A DNA stretch of 64,000 nt, from NCBI GenBank assembly GCA_902618245.1, contig CACMZR010000001.1, positions 213,507 to 277,506 of the forward strand, written 5' to 3'. A program made the translations under genes and the position numbers. A model generated the notes under the pieces. The model made no database searches and was not told the DNA's origin. It saw nothing but the letters and a program-made list of their open reading frames with translations. The stretch is from an uncultured Bacteroidota bacterium (GTDB taxonomy: Bacteria; Bacteroidota; Bacteroidia; Flavobacteriales; Flavobacteriaceae). Positions 1-64,000 of the stretch are shown in pieces; position 1 is the stretch's first letter; each line of letters begins with the position of its first letter.

Positions 1-932
1 TCTTGCAGTCCAATCGCTAGTGCTTCTAGATCTCTTCCACTCATACCTCCATAAGTAACAAAACCTTCGTTGATAATTGCCAATTGATTAATCATTGGAA
101 ATAATTCTTCGTGTCTTGTACAAATGAATCCCCCTATGTTTACTAATCCATCTTTTTTAGAACTCATTACACATCCATCTGCATAAGAGAATAATTCTTT
201 GGCAATTTCTTTAACCGATTTATTTTCATATCCTTTTTCTCTTTTTTTTATGAAGTAACAATTTTCTGCAAATCTTGCAGCATCTATCATTAAAGGAATA
301 TTATTTGCTTTAGCTATTGATGAAACGCTCCTGATATTTTCCATCGAAACGGGTTGTCCTCCATTTCCATTTGATGTAACTGTAATTATAATGAGTGGAA
401 TATTTTGGCTTCCCTTTTCTGAAATAAATTTTTCAAGTTTTTCCAAATCCATATTTCCCTTAAATGGATAAGGATTTGAATTAGCCGTTCTGCCTTCTTC
501 AATTATGAGATCTACAGGTATTGATCCTGCAATTTCTGAGTGACCTTTAAAACTGTCAAAATGTAAATTACCCAATATATACCCTCCTTTGGAAGCGTAA
601 AGTTGGGACATTATGAAGTCTGCAGCTCTACCTTGATGGGTAGGTTGAACATATGGGAAACCCATTATGTCTTGGACTGAATCTCTGAGATGATAAAAAC
701 TTGAACTTCCAGCATAAGACTCGTCACCTGTCATTATCCCTCCCCATTGCTTACTACTCATCGCCGAAGTACCACTGTCTGTCAACATGTCTATAAATAC
801 ATTTTCTGCAGGTATTTTAAAAATATTGAAATCTGCTGCTTTAACTAGTTTCTCTCTTTCTTCTCTTGTGGTTTTTCTTATGGGCTCCACCATTTTTATT
901 CGAAAAGGTTCTGCATCGTCAAGAAAGTTCAT
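1..932 (-). CDS. PLP-dependent beta-eliminating lyase (tryptophanase / tyrosine phenol-lyase family). N-terminal ~310 codons are present and the C-terminus runs off the window.
   Basis: Not in the ORF track because there is no stop in the window. Hand translation of the minus strand from the ATG at 932-930 gives MNFLDDAEPFRIKMVEPIRKTTREEREKLVKAADFNIFKIPAENVFIDMLTDSGTSAMSSKQWGGIMTGDESYAGSSSFYHLRDSVQDIMG... and later ...ADGCVMSSKKDGLVNIGGFIC, which contains the PLP-lysine motif SxKKD. It is colinear with TnaA/TPL as I remember them. Confidence 0.8.
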   Translation of the reverse strand, partial: MNFLDDAEPFRIKMVEPIRKTTREEREKLVKAADFNIFKIPAENVFIDMLTDSGTSAMSSKQWGGIMTGDESYAGSSSFYHLRDSVQDIMGFPYVQPTHQGRAADFIMSQLYASKGGYILGNLHFDSFKGHSEIAGSIPVDLIIEEGRTANSNPYPFKGNMDLEKLEKFISEKGSQNIPLIIITVTSNGNGGQPVSMENIRSVSSIAKANNIPLMIDAARFAENCYFIKKREKGYENKSVKEIAKELFSYADGCVMSSKKDGLVNIGGFICTRHEELFPMINQLAIINEGFVTYGGMSGRDLEALAIGLQ

Positions 933-1028
933 ATGACATTAATATTAATTACACATTTATTGGCAACTAAAATTACATTTTTCTCGCTTTTTGATAGCTT
1001 TTTTTAATTAATTTTAAATTTTTCGCAG

Positions 1029-1919
1029 ATGAAAAGACGTAATTTTTTAAATCAAATTGGACTTTTAGGTGGGATATCACTCGCAGGGCTTTCAATCGAA
1101 GCATGCAATTCATTTTCTAAATATAAAATGGGTCTTCAGCTTTTTAGTGTTCGTGATGCTATGGAAAAAGATCCAATTGAAACCCTTAAAAAATTAAAAT
1201 TAATGGGATATGAAGATTTTGAAACTTATGGTTACGATCCAAATACTAATAAAATTTACGGTTTAAATATTTCTGATTTCAGTCAAATTTTAAAGGATCT
1301 AGGTCTTTCAACCACTAGTGGTCATTTTGGATTTTCTGATTATTTTAATTCTAATGAAGATAAACTTAAGTGGTTTGTTGATAGTTGCATAGAGGCATCT
1401 AAAAAACTTAAAGCATCCTATATAACTTGGCCGTGGGTACACCCCGATCAGCGTAATTCAGAAAGTTTCAAAATTTTAGCAAACAAGCTGAATCGGATCG
1501 GAGAACAAGTAAATTCTGCTGGTTTAAAATTTGCGTATCATAATCATGGGTATGAATTCGAAGATTGGAACGGAACAACAGGTCACGAAATCTTAATTAG
1601 AGTAACAGATCCAGATTTTGTCAAACTCCAGATGGATATGTATTGGGTTGTACATTCAGGGAAAACTCCAAAAGAGCTGGTTGACCAACACTCAGGACGT
1701 TATACGATGTGGCATATAAAAGATATGGATAAAATAACAAGAGATTATAGTGAATTGGGTAATGGATCAATTGACTATGCTAAAATTCTTCCTGATTCTG
1801 AAAAAAGCGGATTAGAATATTATTACATAGAGCAAGGGGGTAATTTTAAATATAATTCAATGAAAAGTGCAGCAACATCTGCAAAATTCTTTAAGAAAAA
1901 TCTTCAAAACCTAATATAA
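1029..1919 (+). CDS. Xylose isomerase-like TIM-barrel protein (sugar phosphate isomerase/epimerase family) with a twin-arginine (Tat) signal.
   Basis: 296 aa. The N-terminus MKRRNFLNQIGLLGGISLAGLSIEA matches the Tat consensus RRxFL. The internal segments GYE.FE, HNHGYEF and MWHIKD are typical of the AP-endonuclease-2/xylose-isomerase TIM-barrel fold. Confidence 0.7.
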   Translation: MKRRNFLNQIGLLGGISLAGLSIEACNSFSKYKMGLQLFSVRDAMEKDPIETLKKLKLMGYEDFETYGYDPNTNKIYGLNISDFSQILKDLGLSTTSGHFGFSDYFNSNEDKLKWFVDSCIEASKKLKASYITWPWVHPDQRNSESFKILANKLNRIGEQVNSAGLKFAYHNHGYEFEDWNGTTGHEILIRVTDPDFVKLQMDMYWVVHSGKTPKELVDQHSGRYTMWHIKDMDKITRDYSELGNGSIDYAKILPDSEKSGLEYYYIEQGGNFKYNSMKSAATSAKFFKKNLQNLI

Positions 1920-1925
1920 TTTTTT

Positions 1926-2714
1926 TTATTTTACTTTAAAAGCTCCTTTCAAATAAGTTCTTGCTTTTCCACCGATCAATACTCGATCTCCCCTGTTATG
2001 ACATAATAATTCCCCACCTCGCTGAGATAGTTGTTTAGCTTGCATTTCCTCTTTGTTTAATTTTTTTGCCCAGTAAGGTATCAAAGAGCAATGTGCAGAA
2101 CCAGTCACAGGATCTTCAAGTAAAGTAGCTCTTGGAGTGAAAAAACGAGAAACAAAATCAACATTATCTCCTGGTGCTGTTATTATAACTCCACCAGTAC
2201 CAAGATCTAAAGTATCAAAAATATTTCTTTCAATTTGAATATTTTTTACATCTTCCAAGTTTTCATAAACTAAAACAAAGTCCCTTGATTTAAAAACCTC
2301 TTGTGGTTTTTTACTTAAAGATTTTTCTAAATTCAATGGAAGTTCAGCTTTTACTGGCATTCGAGAAGGAAAATTCAAAAAATAATAATCTTTTTCAACA
2401 TTAACACTAACCTTTCCACTAAGAGTCATAAAAATTAGGTTTGACTCAGGATTTTGTAAATGTTTTTTTATAACATGAGCAGTTGCAAGAGTAGCATGTC
2501 CACAGAGGTCCATCTCTAGGTCAGGAGTAAACCATCTTAAATGAATTGTGTCTTTATCTTGAACGAAGAAAGCAGTCTCAGGCACTGCATTTTCTTTTGC
2601 TATATTTAAAAGTATTTCGTCTTCTAACCATTTGTCTAAAGGAACCACGCAAGCCGGATTTCCTTTAAAAATTGAAGTGGTGAATGCATCAACTTGATAA
2701 ACAGAATAGGTCAT
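1926..2714 (-). CDS. PhzF-family isomerase (YddE-like)
   Basis: 262 aa. It starts MTYSVYQVDAFTTSIFKGNPACVVPL and also carries CGHATLATAHV and GSAHCSLIPYW, the classic PhzF repeat signatures. Confidence 0.8.
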   Translation of the reverse strand: MTYSVYQVDAFTTSIFKGNPACVVPLDKWLEDEILLNIAKENAVPETAFFVQDKDTIHLRWFTPDLEMDLCGHATLATAHVIKKHLQNPESNLIFMTLSGKVSVNVEKDYYFLNFPSRMPVKAELPLNLEKSLSKKPQEVFKSRDFVLVYENLEDVKNIQIERNIFDTLDLGTGGVIITAPGDNVDFVSRFFTPRATLLEDPVTGSAHCSLIPYWAKKLNKEEMQAKQLSQRGGELLCHNRGDRVLIGGKARTYLKGAFKVK

Positions 2715-2754
2715 TGTTAAATATAATTACTTTTTGAATCTTATTGGAAAGAAC

Positions 2755-3768
2755 TCAATCAAATCCATGTATACCTTGAACGGTCGTGTATTTTAAAGTA
2801 AATTTCTTTTCTGGATTAATAATTTTATAAGCAGCTTGAACGGCAAGTGTTGCCTCGTGAAAACCACATAAAATCAGCTTCAATTTTCCTGGGTAAGTGT
2901 TGATATCTCCAATAGCAAATATTCCTGGAATATTGGTCTGGTAGTCAATCGTATTATCAACTTTAATTGCATTTTTCTCAATTTCTAAACCCCAATCAAT
3001 AATAGGTCCTAATTTTGGAGACAAACCAAATAGTGGTAACCAAAAATCAACTTTAATAACCTTATTATTTCCATTTTTTTGTTCTATTTCAATTTCTGAC
3101 AACACTTTGTCTCCTTTTAGGCCTACCACCTCAGCATGAGTATATAATTCTAATTTACCTTCATTTTTCAATTCAAATATTTTCTCCACTGAATCCTTAT
3201 GAGCTTTAAATGATTCACTTCTGTGAACTAATCCGACTGATGTATTACTTTGATTTGCAAAAAATATCGCCCAATCTAAAGCTGAATCTCCACCACCCGA
3301 AATAAATACTTTTTTTCCTATAAATAAATCAGGTTCTTTGACAATGAATTCAACCCCTTTTCTCTCAAATTGTGTTAAATTTTGAATTGTTGGTTTTCTT
3401 GGTTCAAAGCTTCCTAAACCACCAGCTATCATTACAACAGGAGCTATATGTTCTGTCCCCTCTCTAGTTGTGACAATAAAACATCCATCTTTTTGCTTTT
3501 TTATTTTTTCAGCCCTTTCACCAAGAGTAAAACCTGGTTTAAAGGGTTTGGCTTGCTCCATTAAATTGTCAACAAGCTCACCAGCCAAAACAGTTGGGTA
3601 GCCAGGGATATCATAGATTGGTTTTTTTGGATAGATCTCTGAAAGTTGTCCTCCAGGATTTGCAATTACGTCAATTAAATGACATCTGAGTTTCATAAGG
3701 CCAGCTTCAAAAACTGCAAAAAGGCCAACTGGACCAGCGCCAATAATAATAATGTCTGTTCTAATCAT
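2755..3768 (-). CDS. Ferredoxin-NADP+ reductase, thioredoxin-reductase-like type (YumC/FNR2 family)
   Basis: It has an FAD Rossmann motif IIIIGAGPVGLFAVFEAG, a second GGGDSALDWA motif and FAIGDI. The ORF-track start at 3780 is a TTG. I prefer the in-frame ATG at 3768 (MIRTDIIIIGAG). Confidence 0.75.
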   Translation of the reverse strand: MIRTDIIIIGAGPVGLFAVFEAGLMKLRCHLIDVIANPGGQLSEIYPKKPIYDIPGYPTVLAGELVDNLMEQAKPFKPGFTLGERAEKIKKQKDGCFIVTTREGTEHIAPVVMIAGGLGSFEPRKPTIQNLTQFERKGVEFIVKEPDLFIGKKVFISGGGDSALDWAIFFANQSNTSVGLVHRSESFKAHKDSVEKIFELKNEGKLELYTHAEVVGLKGDKVLSEIEIEQKNGNNKVIKVDFWLPLFGLSPKLGPIIDWGLEIEKNAIKVDNTIDYQTNIPGIFAIGDINTYPGKLKLILCGFHEATLAVQAAYKIINPEKKFTLKYTTVQGIHGFD

Positions 3769-3825
3769 AGCTTTAACCAAAATTCAAATTTCGTGAGTAT
3801 TTATTGAAATAACTAATCTTAAATT

Positions 3826-5289
3826 CTATAGACCGCTTATGTAACTCCCAAGCGTGTCTTTGAACTGAAAACCTTCAAGAGTTCTATATTTATTTAAACG
3901 CTTGTTGGCTTCAAGTCCCCAAAGAAGAAATTCCATCATAAAATAGATATCATCTTTTTCACATTTAGGGTGATGTTTTTTTATAATATTTTGGATATCT
4001 GGAATCATTTCTAGGGTGTCCCTATATGCACTCTCACTTAAGGTGTCCTCCAGAAAGATTTCATTATCACTTAAAAACCATCCTAAAAGTTTATCATATG
4101 GGCTTTTTTGATCTTCCTTTTCAAGTTTTTTAATCTCAGGGAAATAAGAAGGAAAAAGTGTTTTGCATGCCTCAGAAATTAAATGATAGGAAATTTGTTC
4201 TGCGCCTTCCTGCTCTCCTTCATATACTAATTCGACTTTTCCATTAATGGATGGAATAATTCCTAAAAAATCTGCCATACGAATACATGTATTTTTTTCT
4301 CCATTAATTAAAATTCTTCGCTCCGCAGTACTTATTAGATTTTCAAATGCTGTAATACTCATCCTTGTACTAACTCCACTTTTGGAATCAACATAATCGC
4401 TTTTACGTGCTTCAAAACTTATCTGTTCAAGAATGTCTCTTGCCAACTCAGGAACATGAATTTTTGTTTTGTTGGTGTTTTTAATATTTGCTTCTTGTTT
4501 TGTAATTGCTTTAGCAATTTCGATCGAGTGTGGATAATGTGTTAAAATTTGTGAACCAATTCTATCCTTAAGTGGAGTTACAATGCTACCCCTATTGGTG
4601 TAGTCTTCTGGGTTGGCAGTAAATATGATTTGTGTTTCAATGGGAAGCCTCAATTTAAATCCACGAATTTGAATTTCTTTTTCTTGTAAAATTGAAAAAA
4701 GCGCTACTTGGATTCTTGCCTGTAAATCGGGTAATTCATTTAAAACAAATATACATCTATGGGCTCGAGGTATCATGCCAAAATGTATAACACGTTCATC
4801 AGCATAAGAGAGTCTTAAGTTAGCTGCCTTAATTGGGTCTACATCTCCAATTAAGTCAGCAACAGTAACATCTGGTGTGGCAAGTTTTTCAAAAAAGCGA
4901 TTATCACGATGTAGCCATTTAATTGGAGTTTGCTCCCCTTTTTTAGAAATTAATTCTTTAGCCTCCTGACTAATTGGTGAAAGAGGACAATCATTTATTT
5001 CAGAACCATCTACTATGGGTATCCACTCGTTTAATAATTCGGTCATTTGACGAGCTATTCGAGTTTTAGCTTGTCCTCTTAATCCAAGGAGATTTATATT
5101 ATGTCCAGATAATAAAGCTCTCTCGATATCAGGGATTACTGTATTTTCATACCCAATTAATCCCTCAAATGTACGTAAACCTTTACTTAGGCGTTGTCTC
5201 AAATTACCAGCTAATTCTTGCTGTATGGTTTCTGATTTATAATCAGTTTTTCTTAATTCTCCTAATGTTGTAATTTTTGGTGAATCCAT
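3826..5289 (-). CDS. ChlI/BchI-like AAA+ ATPase (Mg-chelatase-like motor) with variant Walker A and Walker B motifs
   Basis: 487 aa. GLRGQAKT sits at the Walker A position. FVLNELPDL sits where ChlI has hhhhDE. TANPED (sensor 1) and LKDRIG (Arg finger region) are colinear with BchI as remembered. It lies 11 nt downstream of the vWA gene on the same strand. Confidence 0.65.
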   Translation of the reverse strand: MDSPKITTLGELRKTDYKSETIQQELAGNLRQRLSKGLRTFEGLIGYENTVIPDIERALLSGHNINLLGLRGQAKTRIARQMTELLNEWIPIVDGSEINDCPLSPISQEAKELISKKGEQTPIKWLHRDNRFFEKLATPDVTVADLIGDVDPIKAANLRLSYADERVIHFGMIPRAHRCIFVLNELPDLQARIQVALFSILQEKEIQIRGFKLRLPIETQIIFTANPEDYTNRGSIVTPLKDRIGSQILTHYPHSIEIAKAITKQEANIKNTNKTKIHVPELARDILEQISFEARKSDYVDSKSGVSTRMSITAFENLISTAERRILINGEKNTCIRMADFLGIIPSINGKVELVYEGEQEGAEQISYHLISEACKTLFPSYFPEIKKLEKEDQKSPYDKLLGWFLSDNEIFLEDTLSESAYRDTLEMIPDIQNIIKKHHPKCEKDDIYFMMEFLLWGLEANKRLNKYRTLEGFQFKDTLGSYISGL

Positions 5290-5300
5290 ATTTGTAGTTC

Positions 5301-6425
5301 TTATTCTAGTTTTTTTCTTCTGTTTTTATTGTAATCCTCGAAAATCATTTGTCCTAGACCTTTCAAACCAGTAAAGAAGGCTTTTCCTTTATTAATTTCT
5401 GTGAATGTGCGAACGAATTGTTTAAGATAAGGGTCTTGGGCTATCATGAAAGTTGTTATAGGAATTTGTAGTTTTTTTGCTCGCCTAGCCATGTTGTAGC
5501 ATTTTTCTACAATACTTTCATCTAATCCAACACTATTTTTATAGTAATTACCATCAGGCATTTTTAAACAACTCGGTTTGCCATCAGTTATCATAAAAAT
5601 TTGTTTATTAGTATTTTTCTTTCTTCTAAGTAAGTCCAGAGCCAGCTCAAGTCCAGCAACCGTATTAGTATGATAAGGACCGACTTTCAAGTATGGTAAT
5701 TCTTTTAAAGAAATTGGCCATGCATCATTACCGAATACGAGTATATCAAGTGTATCTTTAGGATATTGGGTTGTTATCATTTCAGCTAGAGCCATAGCTA
5801 CTTTTTTAGCGGGTGTAATACGATCCTCACCATAGAGTATCATACTATGACTTATATCTATCATCAATATTGTGCTCATTTGAGTTTTAAAGAAATTATC
5901 TTCAACTACAAGATCATCATGTTGAATCGAAAAGTCATTACTTATTGACCTAATCTGAGCATTTTTTATACTTTGGGTTATATCGATTTTTTCTAATGGG
6001 TCTCCAAATTGGTAAGCCTTATATTCGCCTGTATTATCTTCTCCTTGACCTATTTTTTGTGTTTTGTGATTTCCTGTTTTAGATTTTTTTAATTTTCCAA
6101 AAATCTGTTTAAGGGCGTGTTCTCTGAGAAGCTTTTCGGTTTTTGGGGTTAACGACAATCCCTCTCCATTACCACCTTTTTGATTATTTTGTTTTATATA
6201 TGATTTTTTGAGCAAGTCCTCAATGAAATCGTCAATTGTATAGTCTTCATCTGTAAGCTTATATTCTTTATCAAGTTCTCTGAGCCAATCTATAGCCTCA
6301 TCAAAGTCACCGGAAGTATGAGTAATGAGTTCCTTAAAGATTTCGAATAAACGTTCAAAGGGGGTCTGAACTTTTTTTTGATGTTTAGTAAAACTGATCC
6401 CAGTACCCAAAGATTGTAATTTCAT
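5301..6425 (-). CDS. von Willebrand factor A (vWA) domain protein, CoxE-like, with an intact MIDAS motif
   Basis: The MIDAS motif DISHS (DxSxS) is followed by a later ITDGKPS. The helical N-terminal region is rich in D/E. The ORF-track start at 6434 is a TTG that lies inside a promoter motif. I prefer the ATG at 6425 (MKLQSLGTG). Confidence 0.65.
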   Translation of the reverse strand: MKLQSLGTGISFTKHQKKVQTPFERLFEIFKELITHTSGDFDEAIDWLRELDKEYKLTDEDYTIDDFIEDLLKKSYIKQNNQKGGNGEGLSLTPKTEKLLREHALKQIFGKLKKSKTGNHKTQKIGQGEDNTGEYKAYQFGDPLEKIDITQSIKNAQIRSISNDFSIQHDDLVVEDNFFKTQMSTILMIDISHSMILYGEDRITPAKKVAMALAEMITTQYPKDTLDILVFGNDAWPISLKELPYLKVGPYHTNTVAGLELALDLLRRKKNTNKQIFMITDGKPSCLKMPDGNYYKNSVGLDESIVEKCYNMARRAKKLQIPITTFMIAQDPYLKQFVRTFTEINKGKAFFTGLKGLGQMIFEDYNKNRRKKLE

Positions 6426-6431
6426 AGCCGC

Positions 6432-6439
6432 CAAAAATA
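6432..6439 (-). promoter_or_regulatory. Bacteroidota sigma-A -7 box (TAnnTTTG) for the vWA/ATPase operon
   Basis: The minus strand reads TATTTTTG-GCGGCT-ATG, so the motif ends 6 nt before the ATG at 6425. Confidence 0.35.
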
Positions 6440-6611
6440 CAATTTTTTTAATCTAGAAATTTAAATTCCAATTTAATTTCCAAAACTCTTACCAAACAAT
6501 TAGGTAATTAATAAATTAAATCAATAAAAATTTTAAAATGTGAAAAATTAGAGAAGCATAATTTCAAATTTCTAATCGAAAACTAAAATTGGTCATTTTA
6601 ACAAATTCCCT

Positions 6612-6619
6612 TATATTTG
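6612..6619 (+). promoter_or_regulatory. Bacteroidota -7 box (TATATTTG) for rimP-nusA-infB, with a possible -33 TTG at 6589-6591
   Basis: This is an exact TAnnTTTG match. A TTG lies 20 nt upstream, and the site sits in the 195-nt intergenic region ahead of rimP. Confidence 0.45.
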
Positions 6620-6641
6620 AAACAAATTAATGAAGCAAACC

Positions 6642-6669
6642 AAGGAGACTAAAAGTCCCCTTTTTTTTT
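6642..6669 (+). terminator. Intrinsic-terminator-like hairpin plus U-tract in the rimP-nusA-infB leader (candidate attenuator)
   Basis: AAGGAGACT (6642-6650), loop AAA, then AGTCCCCTT (6654-6662). This forms a 9-bp stem with one A:C mismatch. It runs into a 9-T tract (6661-6669) that ends 2 nt before the ATG at 6672. Confidence 0.45.
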
Positions 6670-6671
6670 AT

Positions 6672-7133
6672 ATGAGTTTACGTTTAAAGGTAGAGAACTT
6701 ATTGTCAGAAATATTAGATGAAAATCCTTCACTTTTCTTGATCGAACTTAAATTAGGAATTGACAATACTATAAGTATTATCCTTGACGGTGATAACGGA
6801 GTTACTTTAAATGATTGTATCAAAATAAGTAGGTTTATTGAGCATCATTTAGATAGAGATGATGAAGATTTCTCTCTCGAAGTTACATCCTCAGGGGTTG
6901 GTAATCCTTTAAAAAATAGCAGGCAATTTTTAAAGAACATTGGCAGAAAACTTGAAGTCGAATTATTAAATGGTTCTTCATTACAGGGTTTGTTAGATAC
7001 AGCTGATGATTTAGGATTTACTTTGAAATGGAAACAAAGAGAACCCAAACCTGTTGGTAAGGGTAAGATAACAGTAGAAAAAATTGAGAAACTGTCTTAT
7101 GATGAAGTTATTAAAACAATTGTATTAGTATAA
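6672..7133 (+). CDS. rimP: Ribosome maturation factor RimP
   Basis: Key segments are LFLIELKLGIDNTISIILDGDNGVTLNDCIKISRFIEHHLD and EDFSLEVTSSGVGNPL. The gene is the first of the conserved rimP-nusA-infB trio. The ORF track starts at 6630, but that extension (MKQTKETKSPLFFY) is encoded by the hairpin and T-tract. The ATG at 6672 gives the usual ~153 aa. Confidence 0.8.
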   Translation: MSLRLKVENLLSEILDENPSLFLIELKLGIDNTISIILDGDNGVTLNDCIKISRFIEHHLDRDDEDFSLEVTSSGVGNPLKNSRQFLKNIGRKLEVELLNGSSLQGLLDTADDLGFTLKWKQREPKPVGKGKITVEKIEKLSYDEVIKTIVLV

Positions 7134-7146
7134 AGTAATATTTAAA

Positions 7147-8379
7147 ATGGAAAATTTTGCCTTAATTGATTCTTTTTCAGAATTTAAAGATGACAAACTA
7201 ATTGACAGAGTAACATTAATGGTTATTTTGGAAGATGTATTTAAGAATACTCTAAAACGTAAATTTGGATCTGATGAAAATTTCGATATTATCATCAACC
7301 CAGATAAAGGAGATTTGGAAATCTGGAGAAACAGGGTTGTAGTAGAAAACGGAAAAGTTGAAGATCCAAATCAAGAAATTGAACTCAGCGAAGCACAGAA
7401 AATTGAACCTGACTTCGAAGTTGGAGAAGATGTGTCTGAAGAGGTAAAGCTAATTGACTTAGGAAGAAGATCAATTCAATATTTGAGACAAAACCTTGTC
7501 GCCAAAATTTTTGAACATGATAGCACAAACATTTTTAAACAATTTAAGGATAGGGAAGGCGATTTATTTACTGCAGAAGTTCATCACATTAGAAACAGAG
7601 AAATTATCCTTTTAGATGACGACGGTAACGAAATAATACTTCCAAAAGATCGTCAGATTCCAAGTGATTTTTTTCGTAAAGGAGACAATGTGAGAGGTGT
7701 TATTGAGAGTGTTGAACTTAGGGGTAACAAGCCTAGAATTATACTATCAAGAACTTCACCGGTTTTTTTAGAGAAACTTTTTGAACAAGAAATTCCTGAA
7801 GTTTTTGATGGACTTATCACAATAAAAAAAGCTGTTAGAATTCCTGGAGAGAAAGCGAAAGTTGCTGTAGATTCATATGACGACAGAATAGATCCGGTTG
7901 GTGCTTGTGTTGGAATGAAAGGATCGCGTATTCATGGGATTGTAAGAGAGTTAGGAAATGAAAATATTGATGTTGTTAATTATACTAATAATCTTCAGCT
8001 CTTTATTTCTAGGGCACTGAGTCCTGCTAAAATCAGTTCACTTAAAATTGACGAAGAAAATAAACAAGTTGAAGTTTTTTTAAATCCAGAGGAAGTTTCA
8101 AAAGCAATTGGTAAAGGAGGTTCAAATATTCGCCTTGCAGGTAAATTAACAGGTTACGAAATCGATGTTTTCCGTGAAGGGGTTGAAGAAGATATTGAGC
8201 TTAAAGAATTTAGTGATGAGATAGAAGAATGGGTTATAGAAGAATTTAAAAAAGTAGGATTAGACACAGCGAAAAGTATTTTAGAACTAGAAAAAACAGA
8301 TTTAATAAAAAGAACTGATTTAGAAGATGAAACAGTCGAGGAGGTTCTACGTATACTGAGAGAAGAATTTGAAGAGTAG
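7147..8379 (+). CDS. nusA: Transcription termination/antitermination factor NusA
   Basis: 410 aa. It has an S1 domain (GDNVRGVIESV), KH domains (DPVGACVGMKGSRIHGIVRELGNENIDVV and AIGKGGSNIRLAGKLTGYEIDV) and the expected operon context. Confidence 0.95.
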   Translation: MENFALIDSFSEFKDDKLIDRVTLMVILEDVFKNTLKRKFGSDENFDIIINPDKGDLEIWRNRVVVENGKVEDPNQEIELSEAQKIEPDFEVGEDVSEEVKLIDLGRRSIQYLRQNLVAKIFEHDSTNIFKQFKDREGDLFTAEVHHIRNREIILLDDDGNEIILPKDRQIPSDFFRKGDNVRGVIESVELRGNKPRIILSRTSPVFLEKLFEQEIPEVFDGLITIKKAVRIPGEKAKVAVDSYDDRIDPVGACVGMKGSRIHGIVRELGNENIDVVNYTNNLQLFISRALSPAKISSLKIDEENKQVEVFLNPEEVSKAIGKGGSNIRLAGKLTGYEIDVFREGVEEDIELKEFSDEIEEWVIEEFKKVGLDTAKSILELEKTDLIKRTDLEDETVEEVLRILREEFEE

Positions 8380-8421
8380 GCAGCATAAATTTTTATTATT
8401 TTTATAGATTTTAATTGACAA

Positions 8422-11055
8422 ATGGAAGATAACCCTAGCATTAGATTAAATAAGGTTTTGAGAGAATTGAACATATCTTTGGACCGGGCTGTGGAATTTT
8501 TGAATTACAAAGGAATAGAAATTGATGCTCGCCCGACCACGAAAATCAACACAAAAATCTATAAACTTTTATCGAATGAGTTTGAAACAGATAAATCTAA
8601 AAAAGTCGAATCCCATGAGGTAAGTGAGGAGAAAAGAAAAGAGAAGGAATCACTTCGAATAATACAAGAGAAAAAAGAACAAGACCGTTTAGTAAGAATT
8701 GCGAAACGCGAGGAACTCAAAACTAATCGAGTGGCACTTGAAAAGCCGAAAACATTAGGCAAAATTAATTTGAATGAATTAGGTAAAACCAAATTAAATA
8801 AAACCGACAAACAGTCTTCTGAATATCTTAACGACAACTCTGAAAAATCACAAACGGTTTCTCAAAAAAATGGGGATGTTCAAGTCAAACCTGAAGAAAA
8901 TAGATCTATTGAAGATAAGACTGAGGATGAAGAAAAAGAAACCCTACAAACAAATTATAAAAAGCTCTCTGGACCAAAGGCGACCGGGCAAAAAATAAAT
9001 TTAGAAGAAGTTTCGGAAAAGGAAAAAACTGTAGAAGACGCAAGAAAAAGAAAGCGAAAAAGAATAAATAAAGACATTAAGAGCCCAAAAGTTAGCGAAA
9101 CATCTAAAAGGAAGACTAATCGCCCTACCCCTCAAAAAAAGGAAGAGCCATCAGATGAGGAAGTTCAAAAACAAATTCGTGAGACTCTTGAAAAACTACA
9201 GGGTAAATCATCTAAGTCTAAAGGGGCTAAGTACCGAAGAGATAAGCGGACTCAGCATAAACAAAAATCGGAAGAGGAGTTGGCTCAAATTGAAGCTGAG
9301 AGTAATGTTTTAAAAGTAACTGAGTTCATTACAGTAGGTGAAGTAGCAACTATGATGAATGTCACTTCCACCGAAATCATTTCCACATGTATGACATTAG
9401 GTATTATGGTAACTATGAATCAGAGGCTTGATGCTGAAACCCTAAGTATTGTGGCTGAGGAATTTGGTTATGAAGTAAGTTTTGAAAAAACCGAACTTGA
9501 AGAAAATATAGATGTAGAGGAGGAGGACATAAACGAAAACTTGGTCTCACGTGCTCCTATTGTTACTGTTATGGGACATGTAGACCACGGAAAAACCTCA
9601 CTTTTAGATTTTATTCGGAAAGAAAATGTAATTGCTGGTGAGTCAGGAGGTATAACACAGCATATAGGGGCATATAGTGTAACCCTAGAAAATGATGAAA
9701 AAATCACTTTCCTTGATACACCAGGACATGAAGCATTTACGGCGATGCGTGCGAGAGGTGCTCAAGTCACTGACATTGCAATTATTGTCGTAGCTGCAGA
9801 CGATAACATTATGCCTCAAACTAAAGAAGCAATTAGCCATGCACAGGCTGCAAACGTACCAATTGTTTTTGCTATCAATAAAATTGATAAACAAGATGCT
9901 AATCCAGATAAAATTAAGGAAGCACTTGCAGGAATGAATCTCATGGTTGAGGATTGGGGAGGAAAAATACAATCCCAAGATATATCAGCCATTAACGGAA
10001 CGGGGATCAATGAGCTTTTGGAAAAAGTTCTTTTGGAAGCAGAGTTATTGGAATTAAAGGCAAATCCTGATAGAAAGGCTAAGGGAACTGTTGTTGAAGC
10101 CTTTTTGGATAAGGGTAGAGGCTATGTTTCCACCATTTTGGTTCAAAATGGGACGTTATGCATGGGTGATTACATTCTAGCAGGAAAACAAAGTGGAAAA
10201 GTTAAAGCTATTTTTAACGAAAGAGGAGTTAATTTAGATAAAGTCCCACCAGCTACTCCAGTTTCAATATTAGGGCTTGATGGGGCACCCCAAGCTGGTG
10301 ATACATTCTTAGTTTTAAGTGATGAGAGAGAGGCTAAGCAAATTGCGGCTAAAAGAACCCAACTGCTTCGTGAACAAAATGTCCGGACCCAAAAACATAT
10401 AACTCTTGATGAAATTGGTAGACGAATTGCCTTAGGTGAATTTAAAGAACTCAACATCATACTTAAAGGAGATGTTGATGGATCTGTTGAGGCACTGACT
10501 GACTCACTACAAAAACTTTCTACTGGTGAAATTGAGGTAAACATTATTCATAAAGGAGTTGGAGCTATAACTGAATCCGATGTGCTTTTAGCATCAGCAT
10601 CAGATGCAATTGTAATTGGTTTTAATGTTCGTCCTATGGGTAACGCTAGATCTGTTGCAGAAAAAGAAGAAATTGACATCCGCTCTTACTCAATTATATA
10701 CGACGCTATTAATGATGTTAAAGATGCAATGGAAGGAATGTTATCTCCAGAAATAAAAGAAGAAGTCACAGGGACAGTTGAAATAAGGGAAACATACAAA
10801 ATATCAAAAATAGGTACAATTGCTGGCTGCATGGTTACTAGTGGAAAGATTCTTAAGAATTCAGGTATCAGAATTATACGGGAAGGTGTAGTGATTTATT
10901 CTGGGGACTTGGTTTCTCTTAAGAGATTTAAAGATGATGTTAAAGAAGTTGCAAAAGGGTACGATTGTGGTCTACAGATTAAAAATTATAATGATGTCAA
11001 AATAGGAGACGTTCTGGAGTGTTACCAACAAATCGCAGTAAAAAAATCTCTTTAG
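8422..11055 (+). CDS. infB: Translation initiation factor IF-2
   Basis: 877 aa. The N-terminus is K/E-rich. The GTPase motifs are [24 protein letters not shown] and NKID. The C-terminal domains are colinear with IF-2. Confidence 0.97.
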
Positions 11056-11438
11056 TTGTGAGTTTTTTTCAACAAAAAGGCTGAAGGGAAAACCTTTTTT
11101 AACGTATCTAAAGTTTTTAAACTTACTAATTTGTCCTTGAAATAACCAGCCTGTACTTTATAATTTGGAGTCTCAAAACTTAAATCAACTGGCAAGTGCG
11201 GGAATTCAGACTTACATTTTTCTAAAATTTCATTACCAGATTTTAGGTTTCCATAATATAATTGAAGAGTAAAATAGGTTTTTTCATAGCGCTCTCTGTC
11301 CAATGCAATTTTTATTTTTACAAGGCTATCAATTTTATCGTTTTGTTTAATGTTAATTTTTGCATCTTGAGAAAAAATAGAATAATTAAAAACAAAAAAA
11401 ACCAATAAAAACAATGTATTTGAAAGATTATTTTCCAT
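11052..11438 (-). CDS. SPOR-domain-like exported protein
   Basis: It has a signal-like N-terminus ([24 protein letters not shown]). The C-terminal segments [21 protein letters not shown] and AFLLKK resemble a SPOR fold. I chose the start at the second Met. The stop overlaps the infB stop. Confidence 0.5.
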
Positions 11439-11562
11439 GTAACAAAAAAACAAAATTTTCTAGTTACTCTTTGTAAATTTAACAAACTATCTCCTTTATT
11501 TAGAATCAATATAAATTACGAAATTCTATAATCCTAAGCTATATAAAAAGCGGTCTATGACT

Positions 11563-11570
11563 TATTTTTG
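11563..11570 (+). promoter_or_regulatory. Candidate -7 box (TATTTTTG) upstream of actA
   Basis: This is an exact TAnnTTTG match 22 nt upstream of the actA start. I saw no clear -33 TTG. Confidence 0.3.
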
Positions 11571-11592
11571 TTATGGATTTTAGATTTATGTT

Positions 11593-12921
11593 TTGGGGAA
11601 TAATTTATACTCGAATTATAGAGAAGTTTTTTTAGGATTTTTTAGATCTCTATTTTTCTTTTTCGTCTTTATCGCTACCTCCTATAATTTTATTATTTCA
11701 GCTCAGGAACTAACCTCTGCAGACAATACTGCAGCAGTACAAGCTGGAAAGAAATTATTTAATGCGAATTGTGCTGCTTGTCATAAGTTGAATAAACGCG
11801 CGGTGGGTCCAGCACTCAAAGGTGTTTCAGGAAAATATGATAGAGAATGGCTATATAGTTGGATAAAAAATAGTACAGCAATGGTAAAATCTGGTGATCC
11901 ACAAGCTGTTGCGGTATATGAAGAATATAATGGGTCTGTAATGACTTCATTCCCTCAGCTATCGAATTCTGATATTGACAATATTTTAGCTTACACTGAT
12001 TATATTCCCCCGGCACCGGTTGCTATTGCAAGTAACTCAGCGGCATCAGTACCTGTCAGCTCATCATCAGGTATAAATAATACTGTAATTCTTATTGCTC
12101 TATCATTGGTATTCGGAATTCTTGTAGTAATGCTGTTTTTAGTTCAAAGAACATTGATGCGAATTGCAAAACTTAGTGGTGTAGACATAAAGCCCGAAGT
12201 GAAACCCAAAAGAACACCAATTTGGATGGCATTTGTTCAAAATCAATTTGTCGTTTTAACGGGGGTTATATTTCTATTATTAAGTAGTGCATATTTTGTA
12301 TATGGATACTTTATGCAAGTTGGGGTTGATCAAGGATATATGCCGATACAACCAATACATTACTCGCACAAAATTCATGCCGGTGCAAATCAAATTGAAT
12401 GTAAATATTGTCATTCATCTGCAAGAGTATCAAAACATTCGGGAATACCATCATTAAATGTATGCATGAACTGTCATCAAAATATTGCCGAGTACAATGG
12501 AGAAGAAGACCTAGAAAATGGATATACTAAAGATTTTTATACAAAAGAGATAAAAAAGCTTTATGCTGCTGTGGGGTGGGATGAAGAAAATCAAAAGTAT
12601 ACAGGTGAATCCCAACCAGTTAAGTGGATCCGTATTCACAACCTTCCTGACTTTGTATACTTTAATCATGCCCAACATGTTCAGGTTGGAGAAATAGAAT
12701 GTCAGAAATGTCACGGACCTGTAGAAGAAATGGAAATCATGTATCAACATTCACCACTAACTATGGGTTGGTGCATAAATTGTCACAGAGAAACAAATAT
12801 AAAAGTTGAAAGCAATGAATATTACGCGAAAATTCATGAGGCGCTTTCTAAAAAATATGGAGTAGAAAAATTAACTGTAGCTCAAATGGGAGGGCTTGAA
12901 TGTGGAAAATGTCACTACTAA
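11593..12921 (+). CDS. actA: Alternative complex III subunit ActA, a multihaem cytochrome c with six CxxCH motifs
   Basis: The six motifs are CAACH, CKYCH, CMNCH, CQKCH, CINCH and CGKCH. It has an N-terminal membrane anchor and a central TM segment. It is the first gene of the actABCDEF order. The start is a TTG with no in-frame ATG nearby. Confidence 0.85.
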   Translation: MGNNLYSNYREVFLGFFRSLFFFFVFIATSYNFIISAQELTSADNTAAVQAGKKLFNANCAACHKLNKRAVGPALKGVSGKYDREWLYSWIKNSTAMVKSGDPQAVAVYEEYNGSVMTSFPQLSNSDIDNILAYTDYIPPAPVAIASNSAASVPVSSSSGINNTVILIALSLVFGILVVMLFLVQRTLMRIAKLSGVDIKPEVKPKRTPIWMAFVQNQFVVLTGVIFLLLSSAYFVYGYFMQVGVDQGYMPIQPIHYSHKIHAGANQIECKYCHSSARVSKHSGIPSLNVCMNCHQNIAEYNGEEDLENGYTKDFYTKEIKKLYAAVGWDEENQKYTGESQPVKWIRIHNLPDFVYFNHAQHVQVGEIECQKCHGPVEEMEIMYQHSPLTMGWCINCHRETNIKVESNEYYAKIHEALSKKYGVEKLTVAQMGGLECGKCHY

Positions 12922-12941
12922 AATGCAAGTAAAAAGAGTCT

Positions 12942-15900
12942 ATGGAATTAAATAAAACATATTGGAAAAGTATTGATCAACTAAATCCTTCAGATAAGGA
13001 TTTAGATAAACTTGAGCAAAATGAATTTGTTTCAAAACTTCCTGAAAATTTTTCAGTTGACGAAAAAACACTTGATAAAAGCCCTACATCTAGAAGAGAT
13101 TTTTTAAAATATGCTGGATTCAGCACAGCTGCAGCCACTATTGCTGCTTGTGAAGGGCCTATAATAAAATCAGTCCCATACGTATTTCAGCCCGAACAAA
13201 TACGTCCAGGAATAGCTAATTATTATGCAACAACAATAGCTGACGGTTATGATTTTGCAAGCATATTAATTAAAACAAGGGAGGGGAGGCCAATAAAAGT
13301 TGAGAGTAATACAGATTCACCGGTCCTAGGTTCTGCCAATGCAAGAGTTCATGCATCAGTTTTGTCACTTTACGATTCTTTAAGACTTAAAGGTCCCTTA
13401 CTCGAGGGTAGGGATATCACATGGGATAACTTTTATCGAGAAATAACAGCTGCACTTAATGGCTTATCATCATTGAATAAGAAAGTTATCATGATGACCC
13501 CTACATTAGCTAGCCCGACTTCGAAGAAGATTATTGATGATTTTGTAAAAGTTTTTCCCAATATTACTCATGTTGTTTACGATTCAATATCTACTGACTC
13601 TGCATTAAATGCTTTCGAAAAACATTATGGAATTCGAGCTTTAGCTGATTATGACTTTTCAAAGGTAGATACTATTGTTGGAATTGATTCTGATTTTCTA
13701 GGAGATTGGCAAGGTGGTGGATATGAAAAGGACTATGCTGAAGCTAAAAGGATCAAAAAGCGTAATAATAAGGCAGAAATGTTATGGCATATGCAGTTCG
13801 AATCTAATATGTCGCTTACTGGAGTTAATGCTGATCATCGTGTTCCTTGTACCCCAGCAGAACAAAAAAAAGTATTAGCATATTTGCATGATATAGTTAG
13901 AGGGGTTTCACCTTCTACAAGTTTACCTGCTCAGCTCGAAAAACAAGCAAAGAAAGCTGCAAATCGTCTGCTTAATTCAGGTACTAATGCAGTTATAGTT
14001 TCTGGTATTGATGATGAAGTTGCACAAAGCGCTGTTTTGGAAATAAATAGTTTATTAAATAGTAAAGCATTCCAGCCTGAAGAGCCAAAACTTATTCGTC
14101 AAGGTAACTCCTCGAAGGTTAATTCAGCAATAGACGATATTATAAATGGGAATGCCAGTGGCTTAATTACATTTGGGTTGAACCCTATATTTACAACTTT
14201 TAAAGGAGCTGAATTAAATGAAGCAATCAAAAATCTTGAATTTTCGCTAGCATTTACATCAAAAATGAATGAGACATCAAATGTCTCAAAATTTGTTGCT
14301 GCTACTCCACATTATCTTGAATCCTGGGGTGATTTTGAACTAAAGGCAGGGCATTTTACTCTATCTCAACCTACAATAAGACCTTTATTCAATACTCAGC
14401 AATTTCAAGATATATTATTAAAATTATCAGGCAAAACTTTTAAATATTACGATGCCATAAAAGAACATTGGAATTCAGATATTTTAGATGGAAGCTCCTG
14501 GAGTAAAGCTTTGCACGATGGTTATGCCATATCTAAAAAATCTATTCAAATAAGACGCCCAAATTTTGCTAATATCGATTTAACTTCTTTAAGAAATTCA
14601 TCTGAAAAAAAGATGAGTTTAATTTTGTACAGTAAAATAGGTATGGGTGACGGACAACAAGCAAATAACCCCTGGTTGCAAGAATTTCCTGATCCCATTA
14701 CAAGAGTCAGCTGGGATAATTATCTTACTATTTCTAAATATGATGCTGATTTAATTGGCCTTAAAAATATAAATACCTCTAATGGAGCATTGAATGGTAG
14801 TTATGCGAATGTGAAATTAGATGATAAAAACCTGAAAGTACCTGTAATTATACAACCAGGTCAAGCGAAAGGTACTGTTGGTTTGTCGTTTGGATATGGG
14901 AAGCGAATAGGTCTAAAAGACGAAATGCAGACTGGAGTAAATGCCTATAATTTGTATAAAGATTTTAATAATATCCAGAGTGTAGAAATAACCAAAGCTG
15001 ACGGAGAGCATGAGTTCGCGTGTGTCCAATTACATAACACTTTAATGGGTCGAGGTGACATTGTAAAAGAGACAACGCTTGAAGTATTTAACACAAAAGA
15101 TAAAAAATATTGGAACCCAATGCCCCAAGTTTCAAAAAATCATATAGAATTTGATGTTACTTCTAAAGAAGTAGATATGTGGCAAGAATTTGATCGTTCT
15201 ATAGGACATCATTTTAATCTTTCCATAGACTTAAATTCTTGTACTGGATGTGGTGCGTGTGTTATTGCATGTCATTCAGAAAATAACGTTCCTGTAGTAG
15301 GAAAGCGTGAAGTTAGAAGATCCCGAGATATGCATTGGTTAAGGATAGACCGCTATTATTCTTCAGTGTCAACATTTGAAGAGGATAATGAAATTAAAGA
15401 ATCAATCTCTGGGGTTGGGGATTCTTTAACAACGTTTGGTAAAATGGAGCAAGCTGCTGAAAACCCTCAAGTGGTATTCCAACCTGTCATGTGCCAGCAT
15501 TGTAATCATGCACCATGTGAAACGGTTTGCCCTGTAGCTGCTTCATCTCACGGAAGGCAAGGACAAAACCACATGGCTTACAATAGATGTGTAGGAACAA
15601 GATACTGTGCAAACAATTGTCCCTACAAAGTTCGTAGATTCAATTGGTTTCTCTACAATAAAAATGATGAGTTTGATTATCATATGAACGATGACCTTGG
15701 CCGAATGGTTCTCAATCCTGATGTAGTTGTTCGCTCAAGAGGAGTTATGGAAAAATGCTCCTTGTGTATTCAAATGACACAAAAGACAATTCTAGATGCA
15801 AAACTTAAGGGTGAACAAATCGAAGACGGTACTTTCCAAACTGCTTGCTCCAATGCATGCACCACAGGTGCTATGGTATTTGGAGATGTCAACGATAAAA

Positions 15901-16016
15901 ACAGTAAAGTTTCAGCACTTCGGAAAGATGACCGCATGTATCATTTATTGGAACATGTTGGAACTAAACCAAATGTTATGTACCAAGTTAAAGTCAGAAA
16001 TTCGGATGAAGTTTAA
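12942..16016 (+). CDS. actB: Alternative complex III subunit ActB (molybdopterin-oxidoreductase-like domain plus 4Fe-4S ferredoxin domain), Tat-exported
   Basis: 1024 aa. The Tat signal is SRRDFLKYAGFSTAAATIAA. The C-terminal Fe-S motifs are CTGCGACVIACHSENN, CQHCNHAPCETVCP and CVGTRYCANNCPYKVRRF. Confidence 0.9.
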   Translation: MELNKTYWKSIDQLNPSDKDLDKLEQNEFVSKLPENFSVDEKTLDKSPTSRRDFLKYAGFSTAAATIAACEGPIIKSVPYVFQPEQIRPGIANYYATTIADGYDFASILIKTREGRPIKVESNTDSPVLGSANARVHASVLSLYDSLRLKGPLLEGRDITWDNFYREITAALNGLSSLNKKVIMMTPTLASPTSKKIIDDFVKVFPNITHVVYDSISTDSALNAFEKHYGIRALADYDFSKVDTIVGIDSDFLGDWQGGGYEKDYAEAKRIKKRNNKAEMLWHMQFESNMSLTGVNADHRVPCTPAEQKKVLAYLHDIVRGVSPSTSLPAQLEKQAKKAANRLLNSGTNAVIVSGIDDEVAQSAVLEINSLLNSKAFQPEEPKLIRQGNSSKVNSAIDDIINGNASGLITFGLNPIFTTFKGAELNEAIKNLEFSLAFTSKMNETSNVSKFVAATPHYLESWGDFELKAGHFTLSQPTIRPLFNTQQFQDILLKLSGKTFKYYDAIKEHWNSDILDGSSWSKALHDGYAISKKSIQIRRPNFANIDLTSLRNSSEKKMSLILYSKIGMGDGQQANNPWLQEFPDPITRVSWDNYLTISKYDADLIGLKNINTSNGALNGSYANVKLDDKNLKVPVIIQPGQAKGTVGLSFGYGKRIGLKDEMQTGVNAYNLYKDFNNIQSVEITKADGEHEFACVQLHNTLMGRGDIVKETTLEVFNTKDKKYWNPMPQVSKNHIEFDVTSKEVDMWQEFDRSIGHHFNLSIDLNSCTGCGACVIACHSENNVPVVGKREVRRSRDMHWLRIDRYYSSVSTFEEDNEIKESISGVGDSLTTFGKMEQAAENPQVVFQPVMCQHCNHAPCETVCPVAASSHGRQGQNHMAYNRCVGTRYCANNCPYKVRRFNWFLYNKNDEFDYHMNDDLGRMVLNPDVVVRSRGVMEKCSLCIQMTQKTILDAKLKGEQIEDGTFQTACSNACTTGAMVFGDVNDKNSKVSALRKDDRMYHLLEHVGTKPNVMYQVKVRNSDEV

Positions 16017-16034
16017 ATTAATATTCAGTTAAAA

Positions 16035-17420
16035 ATGGCACTGCATTACGAAGCACCTATCAGAAAGCCACTAGTCACAGGAGATAAGTCTTATCACGAT
16101 GTAACTGTCGATATTGCCGCACCTGTTGAAGGAGCAGCCAATATCCAATGGTGGACTGTTTTTGGTATAGCTTTAAGTGCATTTCTTTGGGGTTTAGGTT
16201 GTATAATTTACACTATCTCTACAGGAATTGGTACTTGGGGGCTCAATAAGACAGTTGGCTGGGCTTGGGATATCACCAACTTCGTTTGGTGGGTAGGAAT
16301 TGGTCATGCCGGAACTTTAATTTCTGCTGTTCTTCTGCTTTTTAGACAAAAATGGAGAATGGCAATAAATAGATCTGCTGAGGCAATGACAATTTTTTCA
16401 GTTATACAGGCTGGACTTTTTCCTATAATTCACATGGGTAGGCCTTGGCTAGCCTATTGGGTTTTACCTATTCCTAACGGTTTTGGTTCTTTATGGGTTA
16501 ATTTTAACTCACCACTGCTTTGGGATGTGTTCGCTATCTCAACTTACCTTACCGTTTCTTTGGTTTTCTGGTGGACAGGATTGTTACCAGATTTTGCTAT
16601 GATAAGAGACCGTGCTGTACTTCCTTTCCAAAAGAAAATCTATAGCCTTTTGAGTTTTGGGTGGACAGGAAGAGCTAAAGACTGGCAAAGATTCGAAGAA
16701 GTATCTCTTGTACTAGCAGGTTTAGCTACACCTTTAGTTCTTTCAGTTCATACTATTGTATCTTTTGACTTTGCTACTTCTGTTATTCCAGGTTGGCACA
16801 CAACGATTTTTCCACCTTATTTCGTTGCAGGAGCAATTTTTTCTGGATTTGCAATGGTGAACACTTTACTAATAATTATGCGAAAAGTGTCACATTTAGA
16901 AAACTATATTACCGTACAGCATATAGAATTGATGAATATTGTGATTATGATCACTGGATCAATAGTAGGAGTTGCATATATTACTGAACTTTTTATTGCT
17001 TGGTATTCAGGTGTAGAATATGAACAATATGCATTTTTGAATCGTGCAACAGGCCCCTATTGGTGGGCATATTGGTCAATGATGACTTGCAACGTATTTT
17101 CTCCACAATTCATGTGGTTTAAGAAGTTGAGAACAAGTATTATGTTTTCATTTATCATATCTATTGTAGTTAACATTGGAATGTGGTTTGAGCGCTTTGT
17201 GATTATAGTAACCTCTCTTCATAGAGATTATTTACCTTCATCGTGGACAATGTTTTCTCCGACATTTGTAGACATAGGAATTTTTATAGGAACAATAGGA
17301 TTTTTCTTTGTTTTATTTTTATTGTACGCAAGAACTTTCCCAGTAATTGCCCAGGCCGAAGTCAAGACAATACTCAAGTCATCGGGTGAGAAATATAAAA
17401 AAATTAGAGACGCAAAATAA
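16035..17420 (+). CDS. actC: Alternative complex III subunit ActC (NrfD/PsrC-like quinol-binding membrane subunit)
   Basis: 461 aa, polytopic membrane protein in the NrfD-like family. Assignment rests on its position after actB. Confidence 0.88.
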   Translation: MALHYEAPIRKPLVTGDKSYHDVTVDIAAPVEGAANIQWWTVFGIALSAFLWGLGCIIYTISTGIGTWGLNKTVGWAWDITNFVWWVGIGHAGTLISAVLLLFRQKWRMAINRSAEAMTIFSVIQAGLFPIIHMGRPWLAYWVLPIPNGFGSLWVNFNSPLLWDVFAISTYLTVSLVFWWTGLLPDFAMIRDRAVLPFQKKIYSLLSFGWTGRAKDWQRFEEVSLVLAGLATPLVLSVHTIVSFDFATSVIPGWHTTIFPPYFVAGAIFSGFAMVNTLLIIMRKVSHLENYITVQHIELMNIVIMITGSIVGVAYITELFIAWYSGVEYEQYAFLNRATGPYWWAYWSMMTCNVFSPQFMWFKKLRTSIMFSFIISIVVNIGMWFERFVIIVTSLHRDYLPSSWTMFSPTFVDIGIFIGTIGFFFVLFLLYARTFPVIAQAEVKTILKSSGEKYKKIRDAK

Positions 17421-17950
17421 TGAGTAGTAATAGATTTATACACGCGCTTTACGATGATGACGATACGCTTTTAAAAGCGGTAAAGAACATTCGTTCTGAA
17501 AATTATGATATCGAGGAGGTTTACACACCTTTTCCTGTTCATGGGCTAGATAAGGCATTAGGTCTTGAGGAAACTCGTATTTCAATTATGGCTTTTATAT
17601 ACGGCTGTTTAGGACTAATTATTGCGGTAGTAATGATGAATTTTATTATGATTCAAGATTGGCCACAAAATATTGGCGGTAAACCAAGTTTTTCTTACCT
17701 GGAAAATATGCCTGCTTTTGTCCCTATTATGTTTGAAATGACAGTATTTTTTGCTGCTCATCTTATGGTCATTACGTTTTATTTAAGGAGTAAACTTTGG
17801 CCTTTTAAAAAGGCGGAAAACCCCAATCCGTTAACTACTGATGATAAATTCTTAGTTGAAATTGAGCTTAGTGATAATGAAAAAGGCCTTACCAGTCTTT
17901 TAAAAAAATCAGGGGCTATTGAAGTCTCAGTAATTGAAAAATCAGAATAG
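17420..17950 (+). CDS. actD: Alternative complex III subunit ActD (DUF3341-type)
   Basis: 176 aa with a soluble N-domain and two TM helices. The TAATG junction overlaps actC by 1 nt. Confidence 0.85.
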   Translation: MSSNRFIHALYDDDDTLLKAVKNIRSENYDIEEVYTPFPVHGLDKALGLEETRISIMAFIYGCLGLIIAVVMMNFIMIQDWPQNIGGKPSFSYLENMPAFVPIMFEMTVFFAAHLMVITFYLRSKLWPFKKAENPNPLTTDDKFLVEIELSDNEKGLTSLLKKSGAIEVSVIEKSE

Positions 17951-18499
17951 ATGAGATATAAAATTATTTTTGCCCTTACTTTTCTAGGAATATTACTCAA
18001 ATCTTGTGCAGACTCCTCTCGTCCTAATTATCAATATTTTCCAAATATGTACGAATCTATCGGTTATGACACCTACTCTGAGTCAGATGCATTTAATAAC
18101 AATATTGAAGCTCAGATACCTGTCGAAGGTACAATCGCTAGAGGATGGGAACCTTATGATTATCCAGATTCAAATGAAGGATACGAAGCTGCAAAATTAA
18201 ATCTAATCTCTCCGTTAGAGGTGAACGATACTAATTCAAAAAATGGTAAGGAGCTTTATGGAATTTATTGTGCAGTTTGTCATGGAAATAAAGGCGATGG
18301 CCAAGGGATTTTGATGAAAAGAGAAAAATTTTTAGGAATACCTAGTTATGCAGATAGGGAAATTACTCCAGGGAGTATTTACCATGTTTTAATGTACGGT
18401 AAAAATGCTATGGGATCTCATGCAGGCCAAGTCAATTCAGAAGAACGTTGGCAGATTGCTCAGCATGTTATGGAACTAAGGAGTAAGCTCATAAAATAA
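17951..18499 (+). CDS. actE: Alternative complex III subunit ActE (monohaem cytochrome c lipoprotein)
   Basis: It has a single CAVCH motif and a lipobox-like LLKSC. It abuts actD (TAGATG). Confidence 0.85.
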   Translation: MRYKIIFALTFLGILLKSCADSSRPNYQYFPNMYESIGYDTYSESDAFNNNIEAQIPVEGTIARGWEPYDYPDSNEGYEAAKLNLISPLEVNDTNSKNGKELYGIYCAVCHGNKGDGQGILMKREKFLGIPSYADREITPGSIYHVLMYGKNAMGSHAGQVNSEERWQIAQHVMELRSKLIK

Positions 18500-18500
18500 T

Positions 18501-19913
18501 ATGGAAAAGCAAATGATGTACATATTTCCAAATAAAATAAAAAAAATAGCAATCGCTTTTATGATTGTAGGTTTTTTTGGTTTGGCTTATGGATTTCTGA
18601 GTGCACCAAAAACCATAGAGGAATCTAAAGCTATGATTGAAGCGAACCATGTTGATCATCATGGTGCAGAACATGATGAAGATAATTTAAAATCATATGG
18701 AACTTCAACAATTAGTGAAGGTTCAAAAAATCATCACAACGATGAACTATATTCAAATTTAGACACAAATCCAAATAATACAGAAACCCACAATGAAGGC
18801 CATGGAGATGCACATGACAAACATGTTTTTCATCAACTTGCAAATAAGCCTTGGGCTGCTTTTTATGTTTCTGCATTTTTCTTTTTTATGGTATCGTTAG
18901 GGGTGTTAGCATTTTATGCCATCCAACGTGCTTCTCAAGCGGGTTGGTCACCTGTACTTTTTAGAGTTATGGAAGGAATTACAGCCTACATTTTACCTGG
19001 TGGCATTATTGTTTTAGTTATTTTATTTTTATCATCACTTCATTTAAATCATCTTTTTATTTGGATGGACCCTGAGGTTGTTGCTCACGATAAATTAATA
19101 GCAGGCAAGACCGGATATTTGAATACACCCTTCTTTTTAGCAAGAGCAATATTCTTTCTTGGGGGTTGGTCATTATATAGATTCTTTTCAAGAAAGTTTT
19201 CATTAGCGCAAGACAATGCTTCTGACATTTCAAATCATAAAAAAAACTTTAGAATTTCTGCAGCCTTTTTAGTATTCTATATAGTAACTGAATCAATTAT
19301 GTCTTGGGACTGGATCATGTCAGTGGACCCCCATTGGTTCAGTACTCTTTTTGGTTGGTATGTCTTTGCAAGCATGTTCGTATCTGGAATCACAGCCATT
19401 GCACTGATAACTATTTACCTAAAATCTAACGGCTATTTGGAATTTGTTAATGATAGTCATATCCACGACTTAGGGAAATTTATGTTTGGAATAAGTATCT
19501 TCTGGACTTATCTATGGTTTTCACAGTTTATGTTGATTTGGTATTCAAATATTCCTGAAGAGGTTACTTACTTTATTTCAAGAATAGAAGATTACAATTT
19601 ACCCTTTTTTGGAATGCTGGTGATGAACTTTATTTTCCCTTTGTTAATACTAATGAACAGTGATTACAAGCGTATAAATTATTTTATTGTAATGGCAGGT
19701 ATAGTAATAATACTTGGGCATTATATGGATGTTTTTAATATGATTATGCCATCTGCTGTTGGTGACAAATGGTTTATCGGGGTTCCCGAGATAGGAGGTT
19801 TTTTATTCTTTTTAGGATTATTTGTCTTTATAGTATTTAAAGAATTAACAAAAGCACCTCTTCTAACAACAGGAGATCCGTATGTTCAGGAAAGTAAAAA
19901 TTTTCATTACTAA
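18501..19913 (+). CDS. actF: Alternative complex III subunit ActF (second NrfD-like membrane subunit)
   Basis: 470 aa, polytopic, with a His-rich hydrophilic loop after TM1. Assignment rests on its position in the operon. Confidence 0.85.
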   Translation: MEKQMMYIFPNKIKKIAIAFMIVGFFGLAYGFLSAPKTIEESKAMIEANHVDHHGAEHDEDNLKSYGTSTISEGSKNHHNDELYSNLDTNPNNTETHNEGHGDAHDKHVFHQLANKPWAAFYVSAFFFFMVSLGVLAFYAIQRASQAGWSPVLFRVMEGITAYILPGGIIVLVILFLSSLHLNHLFIWMDPEVVAHDKLIAGKTGYLNTPFFLARAIFFLGGWSLYRFFSRKFSLAQDNASDISNHKKNFRISAAFLVFYIVTESIMSWDWIMSVDPHWFSTLFGWYVFASMFVSGITAIALITIYLKSNGYLEFVNDSHIHDLGKFMFGISIFWTYLWFSQFMLIWYSNIPEEVTYFISRIEDYNLPFFGMLVMNFIFPLLILMNSDYKRINYFIVMAGIVIILGHYMDVFNMIMPSAVGDKWFIGVPEIGGFLFFLGLFVFIVFKELTKAPLLTTGDPYVQESKNFHY

Positions 19914-19925
19914 TAATTAAAATAG

Positions 19926-20990
19926 ATGAATATAGTATTAGCATTTTCCATTCTTATCTTGATTGCAATAGCAATCTGGCAGGTGACTAAAATATTTGAA
20001 CTTTCTCAAGGAAAGAAAATATATACTCAAATTGCTGATGACAATGATAATAATTGGAATGGTAAATTGATGTTTGCATTTTTAATTTTTATCTACGGGA
20101 TTACTATTTTTTCTTTTGTTTCGTATGGGGATGTCCTGCTACCTCAGGCAGCTTCTGAACACGGTTCAGATTACGATAATCTAATGTGGGTTTCATTTGC
20201 GATTATCTTTTTTGTTCAAACGATTACACAAGCACTTTTGCATTATTTCTCCTACAAATACCGGGGCGAAAAAGGGAAAAAAGCATTATTTTACGCTGAC
20301 AATGATAAGTTAGAGGCAATTTGGACAATAATCCCGGTAATTGTTTTAGCAGGATTGATTTTAGTTGGCCTCTACACCTGGACAGATATCATGACAGTAG
20401 AAGAAAATGAAGATGCCTTAACAGTAGAGCTTTATGCCCAACAATTCAATTGGAAAGCCCGGTATGCTGGAGACGATGGTGTTTTAGGAGATGCTAACGT
20501 AAGGTTTTTACAAGATTTTGATGGGAAAAATTTGGTTGGAATTGATGCAACAGATCCAAACGGTTTTGATGACGTTGTAGTGCAAGAACTCCACCTCCCC
20601 GTGGGAAGAGAAGTAATCTTCAAAATGAGATCACAAGATGTTTTGCACTCAGCTTACATGCCATTTTTCAGGGCACAAATGAATTGTGTTCCAGGAATGA
20701 TAACTGAATTTGCATTTACACCAAATAAGACGACAGAAGAAATGCGTCAAGATCCTGATATTATTTCCAAAGTAAAAAAAATTAATAAATTAAGAGCAGA
20801 AAAAAGTAAAGAACTAATTTTAAATGGCGATGTCGCTTTAGACCCATATGAATTTGATTTTCTTTTACTTTGTAATAAAATTTGTGGTGCATCGCACTAC
20901 AACATGCAGATGAAAATAATTGTAGAATCAGAAGAAGAATATACCAAATGGATGTCTGAACAGCAGACCTTCGCAGAAGTAATTCAATAA
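19926..20990 (+). CDS. ctaC: Cytochrome c oxidase subunit II (CuA subunit, no fused cytochrome c domain)
   Basis: It has two N-terminal TM helices. The CuA ligands are visible in VLHSAYMP and CNKICGASHYNM. The protein contains no CxxCH motif. Confidence 0.9.
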   Translation: MNIVLAFSILILIAIAIWQVTKIFELSQGKKIYTQIADDNDNNWNGKLMFAFLIFIYGITIFSFVSYGDVLLPQAASEHGSDYDNLMWVSFAIIFFVQTITQALLHYFSYKYRGEKGKKALFYADNDKLEAIWTIIPVIVLAGLILVGLYTWTDIMTVEENEDALTVELYAQQFNWKARYAGDDGVLGDANVRFLQDFDGKNLVGIDATDPNGFDDVVVQELHLPVGREVIFKMRSQDVLHSAYMPFFRAQMNCVPGMITEFAFTPNKTTEEMRQDPDIISKVKKINKLRAEKSKELILNGDVALDPYEFDFLLLCNKICGASHYNMQMKIIVESEEEYTKWMSEQQTFAEVIQ

Positions 20991-21012
20991 TTAAACTAAA
21001 AAAAGTAAAGAT

Positions 21013-22800
21013 ATGTCAATAGCAGTAGCACACACAGAAGAGGATCACGGACATCATCATAAGGAAACATTTGTAACAAAATATATTTTTAGTCAAGATC
21101 ATAAGATGATCTCTAAACAGTATTTAATTACAGGTTTGTTCATGGGTATTATTGGGATAGCAATGTCTCTATTATTTCGTTTGCAATTAGCGTGGCCTGA
21201 ACAACCATTTGGCATTTTTGAAGTTCTACTTGGAAAGTGGGCACCAGACGGGGTAATGGACCCAAATGTTTACCTTGCCCTAGTCACCATTCATGGAACA
21301 ATAATGGTATTTTTTGTCTTAACTGCAGGTCTAAGTGGAACATTTAGTAACCTTTTAATTCCCTTGCAGATTGGAGCTCGTGATATGGCATCAGGATTGT
21401 TGAACATGATTTCTTTCTGGCTTTTCTTCCTCTCGAGTGTAATAATGGTTATGTCACTTTTTGTAGAAGCTGGACCAGCTGCTGCCGGATGGACAATCTA
21501 TCCACCACTTTCTGCTTTACCACAAGCTCAACCTGGTTCAGGTACTGGAATGACGTTATGGTTAGTATCGATGGCAATTTTTATTGCATCTTCTCTTCTA
21601 GGGTCACTGAACTATATAGTTACTGTGATTAATCTTAGAACTAAAGGAATGACTATGACTCGCTTACCTTTGACCATTTGGGCGTTTTTTGTCACTGCAA
21701 TAATTGGTGTTGTTTCCTTTCCAGTTCTTCTTTCAGCTGCTTTACTTTTAATTATGGATAGAAGTTTTGGTACCTCATTTTTCCTTTCAGATATATTTAT
21801 TCAAGGTGAAGTACTCCATTACCAAGGTGGGTCACCAGTTCTTTATGAACATTTATTCTGGTTTTTGGGTCACCCGGAAGTTTACATTGTATTACTTCCA
21901 GCTCTAGGCATAACATCCGAAATTATAGCTACAAACGCAAGAAAGCCAATTTTTGGTTATCGTGCGATGGTTGCGTCAATTTTAGCAATTGCATTTTTAT
22001 CTACCATTGTTTGGGGACACCATATGTTTATTTCGGGAATGAATCCATTTCTTGGATCTGTTTTTACCTTCACTACCTTACTTATAGCCATTCCTTCTGC
22101 TGTTAAGGCTTTTAATTACATTACTACGCTATGGAAGGGAAACCTTCAGTTAAATCCTGCAATGCTTTTTTCCATAGGATTAGTTTCTACTTTTATAACA
22201 GGAGGCTTAACAGGAATTATTTTAGGAGACAGCACTCTTGACATTAATGTACACGATACTTACTTTGTTGTGGCTCACTTTCATTTAGTTATGGGAATTT
22301 CTGCGCTATACGGATTATTTGCTGGGGTTTACCATTGGTTCCCTAAGATGTTTGGACGAATGATGAATAAAAATATGGGTTACTTTCATTTTTGGGTAAC
22401 AGCTATTTGTGCTTATGGTGTATTTTTCCCAATGCACTTTATTGGAATGGCAGGTTTGCCAAGACGTTATTACACTAACACTGCCTTTCCATACTTTGAT
22501 GATCTTGCAGATATAAACGTTTTAATTACAGTCTTTGCCTTAGTTGCTGGTTTTGCTCAACTTGTATTCTTGTATAACTTTATACACAGTATGTTTTATG
22601 GTAAGGAGACAGTTCAAAATCCATGGAGATCAAATACCTTGGAGTGGACAGCACCCATAGAGCATTTTCATGGAAACTGGAAAGGTGAGATCCCTCATGT
22701 ACATCGATGGGCATATGATTATTCAAAACCGGGACATAAAGAAGATTTCATGCCTCAACACATACCACTTCAAAAGGGAGAAGAAGAACTACAACATTAG
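21013..22800 (+). CDS. ctaD: Cytochrome c oxidase subunit I (haem-copper oxidase)
   Basis: 595 aa. Hallmark segments are HGTIMVFF, WFLGHPEVYIVLLPALG, WGHHMF and HDTYFVVAHFHLV. Confidence 0.97.
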   Translation: MSIAVAHTEEDHGHHHKETFVTKYIFSQDHKMISKQYLITGLFMGIIGIAMSLLFRLQLAWPEQPFGIFEVLLGKWAPDGVMDPNVYLALVTIHGTIMVFFVLTAGLSGTFSNLLIPLQIGARDMASGLLNMISFWLFFLSSVIMVMSLFVEAGPAAAGWTIYPPLSALPQAQPGSGTGMTLWLVSMAIFIASSLLGSLNYIVTVINLRTKGMTMTRLPLTIWAFFVTAIIGVVSFPVLLSAALLLIMDRSFGTSFFLSDIFIQGEVLHYQGGSPVLYEHLFWFLGHPEVYIVLLPALGITSEIIATNARKPIFGYRAMVASILAIAFLSTIVWGHHMFISGMNPFLGSVFTFTTLLIAIPSAVKAFNYITTLWKGNLQLNPAMLFSIGLVSTFITGGLTGIILGDSTLDINVHDTYFVVAHFHLVMGISALYGLFAGVYHWFPKMFGRMMNKNMGYFHFWVTAICAYGVFFPMHFIGMAGLPRRYYTNTAFPYFDDLADINVLITVFALVAGFAQLVFLYNFIHSMFYGKETVQNPWRSNTLEWTAPIEHFHGNWKGEIPHVHRWAYDYSKPGHKEDFMPQHIPLQKGEEELQH

Positions 22801-22881
22801 TCTATTAAGACAAGAAATGTTAGTGTATTAAATCTTAGTTGTTTTCTTTATTAAGCCTTTTCACAAGACCATGTGATTTGC

Positions 22882-22889
22882 TATATTTG
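22882..22889 (+). promoter_or_regulatory. Candidate -7 box (TATATTTG) only 5 nt upstream of the ruvB ATG
   Basis: This is an exact TAnnTTTG match in the 94-nt gap after ctaD. Confidence 0.4.
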
Positions 22890-22894
22890 AGAAA

Positions 22895-23914
22895 ATGAAT
22901 GAGCATTTAGATCCTACTGATAAGCAATTTTCCAAGGAAGATAACGAAATTGATAAAGCATTAAGACCCATCAGTTTTGATGACTTTGCTGGACAGGAGA
23001 GTATTTTAGAGAATTTAAAAGTTTTTGTTACCGCTGCTAAACAAAGGGAGGAGGCTCTAGACCATACTTTATTTCATGGGCCACCAGGATTAGGCAAAAC
23101 AACTTTAGCTCATATTTTAGCCAATGAATTGGAAGTGGGTATCAAATTTACCTCAGGACCTGTTTTAGATAAACCTGGGGACCTAGCTGGTTTATTGACA
23201 AATCTTCAACCTAGAGATATTTTATTTATCGATGAAATTCACCGATTAAGCCCTATAGTTGAAGAGTACCTATATTCTGCAATGGAGGACTATAAAATTG
23301 ATATTTTAATCGAGTCAGGACCAAATGCGAGAACTGTTCAAATTAATTTGGAGCCTTTTACTTTAGTCGGCGCAACTACACGTTCAGGCCTTTTAACAGC
23401 TCCAATGCGAGCCCGTTTTGGTATTAGTAATCGTTTAGAGTATTATTCCACTGAACTATTGGCTACAATACTTGAAAGGAGTGCAAACATATTAAGCGTA
23501 GAAATAAATTATGAAGCTGCAATTGAGATAGCTAGAAGAAGTCGAGGTACACCAAGAATATCAAACGGATTACTTAGAAGGATAAGAGACTTTGCACAGA
23601 TAAAGGGAAATGGGAAAATTGATAAGAAAATTACTCAATTTGGTCTAAAGGCACTCCAAGTCGATGCTTTTGGATTAGACGAAATGGACAATAAAATCCT
23701 AACCTCAATTATAGATAAGTTTAATGGTGGTCCTGTGGGAATCACAACCCTAGCAACTGCTGTTTCTGAAAATGCTGAAACAATAGAAGAAGTATATGAA
23801 CCCTTTTTAATACAACAAGGGTTTATTGTTCGAACACCAAGAGGTCGTGAAGTAACCATGCGAGCCTATCAACATCTTGGAAGAATAAAAAATAGTCAAG
23901 GAGGCCTTTTCTAA
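22895..23914 (+). CDS. ruvB: Holliday junction branch migration helicase RuvB
   Basis: Motifs present are [20 protein letters not shown] and RGTPRI. 339 aa. Confidence 0.97.
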
Positions 23915-23931
23915 AGATCCAAATATTATTT

Positions 23932-24861
23932 ATGGATTCAAATATCCAAAACAACACAAAACTCATCAAAGATAAAGCTAAAGAACTTGGTTTTATTTCT
24001 TGTGGAATTTCAAAAGCTGATTTTTTGGAAAAGGAAGCACCTCGATTAGAAAAATGGTTGAATCAAAACCTTAATGGAAAAATGGCATACATGGAAAGAA
24101 ACTTCGATAAAAGACTCGACCCAAGACTACTAGTTCCAGATTCAAAAAGTGTCATTTCTCTTCTTTTTAATTATTATACCAATAAAAAACAGGAGGATAA
24201 CCAATCACCAAAAATTTCAACATATGCATTTGGAGAGGATTATCATTTTGTTATTAAAAGAAAATTGAAAGAATTAATGAATTACATTAAAAGTAAGATT
24301 GGTGATGTTGGAGGAAGAGTATTTGTTGATTCAGCACCTATTATGGAAAAGGCTTGGGCCTCAAAAAGTGGTTTAGGTTGGATAGGGAAGAATACAAATC
24401 TAATTTCAAAAAAAACAGGTTCTTTTTTCTTTATTGCAGAAGTAATTGTCGACTTAGAATTAGAATATGACAGCCCAACCACTGACCATTGTGGGAGTTG
24501 TACTAAATGCATTGATGCATGTCCTACCGAAGCCTTAATAGCACCTTATCAAATTGATGGTAGTAAGTGTATTTCCTATCTTACAATAGAGCTTAAGGAT
24601 CAAATACCAAATGAATTTAAAGATAAAATGGATAATTGGGCTTTTGGATGTGATGTTTGTCAGACTGTATGTCCTTGGAATCGATTTGCAAATGAGCATG
24701 AGGAAGAATCTTTTACTCCGAAAGAGGAACTTTTAAAAATGACAAAAAATGAATGGAATGAGATTACAGAGGAGGTTTTTGACAAGGTGTTTAAAAACAG
24801 CGCTATCAAAAGGACAAAATTTGATGGGCTTAAGCGAAATATCAAATTTCTTAAAAGCTAG
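23932..24861 (+). CDS. queG: Epoxyqueuosine reductase QueG
   Basis: The Fe-S motifs are [13 protein letters not shown] and [11 protein letters not shown], preceded by [12 protein letters not shown]. 309 aa. Confidence 0.9.
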
Positions 24862-25098
24862 CGATTTAAGCTCAAAATATCAAAATCTTGAAATTAAAAC
24901 ACATTATATCATATTTTAGAAACCGTGTAAAAAGTCTGATTGTTTATCAGGAAATATAAATTCTTAAACAAAACCCTTAAAATATATGATATCGTCATTT
25001 TCTTAACAAAATATTAAGAAATTAAAAAAAACATTACTATAATTGTAGGTTGATTAAACGAAATCACAAAGAATTAATTAAAAATAATTTAAAACCAA

Positions 25099-28000
25099 AT
25101 GATGAAAAAAGAGTTCTTTAAGAAATTCTCATTCCTCTTCGCTTTTATGTTGAGTGTGGGAATTTTCGCTCAAACAGTTACGGGAGTCGTAACGAGCGAT
25201 GACGGTCCACTTCCTGGTGCTACTGTACTAGTTCAGGGGACGAATGATTTCGCCACAACTGATTTTGACGGTAACTTTTCAATCGAAGCAGCCCAAGGAG
25301 ATATCCTGATTGTTTCTTTTGTAGGTTATGAGACTCAAGAAGTTGCAGTTGATGGTGATAATTTAACCATAACAATGGCTCTAGGTAATCTATTAGACGA
25401 AGTTGTCGTAACCACTGGTTATGGTACGCAATCTAAAAGAGATATTACAGGAGCAGTATCAACAATAGAAGCTGATGACCTTACAGCAGTTCCTGCGACA
25501 ACATTTTCGCAGCAAATGCAAGGTAGAGCGTCTGGTATTTCTATTGTAAGTGATGCAACACCCGGAGGAGAAGCTACAGTTCGTATCCGTGGTTTCGGAA
25601 CAACTGGAAACAACGAACCACTTTACGTTATTGATGGTGTACCATCTAAGTCTCAAGGTAACCTTAACCCGCAGGATATTGAATCTTTACAAATTCTTAA
25701 AGATGCATCTGCGGCTTCCATTTATGGTTCTCGTGCGGCAAATGGTGTAATCATCATTACAACTAAAAAAGGTAAAGTTGGTTCTCCAACAATCCGTTAC
25801 AGTACATTCTACGGCTGGCAAACTCCAGAGAAGGACGTTGAGGCACTTGATGCGCAAGGTTTAGGTGAGTACCTATATCTTGCTGACTATTATGCAGGTA
25901 AAACTCCATCTCACGGTCAGTACGGATTTAGTGGAACACCAGAAAACCCACAGATTAGTATACCTAACTATGTTTTCCCTAGTGGAGCTAGTTCAGTTGA
26001 CGAATCTCTTTACTCATTAACTCCAGACAATATATACGCGATCACAAGATCAGCAGATACTAACTGGTGGGAGTTATTAACAAATAATAACGCTCCAATT
26101 CTACAACATCAAATAGACGCAAGTGGTGCTAATGAGAACTCTCAATATGCATTTAGTGCTTCTTATTTTAAACAAGATGCTGTTATTAAGTATCAAGGAT
26201 ATGAGAGAGCTACACTTCGTGTAAACTCTTCTACTAAGACATTTGGAGGTAAATTAGAAGTTGGTGAGAACTTATCATTAAACCTTGATAACAGAAAAGG
26301 TGGTTATGGAAACGACGGCGAGCAAAATGCTGTTTCTGGTTCATACAAGCACCACCCACTTCTTCCTAATTATGATATTGCTGGAAACTTTGCTGGTTCT
26401 AGGGGTCTAAACCTTGGTAACAACTTTAACCCTTACGCTTCTCAGTCTAGAAACCAAGACGACAGAGTTAGAAGAGCTAGAATGTTTGGTAATGCTTATG
26501 CACAATTAACAATTGCTGATGATTTCAAATTAAGATCAAGCTTTGGTGCCGACATTACAACAAACAGACGTGTTGACATTGGAAGACCTCAGCCTGAATA
26601 TGTTGAAGGTAACTTTATAAATAGTTCTAGAGCTGAGCAGAATTGGGGATATGAGTGGACATTTACAAATACTCTCTCATGGTCTAAGGTTATTGCTGAT
26701 GTTCACGACATTAGTGCTTATGCTGGTGTTGAGGCGATTCAAGGTTTTTCAGAATACTTCGGTGCTGCAAGAGAAAGATTCCCATTTGAAACTACCTCTA
26801 TTATTAGTTACCTAGATCTTGGTAACCAATCAACTGCTTCAAACTTTGGAAACATCTCTAAAGACTTCTCTTTATGGTCACAGTTTGCACAAGCTAACTA
26901 CCAGTACAACGAGAAATATCTTGCGACAGTGACTGTTCGTAATGACCAATCTTCAAGATTTAGACAAGCTTCTAACAGTGCATTTTTCCCAGCATTTAGT
27001 GTTGGTTGGAGGGTATCTGAAGAAGACTTTATGTCTGGAATATCTTTTATAGATGACCTTAAAGTTAGATACGGATGGGGTAAAACTGGTAACCAAGAAA
27101 TTGGAGACTATAATGCTTATACCACGTTTGGATCTGGTTCATATAACACAGGTTATCCAATTGATGGAAGTAATTCAGCAGCCACTCTAGGTTATGCTCC
27201 TAATACCTTTGGTAATCCAGCAGCAAAATGGGAGGCTACTGTTTCAAATAATATTGGTTTGGATGCAGCATTAGGAGGACAAAAACTATTTGTTGAATTA
27301 GACTTATGGAACAGAACTACTACTGACTTACTTCTTACTGTACCTGTTATTTATTCTGCAGGTGATGCTGGTGCTCCAGCTGTTAACATTGGTGAGATGT
27401 ACAACGAGGGTATTGATTTCGGACTTACATATGATGACAACTTTGGTGATCTTAACTTGTCTATTACAGGTAACATTTCTACTTATAGAAATGAAATACT
27501 TGCTTTAGATGAATTTTCTACACCAATCTTTGGATCTAACAGAAGGGTTCCTGCCTTAACTGTTACTCAAGTTGGTGATCCAATATCTTCACTATATGGT
27601 TTTGAAGTGGAAGGTATCTTCCAATCTCAAGCTGAAGCTGACGCTCACGCACCTTATGGTACAACAGGATATAACGCACCTGGTAAATTCAAGTATGCTG
27701 ATGTAAACAATGATGGTGAGATTAATGATGATGACAGAACTGTTATCGGTAATCCACACCCTGACTTTACATATGGTATAAACTTGAGTTTAACTTATAA
27801 AAATATCAATTTGACTGTCTTTGGAAATGGAGTACAAGGAAACGATATCTACAACTACGTAAGATACTTTGCTGACTTCAACACATTCCAAGGAAACAGA
27901 TCTACAAGAGCACTTAACGATGCTTGGCAACCAAGTAACCCGTCTGCTCCAAGATCTCAATGGACTGCTGCAAACCCCGATGCTACGTCTCCTATTATGG

Positions 28001-28293
28001 ATGCGAACGATCAGATTAGTAGTAGAACTTCTTCTTATTTAATAGAAGACGGTTCATATTTCAGATTGAGAAACGTACAACTTACTTATACATTTAGTGA
28101 CGCATTAAACGATACTCTAGGTATAAGTGGAGGAAACATATATTTCCAAGGTCAAAATCTATTAACTGTCACGAACTATTCTGGTCTAAACCCAGAAATT
28201 CAGACAACTAATGATATTCAATTAGGATACGACGGAGGATTTATGCCGGTTTCACGAACACTGACTGTAGGATTGAATCTATCATTATTTTAA
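25099..28293 (+). CDS. SusC/RagA-family TonB-dependent outer-membrane transporter
   Basis: 1064 aa. It has a signal peptide, a carboxypeptidase-regulatory-like domain (VTGVVTSDDGPLPGATVLVQGT) and plug segments QSKRDITGAVSTI and VRIRGFGTTGNNEPLYVIDGVP. There is no STN (anti-sigma signalling) domain. It sits directly upstream of a SusD gene. Confidence 0.95.
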   Translation: MMKKEFFKKFSFLFAFMLSVGIFAQTVTGVVTSDDGPLPGATVLVQGTNDFATTDFDGNFSIEAAQGDILIVSFVGYETQEVAVDGDNLTITMALGNLLDEVVVTTGYGTQSKRDITGAVSTIEADDLTAVPATTFSQQMQGRASGISIVSDATPGGEATVRIRGFGTTGNNEPLYVIDGVPSKSQGNLNPQDIESLQILKDASAASIYGSRAANGVIIITTKKGKVGSPTIRYSTFYGWQTPEKDVEALDAQGLGEYLYLADYYAGKTPSHGQYGFSGTPENPQISIPNYVFPSGASSVDESLYSLTPDNIYAITRSADTNWWELLTNNNAPILQHQIDASGANENSQYAFSASYFKQDAVIKYQGYERATLRVNSSTKTFGGKLEVGENLSLNLDNRKGGYGNDGEQNAVSGSYKHHPLLPNYDIAGNFAGSRGLNLGNNFNPYASQSRNQDDRVRRARMFGNAYAQLTIADDFKLRSSFGADITTNRRVDIGRPQPEYVEGNFINSSRAEQNWGYEWTFTNTLSWSKVIADVHDISAYAGVEAIQGFSEYFGAARERFPFETTSIISYLDLGNQSTASNFGNISKDFSLWSQFAQANYQYNEKYLATVTVRNDQSSRFRQASNSAFFPAFSVGWRVSEEDFMSGISFIDDLKVRYGWGKTGNQEIGDYNAYTTFGSGSYNTGYPIDGSNSAATLGYAPNTFGNPAAKWEATVSNNIGLDAALGGQKLFVELDLWNRTTTDLLLTVPVIYSAGDAGAPAVNIGEMYNEGIDFGLTYDDNFGDLNLSITGNISTYRNEILALDEFSTPIFGSNRRVPALTVTQVGDPISSLYGFEVEGIFQSQAEADAHAPYGTTGYNAPGKFKYADVNNDGEINDDDRTVIGNPHPDFTYGINLSLTYKNINLTVFGNGVQGNDIYNYVRYFADFNTFQGNRSTRALNDAWQPSNPSAPRSQWTAANPDATSPIMDANDQISSRTSSYLIEDGSYFRLRNVQLTYTFSDALNDTLGISGGNIYFQGQNLLTVTNYSGLNPEIQTTNDIQLGYDGGFMPVSRTLTVGLNLSLF

Positions 28294-28312
28294 TAATTAA
28301 TTATTTTGTAAA

Positions 28313-30046
28313 ATGAAAAATTTGAAAAATCTATTTTTTGCTTCACTAGCCATTGTAACTCTTACAGTTGCTTGTGATGAAGAATTTTTAACAAAAGAAC
28401 CCCAGGCTTCACTTTCTGGACCAGCATTAGCTAATGCAGATGGTGTTGAAGGGAAACTTGTCGCTGCTTACCGTACCCTTGCAGGTTACGGAATGAGTGG
28501 AGGAGGAACATGGTATTATTCTACCTGGTCCTGGATTTTTGGTGCAATATCTTCTGATAATGCATTAAAAGGAACTGATGCTGGTGACCAGCCAGAGCAC
28601 TCATTTATTGAGTCATATGACTTTAACACTTTTAATGTTCACAACCGCGATAAGTGGAGATCTGGATACTGGGGTGTTGCTAGAGCTAATGACGTTATAA
28701 ATAGTGTAGCAGAAGCTGAAGACATAAGTGCGGCTAGAGCTGCAGAGATTGTCGGTGAAGCTAAATTCATTAGAGGGTGGCAACACTTTGAAATGCAGAA
28801 AATGTATAGAACTCCTAAGTATGTTAGTGAAGCTAACTTTACTTTAGATGATCTAGAAGCTTCAAAAGTTCCTAATACAGGAAAGATTTGGGCTAACATT
28901 ATCCAAGACTTTGCGGATGCTGCAACTGCTCTTCCAGCTACTCAATCAGAGGCAGGTAGAGCTACTAAATGGGCTGCATTAGCTTATCAAGCTAAAGCAT
29001 TAGTCTATAGTGGTGACTATACTTCTGCACTTCCAATTTTGGAGAATATTGTTAACAACGGACCATTTACACTTGTCGACAAATTTGAAGACAACTATTT
29101 GGTAGCTACTAGAAACAATTCAGAATCTATTTTTGAAATTCAGTATGCTGTTAGTAGTGCTGACACAAATGCATCTAATGCTGAAATTGGTCTTGCACAT
29201 CCATATATTGCTCCATGGGGATGCTGTGGTTTCTTACAAGCACCTCAGGACTTAGTTGACTTTTTCCAAACCGACGCTAATGGACTACCATTATTAGACG
29301 AATCTTGGAAAACTAATCATATCACTAATCCTACAGGAGCTAATATAGGAGAGCCTATTGGTGACCCTAGAGTTGATCCAAGACTTGACCACACTGTTGG
29401 TCGTCCAGGACAACTGTTCAAGAATCACCACATCATGCAAGTTGACTACATTCGTGATTTAACTTATGCAGGTCCATATTTTTCTAAAAAGCACATTGCT
29501 GAGCCAGAAGGATTTGGTATTGGTGGATGGGGTAACCTTTCTGCAAACAACTTTAGAATTATGCGTTTAGGACACGTTAAGCTTTGGTTAGCTGAAGCTT
29601 ATGTTGAAGCTGGACGTCTAGAAGACGCTCGTGCCCAAATAAATGACCTAAGAAGACGTGCTGCTAACCCAGACGGCTTTAATAAAGGTGCAATTCAGGG
29701 TGCAACGCGTGCAGATTACACTTTAACAGGAGCACCTGGTGCTAACTATGTTATTGGTGAGTATACTGCACCTTGGACAGATCAAGCTATTGCGAGAAGA
29801 GCCGTGCGTTATGAGTCTAGACTTGAAACTGCAATGGAAGGAAATCGTTTCTTTGATTTGCAAAGATGGGGTGTTCAATCTCAAGTTCTTAACGAATATC
29901 TATCTAGAGAATCACGTTACAGAATTTACCTTCAAGGTAAGTCCTTTACATCACCAAAAAATGAATTCTATCCAATTCCAACTTATGCAATTGATAGATC
30001 ATTCTCAGAAGGTGAGCCGACTTTAACACAAGATCCTAACTACTAG
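28313..30046 (+). CDS. SusD/RagB-family outer-membrane lipoprotein
   Basis: 577 aa. The lipobox is TVAC followed by DEEFLTKEPQ, and the C-terminal signature is GNRFFDLQRWG. Confidence 0.93.
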   Translation: MKNLKNLFFASLAIVTLTVACDEEFLTKEPQASLSGPALANADGVEGKLVAAYRTLAGYGMSGGGTWYYSTWSWIFGAISSDNALKGTDAGDQPEHSFIESYDFNTFNVHNRDKWRSGYWGVARANDVINSVAEAEDISAARAAEIVGEAKFIRGWQHFEMQKMYRTPKYVSEANFTLDDLEASKVPNTGKIWANIIQDFADAATALPATQSEAGRATKWAALAYQAKALVYSGDYTSALPILENIVNNGPFTLVDKFEDNYLVATRNNSESIFEIQYAVSSADTNASNAEIGLAHPYIAPWGCCGFLQAPQDLVDFFQTDANGLPLLDESWKTNHITNPTGANIGEPIGDPRVDPRLDHTVGRPGQLFKNHHIMQVDYIRDLTYAGPYFSKKHIAEPEGFGIGGWGNLSANNFRIMRLGHVKLWLAEAYVEAGRLEDARAQINDLRRRAANPDGFNKGAIQGATRADYTLTGAPGANYVIGEYTAPWTDQAIARRAVRYESRLETAMEGNRFFDLQRWGVQSQVLNEYLSRESRYRIYLQGKSFTSPKNEFYPIPTYAIDRSFSEGEPTLTQDPNY

Positions 30047-30070
30047 TAGTTAAATCTTTGAAAGTTCAAA

Positions 30071-30104
30071 ACCGTGGAGTATATTTGCTCCGCGGTTTTT
30101 TTTT
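30071..30104 (+). terminator. Rho-independent terminator between susD and the downstream lipoprotein gene
   Basis: ACCGTGGAG (30071-30079), an 8-nt loop, then CTCCGCGGT (30088-30096). This forms a 9-bp stem with one G:U pair. A 9-T tract follows, and the next ATG is at 30110. Confidence 0.75.
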
Positions 30105-30109
30105 GATAT

Positions 30110-33100
30110 ATGATGAAAGGGAAATATTTATTAATCACACTAATTTTTTTAATCCAGTCCTGTTCAAAACAAAATAAGTTATTTGTTTTATTGAAATCAG
30201 AAAAAACAGGTATTGAATTCAACAATAAAATAACTGAAACAGATGATTTTAATATACTTACGGATGAGTATATTTTTAATGGAGGAGGAGTTGCACTAGC
30301 TGACTTTAATAGGGACGGTCTACCAGATTTATTTTTTACCGGTAATATGGTATCAAATGAGCTTTATTTGAATAAAGGTCATTTAAAGTTTGAGAATGTG
30401 ACTAATAGTGCAAAATTAAATTCAACTGGATTTTGGTCAACAGGAGCAGCAGTTGTAGATATAAATTCAGATGGTTGGATGGATATTTACGTTTCCGGAG
30501 CCATGAATACAAATAATAGAAAAAATAGACTTTATGTAAATCAGGGACTAAATAAAGAAAACATCCCTGTTTTCGAAGAACAAGCTGAGAAATTTGGAAT
30601 TGATGATAATGGTAATACCATGGGAGCATGTTTCATTGATTATGATAAAGATGGCGATTTAGATTTATATGTTCTAAACAATGAACAAAACGAGACTATC
30701 CCAACTAACTACAGAAAAAAAATAATTGATGGATCAGCACCTAGTAATGACAAATTTTATAAGAATAACGGAGATGGGACTTTTAGTGATATAACTCTTG
30801 ACGCAGGGATATTATTTGAAGGCTTTGGTTTAAGTGTTACGCCAGTTGACATAAATAAAGACCAATGGATCGATCTATATATAACTAATGATTATCTAAC
30901 TAATGATCTTTTGTATGTAAATCAAAAAAATGGAACATTTAAAAATGAAATCCAAAACTACCTGTCTCATCAAAGTAAATTTTCTATGGGCTCAGATGCC
31001 TCAGATTTTAATAATGACGGCTATACTGATTTAATTTCCCTCGATATGCTAGGCGAAAGCCATGAGCGCAGAAAAACGACCATATCTAAAAGTTTTTTTT
31101 TCCAAAACGTATTGAACAAAAAATGGGACTATCAAGACCAGCATATGCGAAATATGCTTTTTAAAAATAATGGACCAAATCTTCCATTTTCAGAAATAGG
31201 ACAATTTTCAGGGGTTTACCAAACAGATTGGAGTTGGTCACCACTTTTTGCTGACTTTGACTATGATGGAAATAGAGATTTGTTTATAACTAATGGATTC
31301 CCAAGAGATATAACTGATATGGACTTTGCAAATTACAGGCTTAGCTATGGTGCTTACACTCCGGTATCAACTCTTTTGGATTCAATACCTATTGTTAAAA
31401 TACCTAATTATGCATACAAGAATAATGGTAACCTGACCTTTGAAGATGTAAGTAAAAAGTGGGGCTTAGGTATTTCCTCGTTTTCTAACGGAGCTGTTTT
31501 TAGTGATCTTGATTTAGATGGAGATATAGACTACGTTGTAAATAATATAAATGATAAAGCATTTATTTTTGAAAATATTTTATCCCAACAAGAAAATCCT
31601 CCAAACTATTTACAAATTGAGCTTGAAGGAGATAAATTAAATCCAGATGCTCTAGGAGCAAAAGTTGTTTTGCGCCTCTCGGATAATTCAATTCAATTTC
31701 AAGAGCAACAAATATCACGAGGTTATATGTCTTCTGCCGATCCTGTAATGTATTTTGGACTTGGAAAACTTAAAGATGTAGTATCTGTAGAAATTTTGTG
31801 GCCAAACGGACTTTTATCGAAAATAGATAACCCTGATATTAATAAAAGACTAACATTAAGTCAAAGTGAAGCGTTAGCTGTTAATTCTCTTATTTTTCCT
31901 TTTGTGAAAGAACAAAAACTTCTTCCTTATAAAGAGGTTTCTAGTAAATACAACATAAATTATTTTCATAACGAAAAAAACGTTCAAGACTTTTTTAAAC
32001 AGCGTTTATTACCACACAAATTGTCCCAAAATGGCCCGTGCATTGCAGTAGGTGATATTAATAGTGACGGCAATGAAGATTTTATAGTAGGTAGTTCATC
32101 ATCATTTTCACCTAGGGTTTTTATACAAAGTGGCGACAGTAAATTCGCTTCGAGGGATTTATTTCAAAAAGAGCAAGAAAAAAAATATGAAGTTGAAAGT
32201 ATGACTCTTTTTGATGCAGACCAAGATGGAGATCTTGACCTTTATCTTGTTTCCGGTGGTAACGAATATGATATTGGCTCTGAGTGGTACCAAGATAGAT
32301 TGTTAATTAACGATGGCCTTGGAAATTTTAAAAATCAACAAAACAGACTTCCTAAGATGCACGTTAATGGTTGCATTGTTAGACCAGCTGATTTTGATAA
32401 TGATGGAGATTTGGATTTGTTTGTTGGTGGACACAACAAACCTGGAGCTTATCCACTAGCTGAAAATAATTTTCTATTAAGAAATAATAACGGTTTTTTT
32501 GAAGATGTTACGGATATCACTATTCCTTCATTAGATTCGTTTGGTATTCTAACAGATGCTTTATGGACTGATATAAATGGCGATAAGCGAAATGACATAA
32601 TTCTTGTAGGTGAATATAGCCCTGTTACAATATTGTTAAATAATGAAAAAGGTTTTAAAAAATTGGAATCAGAAACTCTAGAGGATACTCAGGGTCTTTG
32701 GAGGGCGATTGAGCAGGTTGACATTGACCAAGACGGAGATTTAGATTATATTTTAGGAAATTTAGGAAAAAATAATATGCTGTCTCTATCTCCAGAAACC
32801 CCAATGTATATATCAACTAAGGATGTAGATAAAAACGGTAGTGTTGATCCCTTAATTTTTAATTCCCAACAAAACAGCAAGGGCGAATTAGATATTTATC
32901 CAATTCAATTTTGGGATAATCTAACCCAACAAAGTCCAATATTTAGGCAAGAATTCAATTCTTATCATTCATTTTCAAAAGCTAACTTTGAATATTACAA
33001 AGAAAAAGGATTCATAGATAATGACAGTATTTTGATAGCTAAACACAGTGAATCCAAATGGATTGAAAACTTGGGTGAAGGTAATTATCAACTTAATTCA

Positions 33101-33409
33101 TTACCAGATTTACTCCAGTTAGGCCCCATTAATGATTTTCTTATTTTTGGCGCTGGTAATAAACGTAAAGTATTTGTCGTAGGGAATGATTTTGGGGGTG
33201 CGCCATTTGAAGGGAATACGGACGCATTACAAGGGACCATTTTATATTTAGATGAAAATGAAGATGAGAAAGTTGTAAGCGCGCAAGATTCAGGTTTTAA
33301 TGTTTTTGGTGATGCTAGAGAGATTAAAAGTGTAAGGCTTAAGAATGGTAAAATTTTGATTTTGGTAGCTCAAAATCAAAACAAACTGCTAGCATTTGAA
33401 GAGTTTTAG
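30110..33409 (+). CDS. Lipoprotein with two FG-GAP/VCBS repeat blocks flanking an UnbV/ASPIC domain (CRTAC1-like family)
   Basis: 1099 aa with lipobox LIQSC. Calcium-type repeats are DINSDGWMDIYV, DYDKDGDLDLYV, DFNNDGYTDLISL, DFDYDGNRDLFITNG and DLDLDGDIDYVVNN. The UnbV-like core is ALGAKVVLRL followed by SRGYMSSADPVMYFGLG. A second block has DINSDGNEDFIVG, DADQDGDLDLYLVSGG, DFDNDGDLDLFVGG and DIDQDGDLDYILGN. Confidence 0.8.
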   Translation: MMKGKYLLITLIFLIQSCSKQNKLFVLLKSEKTGIEFNNKITETDDFNILTDEYIFNGGGVALADFNRDGLPDLFFTGNMVSNELYLNKGHLKFENVTNSAKLNSTGFWSTGAAVVDINSDGWMDIYVSGAMNTNNRKNRLYVNQGLNKENIPVFEEQAEKFGIDDNGNTMGACFIDYDKDGDLDLYVLNNEQNETIPTNYRKKIIDGSAPSNDKFYKNNGDGTFSDITLDAGILFEGFGLSVTPVDINKDQWIDLYITNDYLTNDLLYVNQKNGTFKNEIQNYLSHQSKFSMGSDASDFNNDGYTDLISLDMLGESHERRKTTISKSFFFQNVLNKKWDYQDQHMRNMLFKNNGPNLPFSEIGQFSGVYQTDWSWSPLFADFDYDGNRDLFITNGFPRDITDMDFANYRLSYGAYTPVSTLLDSIPIVKIPNYAYKNNGNLTFEDVSKKWGLGISSFSNGAVFSDLDLDGDIDYVVNNINDKAFIFENILSQQENPPNYLQIELEGDKLNPDALGAKVVLRLSDNSIQFQEQQISRGYMSSADPVMYFGLGKLKDVVSVEILWPNGLLSKIDNPDINKRLTLSQSEALAVNSLIFPFVKEQKLLPYKEVSSKYNINYFHNEKNVQDFFKQRLLPHKLSQNGPCIAVGDINSDGNEDFIVGSSSSFSPRVFIQSGDSKFASRDLFQKEQEKKYEVESMTLFDADQDGDLDLYLVSGGNEYDIGSEWYQDRLLINDGLGNFKNQQNRLPKMHVNGCIVRPADFDNDGDLDLFVGGHNKPGAYPLAENNFLLRNNNGFFEDVTDITIPSLDSFGILTDALWTDINGDKRNDIILVGEYSPVTILLNNEKGFKKLESETLEDTQGLWRAIEQVDIDQDGDLDYILGNLGKNNMLSLSPETPMYISTKDVDKNGSVDPLIFNSQQNSKGELDIYPIQFWDNLTQQSPIFRQEFNSYHSFSKANFEYYKEKGFIDNDSILIAKHSESKWIENLGEGNYQLNSLPDLLQLGPINDFLIFGAGNKRKVFVVGNDFGGAPFEGNTDALQGTILYLDENEDEKVVSAQDSGFNVFGDAREIKSVRLKNGKILILVAQNQNKLLAFEEF

Positions 33410-33510
33410 TTTTTAGGGCCTAAAAAATATCATTTCATTATTACATATTCAATTTATTTGACTTAAATGTCCTATTTTTAACTTGCTAAAATGTGTTGAA
33501 AACTGAATTT

Positions 33511-33518
33511 TACTTTTG
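33511..33518 (+). promoter_or_regulatory. Candidate internal -7 box (TACTTTTG) upstream of the PAP2/haloperoxidase-like gene
   Basis: This is an exact TAnnTTTG match 30 nt upstream of the ATG at 33549. The ORF-track TTG start at 33516 lies inside it. Confidence 0.3.
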
Positions 33519-33548
33519 ATCGTTTTCATTGGTTGTTTTAAATTCAGT

Positions 33549-34940
33549 ATGAATAAATGTATGAGGAATCTTAGAGCTTTAATATTTTCAGTCTTATTTG
33601 TCCAATTATCATGTAATCAACATGAAAGTAGGGAATATATTCAAAAATTAGATAATCCTGAATTATTCCAATCTGTAATGCAAAACCTTACGGACATTGT
33701 AGTTTACGACATCTTTTCACCACCTGTTGCTTCAAGAGTCTACTTATATCCAACAATAGCTGCATATGAGATAATCGCTGCGCATCAGCCTGAAAGCTTC
33801 AACAGTCTTGCAGGCCAGGTCAAAGATTTGAATGAAATTCCAAAATCAGATAATAAGGCTATAATTCCAAACCTTGCTGCTCTATTTTCTTTTAATAGTG
33901 TTGGCAAAAAACTTATTTTTTCACAAGATAAAATGGAATCCTTTGAAAATGAATTTTATCAAAAATTAATTGACTATAATGTTCCAAAAAAAGTAATAAA
34001 AGCTTCTAAAAATTATGGAGAAGAAGTAGCAGAATTTATTCTAGAATGGGCTTCTAAAGATATGTATAGCCAAACCCGTACATTTCCAAAATATGCTATC
34101 AAAGAAGAAGATAAGTATTGGAAGCCAACTCCACCTGATTATATGGATGGAATTGAACCTCATTGGCAAGAAATTAGAACTATGGTTTTAGATTCGTCAA
34201 ACCAATTTCCCCCAAAAGACCCTTTACCATTTGATTTAGAAAAAGATAGTCCTTTCCATAAACAGTTGATGGAGGTTTTTAACGTTATAAATCGACTTAC
34301 TGATGAACAAGTAGAAATAGCAAAATTTTGGGATTGCAATCCATATGTAACACATCACAAAGGACATTCTATGTTTGCTACAAAAAAGATTACACCAGGA
34401 GGTCATTGGATTGGAATAACTTCTATAGCCACTAGAAAAGCAAAAAGTTCTTTTGCAGATACAATAAATGCATATGCTAATGTTTCTATTGCTTTGTTTG
34501 ACGCATTTATAAGCTGTTGGGATGAAAAATGGAGAACTTTGGTAGTTCGGCCAGAGACATTAATTAATGAACATTACGATGAGGAATGGCTACCATTATT
34601 ACAAACCCCTCCATTCCCAGAATATACAAGTGGACACTCCGTAATTTCAAGAGCTGCTGCAGTAACCTTAACAAAAATTTACGGAGATAATTTCAGTTTT
34701 GTAGATACTACAGAAATAGCTTATGGTCTTCCTGAAAGAAGCTATACGTCTTTTATACATGCTTCTGAAGAGGCAGCGATATCAAGACTGTACGGAGGTA
34801 TACATTACATGATGGCAATTACTGAGGGTGTTTCTCAGGGCCAAAAAGTAGGTTCATATATTGCTAGCAGATTAAAAACAAAAAAAACTTCTGACAGGTT
34901 ATTAACTCTAAATACAACAACTGGTGAAAAAAAGCCTTAG
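33549..34940 (+). CDS. PAP2-superfamily lipoprotein resembling vanadium-dependent haloperoxidase / acid phosphatase
   Basis: The signal and lipobox are MNKCMRNLRALIFSVLFVQLSC. All three PAP2/vanadate-site motifs are present: KWRTLVVRP (Kx6RP), YTSGHS (SGH) and SRLYGGIHY (SRx5H). I moved the start to an ATG. Confidence 0.7.
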   Translation: MNKCMRNLRALIFSVLFVQLSCNQHESREYIQKLDNPELFQSVMQNLTDIVVYDIFSPPVASRVYLYPTIAAYEIIAAHQPESFNSLAGQVKDLNEIPKSDNKAIIPNLAALFSFNSVGKKLIFSQDKMESFENEFYQKLIDYNVPKKVIKASKNYGEEVAEFILEWASKDMYSQTRTFPKYAIKEEDKYWKPTPPDYMDGIEPHWQEIRTMVLDSSNQFPPKDPLPFDLEKDSPFHKQLMEVFNVINRLTDEQVEIAKFWDCNPYVTHHKGHSMFATKKITPGGHWIGITSIATRKAKSSFADTINAYANVSIALFDAFISCWDEKWRTLVVRPETLINEHYDEEWLPLLQTPPFPEYTSGHSVISRAAAVTLTKIYGDNFSFVDTTEIAYGLPERSYTSFIHASEEAAISRLYGGIHYMMAITEGVSQGQKVGSYIASRLKTKKTSDRLLTLNTTTGEKKP

Positions 34941-36288
34941 TTTTTGGCAGATAATCACCATGAACTTTGGTTTTTTCGGGGTGCAATTTAGCTTTGGTTT
35001 GCAGCAAAGCAATATGAGTGCAATTTATAGGTATCTAGGTGCCGAAGAATCTGAGTTACCTGTTTTATGGCTAGCAGGTCCAGTTACCGGTCTTATTGTT
35101 CAGCCAATAATTGGAGCAATTAGTGATGGAACCTGGTCACCGAGATTTGGCAGAAGAAAGCCTTTCTTTCTAATTGGAGCAATAATTGCAAGTTTAACTT
35201 TAATTGCTATGCCTTACTCTAGTTCAATTTGGATGGCTGCCGGCCTTTTATGGATTTTAGATGCTGCAAATAATATTGCTTTGGAACCTTATAGGGCATT
35301 TATTTCTGATAAATTACCAAAAAAACAATTTTCATTTGGTTTTTTAGTACAAAGCTTTTTTACTGGTCTAGGAACTACATTAGCCAATTTCACACCTGCT
35401 ATCTTGGTTTCCTTTGGCATATTAGCGTTAACCGATAAAATGGAAAATGGGATTCCTGTTTCAACTTATTGGGCTTTTATGGTTGGTGCTGCGGCATCCA
35501 TTATAACTATTTTGATTACGGTCATTACTACCTCGGAATATCCACCTACGTTAGGAGAGTTAAAAGAAATTCAATCCTCCAAAACAAATAAAAATCTATT
35601 AATAAAAACTTTCCAAGATATTATTTTTGCATTCAGAGACATGCCTGCAACTATGAAACAATTAATACCAGTCATGTTTTTCCCTTGGTATGCAATGTTT
35701 TGCTATTGGCAATATTTAACTTCAGCTCTTTCACTCTCCTTATATGGTACTCTAGACGAAACAACATCATTTTTCAACAAGGCGCAACTTTTGACAGGAA
35801 ATCTAAATGGTACTTATAATATTATTTGTTTTTTAATTGCCTTTGCACTGATACCAATTGCAAAAAAAATTGGACCCAAAAGATTACACTTTTTTAGCTT
35901 AGCTATTGGAGGATTTGGTCTTTTATGCATGCCGTTACTAAATGATACAGACATTTTATTTGTTTTGCCCTTTGGAAGCGGTATTGAAATTTCTCAAATA
36001 TATCTTTTTTCCTTCTGTATGGGTATTACCTGGGCATCCATGATGGCTATGCCTTATCAAATGTTAGCATCAACTATTCCAATAAATAAAATGGGAATTT
36101 ATATGGGTATATTCAATATGTTTATCGTTATCCCAATGATTATTCAAATTTTTTCTGTTCAGTATATAATTTATGATCTTTTAGGACAAAATCCAATAAA
36201 TATTATACGCCTATCGGGTGCCTTTCTTATTACAGGAGGAATTTTTTCTTTATTTGTTAGCCAACCTGCAAAGGCAGATTCAATTTAA
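34924..36288 (+). CDS. MFS transporter of the SLC45 / glycoside-pentoside-hexuronide-like sugar:H+ symporter type
   Basis: 454 aa, about 12 TM helices. The N-terminal segments are LSFWQI, FGFFGVQFSFGLQQSNMS and RFGRRKPFFLIGA. The GTG start overlaps the upstream stop by 17 nt. Confidence 0.75.
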   Translation: MKKSLSFWQIITMNFGFFGVQFSFGLQQSNMSAIYRYLGAEESELPVLWLAGPVTGLIVQPIIGAISDGTWSPRFGRRKPFFLIGAIIASLTLIAMPYSSSIWMAAGLLWILDAANNIALEPYRAFISDKLPKKQFSFGFLVQSFFTGLGTTLANFTPAILVSFGILALTDKMENGIPVSTYWAFMVGAAASIITILITVITTSEYPPTLGELKEIQSSKTNKNLLIKTFQDIIFAFRDMPATMKQLIPVMFFPWYAMFCYWQYLTSALSLSLYGTLDETTSFFNKAQLLTGNLNGTYNIICFLIAFALIPIAKKIGPKRLHFFSLAIGGFGLLCMPLLNDTDILFVLPFGSGIEISQIYLFSFCMGITWASMMAMPYQMLASTIPINKMGIYMGIFNMFIVIPMIIQIFSVQYIIYDLLGQNPINIIRLSGAFLITGGIFSLFVSQPAKADSI

Positions 36289-36319
36289 TTGAGTAATTTC
36301 AGCATTGTAATATTAACTT

Positions 36320-38599
36320 ATGTCAAATCAGCAACATAGAAGGGCTGCTCTAGTTTATCATGCTAAACCTAAACCAGGGAAAACAAAGGTTGTTCCGACA
36401 AAAAGTTATAATACTCAAAGAGACTTAGCATTGGCCTACTCTCCTGGAGTTGCTATTCCGTGTACTGAGATAGAAAGGCAAAAATCTGATGTATACAAGT
36501 ATACCAATAAAGGAAACTTGGTTGCTGTCATTACCAATGGTACCGCTGTTCTTGGACTAGGAGATATTGGTCCATGCGCCTCTAAACCTGTTATGGAGGG
36601 TAAAGCTTTACTTTTTAAAATTTTTGCTGGTATTGATGTTTTTGACATAGAATTAGACGCTAAAGATCCAGAAAAATTTATTGAAGCAGTTAAAGCCATT
36701 TCTCCAACATTTGGAGGAATAAATTTAGAAGATATTAGATCACCTGAAGCATTTGAAATTGAACGGAGGCTTAAGGAAGAACTTGATATTCCTGTTATGC
36801 ACGACGACCAACACGGAACTGCTATTATATCTGCTGCTGCTCTTTTAAATGCGCTAGAGCTTGCAGGTAAAAATATAGAAGAAGTGAAAATTGTTGTTTC
36901 TGGAGCAGGTGCTGCAGCTATAGCGTGTGCAAAACTATATGTTTCTTTTGGTGCAAGAACCAAAAATATTGTAATGTTGGATAGTAAAGGAGTGATTCAA
37001 AAAAATCGTGAGGACCTTACTCGAGAAAAAGCTCAATTTGCCACAAAACTTGGTCTAAAAACACTTGAAGAGGCTATTGTTGGTGCCGACGTTTTTATTG
37101 GTTTGTCACAACCTAACATCCTTAAGAAAAAGATGCTCGATAAGATGAGTATAAATCCAATTGTTTTTGCAATGGCTAATCCAGATCCAGAAATCGGATA
37201 TAATGATGCTTGTAATACACGTAATGACATTATTATGGCAACTGGTCGTTCAGACCACCCCAATCAGGTTAACAACGTGCTTGGTTTTCCTTTCATTTTT
37301 AGAGGTGCCTTAGATGTAAAAGCAACTTCAATAAATGAAGAAATGAAGATGGCGGCAGTAAAGGCGATTGCTGATCTTGCCAAAGAGTCTGTTCCAGAGC
37401 AAGTTAACATAGCTTATGATGAAACAAGATTGAGTTTTGGTAGAGACTATATTATACCAAAGCCTTTTGATCCCCGTTTAATTACAACTGTACCTCCTGC
37501 AGTTGCAAGAGCTGCGATGGAATCGGGTGTAGCTACAGAACCAATAGAAAACTGGGAACGTTACAGGGAAAACTTAGAACAACGTCTAGGCAACACTCAA
37601 AAAATGATTCGATTGCTTCACGACCGTGCTAAGTCAGCTCCTAAACGTTTGGTTTTCGCAGAAGCAGACCAAATGGATGTTCTTAAGGCTGCTCAAATTG
37701 TTTTTGAAGAATCTATTGCCATACCTATATTATTAGGAAATAGAAAAAAAATTAAAGAATTGTGTGATCTTATTGAATTTAATGCAGATGTTGAAGTAAT
37801 AGATCCCAAAGAAAACGAACAAAAGAAGATCAGAAATAAATACGCTGAGCTTTTTTGGCATTCACAAAAAAGAAAAGGTTACACTTTGTACGATGCACAA
37901 CGCCTTATGAGAGAGAGAAACTATTTTGCGTCTATGATGATAAAGAATGGAGATGCAGATGCAATGATTTCAGGTTATTCTAGAAACTACAGATCAGTTG
38001 TTAAGCCTATATTAGAGACTATCCCAAAAAATAAAGGAGTAAGTCGTGTAGCTGCTGCAAATTTGATGTTAACAAAATCGGGACCACTGTTTTTAACAGA
38101 TACAACAATTAACGTTGATCCTTCATCAAAAGAATTAGCAAAAATTGCTCAAATGACTGGACAAATGGCAAAAATTTTTGGATTAGAACCCGTGATTGGA
38201 ATGCTTTCCTTTTCGAATTTTGGATCTTCACGCTTTCCACAGGCAAAAAAAGTTTCCAAAGCAGTAACTATGCTTCACAGAAGTAATCCAGACTTAATTG
38301 TTGATGGACCTATACAATCTGATTTTGCTCTAAATAAGAAACTTTTACAAGACAGATTTCCATTTTCAAGTCTTACTAACAAAAAAGTAAATATTTTGGT
38401 TTTTCCAAATTTAGATGCGGCCAATATAACCTATAAGCTTATGAAAGAATTAAACGAAGCGCATTCGATAGGGCCAATTTTAATGGGTCTAAGTGAACCA
38501 ATTCATATTTTGCAATTAGGTGCTTCAGTATCTGAAATTGTTAATATGTCTGCTGTCGCTGTTGTGGATGCCCAAACAAAGAAAAAAATAGATAAATGA
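36320..38599 (+). CDS. maeB: NADP-dependent malic enzyme (malic enzyme domain plus phosphotransacetylase-like domain)
   Basis: 759 aa. Segments present are LALAYSPGVA, VITNGTAVLGLGDIGP, GINLEDI and VSGAGAAAIA, followed by a PTA-like C-terminal half. Confidence 0.93.
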   Translation: MSNQQHRRAALVYHAKPKPGKTKVVPTKSYNTQRDLALAYSPGVAIPCTEIERQKSDVYKYTNKGNLVAVITNGTAVLGLGDIGPCASKPVMEGKALLFKIFAGIDVFDIELDAKDPEKFIEAVKAISPTFGGINLEDIRSPEAFEIERRLKEELDIPVMHDDQHGTAIISAAALLNALELAGKNIEEVKIVVSGAGAAAIACAKLYVSFGARTKNIVMLDSKGVIQKNREDLTREKAQFATKLGLKTLEEAIVGADVFIGLSQPNILKKKMLDKMSINPIVFAMANPDPEIGYNDACNTRNDIIMATGRSDHPNQVNNVLGFPFIFRGALDVKATSINEEMKMAAVKAIADLAKESVPEQVNIAYDETRLSFGRDYIIPKPFDPRLITTVPPAVARAAMESGVATEPIENWERYRENLEQRLGNTQKMIRLLHDRAKSAPKRLVFAEADQMDVLKAAQIVFEESIAIPILLGNRKKIKELCDLIEFNADVEVIDPKENEQKKIRNKYAELFWHSQKRKGYTLYDAQRLMRERNYFASMMIKNGDADAMISGYSRNYRSVVKPILETIPKNKGVSRVAAANLMLTKSGPLFLTDTTINVDPSSKELAKIAQMTGQMAKIFGLEPVIGMLSFSNFGSSRFPQAKKVSKAVTMLHRSNPDLIVDGPIQSDFALNKKLLQDRFPFSSLTNKKVNILVFPNLDAANITYKLMKELNEAHSIGPILMGLSEPIHILQLGASVSEIVNMSAVAVVDAQTKKKIDK

Positions 38600-39177
38600 T
38601 TACTCAAATTATTGGCAGATTAGTTGAAAAAACTCCTACACAAGTTGTAATTGACTGTAACGGAGTAGGTTATGCAGTTAATATATCACTGTACACCTTT
38701 TCTCAAATTAATGATGGCGAAAATATTAAACTCTATACCCACCTACAAGTACGCGAAGACTCCCACACATTATTTGGTTTTAATACAACTATTGAAAGAT
38801 CAGTTTTTTTACTTTTAATTTCAGTTTCTGGAATTGGCTCTAGTACAGCAAGAATGATGTTGTCATCTCTCGAGCCTCTTCAAATCCAGCGTGCAATAAT
38901 TTCAGATGATTTAAATACTATAAAATCAGTTAAAGGTATAGGTTTAAAAACAGCTCAAAGAGTTTTAATTGAATTAAAAGATAAAATGTTAAACCTTCAA
39001 GTTGAGGGTGAAATTCAAAATTTTGGAAACAATACAATCAAAGATGAAGCGTTATCAGCATTAGAGGTTCTTGGTTACACAAGGAAGCAGTCTGAGCGCA
39101 TCTTAGATAGCATTATTCAGAGTGCTCCAGAAAGTTCTGTTGAAGAACTTATCAAGGAGGCTCTGAATAAATTGTGA
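38596..39177 (+). CDS. ruvA: Holliday junction DNA helicase subunit RuvA
   Basis: It starts MITQIIGRLVEK and carries VIDCNGVGY, FGF, LISVSGIGSSTAR and VKGIGLKTAQRV (HhH motifs). The start overlaps the maeB stop (ATGA). Confidence 0.93.
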   Translation: MITQIIGRLVEKTPTQVVIDCNGVGYAVNISLYTFSQINDGENIKLYTHLQVREDSHTLFGFNTTIERSVFLLLISVSGIGSSTARMMLSSLEPLQIQRAIISDDLNTIKSVKGIGLKTAQRVLIELKDKMLNLQVEGEIQNFGNNTIKDEALSALEVLGYTRKQSERILDSIIQSAPESSVEELIKEALNKL

Positions 39178-39181
39178 GTTT

Positions 39182-42100
39182 TTGATTGAAATATCTGAAA
39201 ATGTAGTTTTTAAACCATCCAAAAACTTCATCATCATTTTTATCTTGATGATGCTAGTTAGTAAAATTGTTTTTGGACAAAAAGCTCCTGAAATAGGTTC
39301 CATTATTGAACCAAAGTCAAGTAGTATTGAAACCTTATACACCTATGACCCTGAAAGTAATCTCTATATTCTAACTGAGGAAATAGGAGGCTATCCTATT
39401 AGCACCCCAATGGTAATGACTGTTGCTGAATATGAGTCATTTATTCTAAAAGAACAAATGAGTAAGTATTTTAGAGAAAAAATTCAAGCACTTAGTGGAT
39501 ACGGATCAGATATTGAAGATGCACAAAAAAATTTACTTCCAGAACTTTATGTAAATAATGAGTTTTTTGAATCAATTTTTGGGAGTAATACCATTGATAT
39601 TAAACCTCAAGGTTCGATAGGAGTGGATTTAGGATACCGATACCAAAGAAGTGATAATCCTATTGCGTCAGTAATTAACCGTAGATCACCGGGTTTCGAT
39701 TTTGACCAGAGAATAAGTTTAAGTTTATTAGGAAATATTGGTGAACGCCTTCAAATTACAGCTAATTATGATACCGAATCTACTTTTGATTTTCAAAACT
39801 TGGTAAAAATAGAATTTAACCCTCCCAAATTATCGGAATTAACAGAAATAATTCCAGGTAAATTAGGTTCAAATATTTCAACTATAAATGAAGCTGTTAA
39901 CGAGATAAGTCAAACAATTGGTGACACAGAAGAAACTATAAGTGAATCAGAAAATTCATTAAATAAAGTAAGACAAAAAATTGATAATCTTAAAAATAAT
40001 GTAAAACAGCTTCCTAACAATCCAGAGCTTGTAGGAAACAGGGTATCAGAATACTTAAGAGGTAAAATAACAGAAGATGCTATTATTCAAAATATAGATA
40101 TTGGGAATGTCAATATGCCAATAAATAGTAATCTAATACAAGGTGCACAAAGTTTATTTGGTGTACGTACAGATTTAAAATTTGGAAATACAACTATATC
40201 CGGAGTATTTTCAGAACAAAGATCTCAATCACAAAATATAGTTTCCCAAGGAGGAGGAAGATTACAAGAGTTCAACTTTTTTGCTTTAGACTACGAGGAA
40301 GATCGACATTTTTTCATTAGTCAATATTTTAGAGATAATTATGATCTATTTTTAGCTAATTATCCATACATTAATTCTCCAGTACAAATTACTCGTATAG
40401 AGGTTTGGGTTACAAATAGGGGGTATCAAACTCAAAATGTAAGAAACATAATAGCGCTTCAAGACTTGGGAGAACCTAACCCTGATAATACTAAATTAGA
40501 TGATAATTATCAGGGTTTTATAAATTCTTCAAATCCTTTTGCCCCGCCTGATAACAGTGTAAATAAACTTGATCCAGACGAAATTGGTTTTAGCAGTGTA
40601 CTCAACACAAAAATTAGGGACATTGCAACAGTTAACAATGCTTTTGAAAATATTAATGCAAATGAGGGATTTGATTATGCAGTATTAGAAAGTGCAAGAA
40701 AACTTAGTCCTCAAGAATATACATTCCACCCTCAATTAGGATATATATCTCTTAATCAGCGTCTAAGTAATGATGAAGTTTTAGGAGTTGCTTTTCAATT
40801 TACTCATTTGGGGAAGACATATCAGGTTGGAGAATTTGCTAATGGAGATATTCCAGGTACCTCAGTAATTCAACAAAATCAAAATTTTATTCAAGGGCAA
40901 GGTCAACAGGAACAAGTTCAAACAAATAGCTTAATTGTCAAAATGTTAAAAAGTAGTTTGACTGATGTTCGCCAGCCAGTTTGGGATTTGATGATGAAAA
41001 ATATTTATAATACAGGAGCATTTCAACTTTCCGAGGAGGATTTTCGATTAAATATTTTGTATAGTGATCCATCACCAATTAATTATTTAACTCCAGTTGA
41101 TAAATCCATATGGCCAGAAGATTTAGATAATGAAATATTATTAAACACATTGGAACTCGATAAACTAAATGCATATCAAGATTTAGTACCTAGTGGAGAC
41201 GGATTTTTTGATTTTCTTCCTGGTATTACTATTGAACCTCGTTTTGGAAGAATAATCTTTACTAAAGTTGAGCCATTTGGAGAATTTTTATTTGAGATTT
41301 TAGATAATCCAAGTTCAGCGAAAGAGAATTATGACATAAATAATACGTTTAATGCAAATCAAAAAAAATATGTTTTTAAGGAAATGTATACTCTTACAAA
41401 AGCAGCTGCTTTAGAATTTACCGAAAAAAATAAATTCCAACTCAAAGGAAGATATAAGTCTGAAGGAGGTGATGGTATAAATATAGGAGCTTTTAATATC
41501 CCAAGAGGTTCTGTTAGAGTTACAGCAGGAGGAAGAATTCTTCAGGAAGGATTGGATTATACAGTAAATTATGAAATAGGAAGGGTAAAAATATTAGATG
41601 AAGGTCTTAAAGCATCAAATATTCCAATCGATATTTCAGTTGAAAATAATTCGTTTTTTAATCAACAGAATAAAAGATTCTCTGGAATTAATTTGAAACA
41701 TCGACTAACTGATAATTTCTATGTTGGAGGAACACTTATAAATCTGAGTGAAAATCCTCTTACTCAAAAAGCAAATTATGGAACCGAACCAGTAAATAAT
41801 ACAATGAAAGGCTTAAATACAAATTTTTCTACTGAACTTCCCTTTTTAACTCGTTTGGTTAATAAGTGGCCAACTATAAGGACTAGTATTCCTTCTCAAA
41901 TTTCATTTAGAGGTGAAATTGCAAGCATTAATGCAAATGATCCTCGAAATACAAGATTAAATGGCGAGACAAACGTTTATATAGATGATTTTGAAGGGGC
42001 ACAAACAAATATTGATGTAAAAGGATTTAATGCATGGAACCTTTCTAGTGTCCCTATTAAAGGAGTTTTAGGATCATCGCTACAGGGACTCGAAAGTGGT

Positions 42101-45100
42101 TATGGAAGATCTAAACTAGCATGGTATTCTATTGATCAAATTTTTTATTCTAGGCAACCACCAGGAATAAATAATGATGATATATCGAGTAATGAAACTA
42201 GAAGTATATCAATAAATGAACTTTTTCCGGAGCAGGATTTGGTACAAGGAATGATTAGTAGACTACCAACTCTAGATTTGGCATTTTATCCAAAAGAAAA
42301 AGGGCCTTATAATAATGCAGAAGTATCACAATTTTTATTAGACCCAAAAAAAAACTGGGCTGGCATAACACGAACACTAAATGCAACAAATTTTGAACAG
42401 TCAAATGTTGAGTTTATCGAATTTTGGTTACTGGATACATTTTCAGATAACATTTCAGAAAATGATGAATTAGGGGAATTAGTATTTCACTTAGGCAATA
42501 TATCTGAAGATATACTTCGCGATGGTAGAAAACAATTTGAGAACGGACTTCCAAGTAATAGCGAAATTACACCTACATATGAAACTCCTTGGGGTAGAGT
42601 CCCTGCTACCCAATCTTTAGTATATGCTTTTAATTCAAATTCCGAGGATCGTCTTTTACAGGATGTTGGATTAGATGGTCTTAGTGATCAAGAGGAGTCT
42701 CAGGTTTTCACAAACGGTCCAGCAAACGATCCTGCAGGTGATAATTATGAATATTATCTACAAGCAGAAGGGAGTATACTTGAGCGATATAAAAATTATA
42801 ATGGATTTGAAAACAATACTCCAATTGAATTCAACGATAATGATCGAGGTAATACAACTGAGCCTGATACAGAAGATATAAATAGAGATCAAAGTATGAA
42901 CACAATTGATAGTTATTTTGAATATCATGTACCAATTTTTAAAACAATGCGGGTAGGAAATCATCCATTTATAACTGATGTAAGAGAGAATGTTGAGGTA
43001 AGAGCTCCAAATGGTGACGAGTATACAACTAGATGGATACAATTCAAAGTTCCTATTCAAAAGTCATATTATGAAAACACTTCTTTTAATTCATATTTTG
43101 GAGCGGTAAATGATATTAATGATTTGAGATCCATTAGATTTATGCGAATGCTATTAAGTGGTTTTAGCGAAGATATAGTATTTCGTTTTGGCACACTTGA
43201 CTTGGTAAGAGGAGATTGGAGACGCTATAACAAAGCTCTTAATGAAAACATAATAGCAAATGAAAATACTACGGTTGATATTAGTACAGTAAATATTTTG
43301 GAAAACGAAAATAGAATTCCAATAAATTATGTTTTGCCACCCGAAATTCAAAGAGAGCAGATAAATAATAATAATACTATAATTCGTCAAAACGAACAAT
43401 CTCTAGCGATGCGAATTTTTGATCTAAAGCCTATGGACTCAAGAGGAATTTTTAAAACAGTAGATCTTGACATGAGGCAATATAGTAAACTACGAATGTT
43501 TTTACATGCAGAGTCATTACCAGGTAATGAGCCTCTTCCAGGTTTAAAATCTGAAGATGAATACGATAAAAGAATAGTTGCATTCATTCGTTTAGGTACT
43601 GATTATCAAGATAATTTTTATCAAATTGAAATTCCTTTAAAGCCCTCTGATTATGATGAAAATGTTTCAAATAGTTTGACCTCAGAAGAAGTATGGATCC
43701 CGGATTCAAATTCAATTGAAATATCTATTGACTTACTTTCAAGGCTTAAAGCTAAAGCATTGCAAAAATTAGGATTAGGCGAAACATTATATTTCGATGA
43801 GGAGTTAAATGAAATTTTTGAATTCACACCTATAAGTTCTCTCCCAGGGCAAAAAAAATACAAACTTGCAATTAAAGGTAATCCATCACTTGGTAACATA
43901 AGGACATTAATGATAGGCTTAAAAAACCCTTCAAGTAAATTGGGAGATGACCTTTCTGGTGAAGTTTGGTTTAACGAGTTGCGTATTTCTGGAATAGACA
44001 ATCAAGAAGGGTGGGCAGCTATTGGTGCATTAGATGCCAACATAGCAGATTTTGCTAATTTTTCTGCTAATGGAAGATATTCATCGATAGGGTTTGGCAG
44101 TATAGACCAAACACCAAACCAAAGAACAAGAGAGGAACTTTTACAATACGATTTTATTTCTAATCTAAATTTAGGACTGCTGGCACCTCCAAAATGGGGA
44201 CTACAAATTCCATTAAGTTTTGCGAGTGGAGAAACTTTCATAACTCCCAAATATGATCCTTTTTATGAGGATTTGAAATTAGAAGATCGACTTGAAACAT
44301 CTGATCGAAGATCTCAAAGAGACTCAATTCGTAATCAGGCTATTGATTATACAAATAGAAAAAGTGTAAGCCTAATTGGAGTAAGAAAAAATACTTCAGG
44401 TAATGGTATTCAAAGATTTTATAGCCCAGAGAATTTTGATTTTTCGTATGCATACAACAAATTAGAGCATCGTGATTTTGAGATAGAAAAACAAGAAGAG
44501 ATTAATTTGTTGCTTGGAGCTAATTATGGACATTCATTTAATACAAAAACAATAGAACCTTTCAAAAAAGTAAAGTTTTTTAATAGGAAAAGATATTGGA
44601 GATGGCTTCAACAATTTAACTTTAATTTATTACCAAACTCTCTTGAAGGTTCGATAAATGTAAATCGAATTTTAAATAATCAAAAGTTTAGACAAGTTTA
44701 TTTAGAAGGTACTGATGCTTCACTTCAACGAAGTTTACCTAACCTTCAACAGAGAAATTTTTTGTTTGATTATAATTATTCATTAAGTCATAATATCACA
44801 CGTTCTCTTCGATTTAACTTTAATGCTGCAACAAGTAGTATAGTAAGGCAAAATGATCAAAATTTTCAGCAAGATAATAGTAATATTTTATTGAGAAACC
44901 TTTTAAATACAGGAGAACCAAACACTCATTTTCAATCCTTGGCTTTAAATTACAAATTTCCTTTTCAGAATATACCATTTTTGAGTTTTATAGATGCAGC
45001 ATATAGTTATGTGGGTAATTTTAATTGGCAGCGAGGATCGGAAGCATTAGCAGAAGTTACTAATGATGACGGCTTATCATTAGGAATTGTAAACACAATT

Positions 45101-46594
45101 CAAAATAATAATAAAAAGACATTAACTGGAGCAATTTCTTTTTCTAAACTTTACAGTGCACTTGGATTAAGACCCAATAGAAAAAGTTTACAAGAAATGA
45201 AACGTGAATTAAAAAATAATGATACAATTAAAAAAAATTCTACAATTCGAAAAAGTTTAATTAAAATAGTAGATGCACTATCTACAATAAAAAGAATTCA
45301 GTTTAATTATAATGAAAATAGTGGTACAGTTCTTCCTGGCTATCTTCCAAGTGTTGGTTTTGCCGGAGGTATGCAACCTACTCTAGGTTTTACGATAGGA
45401 AGTCAAGCTGATATTAGATATGAAGCAGCAAGAAAAGGATGGTTGACTGGATTTCCAAACTTTAATCAATTATTCACTCAACTCAGATCAAATAAATTTC
45501 TTGCAACTGCACAGATGGTCCCCTTTAAAGGTTTGATTATAGACCTTAATGCAGAAAGAGATTTTGCGGAAAATAAAATAGAAAACTTCAGTATAAACAA
45601 CTCACAATATTATCCACAAAACTCAAATATTTCAGGCAATTTTGGTATTTCTACTATAATGATTAAAACAGCATTTAATCGTTCAGATGGTCAAGGTAGT
45701 AGAACTTTTGATGAATTTAGAAAAAACAGAACAATTATAGCAAGACGTCTTTATGAAAATAGTAATATTTCAGAATTAACAAGTGTAATTGATGGATACC
45801 CGCTTGGTTATGGTAAAAACCAACAATCAGTTTTACTTCATTCTTTCATTGCTGCATATTCTGGTATTGATCCTTATAAAATAAATCTAAATCCAATAAA
45901 ACAAACACCAATGCCAAATTGGAATTTAAAATTAACAGCGCTATCAAAAATTAGGTCTTTTTCAAAAATTTTCAACCGTTTTTCTATTAATCATGCCTAT
46001 AGAGCTAGTTACACATTAAATAACTTTCAAACAAATTTTGATTATGATTCAACCGTTCCTTTTCAGACAGATAAATTAGGGAATTATATACCAGAGCGAT
46101 TATATTCTAATGTTAATTTAGTAGAACAATTTAATCCTCTAGCTAGGGTAGATATGGAATTTAAAAATTCAATAAAAATCTTAGCAGAATTTAGGAAAGA
46201 ACGTGCGATTTCTTTAAGTCTCGATAATAATCTAATTACTGAAACTCTTGGGGATGAGTACATAGTTGGGCTTGGATATAGAGTAAAAGATGTAAGATTT
46301 AGAACGAATATCAGTGGGAGAAGAGTGATTTTAAGTGGTGATTTAAATGTTAAAATTGATGTTTCATATCGTAATAACTTGACGTTACTTAAGAATCTTG
46401 AATATGATAATAATCAAGTAACAGCAGGACAAAAACTTATGGCGATAAAAGTAACTGCTGATTATGCACTTACAAAAAATCTTACAGCTTTATTTTTTTA
46501 TGATCATAATTTTTCTGAGTTTGCAATTTCAACTGCGTTCCCACAAACTAGCATTCGATCAGGATTTACAATTCGTTATAACTTTGGTAATTAA
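39182..46594 (+). CDS. sprA: SprA, the giant outer-membrane translocon of the type IX secretion / gliding system
   Basis: 2470 aa, beta-rich throughout and N/S/T/Y-rich, with a signal-like N-terminus. The size and the conserved ruvA-sprA adjacency match Flavobacteriia. The start (TTG at 39182) is uncertain. Confidence 0.85.
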   Translation: MIEISENVVFKPSKNFIIIFILMMLVSKIVFGQKAPEIGSIIEPKSSSIETLYTYDPESNLYILTEEIGGYPISTPMVMTVAEYESFILKEQMSKYFREKIQALSGYGSDIEDAQKNLLPELYVNNEFFESIFGSNTIDIKPQGSIGVDLGYRYQRSDNPIASVINRRSPGFDFDQRISLSLLGNIGERLQITANYDTESTFDFQNLVKIEFNPPKLSELTEIIPGKLGSNISTINEAVNEISQTIGDTEETISESENSLNKVRQKIDNLKNNVKQLPNNPELVGNRVSEYLRGKITEDAIIQNIDIGNVNMPINSNLIQGAQSLFGVRTDLKFGNTTISGVFSEQRSQSQNIVSQGGGRLQEFNFFALDYEEDRHFFISQYFRDNYDLFLANYPYINSPVQITRIEVWVTNRGYQTQNVRNIIALQDLGEPNPDNTKLDDNYQGFINSSNPFAPPDNSVNKLDPDEIGFSSVLNTKIRDIATVNNAFENINANEGFDYAVLESARKLSPQEYTFHPQLGYISLNQRLSNDEVLGVAFQFTHLGKTYQVGEFANGDIPGTSVIQQNQNFIQGQGQQEQVQTNSLIVKMLKSSLTDVRQPVWDLMMKNIYNTGAFQLSEEDFRLNILYSDPSPINYLTPVDKSIWPEDLDNEILLNTLELDKLNAYQDLVPSGDGFFDFLPGITIEPRFGRIIFTKVEPFGEFLFEILDNPSSAKENYDINNTFNANQKKYVFKEMYTLTKAAALEFTEKNKFQLKGRYKSEGGDGINIGAFNIPRGSVRVTAGGRILQEGLDYTVNYEIGRVKILDEGLKASNIPIDISVENNSFFNQQNKRFSGINLKHRLTDNFYVGGTLINLSENPLTQKANYGTEPVNNTMKGLNTNFSTELPFLTRLVNKWPTIRTSIPSQISFRGEIASINANDPRNTRLNGETNVYIDDFEGAQTNIDVKGFNAWNLSSVPIKGVLGSSLQGLESGYGRSKLAWYSIDQIFYSRQPPGINNDDISSNETRSISINELFPEQDLVQGMISRLPTLDLAFYPKEKGPYNNAEVSQFLLDPKKNWAGITRTLNATNFEQSNVEFIEFWLLDTFSDNISENDELGELVFHLGNISEDILRDGRKQFENGLPSNSEITPTYETPWGRVPATQSLVYAFNSNSEDRLLQDVGLDGLSDQEESQVFTNGPANDPAGDNYEYYLQAEGSILERYKNYNGFENNTPIEFNDNDRGNTTEPDTEDINRDQSMNTIDSYFEYHVPIFKTMRVGNHPFITDVRENVEVRAPNGDEYTTRWIQFKVPIQKSYYENTSFNSYFGAVNDINDLRSIRFMRMLLSGFSEDIVFRFGTLDLVRGDWRRYNKALNENIIANENTTVDISTVNILENENRIPINYVLPPEIQREQINNNNTIIRQNEQSLAMRIFDLKPMDSRGIFKTVDLDMRQYSKLRMFLHAESLPGNEPLPGLKSEDEYDKRIVAFIRLGTDYQDNFYQIEIPLKPSDYDENVSNSLTSEEVWIPDSNSIEISIDLLSRLKAKALQKLGLGETLYFDEELNEIFEFTPISSLPGQKKYKLAIKGNPSLGNIRTLMIGLKNPSSKLGDDLSGEVWFNELRISGIDNQEGWAAIGALDANIADFANFSANGRYSSIGFGSIDQTPNQRTREELLQYDFISNLNLGLLAPPKWGLQIPLSFASGETFITPKYDPFYEDLKLEDRLETSDRRSQRDSIRNQAIDYTNRKSVSLIGVRKNTSGNGIQRFYSPENFDFSYAYNKLEHRDFEIEKQEEINLLLGANYGHSFNTKTIEPFKKVKFFNRKRYWRWLQQFNFNLLPNSLEGSINVNRILNNQKFRQVYLEGTDASLQRSLPNLQQRNFLFDYNYSLSHNITRSLRFNFNAATSSIVRQNDQNFQQDNSNILLRNLLNTGEPNTHFQSLALNYKFPFQNIPFLSFIDAAYSYVGNFNWQRGSEALAEVTNDDGLSLGIVNTIQNNNKKTLTGAISFSKLYSALGLRPNRKSLQEMKRELKNNDTIKKNSTIRKSLIKIVDALSTIKRIQFNYNENSGTVLPGYLPSVGFAGGMQPTLGFTIGSQADIRYEAARKGWLTGFPNFNQLFTQLRSNKFLATAQMVPFKGLIIDLNAERDFAENKIENFSINNSQYYPQNSNISGNFGISTIMIKTAFNRSDGQGSRTFDEFRKNRTIIARRLYENSNISELTSVIDGYPLGYGKNQQSVLLHSFIAAYSGIDPYKINLNPIKQTPMPNWNLKLTALSKIRSFSKIFNRFSINHAYRASYTLNNFQTNFDYDSTVPFQTDKLGNYIPERLYSNVNLVEQFNPLARVDMEFKNSIKILAEFRKERAISLSLDNNLITETLGDEYIVGLGYRVKDVRFRTNISGRRVILSGDLNVKIDVSYRNNLTLLKNLEYDNNQVTAGQKLMAIKVTADYALTKNLTALFFYDHNFSEFAISTAFPQTSIRSGFTIRYNFGN

Positions 46595-46620
46595 AAGTAT
46601 TTTTGATATGGGAAATATTT

Positions 46621-46628
46621 TAAATTTG
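46621..46628 (+). promoter_or_regulatory. Candidate -7 box (TAAATTTG) 10 nt upstream of gcvH
   Basis: This is an exact TAnnTTTG match. A second match (TATTTTTG, 46598-46605) lies just upstream. Confidence 0.4.
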
Positions 46629-46638
46629 TAAAAAAAAA

Positions 46639-47022
46639 ATGAGTATTCCAACTAATTTAAAATACACTAAAGACCACGAGTGGATAAAATTTGATGGTGA
46701 AATTGCTACAGTAGGAATCACTGATTTTGCACAAGGTGAACTTGGTGATATAGTTTATGTTGAAATTGATACTTTAGATTCTCAACTTGCTGCCGAAGAA
46801 GTTTTTGGCTCTGTAGAAGCAGTAAAAACAGTTTCAGATTTATTTATGCCTGTTACAGGGGAAATAATTGAAGTTAATGAACTTTTAGAAGATACTCCTG
46901 AAATGGTTAATGAGGATCCCTACGGAAAAGGTTGGATGGTAAAAGTACGCTGTAGCGATTTGGATCAATCTAAAGACCTTTTAGATCACCAATCATACGA
47001 TACATTACTGAAAAAAGGATAA
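46639..47022 (+). CDS. gcvH: Glycine cleavage system H protein
   Basis: 127 aa. It carries YTKDHEWI, GITDFAQGELGDIV and the lipoyl-lysine motif VEAVKTVSD. Confidence 0.95.
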   Translation: MSIPTNLKYTKDHEWIKFDGEIATVGITDFAQGELGDIVYVEIDTLDSQLAAEEVFGSVEAVKTVSDLFMPVTGEIIEVNELLEDTPEMVNEDPYGKGWMVKVRCSDLDQSKDLLDHQSYDTLLKKG

Positions 47023-47123
47023 AATTAAAGACTTTGTTCAATATGTATACAAAACGGACTTATTATTAGTTAAGAAATAGTTATTTTTTGTATATTTTTT
47101 TTAGTTTAGCTTTCTAAATTTAT

Positions 47124-47834
47124 TTGACGATGCAGCCAAAAAAAAATGAAAAAGTAGATTTAACGAAAAACAGCAGTTTGTATTTTGTAATAGGCTTATC
47201 TGTTGTTTTATTAGTCACATGGCAAACCATTGAATGGAAAACTTATAAAAAAACTTATGATTATGAAGCTCTGAATGTGGAGGATGACGATGATGAGGAC
47301 ATCCCAATTACAGAACAAATTAAAACCCCACCACCCACCCCCCCACCTCCCCCTCCTGCACCAGAAATAATTGAAATTGTTGAGGATGAAGAAGAGGTTG
47401 AAGAAACTGTAATTGAGTCAACTGAAACAGATGAAGAGGAAATTGTTGAAATTGTAGAAGTAGAGGAAGAAGAAGTTGATATAGACGTACCTTTCGCTGT
47501 TATTGAGGATGTGCCAATTTTCCCAGGTTGTGAAAGAGTTAAGAAATCTGAGAGACGTAATTGTTTTCAAGAAAAAATGAATAAGCATATAAGGAAAAAC
47601 TTCCGCTACCCAGAAATAGCCCAGGAAATGGGTATACAAGGGCGAGTATATGTCAACTTTATAATATCTAAAGATGGGAGTATTACAAATATTAGGATGC
47701 GCGGACCGGATAAAAATTTGGAAAAAGAAGCAGAGCGTATAATATCAAAACTTCCTTCTATGACACCAGGTAAGCAAAGAGGTCGACCTGTTAGGGTTCC
47801 TTTTAGCATCCCTATTACATTCAGATTGCAATAA
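47124..47834 (+). CDS. TonB-family energy transducer
   Basis: It has an N-terminal TM helix, an acidic tract, a poly-Pro linker (PPPTPPPPPPAPE), an E/V-rich tract and a C-terminal TonB_C-like domain (PEIAQEMGIQGRVYVNFIISKDGSI and VRVPFSIPITF). The ORF starts at a TTG, with an in-frame ATG 6 nt later. Confidence 0.8.
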   Translation: MTMQPKKNEKVDLTKNSSLYFVIGLSVVLLVTWQTIEWKTYKKTYDYEALNVEDDDDEDIPITEQIKTPPPTPPPPPPAPEIIEIVEDEEEVEETVIESTETDEEEIVEIVEVEEEEVDIDVPFAVIEDVPIFPGCERVKKSERRNCFQEKMNKHIRKNFRYPEIAQEMGIQGRVYVNFIISKDGSITNIRMRGPDKNLEKEAERIISKLPSMTPGKQRGRPVRVPFSIPITFRLQ

Positions 47835-47878
47835 AATTTATCTAGGGATAATTCATTGCTCAATGACTTATTCTGCAC

Positions 47879-47886
47879 TATATTTG
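47879..47886 (+). promoter_or_regulatory. Candidate -7 box (TATATTTG) upstream of the ctaB cluster
   Basis: This is an exact TAnnTTTG match 8 nt before an ATGATGATG triplet and 21 nt before the ctaB ATG. Confidence 0.4.
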
Positions 47887-47907
47887 CTTGTTGAATGATG
47901 ATGTCTG

Positions 47908-48810
47908 ATGCTTCTTTATAAAACCATTTCAATAAACACACGGTATCAAAATTTAATTGATTTTTCTCAGCTTACAAAACTAAGGCTGTCAATTTCAATT
48001 GTATTGTCGTCAATCGCCGGTTATTTTTTAGCTGCTGAGGAGATTGACTATATCTCCCTAGTTTTACTTATAATAGGAGGTTTTTCTATGGTCGGAGCCT
48101 CAAATGTTTTTAATCAAATATTTGAGAAAGACTTAGACAAGAAAATGTTAAGAACGCAAAATAGACCACTTCCTGATGGGAGGATTCAACCTAAGACTGC
48201 GATGTTTATAGGAGTTATGCTTACTATGATTGGAGTTGTTTGCCTTTATTTAATAAACTTAAAAACTGCGTTCTTTGCATGCATCTCCACATTTTTGTAT
48301 GCTTGCTTATACACTCCTCTTAAACAAAAAACACCACTATCAGTTTTTGTGGGTGCCTTCCCAGGAGCGATACCATTTATGTTGGGGTGGGTAGCTGCAA
48401 CAAATAAGTTTGGAATTGAACCTGGATTATTATTTATGTTACAGTTTTTTTGGCAATTTCCCCATTTTTGGGCGATAGGATGGCTTATGCATGATCAGTA
48501 CGAATCTGCAGGTTTTAAAATGTTACCCTCTGGATCAAAAGATCAAAGTACAGCTTTCCAAGTTGTTTTTTATACACTTTGGACAATCTTAATTTCACTT
48601 ATACCTTCATTCAAATTTACTGGTATGCTTTACTTAACCAAAGTAGCCTCAATACTAATATTACTATTAGGAATAATGTTTTTTTATTTTGCTATAAATT
48701 TAATGTTGTCAAAAACCGACAAATCTGCAAGTCTTTTAATCAAATCAAGCATTATTTACATAACAGGAGTACAAATTGTTTATGTGCTAGATAAATTATT
48801 ATTCCAATGA
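47908..48810 (+). CDS. ctaB: Protohaem IX farnesyltransferase (haem O synthase)
   Basis: 300 aa, UbiA family. It carries NQIFEKDLDKKMLRTQNRPLP and a polytopic profile. It heads a cluster of oxidase subunit genes. Confidence 0.9.
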   Translation: MLLYKTISINTRYQNLIDFSQLTKLRLSISIVLSSIAGYFLAAEEIDYISLVLLIIGGFSMVGASNVFNQIFEKDLDKKMLRTQNRPLPDGRIQPKTAMFIGVMLTMIGVVCLYLINLKTAFFACISTFLYACLYTPLKQKTPLSVFVGAFPGAIPFMLGWVAATNKFGIEPGLLFMLQFFWQFPHFWAIGWLMHDQYESAGFKMLPSGSKDQSTAFQVVFYTLWTILISLIPSFKFTGMLYLTKVASILILLLGIMFFYFAINLMLSKTDKSASLLIKSSIIYITGVQIVYVLDKLLFQ

Positions 48811-49382
48811 GTAATGACGAAATATTATTAAAGTCCAATAAAGCAAAAAAAATGATGCTTTGGCTTGGTATGATAAGTATGAGTATGACTTTCGCTGGTC
48901 TTACAAGCGCATATGTGGTCAGTAGCTCACGAGCAGATTGGATACAACAAATTGACCTCCCTTTTGATTTCACTATTAGTTCTCTAATAATTATTTTGAG
49001 TAGTGTAACTTTTTATTTAGCATTTAAAATGCTAAGAATGAAAAATTTGAAATTGACTCAGTTATTAATTAGTATAACCCTATTATTAGCTTTAGCATTT
49101 ATTTATTTTCAAATACAAGGTTTCAATGGGATAATAGACACCGGATATTATTTTACAGGACCTGAAAGTTCAATTACGACATCTTACCTGTATATATTAG
49201 TTTTGTTACATATGGCACATCTTGGTGCAGGGATTATAATTGTTTTATATGTTTTGCTTAATACTTTTAAGGGGCTTTATTTTGAAGGGAATACATTAGG
49301 ATTTGAACTGGCCTTAACTTTTTGGCATTTTCTTGATATACTGTGGCTATATTTATATTTATTCGTTTCATTCTATGGTTAA
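48807..49382 (+). CDS. Cytochrome c oxidase subunit III family protein (short form)
   Basis: 191 aa with 5 TM helices. The C-terminal FWHFLDILWLYLYLF signature is present. The start overlaps the ctaB stop (ATGA). Confidence 0.75.
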   Translation: MSNDEILLKSNKAKKMMLWLGMISMSMTFAGLTSAYVVSSSRADWIQQIDLPFDFTISSLIIILSSVTFYLAFKMLRMKNLKLTQLLISITLLLALAFIYFQIQGFNGIIDTGYYFTGPESSITTSYLYILVLLHMAHLGAGIIIVLYVLLNTFKGLYFEGNTLGFELALTFWHFLDILWLYLYLFVSFYG

Positions 49383-49418
49383 ATTTTATAAATTTATATC
49401 GGATTTGACTTTAAACAT

Positions 49419-50399
49419 ATGGAAGTAACTACAAACACACAAGTCAACGAGAGAGAACTTTGGAGTGGTGGAGCTAAACCTTTTAGTGCAAGCTATGGGA
49501 AGATAATGATGTGGTTTTTCATTGTTTCAGATGCATTGACTTTTACTGGATTCCTAGTTTCTTATGGTTTTTCAAGATTTAAAAATATTAACTCATGGCC
49601 GATTGCCGATGAGGTTTTCACCCACTTCCCATTTTTACATGGTATTGATGCTCCAATGTACTATGTTGCTTTAATGACATTTATTTTAATTTTTTCATCT
49701 GTTACTATGGTGCTTGCTGTTGACGCTGGTCATCATATGAATAAGTCTAAAGTTACTTTTTATATGTTATTAACCATTATTGGTGGAGCCATTTTTGTTG
49801 GATCACAGGCCTGGGAATGGAAGAATTTTATAAAAGGTGAATACGGTGCACTAGAGACAAAAGGAGGCCAAATACTTCAGTTTGTTAATTTAGAAAATAA
49901 TAAGCGCATATCTGTCCAGGATTTTGCAATTGGAATTAATTCAGAACGCCAAACCCACAAATCAAATATTGGCCTTTGGTATCAGAATGAAAAAACACTT
50001 CCAAAAATTACTTTGGAAGAGGTTAAAAAGGGTTTTTTAGCTAATCCTAATCTTACGATAAGAACGGAACAGATTTCTGAAAATGGTCAAAAAACTTTGC
50101 TTTCAAGAGATGAAGCAATTTACAAGATAGATGATGCAATAGGAGTTGTTGAAGGGGCAAATTTGATACACAATGAGTATGGGAACAGATTATTCGCCGA
50201 CTTCTTTTTCTTTATAACTGGTTTTCACGGTTTTCATGTATTTTCAGGAGTCGTTATAAATATCATAATATTTTTTAATGTTATACTGGGAACTTATGAG
50301 AAAAGAGGTCACTATGAAATGGTTGAGAAAGTAGGATTATATTGGCATTTTGTAGACCTAGTATGGGTTTTTGTGTTTACATTTTTCTATCTCGTTTAA
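49419..50399 (+). CDS. ctaE: Cytochrome c oxidase subunit III (long form with a ~120-aa hydrophilic insertion)
   Basis: 326 aa. It carries GFHGFHVFSGV and YWHFVDLVWVFVFTFFYL. The hydrophilic segment KGEYGALETKGG...NEYGNRLF separates two membrane halves. Confidence 0.8.
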   Translation: MEVTTNTQVNERELWSGGAKPFSASYGKIMMWFFIVSDALTFTGFLVSYGFSRFKNINSWPIADEVFTHFPFLHGIDAPMYYVALMTFILIFSSVTMVLAVDAGHHMNKSKVTFYMLLTIIGGAIFVGSQAWEWKNFIKGEYGALETKGGQILQFVNLENNKRISVQDFAIGINSERQTHKSNIGLWYQNEKTLPKITLEEVKKGFLANPNLTIRTEQISENGQKTLLSRDEAIYKIDDAIGVVEGANLIHNEYGNRLFADFFFFITGFHGFHVFSGVVINIIIFFNVILGTYEKRGHYEMVEKVGLYWHFVDLVWVFVFTFFYLV

Positions 50400-50409
50400 A
50401 ATAATTATT

Positions 50410-50793
50410 ATGGCAGAAGGACATCATAAACTAGCAATTTTTAGAGGGCTATTAAAATTTAAATCTAACCAACAAAAGATTTGGGGTGTTTTAATTTTTC
50501 TATCAATAGTTACAACTATTGAAGTAGGATTAGGAATTTTAAAGCCTGAAATTCTTATGGCAAGTTTTCTAAGAATGAAACTTCTTAACTGGATTTTTAT
50601 TTTACTAACAATCGTAAAAGCATATTATATCGCATGGGATTTTATGCATATTCGTGATGAACGAAGTGGCTTAAAAAATTCAATAGTCTTACCATTAGTG
50701 ATTTTGATTCCATATCTTATATTTATTCTTATACTAGAGGCAGATTATATTTTTGATGTTATGGATATTGGATTTGTTTCCTGGAATTTCTAA
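50410..50793 (+). CDS. Cytochrome c oxidase subunit IV-like small membrane protein
   Basis: About 127 aa from the ATG at 50410 (MAEGHHKL), with 3 TM helices, directly after subunit III. The ORF-track start at 50371 is a TTG inside ctaE. Confidence 0.6.
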   Translation: MAEGHHKLAIFRGLLKFKSNQQKIWGVLIFLSIVTTIEVGLGILKPEILMASFLRMKLLNWIFILLTIVKAYYIAWDFMHIRDERSGLKNSIVLPLVILIPYLIFILILEADYIFDVMDIGFVSWNF

Positions 50794-50859
50794 CCTCGGA
50801 TAATCTTTAAAATATATTTCAACTAATTATTACTATTAATTCATAGTGAGTATAAATTT

Positions 50860-51516
50860 ATGACTAAGGATTTAAATAAAAAGCTTGTTTTAGGGATACT
50901 GTTTATATTCCCATTATTAGTTTATTTGTTTTTTGCTTCAGGGAAGAACAACTTCGCAAAGCTTCCAATTCTAACTGAAAAAGTAAATGAATTGCCTAAA
51001 GGTTATTTAGGTGAAAAAATTAAATTAAAGAATAAGATTACAATTCTAGGTTACTGGGGAGGAGATTTAAAAAATAAAAAGGCAGAGGCACTTAATTTAA
51101 ATGAAAAAATTTATAAAAGGTTTTACCAATTTGATGACTTTCAGTTTGTTTTTTTTGTAGACACTTTTCAAATTAAACAGGTTCAAGAATTGAAAAATGA
51201 ACTTGTAAAAGGAGTAGGGACTGATATTTCAAGATGGAATTTTTTACATACGACTTCGGAAAATATGAAAACTCATTTTAGCTCACTAAAAACTCCTTTT
51301 TTATTAGATGAATCAGGTAATACACCATATGTATTCATTATTGATAAAGATTTGAGTCTTAGGGGAAGAAATGATGATGAAGATTCAGGGACATTATACG
51401 CTTTTGATGCTCGGTCTGTAGCACAAATAAATAAAAAAATGATTGATGACGTAAAAGTGATACTTGCTGAATATCGACTGGCACTTAAAATTTATAATTC
51501 AGAAAGAGAAAAATGA
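50860..51516 (+). CDS. SCO1/SenC-like thioredoxin-fold protein lacking the CxxxC and His copper ligands (degenerate paralogue)
   Basis: 218 aa with an N-terminal TM helix. It is colinear with the downstream SCO1: ITILGYWGGDL against YVVEFFFTSCPTICP, WNFLHT against WHFLTG, and YVFIIDKDLSLRGR against YFALIDKKGFIRSR. It contains no cysteine at all. Confidence 0.6.
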   Translation: MTKDLNKKLVLGILFIFPLLVYLFFASGKNNFAKLPILTEKVNELPKGYLGEKIKLKNKITILGYWGGDLKNKKAEALNLNEKIYKRFYQFDDFQFVFFVDTFQIKQVQELKNELVKGVGTDISRWNFLHTTSENMKTHFSSLKTPFLLDESGNTPYVFIIDKDLSLRGRNDDEDSGTLYAFDARSVAQINKKMIDDVKVILAEYRLALKIYNSEREK

Positions 51517-52208
51517 AAAAGTTAAAAAGTGTTGGACTTTTTTTAATTATTATAATTTTTGGAATTTTATTTATTCCAAAAATTTTCAATAGAATTATTG
51601 ATAACAAAGTAGTAGATAATAATCGATCAACTTCCGCATCACCCCTTCAATTCATTTTTTTAAATGGTGATGCAAAAAAAGTCCCTGATTTTACGTTTTT
51701 TAACCAAGACAGTTTAATTATATCAAATGAAGACTTTAAAGATAAAGTTTATGTTGTTGAATTTTTCTTCACATCATGCCCAACTATTTGTCCTATCATG
51801 AATAAAAACATGAAAAAAATTGAAAATAAATTTGGAAGCAAAGAAAATTTTGGAATAGCATCTTTCACAGTTGATCCAACATTTGATACCCCTAAAGTTT
51901 TAAAAAATTATGCGGAATCATATGATGTATTTTCTCAAAATTGGCATTTTCTCACTGGTGAAAAGGAAAGTATATATTCTCTTGCCAACGAAGGATTTAA
52001 TATATTTGCGTCAGTAAACCCTAAAGTTGCAGGTGGTTTTGAACATCAAGGCTATTTTGCGTTGATTGATAAAAAAGGTTTTATCCGTTCACGCTCAGAT
52101 AAATATGGTAATCCCATAGTATATTATATGGGGGTTGATCAAGAAAACGTAAAAGTTCAAGAGGTGGATTTGCTCATTGAGGACATCGAAAAGTTATTAA
52201 AAGAATAG
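51513..52208 (+). CDS. SCO1/SenC family copper chaperone
   Basis: 231 aa with a TM anchor. It carries FFFTSCPTICP (CxxxCP), WHFLTG and the His in FEHQGYFALID. The start overlaps the upstream stop (ATGA). Confidence 0.88.
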   Translation: MKKLKSVGLFLIIIIFGILFIPKIFNRIIDNKVVDNNRSTSASPLQFIFLNGDAKKVPDFTFFNQDSLIISNEDFKDKVYVVEFFFTSCPTICPIMNKNMKKIENKFGSKENFGIASFTVDPTFDTPKVLKNYAESYDVFSQNWHFLTGEKESIYSLANEGFNIFASVNPKVAGGFEHQGYFALIDKKGFIRSRSDKYGNPIVYYMGVDQENVKVQEVDLLIEDIEKLLKE

Positions 52209-52211
52209 AAA

Positions 52212-52745
52212 ATGAATAAAAGTGGTAAACTAATTACAAAAAAATATACCCCTTGGGTTTGGACATTATCGATTGCCATTCCAATAGTAGTTGTGATTCT
52301 TTTTATGATTAAAATTCCTAATGTAAAACCGCTTACTTTCCTCCCACCTACTTATGCTATCATTAATGCAATCACTGCTTTGGTTCTTGTTTTTGCTTAT
52401 ATAGCAATTAAAAAGAAAAAAATGATTCTCCACGAAAGGCTTATGAAAATAGCAATATCCTTATCTGTTGTTTTTCTTGCCATGTATGTTGCATATCACA
52501 TGACTTCTGACCCTACACCATACGGAGGCCAAGGGATTTTAAGACCAATATATTATTTTATTCTTATAAGCCACATTTTACTTTCAGTAGGTATTATACC
52601 AATGGTATTAGTTACCTATGTACGTGCGATATCAAAATTTTTCGAAAATCATAAAAAGATTGCAAGATATACCTTTCCGATATGGATGTATATAGCAGTT
52701 ACAGGAGTGATTGTATATTTAATGATTTCACCTTATTATGCTTAA
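52212..52745 (+). CDS. DUF420-family membrane protein (oxidase-associated; I recall B. subtilis CtaM being of this type)
   Basis: 177 aa with 4-5 TM helices. It carries a conserved-looking HER.MK and YFILISHILLS. It lies 3 nt after SCO1. Confidence 0.6.
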   Translation: MNKSGKLITKKYTPWVWTLSIAIPIVVVILFMIKIPNVKPLTFLPPTYAIINAITALVLVFAYIAIKKKKMILHERLMKIAISLSVVFLAMYVAYHMTSDPTPYGGQGILRPIYYFILISHILLSVGIIPMVLVTYVRAISKFFENHKKIARYTFPIWMYIAVTGVIVYLMISPYYA

Positions 52746-52965
52746 AATAAATACACCCTTTGTTTTAATATTTATATTTTCTCTTCTTATTCTTTGCTCT
52801 GATGCTTACAGTCAGTGTTCAATGTGTAGAGCTGTACTTGAGTCTGAGGAAGGGCAATCTACAGCTAAAGGTATAAACAATGGAATTTTGTATTTGATGG
52901 CAATTCCTTATTTTTTGGTTGGGTTAGCAGGCTGGAAAATATACAAGATTTTAAAGAAAAAATAA
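52738..52965 (+). CDS. Small bitopic protein with an N-terminal signal, a CxxC motif and a C-terminal TM anchor
   Basis: 75 aa: MLKINTPFVLIFIFSLLILCSDAYSQCSMCRAV...ILYLMAIPYFLVGLAGWKIYKILKKK. The start overlaps the DUF420 stop by 8 nt (ATGCTTAA). Confidence 0.5.
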   Translation: MLKINTPFVLIFIFSLLILCSDAYSQCSMCRAVLESEEGQSTAKGINNGILYLMAIPYFLVGLAGWKIYKILKKK

Positions 52966-53107
52966 TTATATCCCTTAGTTCAAACAGAAATATTTTACTA
53001 AAAAGAGTTGAAACTTAACATATTTTTAAACTAAATTTTAACTCTTAAACCGTAATTTTACACCACCTTTGCCAAATAATCAAATTTAAGAACTGTAAAT
53101 TGTCTTA

Positions 53108-53809
53108 ATGATTAAATTAAAAAACCTTCATAAATCATATAAAATGGGGTCCTCCTCATTGCATGTTCTTAAGGGGATTAACCTAAATATAGAGGATGGT
53201 GAACTAGTTGCAATTATGGGATCTTCGGGATCTGGAAAATCAACTTTACTGAATATTTTAGGTATGCTCGATACAGCAGACAAAGGCGATTATATTTTAG
53301 ACAGTTTTAAGATTGAAAATTTAAATGAGACTAAAGCAGCAAAATATAGGAACAAGTTTCTTGGGTTTATTTTTCAGTCATTCAATTTGATAAATTATAA
53401 GACTGCTCTAGAAAATATTTCATTACCCCTATATTATCAAGGGATATCAAGAAAAGAAAGGCAGCAAATAGCTTTAGATTATCTTCACCGAGTAGGTTTA
53501 AAAGAGTGGGCAACTCATTTACCTAGTGAACTTTCTGGAGGTCAAAAACAAAGGGTAGCTATAGCCAGAGCTATGGCTTCAAAACCAAAAGTTCTTTTAG
53601 CTGACGAACCAACTGGAGCTTTAGATACTAAGACTTCATGCGATGTAATGGACTTAATACAAAAAATCAATGAAGAGGGCAAGACAATATTAGTAGTAAC
53701 TCATGAGTTAGAGATAGCAAAAATGTGTAAAAGAATTGTGAAACTCAAAGATGGAGTTATAGTTGAAGATAGCAAAGTTAAACAGGTCAAAGCCTCATCA
53801 TATGTTTAA
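53108..53809 (+). CDS. ABC transporter ATP-binding protein (MacB/LolD type)
   Basis: Motifs present are Walker A GSSGSGKST, signature LSGGQKQRVAIARA and Walker B LLADEPTGALD. Confidence 0.93.
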   Translation: MIKLKNLHKSYKMGSSSLHVLKGINLNIEDGELVAIMGSSGSGKSTLLNILGMLDTADKGDYILDSFKIENLNETKAAKYRNKFLGFIFQSFNLINYKTALENISLPLYYQGISRKERQQIALDYLHRVGLKEWATHLPSELSGGQKQRVAIARAMASKPKVLLADEPTGALDTKTSCDVMDLIQKINEEGKTILVVTHELEIAKMCKRIVKLKDGVIVEDSKVKQVKASSYV

Positions 53810-55031
53810 TAGAGATCGCTGGACAGAAATTTTTGAAACTATAGGTAAAAATAAGCTGAGGACTTTTCTTTCTGGTTTTACAGTTTCTCTAGGTATTTTT
53901 ATTTTTATCATTTTATTTGGTCTTGGTAATGGTCTTAAAAATACTTTTCAAGAGTTTTTTTTAGATGACGCCAGTAATGCCATTTTCTTATATCCTGGAA
54001 AAACTTCAAAACCTTATAAAGGTTTTAAGGCGAACAGGCGTATTGAATTTAGAAATAACGATTTAATGGATATTAAAGAAAACTTTTCATTTTATTTAGA
54101 ACACCTAACACCAAGAATAACTCGAAATGCACTGATAAGATATAAAAACCAGAGTAATAATTACAGTACTCGTGCAGTTGCCCCTGGACATCAGTTCGTT
54201 GAAAAAACAATATTGATGAAAGGAAGATATATTAATCAATCTGATATAAGTCGTAAAACCAAAGTTGCTGTGATTGGACGAATGGTAGCTAAAGATTTAT
54301 TTAAGTCTGAGGAAGCAATTGGTAAATACATCAATTTAGGTTCTTCAGCATTTAAGGTTGTTGGAATTTTTCAAGATGAGGGTGGAGATAATGAAGAAAG
54401 AAATATTTATATACCCTTTACAACTAGACAGCTAATTGAAAAAAGTAATGATAAAGTAGACCAAATTATACTAACATATAGAAAAGAACTAGGCTACCTT
54501 GGAGCAATGGGCTTAGAAAACGGGCTCAAAAAGTATTTTAAAGAAAAAAAATCGGTCTCTCCTGAGGATCCAAATGGCTTTTACATAAGAAATATAGCAG
54601 ATGATTTAAGAGAAACACAACAATTTGCCGTAGTACTTCAACTTATTGTAAGTTTTGTTGGACTAGGAACACTGATAGCGGGAATTATAGGTATTTCAAA
54701 TATTATGGTTTTTGTAGTTAAAGAGCGCACTAAAGAATTAGGTATAAGAAAAGCCTTAGGCGCTACACCAAATTCAGTAATAAAAATGGTTCTTCAGGAA
54801 TCTGTATTTATAACTATTATATCTGGTTATTTAGGCTTAATTTCTGGAGTTTTGGTTCTTGAAAACATAGGAGTAAAATTGGACAAATATTTCATTAAAA
54901 ACCCTTTTATTGAAATTTCAACGGCTTTAATGGCAACAGTTGTACTAATTATCTTTGGGGCAATTGCCGGTTATATTCCTGCAAAAAGGGCCTCAAGCAT
55001 CAAACCTATAATTGCCTTAAGAGATGAATAA
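53802..55031 (+). CDS. ABC transporter permease, FtsX/MacB type (paralogue 1)
   Basis: It starts MFNRDRWTEIFETIGKNKLRTFLSG, then has a large periplasmic domain and a C-terminal FtsX domain (KERTKELGIRKALGAT). I prefer the ATG at 53802, which overlaps the ATPase stop (ATGTTTAA), over the TTG at 53763. Confidence 0.88.
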   Translation: MFNRDRWTEIFETIGKNKLRTFLSGFTVSLGIFIFIILFGLGNGLKNTFQEFFLDDASNAIFLYPGKTSKPYKGFKANRRIEFRNNDLMDIKENFSFYLEHLTPRITRNALIRYKNQSNNYSTRAVAPGHQFVEKTILMKGRYINQSDISRKTKVAVIGRMVAKDLFKSEEAIGKYINLGSSAFKVVGIFQDEGGDNEERNIYIPFTTRQLIEKSNDKVDQIILTYRKELGYLGAMGLENGLKKYFKEKKSVSPEDPNGFYIRNIADDLRETQQFAVVLQLIVSFVGLGTLIAGIIGISNIMVFVVKERTKELGIRKALGATPNSVIKMVLQESVFITIISGYLGLISGVLVLENIGVKLDKYFIKNPFIEISTALMATVVLIIFGAIAGYIPAKRASSIKPIIALRDE

Positions 55032-56298
55032 TTTAAAGACGATTTTTGATAGGGATACATGGCAAGAAATTTTTGGATCAATATCAAAAAACAAGGTGAG
55101 AACTGTCATCACTGTGATTGGGGTTTTATGGGGAATATTTATCTATATTACTTTATCTGGAGCCGCAAAAGGGCTAGATAATGGTTTTGAGCGCCAGTTT
55201 GAAAATATAGCAATGAATTCAATGTTTATTTGGGCTGAAAGGACAAGCATACCCTATGCTGGGTTCAAAACAGGAAGAAATATTCAGCTAACACTTTCAG
55301 ATATGGATTATATTAAAAAAACAATTCCAGAGGTTCAATTTATAGCACCTAGAAACTCACGGGGTGTATTTTGGGGTGGCCCACCTTTAGTTGTAAGAAA
55401 GAATAAATCAAGCAACTACAATATTTATGGTGACTTTCCCGATTATACAAGAATTGCAACAAAAAAAATCTTCAACGGTGGTCGCTTTATCAACGAAGAG
55501 GACATAAAATTCAAAAGAAAAGTATGCGTCATAGGCGAAAGAACGAAAACAGAATTATTTGATAAAGACGAAGATCCAATTGGAAAGTATATAAAAATTG
55601 ATGATATATATTTTCAAGTAATTGGAGTTCACAAGTTTATTCCTGGAGGTGGATTTGAAACTGATGGAGATATTTTTATTCCATTTGAAACATTTAAAAG
55701 ACTATATAATACTGGTGATGATGTAATGTGGTTTACGATAGCTGCGTATGATGATGCTGATGTGGTTTCTGTTGAAAAAAAAATAAAAGCTGCTTTAAAG
55801 AGATTACACAATGTTTCTCCTGAAGATGACCGTGCGTTTGGAGGGTTTAATCTAGGAGAAATTTTTAATAAAATTATGGGATTCTCAAAAGGGATGACAC
55901 TTTTGTCACTGATTGTAGGCATTGCTACAATAATGGCAGGTGTAATTGGAATTGGGAATATTCTTTTAATTTCAGTAAAAGAAAGAACAAAAGAACTTGG
56001 TGTAAGAAGGGCTCTCGGTGCTACTCCCAATGAGGTACGTAATCAAATTATTTTAGAATCGGTCTTTCTTACACTTGTCGCTGGAATATTTGGTATTATT
56101 TTAGGAGCTTTTGTTTTATTTGGTATTAGCTCTGCTACAAAAGATTTAACTGACTTCCCATATACAAATCCAACAGTACCAATCCCATATATCCTTGGAG
56201 CACTATTTCTAATGATTTTTCTTGGAACACTTATTGGACTTATTCCTGCTCAAAGAGCAGTTAACTTGAAACCTATAGATGCACTAAGAGAAGAATAA
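55024..56298 (+). CDS. ABC transporter permease, FtsX/MacB type (paralogue 2)
   Basis: It has the same architecture (DRDTWQEIFGSISKNKVRT and KERTKELGVRRALGAT). It overlaps the previous gene by 8 nt. Confidence 0.88.
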   Translation: MNNLKTIFDRDTWQEIFGSISKNKVRTVITVIGVLWGIFIYITLSGAAKGLDNGFERQFENIAMNSMFIWAERTSIPYAGFKTGRNIQLTLSDMDYIKKTIPEVQFIAPRNSRGVFWGGPPLVVRKNKSSNYNIYGDFPDYTRIATKKIFNGGRFINEEDIKFKRKVCVIGERTKTELFDKDEDPIGKYIKIDDIYFQVIGVHKFIPGGGFETDGDIFIPFETFKRLYNTGDDVMWFTIAAYDDADVVSVEKKIKAALKRLHNVSPEDDRAFGGFNLGEIFNKIMGFSKGMTLLSLIVGIATIMAGVIGIGNILLISVKERTKELGVRRALGATPNEVRNQIILESVFLTLVAGIFGIILGAFVLFGISSATKDLTDFPYTNPTVPIPYILGALFLMIFLGTLIGLIPAQRAVNLKPIDALREE

Positions 56299-56314
56299 AA
56301 ACTATAAACAACTA

Positions 56315-57439
56315 ATGAAAATTTTAAAATACATAGGAATTTCCGTTTTAATAGCAGGTAGCTTATTTGCGGCGGCATTTTTTGTAAAAACAAACAACAA
56401 ATCTGCAATAACCTTTGAAACTGAGAAGATGTTTAAAACATCAATTGAAAAGAAAACTGTCGTTACTGGAAAAGTAATACCTGAGGATGAGGTAGAAATC
56501 ACACCACAAATACAAGGTATTATTGATGGAATTTATGTAGAGGAGGGAGATCAGGTGAATAATGGAGACCTACTAGCTAAAATTAAAGTAGTTCCAAACG
56601 AACAAAACTTAAACAGTGCAGAGGGAAGACTAGCAAATTCAAGAATTATCTTGAAAAATGCAAAAATTGAGTATGAAAGAAATAAAAGTTTATTCAAAAA
56701 TGGAATTATTTCAAAACAACAATTTGATAATGTTGAGTTGAATTACAACCAAGCTAAATTAGATGTCTCTAATTCAAAATCTGATTTACAAATAATAAGA
56801 TTAGGATCTAAAGGTGGTTCAGCATCTGCTAATACAAATATTAGGGCCACAGTAGCGGGAACTGTACTTGAGATTCCTGTTGAGAAAGGAGATCAAGTCA
56901 TTGCAAGTAATAGTTTTAATGCAGGAACTACTGTCGCAACTATTGCAGATTTAAACAAAATGATTTTTGAGGGAAAAGTTGATGAAGCGGAGGTTGGAAA
57001 ATTAGTAATTGGAATGCCACTTGAGGTAAATCTAGGTGCGGTTGAAGACAAATCTTTAAAAGCTAAATTAAAATTTATTGCTCCAAAAGGGAATGAAGAA
57101 CAGGGAGCAGTGCAATTCAAAATAGAAGCAGATTTATTTCTTAATGATTCAATTTTCGTACGTGCAGGATATAGTGCTAATGCTTCTTTAGTTCTAGAAC
57201 GAAAGGATAGTGTCATGGCTATATCAGAGTCATTATTACAATTTGATTCAAAAACAGAAGAGCCTTACGTGGAAATAGAAGTTGGTGATCAAAAGTTTGA
57301 AAGAAAGGATATCGAAATTGGTATCTCTGATGGAGTAAATGTTGAAATTATCACTGGGATTAGTGAAGACGATAAAATTAAAGTTTGGAATAAAACGGAG
57401 CCTTTAAAGAAAGATGGTAATCAAAATAGCTTTAAGTAG
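56315..57439 (+). CDS. Efflux periplasmic adaptor (HlyD/MacA membrane fusion protein family)
   Basis: 374 aa with an N-terminal anchor. It has a lipoyl-like hairpin (GKVIPEDEVEITPQIQGII and GDLLAKI), a coiled-coil segment and a beta-barrel C-terminus. Confidence 0.88.
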   Translation: MKILKYIGISVLIAGSLFAAAFFVKTNNKSAITFETEKMFKTSIEKKTVVTGKVIPEDEVEITPQIQGIIDGIYVEEGDQVNNGDLLAKIKVVPNEQNLNSAEGRLANSRIILKNAKIEYERNKSLFKNGIISKQQFDNVELNYNQAKLDVSNSKSDLQIIRLGSKGGSASANTNIRATVAGTVLEIPVEKGDQVIASNSFNAGTTVATIADLNKMIFEGKVDEAEVGKLVIGMPLEVNLGAVEDKSLKAKLKFIAPKGNEEQGAVQFKIEADLFLNDSIFVRAGYSANASLVLERKDSVMAISESLLQFDSKTEEPYVEIEVGDQKFERKDIEIGISDGVNVEIITGISEDDKIKVWNKTEPLKKDGNQNSFK

Positions 57440-57474
57440 AAATAAAAACTAATCAAATTTAAATCAATATTATC

Positions 57475-58890
57475 ATGAAAAATATTTTCAGCATTTTGAT
57501 GTTTTTAAACTTTCAATTTCTTTTTGCACAGTTAAAAACCTACACATTAGAAGAATGTGTATCAATAGCTCTTGAAAAGAATATAAGTATCCAACAATCG
57601 GAATTTGATTTAGATGGGGCTGACATTGATAGGTTAGATGCTATTGGCAGTTTTCTACCAAATATAAATGCTCAATCCCAACATATTTGGAACAATGGAT
57701 TAAGTCAAAATATTACAAACGGTCTTATTGAAAACTTGACTACTCAATTTTCTGCTTTTGGAGGAAATTTAGGAGTTACATTATTTAATGGTAAACAAAA
57801 TATAAATCAATTAGCTAGGGCTAATCTAAACATCATATCAAGACAATATCAGCTTGAAGACATGAAAGACGATGTTAGCCTTTTTGTTGCAAACTCTTAT
57901 TTACAAGTAATGTTTAACAAAGAGTTGGAAGAAGTTCAGCGTTATCAACTCGAATTGGCAAAACAGGAATTAGAAAGAACCCAACTTAGAATTGCTGCGG
58001 GAATTCAAACTCAAGCAGAAATTTATGAAATTGAAGCTAATCTGGCTTCACAAGAACAGGCCTTGGTTCAGTCGGAAAATACCACACGACTCTCATTAAT
58101 TAATCTAGCTCAGTCACTTTTAATTACAGATTATGAAAATTTTGATATAGCAGATGTAGATTATTCTATCCCTCTTTCACAGATTCTTTTAGAAAAACCT
58201 AAAAAAATTTTTGAAAAATCTTTGACCTTAAGAAATGATATAAAAGTAGCAGCAACCAATATTGAGATAGCAAAAAAAGATATTGATTTAGCTAAAGGTT
58301 CGTTATTACCTACAATTTCAGCATTTTATAATTACAATACACGTATATCTTATAGTGACCGATTTATTGAAACGGGAAACCTTATAGAAACTCCAATTGG
58401 AGTTGTAAAAGAAAATGGTTCACTTGTGATATCTCAGTTTCCTGAGCGAGAGCTAACGGGGCCTTTATCATTTACTGATCAGTTTCGTCAAAATGATGGG
58501 CATAGCTATGGACTTAACCTAAGTATTCCCTTATTTAATGGTCTTTCATTAAGGAATAATATTAAAAGAAGAAAACTGAATTTAAAAAGATCAGAAGTTC
58601 AATTCGAACAAACTAAGTTAGATTTAGAAAACACGATAAATCAAGCCTATAATAACGCAGAAGGGGCTTACAAGTTTTATCAGGCATCTGAAAAGACACT
58701 TAAAGCTAGAAAGGAAGCATATCTAATGGCTGAAAAACAATTTGAAGCGGGCGTTTTAAATTCATTTGATTTTATACAAATAAAACAACGATATGAAATT
58801 GCTTCATCTGATAATATTAGGGCAAAATATGACTATATCTTCAAGTTAAAAGTATTAGAATTTTATTTTGGAATTGAGATATCTGTCTAG
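57475..58890 (+). CDS. tolC: TolC-family outer-membrane efflux protein
   Basis: 471 aa with a signal peptide. It starts LEECVSIALEKNISIQQSEFD and has the duplicated OEP repeat architecture. Confidence 0.88.
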   Translation: MKNIFSILMFLNFQFLFAQLKTYTLEECVSIALEKNISIQQSEFDLDGADIDRLDAIGSFLPNINAQSQHIWNNGLSQNITNGLIENLTTQFSAFGGNLGVTLFNGKQNINQLARANLNIISRQYQLEDMKDDVSLFVANSYLQVMFNKELEEVQRYQLELAKQELERTQLRIAAGIQTQAEIYEIEANLASQEQALVQSENTTRLSLINLAQSLLITDYENFDIADVDYSIPLSQILLEKPKKIFEKSLTLRNDIKVAATNIEIAKKDIDLAKGSLLPTISAFYNYNTRISYSDRFIETGNLIETPIGVVKENGSLVISQFPERELTGPLSFTDQFRQNDGHSYGLNLSIPLFNGLSLRNNIKRRKLNLKRSEVQFEQTKLDLENTINQAYNNAEGAYKFYQASEKTLKARKEAYLMAEKQFEAGVLNSFDFIQIKQRYEIASSDNIRAKYDYIFKLKVLEFYFGIEISV

Positions 58891-58972
58891 TTATAAATTT
58901 TCCTAATTCAATTATTTAAATTTCTTTTACGATCAAATTCACTAAATTTATTTTTTATAAAACAACCAACTC

Positions 58973-59929
58973 GTGAATAAATACGTTAGCGAACATAAAG
59001 AAATTCCAGGTAATCCGTCCACTGCAAAAAGTAGTTCTAAAAAGCTTAACGATCGTCAAAATATAAGTCCTTTAAGAGTTTTGACTGAAAAACAATGGTC
59101 TTTTTGGGTTCAAAAAGGATACATAGTGATTAAAAATGCAATCCCAAAAAAACAAGCTGAAGACACAGCTAATTTCTTATGGAAATTTGAAGAGAAAAAT
59201 CCAAAAGACGTTTCCACTTGGTACAGTGAACCCAGAGCCGAAATGCAAATGAAAGAGCTTGCAGGAACAGGTATGGTCGAGGTATATAATAACCAGTATT
59301 TATGGGATAATCGTCAGACTCAAAAAGTTTATGATGCTTTTGTTGATATTTGGGGAACCGAAAAGTTGTGGGTTACAATTGACAGAGCAAATTTAAATTT
59401 TCCTATAAGGAAGGGCTTTGAGTACAAGGGATTCATTCATTGGGATTATGATCCAGAAACTAAGCCTCAAAATGTCCAAGGTGTAATCGCATTGTCAGAT
59501 CAAACTGACGTAAATATGGGAGGATTTCAGTGCATACCATGGTTATTTCAAAACTATGATTCATGGAAATTATCACAACCAGAGGATAGAAATCGCTTTC
59601 AACCTGATATTTCAGGTATTGAAAATAAAATTGAGAGGGTAGCAATGGAAGCAGGGGATTTACTTATTTTTAATAGTCTCCTACCACACGGAATACGTCC
59701 TAATCTCTCAAAAGATAAAGTCCGTATTGCCCAATACATATCGATGATGCCTGCGGAGGAAGACAACAGACTTCTTAAGCAATGGAGGATTAACTCTTGG
59801 AAAAATAGAATAGCACCAAAAGGATATGCTTTTCCTGGAGACCCAAGAAATTGGGAGCAAAAAAAGTATGGAACCGCAAAATTATCGTCTTTAGGAGAAA
59901 AACTTTTGGGGAAAACTTCATGGAACTAA
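58973..59929 (+). CDS. Phytanoyl-CoA dioxygenase (PhyH) family Fe(II)/2-oxoglutarate oxygenase
   Basis: 318 aa. It carries LTEKQWSFWVQKGYIVIKNAIP, an HxD in FIHWDYD and a distal His in LLPHGIRPN. The GTG start is uncertain. Confidence 0.7.
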   Translation: MNKYVSEHKEIPGNPSTAKSSSKKLNDRQNISPLRVLTEKQWSFWVQKGYIVIKNAIPKKQAEDTANFLWKFEEKNPKDVSTWYSEPRAEMQMKELAGTGMVEVYNNQYLWDNRQTQKVYDAFVDIWGTEKLWVTIDRANLNFPIRKGFEYKGFIHWDYDPETKPQNVQGVIALSDQTDVNMGGFQCIPWLFQNYDSWKLSQPEDRNRFQPDISGIENKIERVAMEAGDLLIFNSLLPHGIRPNLSKDKVRIAQYISMMPAEEDNRLLKQWRINSWKNRIAPKGYAFPGDPRNWEQKKYGTAKLSSLGEKLLGKTSWN

Positions 59930-59935
59930 CTTAAG

Positions 59936-60730
59936 ATGGATTTTAAATTAAAAGGCAAAAAAGCCTTTATTTCGGGCTCAACATCAGGAATAGGTTTAGA
60001 AACTGCAAGAATTCTATTAAATGAAGGTATGACTGTTTATATAAATGGTAGGAGTGAAAAGACTGTTAAGAAAGCAGTAGAATATTTAAAAAATGAAATT
60101 AAGGGATCAGATGTAAAGGGTATTGTAGCTGACTTTCTCAAACAAGCACAGGTAAAGAATCTTCTGAGTTCTTTACGAGATGTCGATGTCCTTATAAATA
60201 ATGTAGGGGTATATTCTTCGACATCATTTTTTAATATTCCAAAAAAAACTTGGTATGACCAATTCCAAGTTAATGTTATGAGTGGAGTAACCTTGACTAA
60301 ACATTTTTTAGAAGGTATGATCGCAAGAAATTGGGGAAGAGTTATATTTATTTCAAGTGAATGTGTTTATTTGGCTCCTATAGATTTAATTTCATATAGT
60401 TCTACAAAAGCAGCTTTGCACTCTCTTTCAAGAGGTATAGCTCAACTTTCTAAAGGGTCAAATGTAACTTCTAATGTAGTTGTTCCAGGATCTACTTTAA
60501 GTGATGGAGCAAAAAACTATTTAGAAATTAAATCTGAATTAGAAAATGTAACTAAAAATCAAGTTGAAAAGAATTTTTTTAAAGATGAAAGAAAGACCTC
60601 TTTGACACAAAGATTTGCTTCAACAAGTGAGGTAGCAGCGACGATAGCCTACCTTTGCAGTCACCATTCCTCGTCTTCTAATGGAAGTGTTGTTAGGGTT
60701 GATGGAGGTAGTTCTTTGGGAACATTTTAA
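59936..60730 (+). CDS. Short-chain dehydrogenase/reductase (SDR)
   Basis: It carries the cofactor motif ISGSTSGIGLETA, NNVG and the catalytic YSSTKAAL (YxxxK). Confidence 0.9.
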   Translation: MDFKLKGKKAFISGSTSGIGLETARILLNEGMTVYINGRSEKTVKKAVEYLKNEIKGSDVKGIVADFLKQAQVKNLLSSLRDVDVLINNVGVYSSTSFFNIPKKTWYDQFQVNVMSGVTLTKHFLEGMIARNWGRVIFISSECVYLAPIDLISYSSTKAALHSLSRGIAQLSKGSNVTSNVVVPGSTLSDGAKNYLEIKSELENVTKNQVEKNFFKDERKTSLTQRFASTSEVAATIAYLCSHHSSSSNGSVVRVDGGSSLGTF

Positions 60731-60736
60731 TATTCT

Positions 60737-61417
60737 ATGTCTTACATTCTACATATAGAAACATCAACAATTCAATGTTCAGTTTCAATAGCATTCAAAG
60801 GAGAGTATATAGCTGGTAAACAATTGCTAGTAAATGAATTTATCCATGGAAAAAAACTTCATATTTTTATAAAAGATATACTTGAAAAAACAAAAATCAA
60901 AGCAACTGATCTTAATGCAGTCGCTGTAAGTAAAGGTCCAGGTTCTTATACTGGACTAAGAATTGGTGTGGCTGCTGCTAAGGGAATTTGCTTTGCACAA
61001 GACATACCACTTATAGGTGTAAATACTCTTGAAATTATGGTAGCTCCTTTTTTTAATAAAAATGAATACGATTACTTGATTCCTATGTTAGATGCCAGAA
61101 GGATGGAAGTATATTCTGCTATATTTGATACTAAAAAAAGGTATATTCAAAAAACAAATGCTTTTGTACTATCGGAAAATAGTTTTTTCGATAAGGTTGA
61201 AAATGGATCATGCTTAGTAATTGGAAATGGAGCATCAAAATTTAAAACCCTAAAACCAAAAATAAATGCACATTATAATGAAGAACACTTTCCGTCTGCA
61301 ATAGACATGTGTGATATTTGCTGGAATCACTATAAAGACAGGAACTTTGAAAATTTAGCACTTTTTGAGCCCTATTACCTTAAAGACTTTCAGACACAGA
61401 ACCCTAAGAAAAAATAA
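60737..61417 (+). CDS. tsaB: tRNA N6-threonylcarbamoyladenosine biosynthesis protein TsaB
   Basis: 226 aa. It carries ILHIETSTIQCSVSI and VSKGPGSYTGLRIGVAAAKG. Confidence 0.88.
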   Translation: MSYILHIETSTIQCSVSIAFKGEYIAGKQLLVNEFIHGKKLHIFIKDILEKTKIKATDLNAVAVSKGPGSYTGLRIGVAAAKGICFAQDIPLIGVNTLEIMVAPFFNKNEYDYLIPMLDARRMEVYSAIFDTKKRYIQKTNAFVLSENSFFDKVENGSCLVIGNGASKFKTLKPKINAHYNEEHFPSAIDMCDICWNHYKDRNFENLALFEPYYLKDFQTQNPKKK

Positions 61418-61420
61418 GTA

Positions 61421-62296
61421 TTAGCCATTTAATGCTACAACATTTTCTATTTTGCCGGGCATCATTTCTTTAAGCATTGTTTCGATACCGTTTTTCAGTG
61501 TTAATGTTGAAGATGGACACCCACTGCACGCACCTTGAAGAATAACTCTTACAGATTTTTCATTGGAATCATAAGAATCGAACTCTATATTTCCACCATC
61601 AGACGCAACAGCTGGTTGAATATATTCATTTAGAATTGAAATGATTTGCTTTTCCAAGGCATTTAGATTTTTAAGATCAGACTCATTTTTTATATGTCTT
61701 TTAAGTTCTTTTGATTCTTCAATGACGGTATTCCCTTCCTCTATAAAAGAACGCACAAATTCTCTAATTTCCATTACAACTTCATCCCATGAATTAATTT
61801 CATATTTAGTAATCGATATATAGTTAGAATTTATAAAGATTTCTTTGATAAATGGAAAATGAAAAAGCTTCTGAGCTAAAGGAGATATTTTGGCTTCATC
61901 AATATTTTTAAACTCAAAACTCTTAGATACCAGAGATTTATTAGCAACAAATTTCATTACAGATGGATTAGGCGTGCTCTCTGCGTACACGGTAGTTGGA
62001 ATTTTTTCAATTATGGATCCTCCATTATTTAAATAACTTTCTAACTGCTGACAAACTTCATCAGCAACTTCTTCCCATTCTAGAATATTGAAACGTTCAA
62101 CTATTAGACACTTTTCTTCAAGAAGTACTGATTTAACAAAAGGCAGAAAGAAAAGCTGTTGAATTAAAGGAGCACCTTTCGCGTCATCAACATTTTTATA
62201 AAATTGAGATTTCTTATATCCAATTATATGATTAAACAAAAATTGAGCCTTATCATCTCCTTTTTTTATGTTTGCGGTTATTTTGTATTTTTTCAC
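61421..62296 (-). CDS. NifU/Nfu-type Fe-S scaffold protein with a duplicated Nfu_N-like domain
   Basis: The C-terminal NifU domain has LQGACSGCPSSTLTLKNGIE. Two N-terminal repeats are visible: PLIQQLFFLPFVKSVLLEEKCLIVERFNILEWEEV and PLAQKLFHFPFIKEIFINSNYISITKYEINSWDEV. Confidence 0.8.
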   Translation of the reverse strand: MKKYKITANIKKGDDKAQFLFNHIIGYKKSQFYKNVDDAKGAPLIQQLFFLPFVKSVLLEEKCLIVERFNILEWEEVADEVCQQLESYLNNGGSIIEKIPTTVYAESTPNPSVMKFVANKSLVSKSFEFKNIDEAKISPLAQKLFHFPFIKEIFINSNYISITKYEINSWDEVVMEIREFVRSFIEEGNTVIEESKELKRHIKNESDLKNLNALEKQIISILNEYIQPAVASDGGNIEFDSYDSNEKSVRVILQGACSGCPSSTLTLKNGIETMLKEMMPGKIENVVALNG

Positions 62297-62403
62297 AGTC
62301 TGGATTTATTGATTATAAAAATAATTAATGCTTAAGAAAAATTTGAAAAAGTTGACACTTAATTTGAAAATAATCTTTTTGTATTTTGCAACAAACAAAT
62401 ATT

Positions 62404-62916
62404 GTGCTTATAAAATCTGTTAGAGGTTACAACCCCACATTTGGTAAAGATTGCTATTTTGCTGAGAATTCTACAATTATTGGAGATGTAATTATTGGTG
62501 ACCAAGTTTCTGTATGGTTCCAAGCTGTTATTAGAGGTGATGTCAACTCTATTCGCATTGGAAATAAGGTTAATATCCAAGATGGTGTCATAATTCATGG
62601 TACATATAAAAAGGCTTCTACTAATATTGGAGATAATGTATCAATTGGCCACAATGCTATTATTCATGGATGTAAATTACATGACAATGTGCTTATTGGT
62701 ATGGGTAGCATTATAATGGATGATTGTGTGATTCATAGTAATAGCATAATTGCTGCAGGATCAGTAATGACAAAAAATACAATAGTACCTTCAGGATCAA
62801 TCTTTGCTGGTATTCCTGCGAGAAAAATTAAAGAGATAGATCAAAACCTTCAGAAAAACGAAGTTGAAAGAATCGCCGAGAATTATCTTTTTTACGCAAA
62901 TTGGTACAAAAAATAA
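62404..62916 (+). CDS. Gamma-class carbonic anhydrase family / hexapeptide-repeat protein
   Basis: It carries left-handed beta-helix repeats and IKSVRGYNPTFGKDCYFAENSTIIGDV, IRGD, IQDGVIIHG and IGHNAIIHGC. The ORF track starts at the TTG at 62386. I prefer the in-frame GTG at 62404, which gives the usual MxIKS N-terminus. Confidence 0.8.
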   Translation: MLIKSVRGYNPTFGKDCYFAENSTIIGDVIIGDQVSVWFQAVIRGDVNSIRIGNKVNIQDGVIIHGTYKKASTNIGDNVSIGHNAIIHGCKLHDNVLIGMGSIIMDDCVIHSNSIIAAGSVMTKNTIVPSGSIFAGIPARKIKEIDQNLQKNEVERIAENYLFYANWYKK

Positions 62917-62966
62917 AAGCCACAATTATAGTGGCTCCAAGTTTATTTGAAAAACATGTAACTTAT

Positions 62967-63473
62967 TTAGAAACCTAAATCAGATTTAACTTCTGCCATT
63001 AAGTCTTTACCAGTAGCCATTATTACACTTCCTCCGGGACTAGAATCTAAAACATAATCAAAACCTTGTGCAGCGGCTACTTTTTCTATTGATGTACGAG
63101 CTTTTTCATAGAGAGGACGCATCATTTCTGAAGAACGTTTTTGAAGCTCTTGTGCAGCTGTTTCGCGGAATTCTTGAATTCTTTTCTGCATTTCTTGTAA
63201 TTCGACTTGTCTTTGCTGGTTAATTAATTCCGTCTGGTTTTCGGCATCTCCTTGATAACTTTGGGCTTTTGTTTGGAATTCTTTAGCAGATGTTTCTAAT
63301 TCTTTGGCATATTGATCTTCTAGTTTTTTCAATTCATTCTGAGCTGCAATAACTTCTGGCATTTCACTTATTAATTGCTGAGTATTTATGTGAGCAACTT
63401 TTGATTGAGCACTAATATTTAATGGAAAAGCTATTAATAATAAACTAACAATTAGGGTATTTAGGTGTTTCAT
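62967..63473 (-). CDS. skp: OmpH/Skp periplasmic chaperone
   Basis: It has a signal peptide (MKHLNTLIVSLLLIAFPLNISAQ), then VAHINTQQLI and a long Q/E-rich coiled coil. I moved the start to the ATG at 63473. Confidence 0.85.
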   Translation of the reverse strand: MKHLNTLIVSLLLIAFPLNISAQSKVAHINTQQLISEMPEVIAAQNELKKLEDQYAKELETSAKEFQTKAQSYQGDAENQTELINQQRQVELQEMQKRIQEFRETAAQELQKRSSEMMRPLYEKARTSIEKVAAAQGFDYVLDSSPGGSVIMATGKDLMAEVKSDLGF

Positions 63474-63486
63474 AATTATCAAATTT

Positions 63487-64000
63487 TTAATTATTTAAGG
63501 AACTTGATTTAGATTTTAATTTTTCTATTTGATCCTTTCTATTTTGAATGCGTTGTTGTCTATTAATTCTTTTAATTACTAGATCACTAATATCGTAATT
63601 TTTTGCGGAATATAACATGGTTAAGCTCGAAGATCGATCAAAAATAAAATCGTATTTTTTTTCTTCAGCAATTTGTTTGACAACTGATAGAACCTGATCC
63701 TGTAAGGGTTGGATTAATTTTGACCTCTGGACTATCATGTCTCCCTTTGGACCAAAACGTTTTTCCTGCAAGGATATGATTTCTGAGGCAAAAATTTGGA
63801 TCTCCACTTCTCTGTCTTTAATGAGTTCGGGGGTTAGAAGTATTCTTTCAATATTAAGCTGTTCCTCATACTGCCTTAATTGAACTTTTTTTAATTCAAT
63901 TTCTTTCTTCCAATTTTCTATATTTTTATCAAGTAAATCATTTGCTTTATTATATTCTGATATATTTTCAAGAATTACATTCATATCCATATATCCAACT
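63487..64000 (-). CDS. OmpH/Skp-family periplasmic chaperone, probably 5'-truncated by the window edge
   Basis: It has a coiled-coil Q/E/K-rich sequence with KKYDFIFDRSS. The frame stays open upstream of the ATG at 63990 to the end of the window. It is in tandem with the second skp gene. Confidence 0.7.
   Translation of the reverse strand, partial: VGYMDMNVILENISEYNKANDLLDKNIENWKKEIELKKVQLRQYEEQLNIERILLTPELIKDREVEIQIFASEIISLQEKRFGPKGDMIVQRSKLIQPLQDQVLSVVKQIAEEKKYDFIFDRSSSLTMLYSAKNYDISDLVIKRINRQQRIQNRKDQIEKLKSKSSSLNN

Follow-up and report, generated by a model that had tools for sequence, protein, structure and literature searches.

The locus described here raises the question of whether a SusC/SusD pair followed by an FG-GAP/UnbV protein, a haloperoxidase and a sugar transporter constitutes one pathway, as proposed in an earlier sequence-only reading of the same DNA, or whether separate functions share one place. 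The window (the whole stretch of 64,000 nt that was analyzed) carries the five ORFs on the + strand, between positions 25099 and 36288, in the order susC, susD, FG-GAP/UnbV, haloperoxidase and MFS, and their coordinates, domains and family assignments were confirmed. The locus is inserted between the housekeeping genes queG and maeB, with cox, ruvB and queG in the upstream flank and maeB, ruvA and sprA in the downstream flank. The co-directional run of genes is far longer than these five, so that co-directionality alone cannot set the limits of the locus; these were taken from the comparison with relatives, in which only the queG-maeB segment varies. Pfam (E ≤ 0.01) and NCBIfam (E ≤ 0.001) gave no match in the five proteins to a glycoside hydrolase, lyase, esterase, sulfatase or peptidase, nor to a sensor or regulator domain, as had been read from the sequence. 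However, the clusters of the relatives carry GH37, GH13 or GH92 enzymes and AraC-type regulators, and hence the description "CAZyme-less, regulator-less" holds for this genome and not for the cluster type. The absence of both is probably a secondary reduction in a streamlined genome.

The first gene, susC (25099..28293, + strand), encodes a SusC/RagA-type TonB-dependent outer-membrane transporter of 1064 aa with the Pfam domains CarbopepD_reg_2, Plug and TonB_dep_Rec_b-barrel. It matched TIGR04056 with 794 bits (cutoff 368) and also the SusC signature TIGR04057, no STN domain was matched with Pfam or NCBIfam, again as read earlier, and among solved structures that of the levan importer Bt1763 comes closest (5T3R, E 5.7e-157). 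The susD gene (28313..30046, + strand; Pfam SusD_RagB and SusD-like_3) encodes the surface lipoprotein lid of the transporter, of 577 aa, in which the acidic export signal DEEF comes after the lipobox TVAC. Although Bt1762 could be aligned to this protein from end to end (E 8.5e-53), only four of eight fructan-contact residues are identical, and the stacking residue Trp85 is replaced by Val. A perfect palindrome, TTCTTAA-N7-TTAAGAA (25000..25020, + strand), lies 77 nt upstream of susC and occurs once in the window (0.15 expected by chance). It is found at the same position in the relatives L004, L008 and L009, within a conserved intergenic block, and a degraded form of it is present in L001 and L003, which keep a mere stump of susC; as a lead only, it may be an operator for a regulator encoded elsewhere. 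Its right arm is overlapped by a sigma-70-like promoter match, TTAAGA-18-TATAAT (25014..25043, + strand; 10/12 positions in a consensus scan), which is weak evidence, since shuffled sequence gives such matches at least as often. When the intergenic regions were searched for TAnnTTTG boxes, the one before susC had none.

The interval that separates susD from the FG-GAP gene contains an intrinsic-terminator-like hairpin (30068..30099, + strand), with a 14-bp stem followed by a T-run, a folding energy of -22.2 kcal/mol and a TATATTTG box at 30080 inside its loop. An equivalent hairpin was observed directly 3′ of susD in 13/14 related loci, with unrelated stem sequences, and at the other junctions the frequency was at most 18% (1/10 for susC-susD, 9/100 for FG-GAP and 3/17 for VHPO-MFS). 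It is a candidate terminator or attenuator.

The third gene (30110..33409, + strand; Pfam) encodes a CRTAC1-like FG-GAP/UnbV lipoprotein of 1099 aa with the lipobox LIQSC. Ten FG-GAP_3 stretches (E 3.3e-66) flank one UnbV_ASPIC domain at residues 514-582 (E 1.2e-17), so that two beta-propeller blocks of the Ca2+-type FG-GAP kind enclose it. The N-terminus has no acidic surface-export patch, whereas SusD has one, and the protein may therefore face the periplasm. A PDB profile search matched only CRTAC1 and integrin alpha propellers, and the sole real fold match of the AlphaFold model (pLDDT 79, pTM 0.75) was CRTAC1 (9ETN, E 1.5e-24, target TM 0.71). No lyase- or hydrolase-like match was obtained with Pfam/NCBIfam, the PDB profile search or the fold search, and no oxidase-like domain or fold with Pfam and the latter two; a CAZyme or lyase family, the possibility of which had been raised for this protein, was likewise not revealed by the HMM searches. 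Proteins at the position after susD in such loci are usually surface binding proteins. From this position, the lipoprotein signal and the lack of an enzyme-like fold match, and from these alone, we infer that it is most likely a Ca2+-dependent, non-catalytic substrate-capture protein. The same family is also annotated as "enediyne biosynthesis protein E4", so that the protein might instead be catalytic.

The haloperoxidase ORF (33516-34940) opens at TTG 33516, but the probable true start is ATG 33549, from which the protein begins with a signal peptide and its terminal lipobox VQLSC (MNKCMRNLRALIFSVLFVQLSC). The product (33549..34940, + strand) is a lipoprotein of 463 aa of the vanadium-dependent, Zg-VIPO1 (iodoperoxidase) type. 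The octamer TACTTTTG (33511..33518, + strand), 38 nt before the ATG, is a single, candidate match to the Bacteroidetes -7 consensus TAnnTTTG. Along its full length, the protein shares 54% identity with the characterised Zg-VIPO1 of Zobellia (PDB 4CIT; E 1.9e-151, residues 20-454), an iodide-specific, vanadate-bound monomer. As expected from the complete vanadate-binding site noted previously, every site residue is conserved with respect to 4CIT, and K327, R334, S361-G362-H363, R413, H419, Y266, C323, W324 and F356 are invariant. Haloperoxidases and PAP2 phosphatases have a common site, K-x6-RP, SGH and R-x5-H, and in the alignment to 4CIT these motifs are present in the window protein, which had been left as an ambiguous phosphatase or haloperoxidase. 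The remaining PDB matches were all vanadium haloperoxidases, with no phosphatase among them, and by transfer at 54% identity the protein is probably an iodoperoxidase. In Zobellia, a protein identical to Zg-VIPO1 is encoded 8 nt after three FG-GAP/UnbV genes. Hence, the statement that no functional study exists stands in so far as a literature search found no paper on this cluster type, but for the equivalent cluster of Zobellia the enzyme has been both purified and crystallised.

The last gene (34924..36288, + strand) encodes a sugar:H+ symporter of the inner membrane, an MFS protein of 454 aa (MFS_1, E 2e-21) that belongs to the SUC/SLC45 (GPH-sucrose) type. TIGR01301 (GPH_sucrose) gave 99.5 bits, under its cutoff of 511, and of the solved structures those of the sucrose symporter SUC1 (8BB6, E 1.1e-16) and SLC45A4 (E 1e-5) come nearest. 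Its GTG start overlaps the end of the haloperoxidase gene by 17 nt; this overlap, already seen in the sequence-only reading, is real, and the N-terminus read from the GTG is conserved in relatives.

If the five genes formed one pathway, the FG-GAP/UnbV propeller would hold an algal substrate (phenolic, glycosidic or matrix material), the iodoperoxidase would modify or cleave it oxidatively with H2O2 and iodide, SusCD would import the fragments and the SLC45-type symporter would take up the released sugar. We consider this unlikely, although several observations argue for it, and the earlier suggestion of an oxidative or halogenating attack coupled to sugar import may still hold. An FG-GAP/UnbV gene lies within 10 kb of the haloperoxidase gene in 52/80 species genomes and directly upstream on the same strand in 37/67 loci, and 10 of the 11 evaluable loci have SusC/D before the array; thus the earlier remark that such pairs occur beside SusCD elsewhere was borne out. 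The adjacency spans Flavobacteriales, Cytophagales and Saprospirales, and FG-GAP-haloperoxidase junctions mostly carry no terminator. Directly 3′ of the haloperoxidase gene, 24 of the 61 evaluable loci have a sugar-linked gene (10 SLC45-like MFS, nine GH37 trehalase, three SSF symporter and two FGGY kinase), the trehalase being found at this place in Cytophagales. The 17-nt overlap and the 8-nt spacing in Zobellia point the same way. Against it, 28/80 species loci have no FG-GAP/UnbV gene within 10 kb of the haloperoxidase. For none of the six nearest FG-GAP homologues from cultured bacteria is there a haloperoxidase gene within 10 kb, and five of the six belong to SusCD triads; such haloperoxidase-less triads often lie beside AraC-type regulators. 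The conserved terminator sets susCD apart from the other genes. Furthermore, hypoiodous acid is a mild, diffusible oxidant, and no vanadium iodoperoxidase is known to us to cleave glycans.

The variants of the queG-maeB slot also weaken the single pathway. Synteny held in part: the full cluster occupies the slot in L004, L008, L009 and L012, but L011 has only the haloperoxidase and MFS genes, and L001 to L003, L006, L007, L010 and L014 have the haloperoxidase alone. In L001 and L003, SusC residues 10-267 abut FG-GAP residues 1022-1098, and the last 61 residues of the MFS protein are all that is left of it, a structure which indicates that a single deletion removed the partners of the haloperoxidase. 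In this lineage, 6/6 haloperoxidase changes are synonymous, and the dN/dS of the MFS remnant is approximately 1.3. The haloperoxidase is therefore kept under purifying selection after the loss of SusCD, FG-GAP and MFS.

It is improbable that the locus serves iodine acquisition, in which sugar-dependent H2O2 and the iodoperoxidase would turn iodide into hypoiodous acid that is then taken up, a scheme put forward for the iodine-accumulating flavobacterium C-21, and the FG-GAP/UnbV protein and sugar transporter would be the source of the Ca2+ and glucose dependence. As summarised in PMC5064120, iodine uptake by a marine flavobacterium needs H2O2, glucose, O2 and Ca2+ and is attributed to a haloperoxidase; for C-21 the same source gives a need for glucose, O2 and Ca2+, or for external H2O2, and five Zg-VIPO homologues in the genome. 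Zobellia accumulates iodine, which is attributed to its vIPOs, and the present locus unites iodoperoxidase, Ca2+-type propeller and sugar symporter. However, the link from these genes to "Ca2+ and glucose" is circumstantial, the FG-GAP/UnbV protein has no oxidase-like domain or fold, membrane-permeant hypoiodous acid needs no SusCD importer, and there is no known benefit of iodine accumulation for a streamlined planktonic cell. Just as doubtful is that SusCD/FG-GAP and haloperoxidase/MFS are two functionally unrelated modules, fortuitous neighbors in a common permissive slot. Either module occurs without the other, and the window FG-GAP protein is closer to homologues in haloperoxidase-less triads (~50%) than to those in haloperoxidase-linked arrays (33-36%), but the adjacency in 52/80 loci involves several FG-GAP/UnbV subfamilies and upstream, divergent and downstream arrangements in three orders, far above chance. 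Weakest of all, and very improbable, is the organophosphate scavenging once suggested, in which SusCD would import a phosphorylated glycoside, the PAP2-fold lipoprotein would dephosphorylate it as an acid phosphatase and the sugar would enter via the MFS protein: the PAP2 domain (Pfam) and motifs, the sugar transporters and hydrolases directly 3′ in relatives and the existence of phosphorus-related SusCD systems are compatible with it, but the nearest characterised relative is a vanadate-bound iodoperoxidase, the PDB matches include no phosphatase, the domain search found no Pho-related gene within or beside the locus, and the P-responsive Pus loci cited in its favor rely on PhoA-type enzymes and phosphodiesterases and lack PAP2 and VCBS proteins.

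The terminator after susD, the -7 box before the haloperoxidase gene, the slot variants, the lone haloperoxidase and the haloperoxidase-less surroundings of the nearest FG-GAP homologues argue for modularity, and we tentatively favor, with somewhat less than even confidence, semi-independent modules in one chromosomal slot of a streamlined marine flavobacterium, linked by shared ecology or regulation rather than by an obligate pathway. The rarity of terminators at FG-GAP-haloperoxidase junctions (9/100) and the adjacency in three orders speak against these modules, since they suggest a link tighter than shared ecology. The first module, susC-susD, would be a TonB-powered outer-membrane importer ending at the conserved terminator or attenuator. 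As the second, the FG-GAP/UnbV protein may hand a probably sugar-containing substrate, derived from algae or phytoplankton, to SusCD. In the third, the iodoperoxidase lipoprotein would be translationally coupled to the SUC/SLC45-type sugar:H+ symporter; by analogy with Zg-VIPO1, it would oxidise iodide with H2O2, giving hypoiodous acid at the cell envelope, and might serve in peroxide removal and/or iodine uptake independently of SusCD, while the substrate of the symporter at the inner membrane would be a small sugar or glycoside. The flavobacterial iodine uptake and the iodine accumulation of Zobellia described above are physiological precedents, and the sugar-linked genes 3′ of the haloperoxidase in other loci agree with the role of the symporter. 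That these modules recur together would then reflect a shared setting or regulation, that of algal exudates, H2O2 and iodide.

An earlier, sequence-only reading had placed five co-directional ORFs in this part of the window, and its coordinates proved exact. On the forward strand, susC (25099-28293) encodes an N-terminal CarboxypepD_reg domain, a Plug and a barrel (Pfam; TIGR04056), and susD (28313-30046) encodes SusD_RagB and SusD-like_3 domains and a TVAC lipobox followed by an acidic patch, DEEF. The next gene (30110-33409) encodes a lipoprotein of 1099 aa with ten FG-GAP_3 matches, one UnbV_ASPIC domain and an LIQSC lipobox. The fourth gene, a PAP2-domain ORF that we refer to as the haloperoxidase, opens at a TTG (33516), and a proper signal peptide and lipobox (MNKCMRNLRALIFSVLFVQLSC) are read from the ATG at 33549. 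The fifth (34924-36288) encodes an MFS transporter from a GTG start that overlaps the stop of the preceding gene by 17 nt, and its N-terminus from this GTG is conserved among relatives. As had been claimed, no glycoside hydrolase, polysaccharide lyase or carbohydrate esterase was detected in the five proteins with Pfam and NCBIfam, and SusC gave no STN match in the domain searches. Esterase, sulfatase, peptidase, sensor or regulator domains were likewise absent from the five proteins (Pfam, NCBIfam), and domain searches between queG and maeB revealed no hybrid two-component, SusR/AraC/LacI or ECF/anti-sigma gene. A canonical PUL has CAZymes (GH32 in the levan PUL) and a dedicated regulator such as a hybrid two-component sensor, whereas the window locus has neither.

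The locus is embedded in housekeeping genes, with alternative complex III, cytochrome oxidase, ruvB and queG upstream and maeB, ruvA and sprA downstream, and the co-directional run extends far beyond the five genes. Since only the queG-maeB slot varies among relatives, this slot was taken to bound the locus. The window has a G+C content of ~33%, and its proteins are 97-99% identical to a contig of the single-cell genome 'Bacteroidetes bacterium SCGC AAA795-G10'. Upstream of ruvB, one long co-directional respiratory block (11593-22800) encodes a multihaem cytochrome c, alternative-complex-III genes (NrfD and ActD homologues in relatives) and cytochrome c oxidase subunits; a 470-aa ORF inside this block (18501-19913) had no Pfam or NCBIfam match. 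Directly after ruvA, an ORF of 2470 aa (39182-46594) corresponds to the SprA_N-containing gene of relatives and is taken to be the type IX secretion translocon SprA. A TonB C-terminal-domain protein, a possible energiser for SusC, is encoded 11 kb downstream (47124-47834), outside the variable slot.

The first two genes encode a SusC/RagA TonB-dependent transporter and its SusD partner: SusC scored 794 bits with TIGR04056 (cutoff 368.25) and 65 bits with TIGR04057 (cutoff 46.2), and susD, which starts 19 nt past the susC stop, gave a SusD_RagB match of 5.4e-32. The nearest solved pair is the B. thetaiotaomicron levan importer Bt1762-63. The window SusC scored 527 bits against the levan SusC, 443 bits against 8AA4, which we take to be a dextran transporter, and 293 bits against RagA, and the window SusD matched the levan SusD over its full length (183 bits). 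The levan PUL (Bt1754-65) resembles the window locus in this closest solved SusC/SusD relative, with TonB-dependent 'pedal-bin' import, in the lipoprotein gene after susD and in the presence of an inner-membrane MFS transporter, but the post-susD lipoprotein of the window is a CRTAC1-like propeller, and the window also has a haloperoxidase. Transfer of the fructan specificity was considered and rejected. Four of the eight fructo-oligosaccharide contacts of SusD are identical (D67, C298, C299 and R368) and Y395 is conservatively changed to W; the other three are lost (D41 to S, N43 to T, and the stacking W85 to V). Since the contacts are only half kept, with the stacking Trp gone, and Pfam detected no GH32 in the window locus, no fructan substrate was assigned.

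The third protein is a member of the CRTAC1 / ASPIC-UnbV family by both domains and fold. Its ten FG-GAP_3 stretches lie on both sides of the UnbV_ASPIC domain (64 bits, cutoff 23.4), and its ~8000 homologues are named 'VCBS repeat-containing', 'ASPIC/UnbV domain-containing' or 'enediyne biosynthesis protein E4' in the sources. In the PDB, a 34-sequence profile matched CRTAC1 (5e-22) and integrin-alpha propellers and nothing else. With an AlphaFold2 model (pLDDT 79.2, pTM 0.75), Foldseek found murine CRTAC1 (9ETN_A; E 1.5e-24, target TM 0.71, 574 columns, 18% identity), and the match was confined to the N-terminal half of the protein; the other matches were generic multi-propeller alignments (TM 0.15-0.3, rmsd at least 25 Å). 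The sequence-only reading had set a known CAZyme or lyase family inside this protein as a refuting find. Such a hidden enzyme, e.g., a beta-propeller lyase or hydrolase of the PL11 or GH74 kind, was rejected, as Pfam, NCBIfam, the PDB profile and Foldseek gave CRTAC1/integrin-type matches only, and the GH74 structure 6P2K (TM 0.21-0.29, rmsd ~26 Å) behaved like the generic multi-propeller scaffolds. We know of no biochemical activity established for CRTAC1 or UnbV. The window protein shares with them the Ca2+-type FG-GAP propeller repeats followed by the UnbV_ASPIC domain, but it is about twice as long as CRTAC1, has a second propeller block past the UnbV/ASPIC domain, and is a bacterial lipoprotein within a SusCD locus. 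Its place directly after susD and its lipoprotein signal point to a function in binding, as in surface glycan-binding proteins. The N-terminus, C-SKQNK, lacks the acidic patch that SusD has, so that the protein may face either the surface or the periplasm.

The fourth protein had been described as 'PAP2/haloperoxidase-like'. The PAP2 domain was confirmed (Pfam, 7.2e-09), and the protein has the K-x6-RP, (P)SGH and SR-x5-H motifs; since these are common to phosphatases and haloperoxidases, they do not discriminate between the two. A more specific identity replaced the broad label when the PDB was searched. The top match was 4CIT/4USZ (E 1.9e-151, query residues 20-454 against 13-448 of the chain), i.e., the iodide-specific vanadium haloperoxidase Zg-VIPO1, reportedly the Zobellia galactanivorans iodoperoxidase described by Fournier et al. 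in 2014. Zg-VIPO1 is of similar size (~450 aa), has a lipoprotein-type N-terminus and is 54% identical over the full length in an alignment that included six further homologues. In all eight sequences K327, R334, S361-G362-H363, R413 and H419 were invariant, which we take to be the vanadate-coordinating residues (Lys, Arg, Ser-Gly-His, Arg and the covalent His), and so were Y266, C323, W324 and F356. The remaining nine PDB matches at E <= 1 were weak, and every one was a vanadium haloperoxidase, with no phosphatase among the ten. By family, judged from the identity and the kept vanadate site, the window protein is classed as a Zg-VIPO1-type vanadium iodoperoxidase, and it would be expected to have iodoperoxidase activity. 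Below E 1e-20 the family counts more than 8000 homologues, for the most part in marine metagenomes and in MAGs of Flavobacteriaceae. In the table of a review (PMC8407142), Zg-VIPO1/4CIT is listed as a vanadate-bound monomer with iodide as the sole halide, and of the two proteins it is Zg-VIPO1 whose vanadate-dependent, iodide-specific peroxidase activity has been measured. The fifth protein matched MFS_1 (2e-21), with SUC1 8BB6 (1.1e-16, nearly full length) and SLC45A4 (1e-5) as its best PDB matches, and on sequence grounds it is placed as a distant member of the SUC/SLC45 (GPH-sucrose) sugar:H+ symporters; its TIGR01301 score (99.5 bits) lies below the cutoff of 511, so the specificity is not transferable.

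Transcription signals divide the locus after susD. A 14-bp hairpin with a T-run (30068-30099) separates susD from the FG-GAP/UnbV gene, and of 14 related loci, 13 have an equivalent hairpin after susD, its stem unrelated in sequence, compared with 1/10 between susC and susD, 9/100 between an FG-GAP gene and the next gene, and 3/17 between haloperoxidase and MFS. That the structure is kept without the sequence points to a genuine terminator or attenuator marking susCD off from the rest. A TAnnTTTG box (TACTTTTG) is found at 33511, 38 nt before the haloperoxidase ATG, and a second match to this Bacteroidetes -7 promoter box (TATATTTG, 30080-30087) sits in the hairpin loop, 30 nt before the FG-GAP start codon. 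The loop box is conserved in the loci of four relatives (L004, L008, L009 and L012), and one element might both terminate the susCD transcripts and start the FG-GAP transcripts. Matches of sigma-70 type were no more frequent than in shuffled sequence and were therefore given little weight. Upstream of susC, within a conserved block, there is a palindrome, TTCTTAA-N7-TTAAGAA (25000-25020), found once in the window against 0.15 expected, which is present in L004, L008 and L009 and degraded in the susC-stump loci described below. It might serve as the operator of a regulator encoded elsewhere, and is only a lead; as an operator shared by distant loci it was rejected, since it was found in close relatives only.

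In close relatives the frame cox-ruvB-queG-slot-maeB-ruvA-sprA is conserved, and the content of the slot differs. All five genes are present in L004, L008, L009 and L012; SusCD, FG-GAP and haloperoxidase without MFS in L013 and L025; haloperoxidase and MFS only in L011; and haloperoxidase only in L001-3, L006-7, L010 and L014. Relics of the missing genes were found in L001 (8876-9850 and 11447-11629) and likewise in L003: a SusC stump (residues 10-267, 84% identity) directly abuts FG-GAP residues 1022-1098, i.e., the last ~77 codons, and the MFS is reduced to residues 388-448, its last 61 codons, with the haloperoxidase full-length. Because the stump abuts the FG-GAP end, a single deletion must have taken the barrel, SusD and most of the FG-GAP protein. 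A further relic, FG-GAP residues 881-1098 only, was observed in L049 (960-1616). The L001/L003-type haloperoxidase variant is indexed in 198 blocks of the assembly collection, which marks its lineage as an abundant one. In a comparison of two strains from that lineage, the haloperoxidase gene has 6 nucleotide differences, all six synonymous, the 90-codon MFS remnant has 11, of which 9 change the amino acid (dN/dS ~1.3), and maeB has a dN/dS of 0.06. Since all its changes are synonymous, the haloperoxidase is under purifying selection in the absence of its neighbours, albeit on small numbers. Two of the loci compared come from MAGs labelled Rhodobacteraceae (L012, NYTF01000049.1) and Rickettsiales (L042, PBTY01000003.1); their versions of the locus are of flavobacterial/Bacteroidota type, and the labels are probably binning errors.

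A scan of one genome per species gave at least 597 loci encoding relatives. The best 80 (52-98% identical; Flavobacteriaceae, Cyclobacteriaceae, Flammeovirgaceae, Marinoscillum, Saprospiraceae and Lewinellaceae) were annotated at the ORF level with iterated profiles of the window proteins. Of these 80 loci, 52 have an FG-GAP/UnbV gene no farther than 10 kb from the haloperoxidase, and among the 67 evaluable ones 37 have it immediately upstream in the same orientation, as one copy in 10 loci, two in 6 and three in 21. The first FG-GAP gene is immediately preceded by SusC/D in 10 of the 11 loci that could be evaluated, the 10-kb flank falling short of SusCD where there are three FG-GAP copies. 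The arrangement varies: the genes are divergent in L034, L076 and L087, the haloperoxidase comes first in L021, L031 and L084, and L080 has two haloperoxidases, which argues against simple inherited gene order. The characterised enzyme itself belongs to this cluster type, because in Zobellia sp. OII3 the gene of P0241, a protein with the 4CIT sequence over all 436 residues queried, lies 8 nt past three same-strand FG-GAP/UnbV genes in tandem. Zobellia thus resembles the window in the position of the haloperoxidase gene behind FG-GAP/UnbV genes and differs in having three tandem paralogues and, downstream, a GyrI-like membrane protein where the window has the MFS; any SusCD upstream of its array is beyond the 10-kb flank seen. 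In 24 triple arrays, i.e., three tandem FG-GAP/UnbV genes, a lipoprotein of ~200 aa without a Pfam match is encoded between the first and second of these (e.g., L022 2821-3423); it is absent from the window. The GyrI-like protein, a ~300-aa membrane-anchored protein, is encoded beside the haloperoxidase in 7 loci (e.g., L091 11360-12259, L039 9096-9992 and L006 9111-9971), downstream of Zobellia VIPO1 and upstream in L019, L039, L040 and L061, with a distant homologue in the reduced loci L006 and L007; with only 7 loci, and none in the window, it was rejected as a core component.

The association from FG-GAP to haloperoxidase was weaker than the reverse. Around the six nearest cultured FG-GAP homologues (~50% identity), the 10-kb flanks encode no haloperoxidase, and SusC-SusD-FG-GAP triads account for five of these six loci. 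Identity to the window FG-GAP protein is ~50% for homologues in haloperoxidase-less triads of cultured Flavobacteriaceae and only 33-36% for those in triple arrays linked to a haloperoxidase (L015-L073 compared). To judge from these identities, a triad-type module and a haloperoxidase-MFS pair may have come together to form the window cluster. AraC-type regulators (HTH_18, some with TPR_MalT) flank FG-GAP/UnbV loci in Muricauda, Zeaxanthinibacter, Flagellimonas and Maribacter: at three triads of cultured Flavobacteriaceae a ~610-aa TPR_MalT+HTH_18 regulator is encoded convergently on the minus strand (L090 13564-15411, L092 12205-14067 and L093 13638-15464), and at two loci an AraC-type regulator lies upstream. 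A palindrome, AAATTCATGAATTT, was observed upstream of susC in both L090 and L092, and with the TPR_MalT+HTH_18 regulator it forms a candidate regulator/operator pair for the triad module. The haloperoxidase-less triad of Flagellimonas is followed by a GH92 alpha-mannosidase-family gene (L092 9826-12177), and the triads of Algoriphagus and Indibacter (L089 14368-17622, L094 14916-18847) by Asparaginase_2, CutC and a shorter FG-GAP protein. Asparaginase_2, a glycosylasparaginase-type family, occurs with CutC near two of the six FG-GAP loci, and there are hints that the substrates of the triad FG-GAP subfamily are of N-glycan or mannose type.

Recurrent neighbours were identified by clustering the unannotated ORFs of the 80 loci and checking them with Pfam. 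A GH37 trehalase (E 6.5e-138) starts within ~100 nt of the haloperoxidase stop in 11 loci and lies farther downstream in 4, and the loci also encode an SSF sodium:solute symporter (17 of the 80), an FGGY kinase (15), GH13 (9) and a GlpD-like oxidoreductase (8). The typical order in Cytophagales is (susCD)-FG-GAP x2-3-haloperoxidase-GH37-SSF-FGGY-GlpD-GH13. The part of this operon behind the haloperoxidase, observed in L027, L038, L040, L044 and L046 at about +1.3 to +10 kb, points to the breakdown of a compatible solute of the small alpha-glucoside or glycosyl-glycerol kind. Among the 61 loci evaluable for the gene next downstream of the haloperoxidase, this was an SLC45-like MFS in 10, GH37 in 9, SSF in 3 and FGGY in 2, and small-sugar uptake or cleavage is the constant downstream theme. 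The description of the locus as CAZyme-less and regulator-less is therefore accurate for the window but does not extend to its relatives, where GH37, GH13 or GH92 accompanies the cluster type and AraC-type regulators flank homologous FG-GAP/UnbV loci. In the papers searched, nothing was found on the SusCD-FG-GAP/UnbV-haloperoxidase association or on the role of the genes beside Zobellia VIPO1, and a prior mention, e.g., in the Zobellia genome paper, is possible. The SusCD locus is of a known kind; its accessory set is unusual, conserved and unexplained.

These observations fit best with a modular locus, in which susCD is set off by a terminator from the FG-GAP/UnbV gene and the haloperoxidase-MFS pair, as indicated by the adjacency of the genes in three orders, the post-susD terminator, the haloperoxidase kept alone and the sugar-related downstream partners. 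The FG-GAP/UnbV propeller would capture a substrate, and the haloperoxidase, by analogy with Arenibacter sp. C-21 and Zobellia, would act in peroxide removal or iodine uptake. In the account of Amachi et al. 2007 given by PMC5064120, iodine uptake by C-21 needs H2O2, glucose, O2 and Ca2+, and a haloperoxidase mechanism is proposed; accumulation of iodine is also reported for Zobellia. C-21 is a marine flavobacterium with Zg-VIPO homologues and shows sugar and Ca2+ dependence, but SusCD or FG-GAP/UnbV is not implicated there, and its likeness to the window locus is one of analogy only. The main rival to the modular locus is an integrated oxidative one, in which the haloperoxidase processes the SusCD substrate; the tight, terminator-free FG-GAP-haloperoxidase adjacency speaks for it, and the deletion series, in which the haloperoxidase is retained alone, and the SusCD-FG-GAP triads that have none speak against it. 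The least supported reading, the weaker of the two options proposed from the sequence, is a PAP2 phosphatase acting on organophosphates: the PDB relatives are all vanadium haloperoxidases, Pfam found no PhoA-, PhoD-, PafA- or phosphodiesterase-type domain in the window locus, and the PusCD loci of Flavobacterium, which are also SusCD-like without CAZymes, beside non-glycosidic periplasmic enzymes and inner-membrane transporters, have PhoA-type phosphomonoesterases, phosphodiesterases and phosphonate enzymes, with no PAP2, VCBS or FG-GAP protein or haloperoxidase mentioned (Lidbury et al. 2021, PMC8115612).

A wider and distinctly speculative proposal, to which we give a low probability, is that SusCD-(FG-GAP/UnbV)n-iodoperoxidase is a conserved, Bacteroidota-wide system, in which CRTAC1-like Ca2+ propellers and the enzyme would cooperate at the envelope, either in the attack or modification of an algal substrate prior to import, with H2O2 and iodide, or in sugar-coupled iodine acquisition. 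If true, the redox cycling of iodine in the sea would be tied directly to the glycan foraging of abundant marine flavobacteria, and the CRTAC1/UnbV family would gain its first biochemical role. Bacteroidota take up complex organic matter mainly through SusCD loci, of which those without CAZymes are, to our knowledge, mostly unexplained. Since the iodoperoxidase partner is essentially a known enzyme, it offers an experimental handle on its CRTAC1/UnbV propeller partner. Zobellia is genetically tractable, with a knockout mutant reported (PMC8490876), and as it has the same FG-GAP/UnbV-VIPO1 arrangement, the hypotheses are directly testable there. Taken singly, the components have annotations and one has been characterised; the conserved linkage, the marine abundance (thousands of homologues of each of the FG-GAP/UnbV and haloperoxidase families in marine metagenomes) and the tractable model make the system a worthwhile target. 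Finally, the very abundant planktonic lineage that keeps the haloperoxidase alone is a sign that free-living flavobacteria may commonly oxidise iodide or remove peroxide, and widespread iodide oxidation would bear on who turns over iodine in surface seawater.
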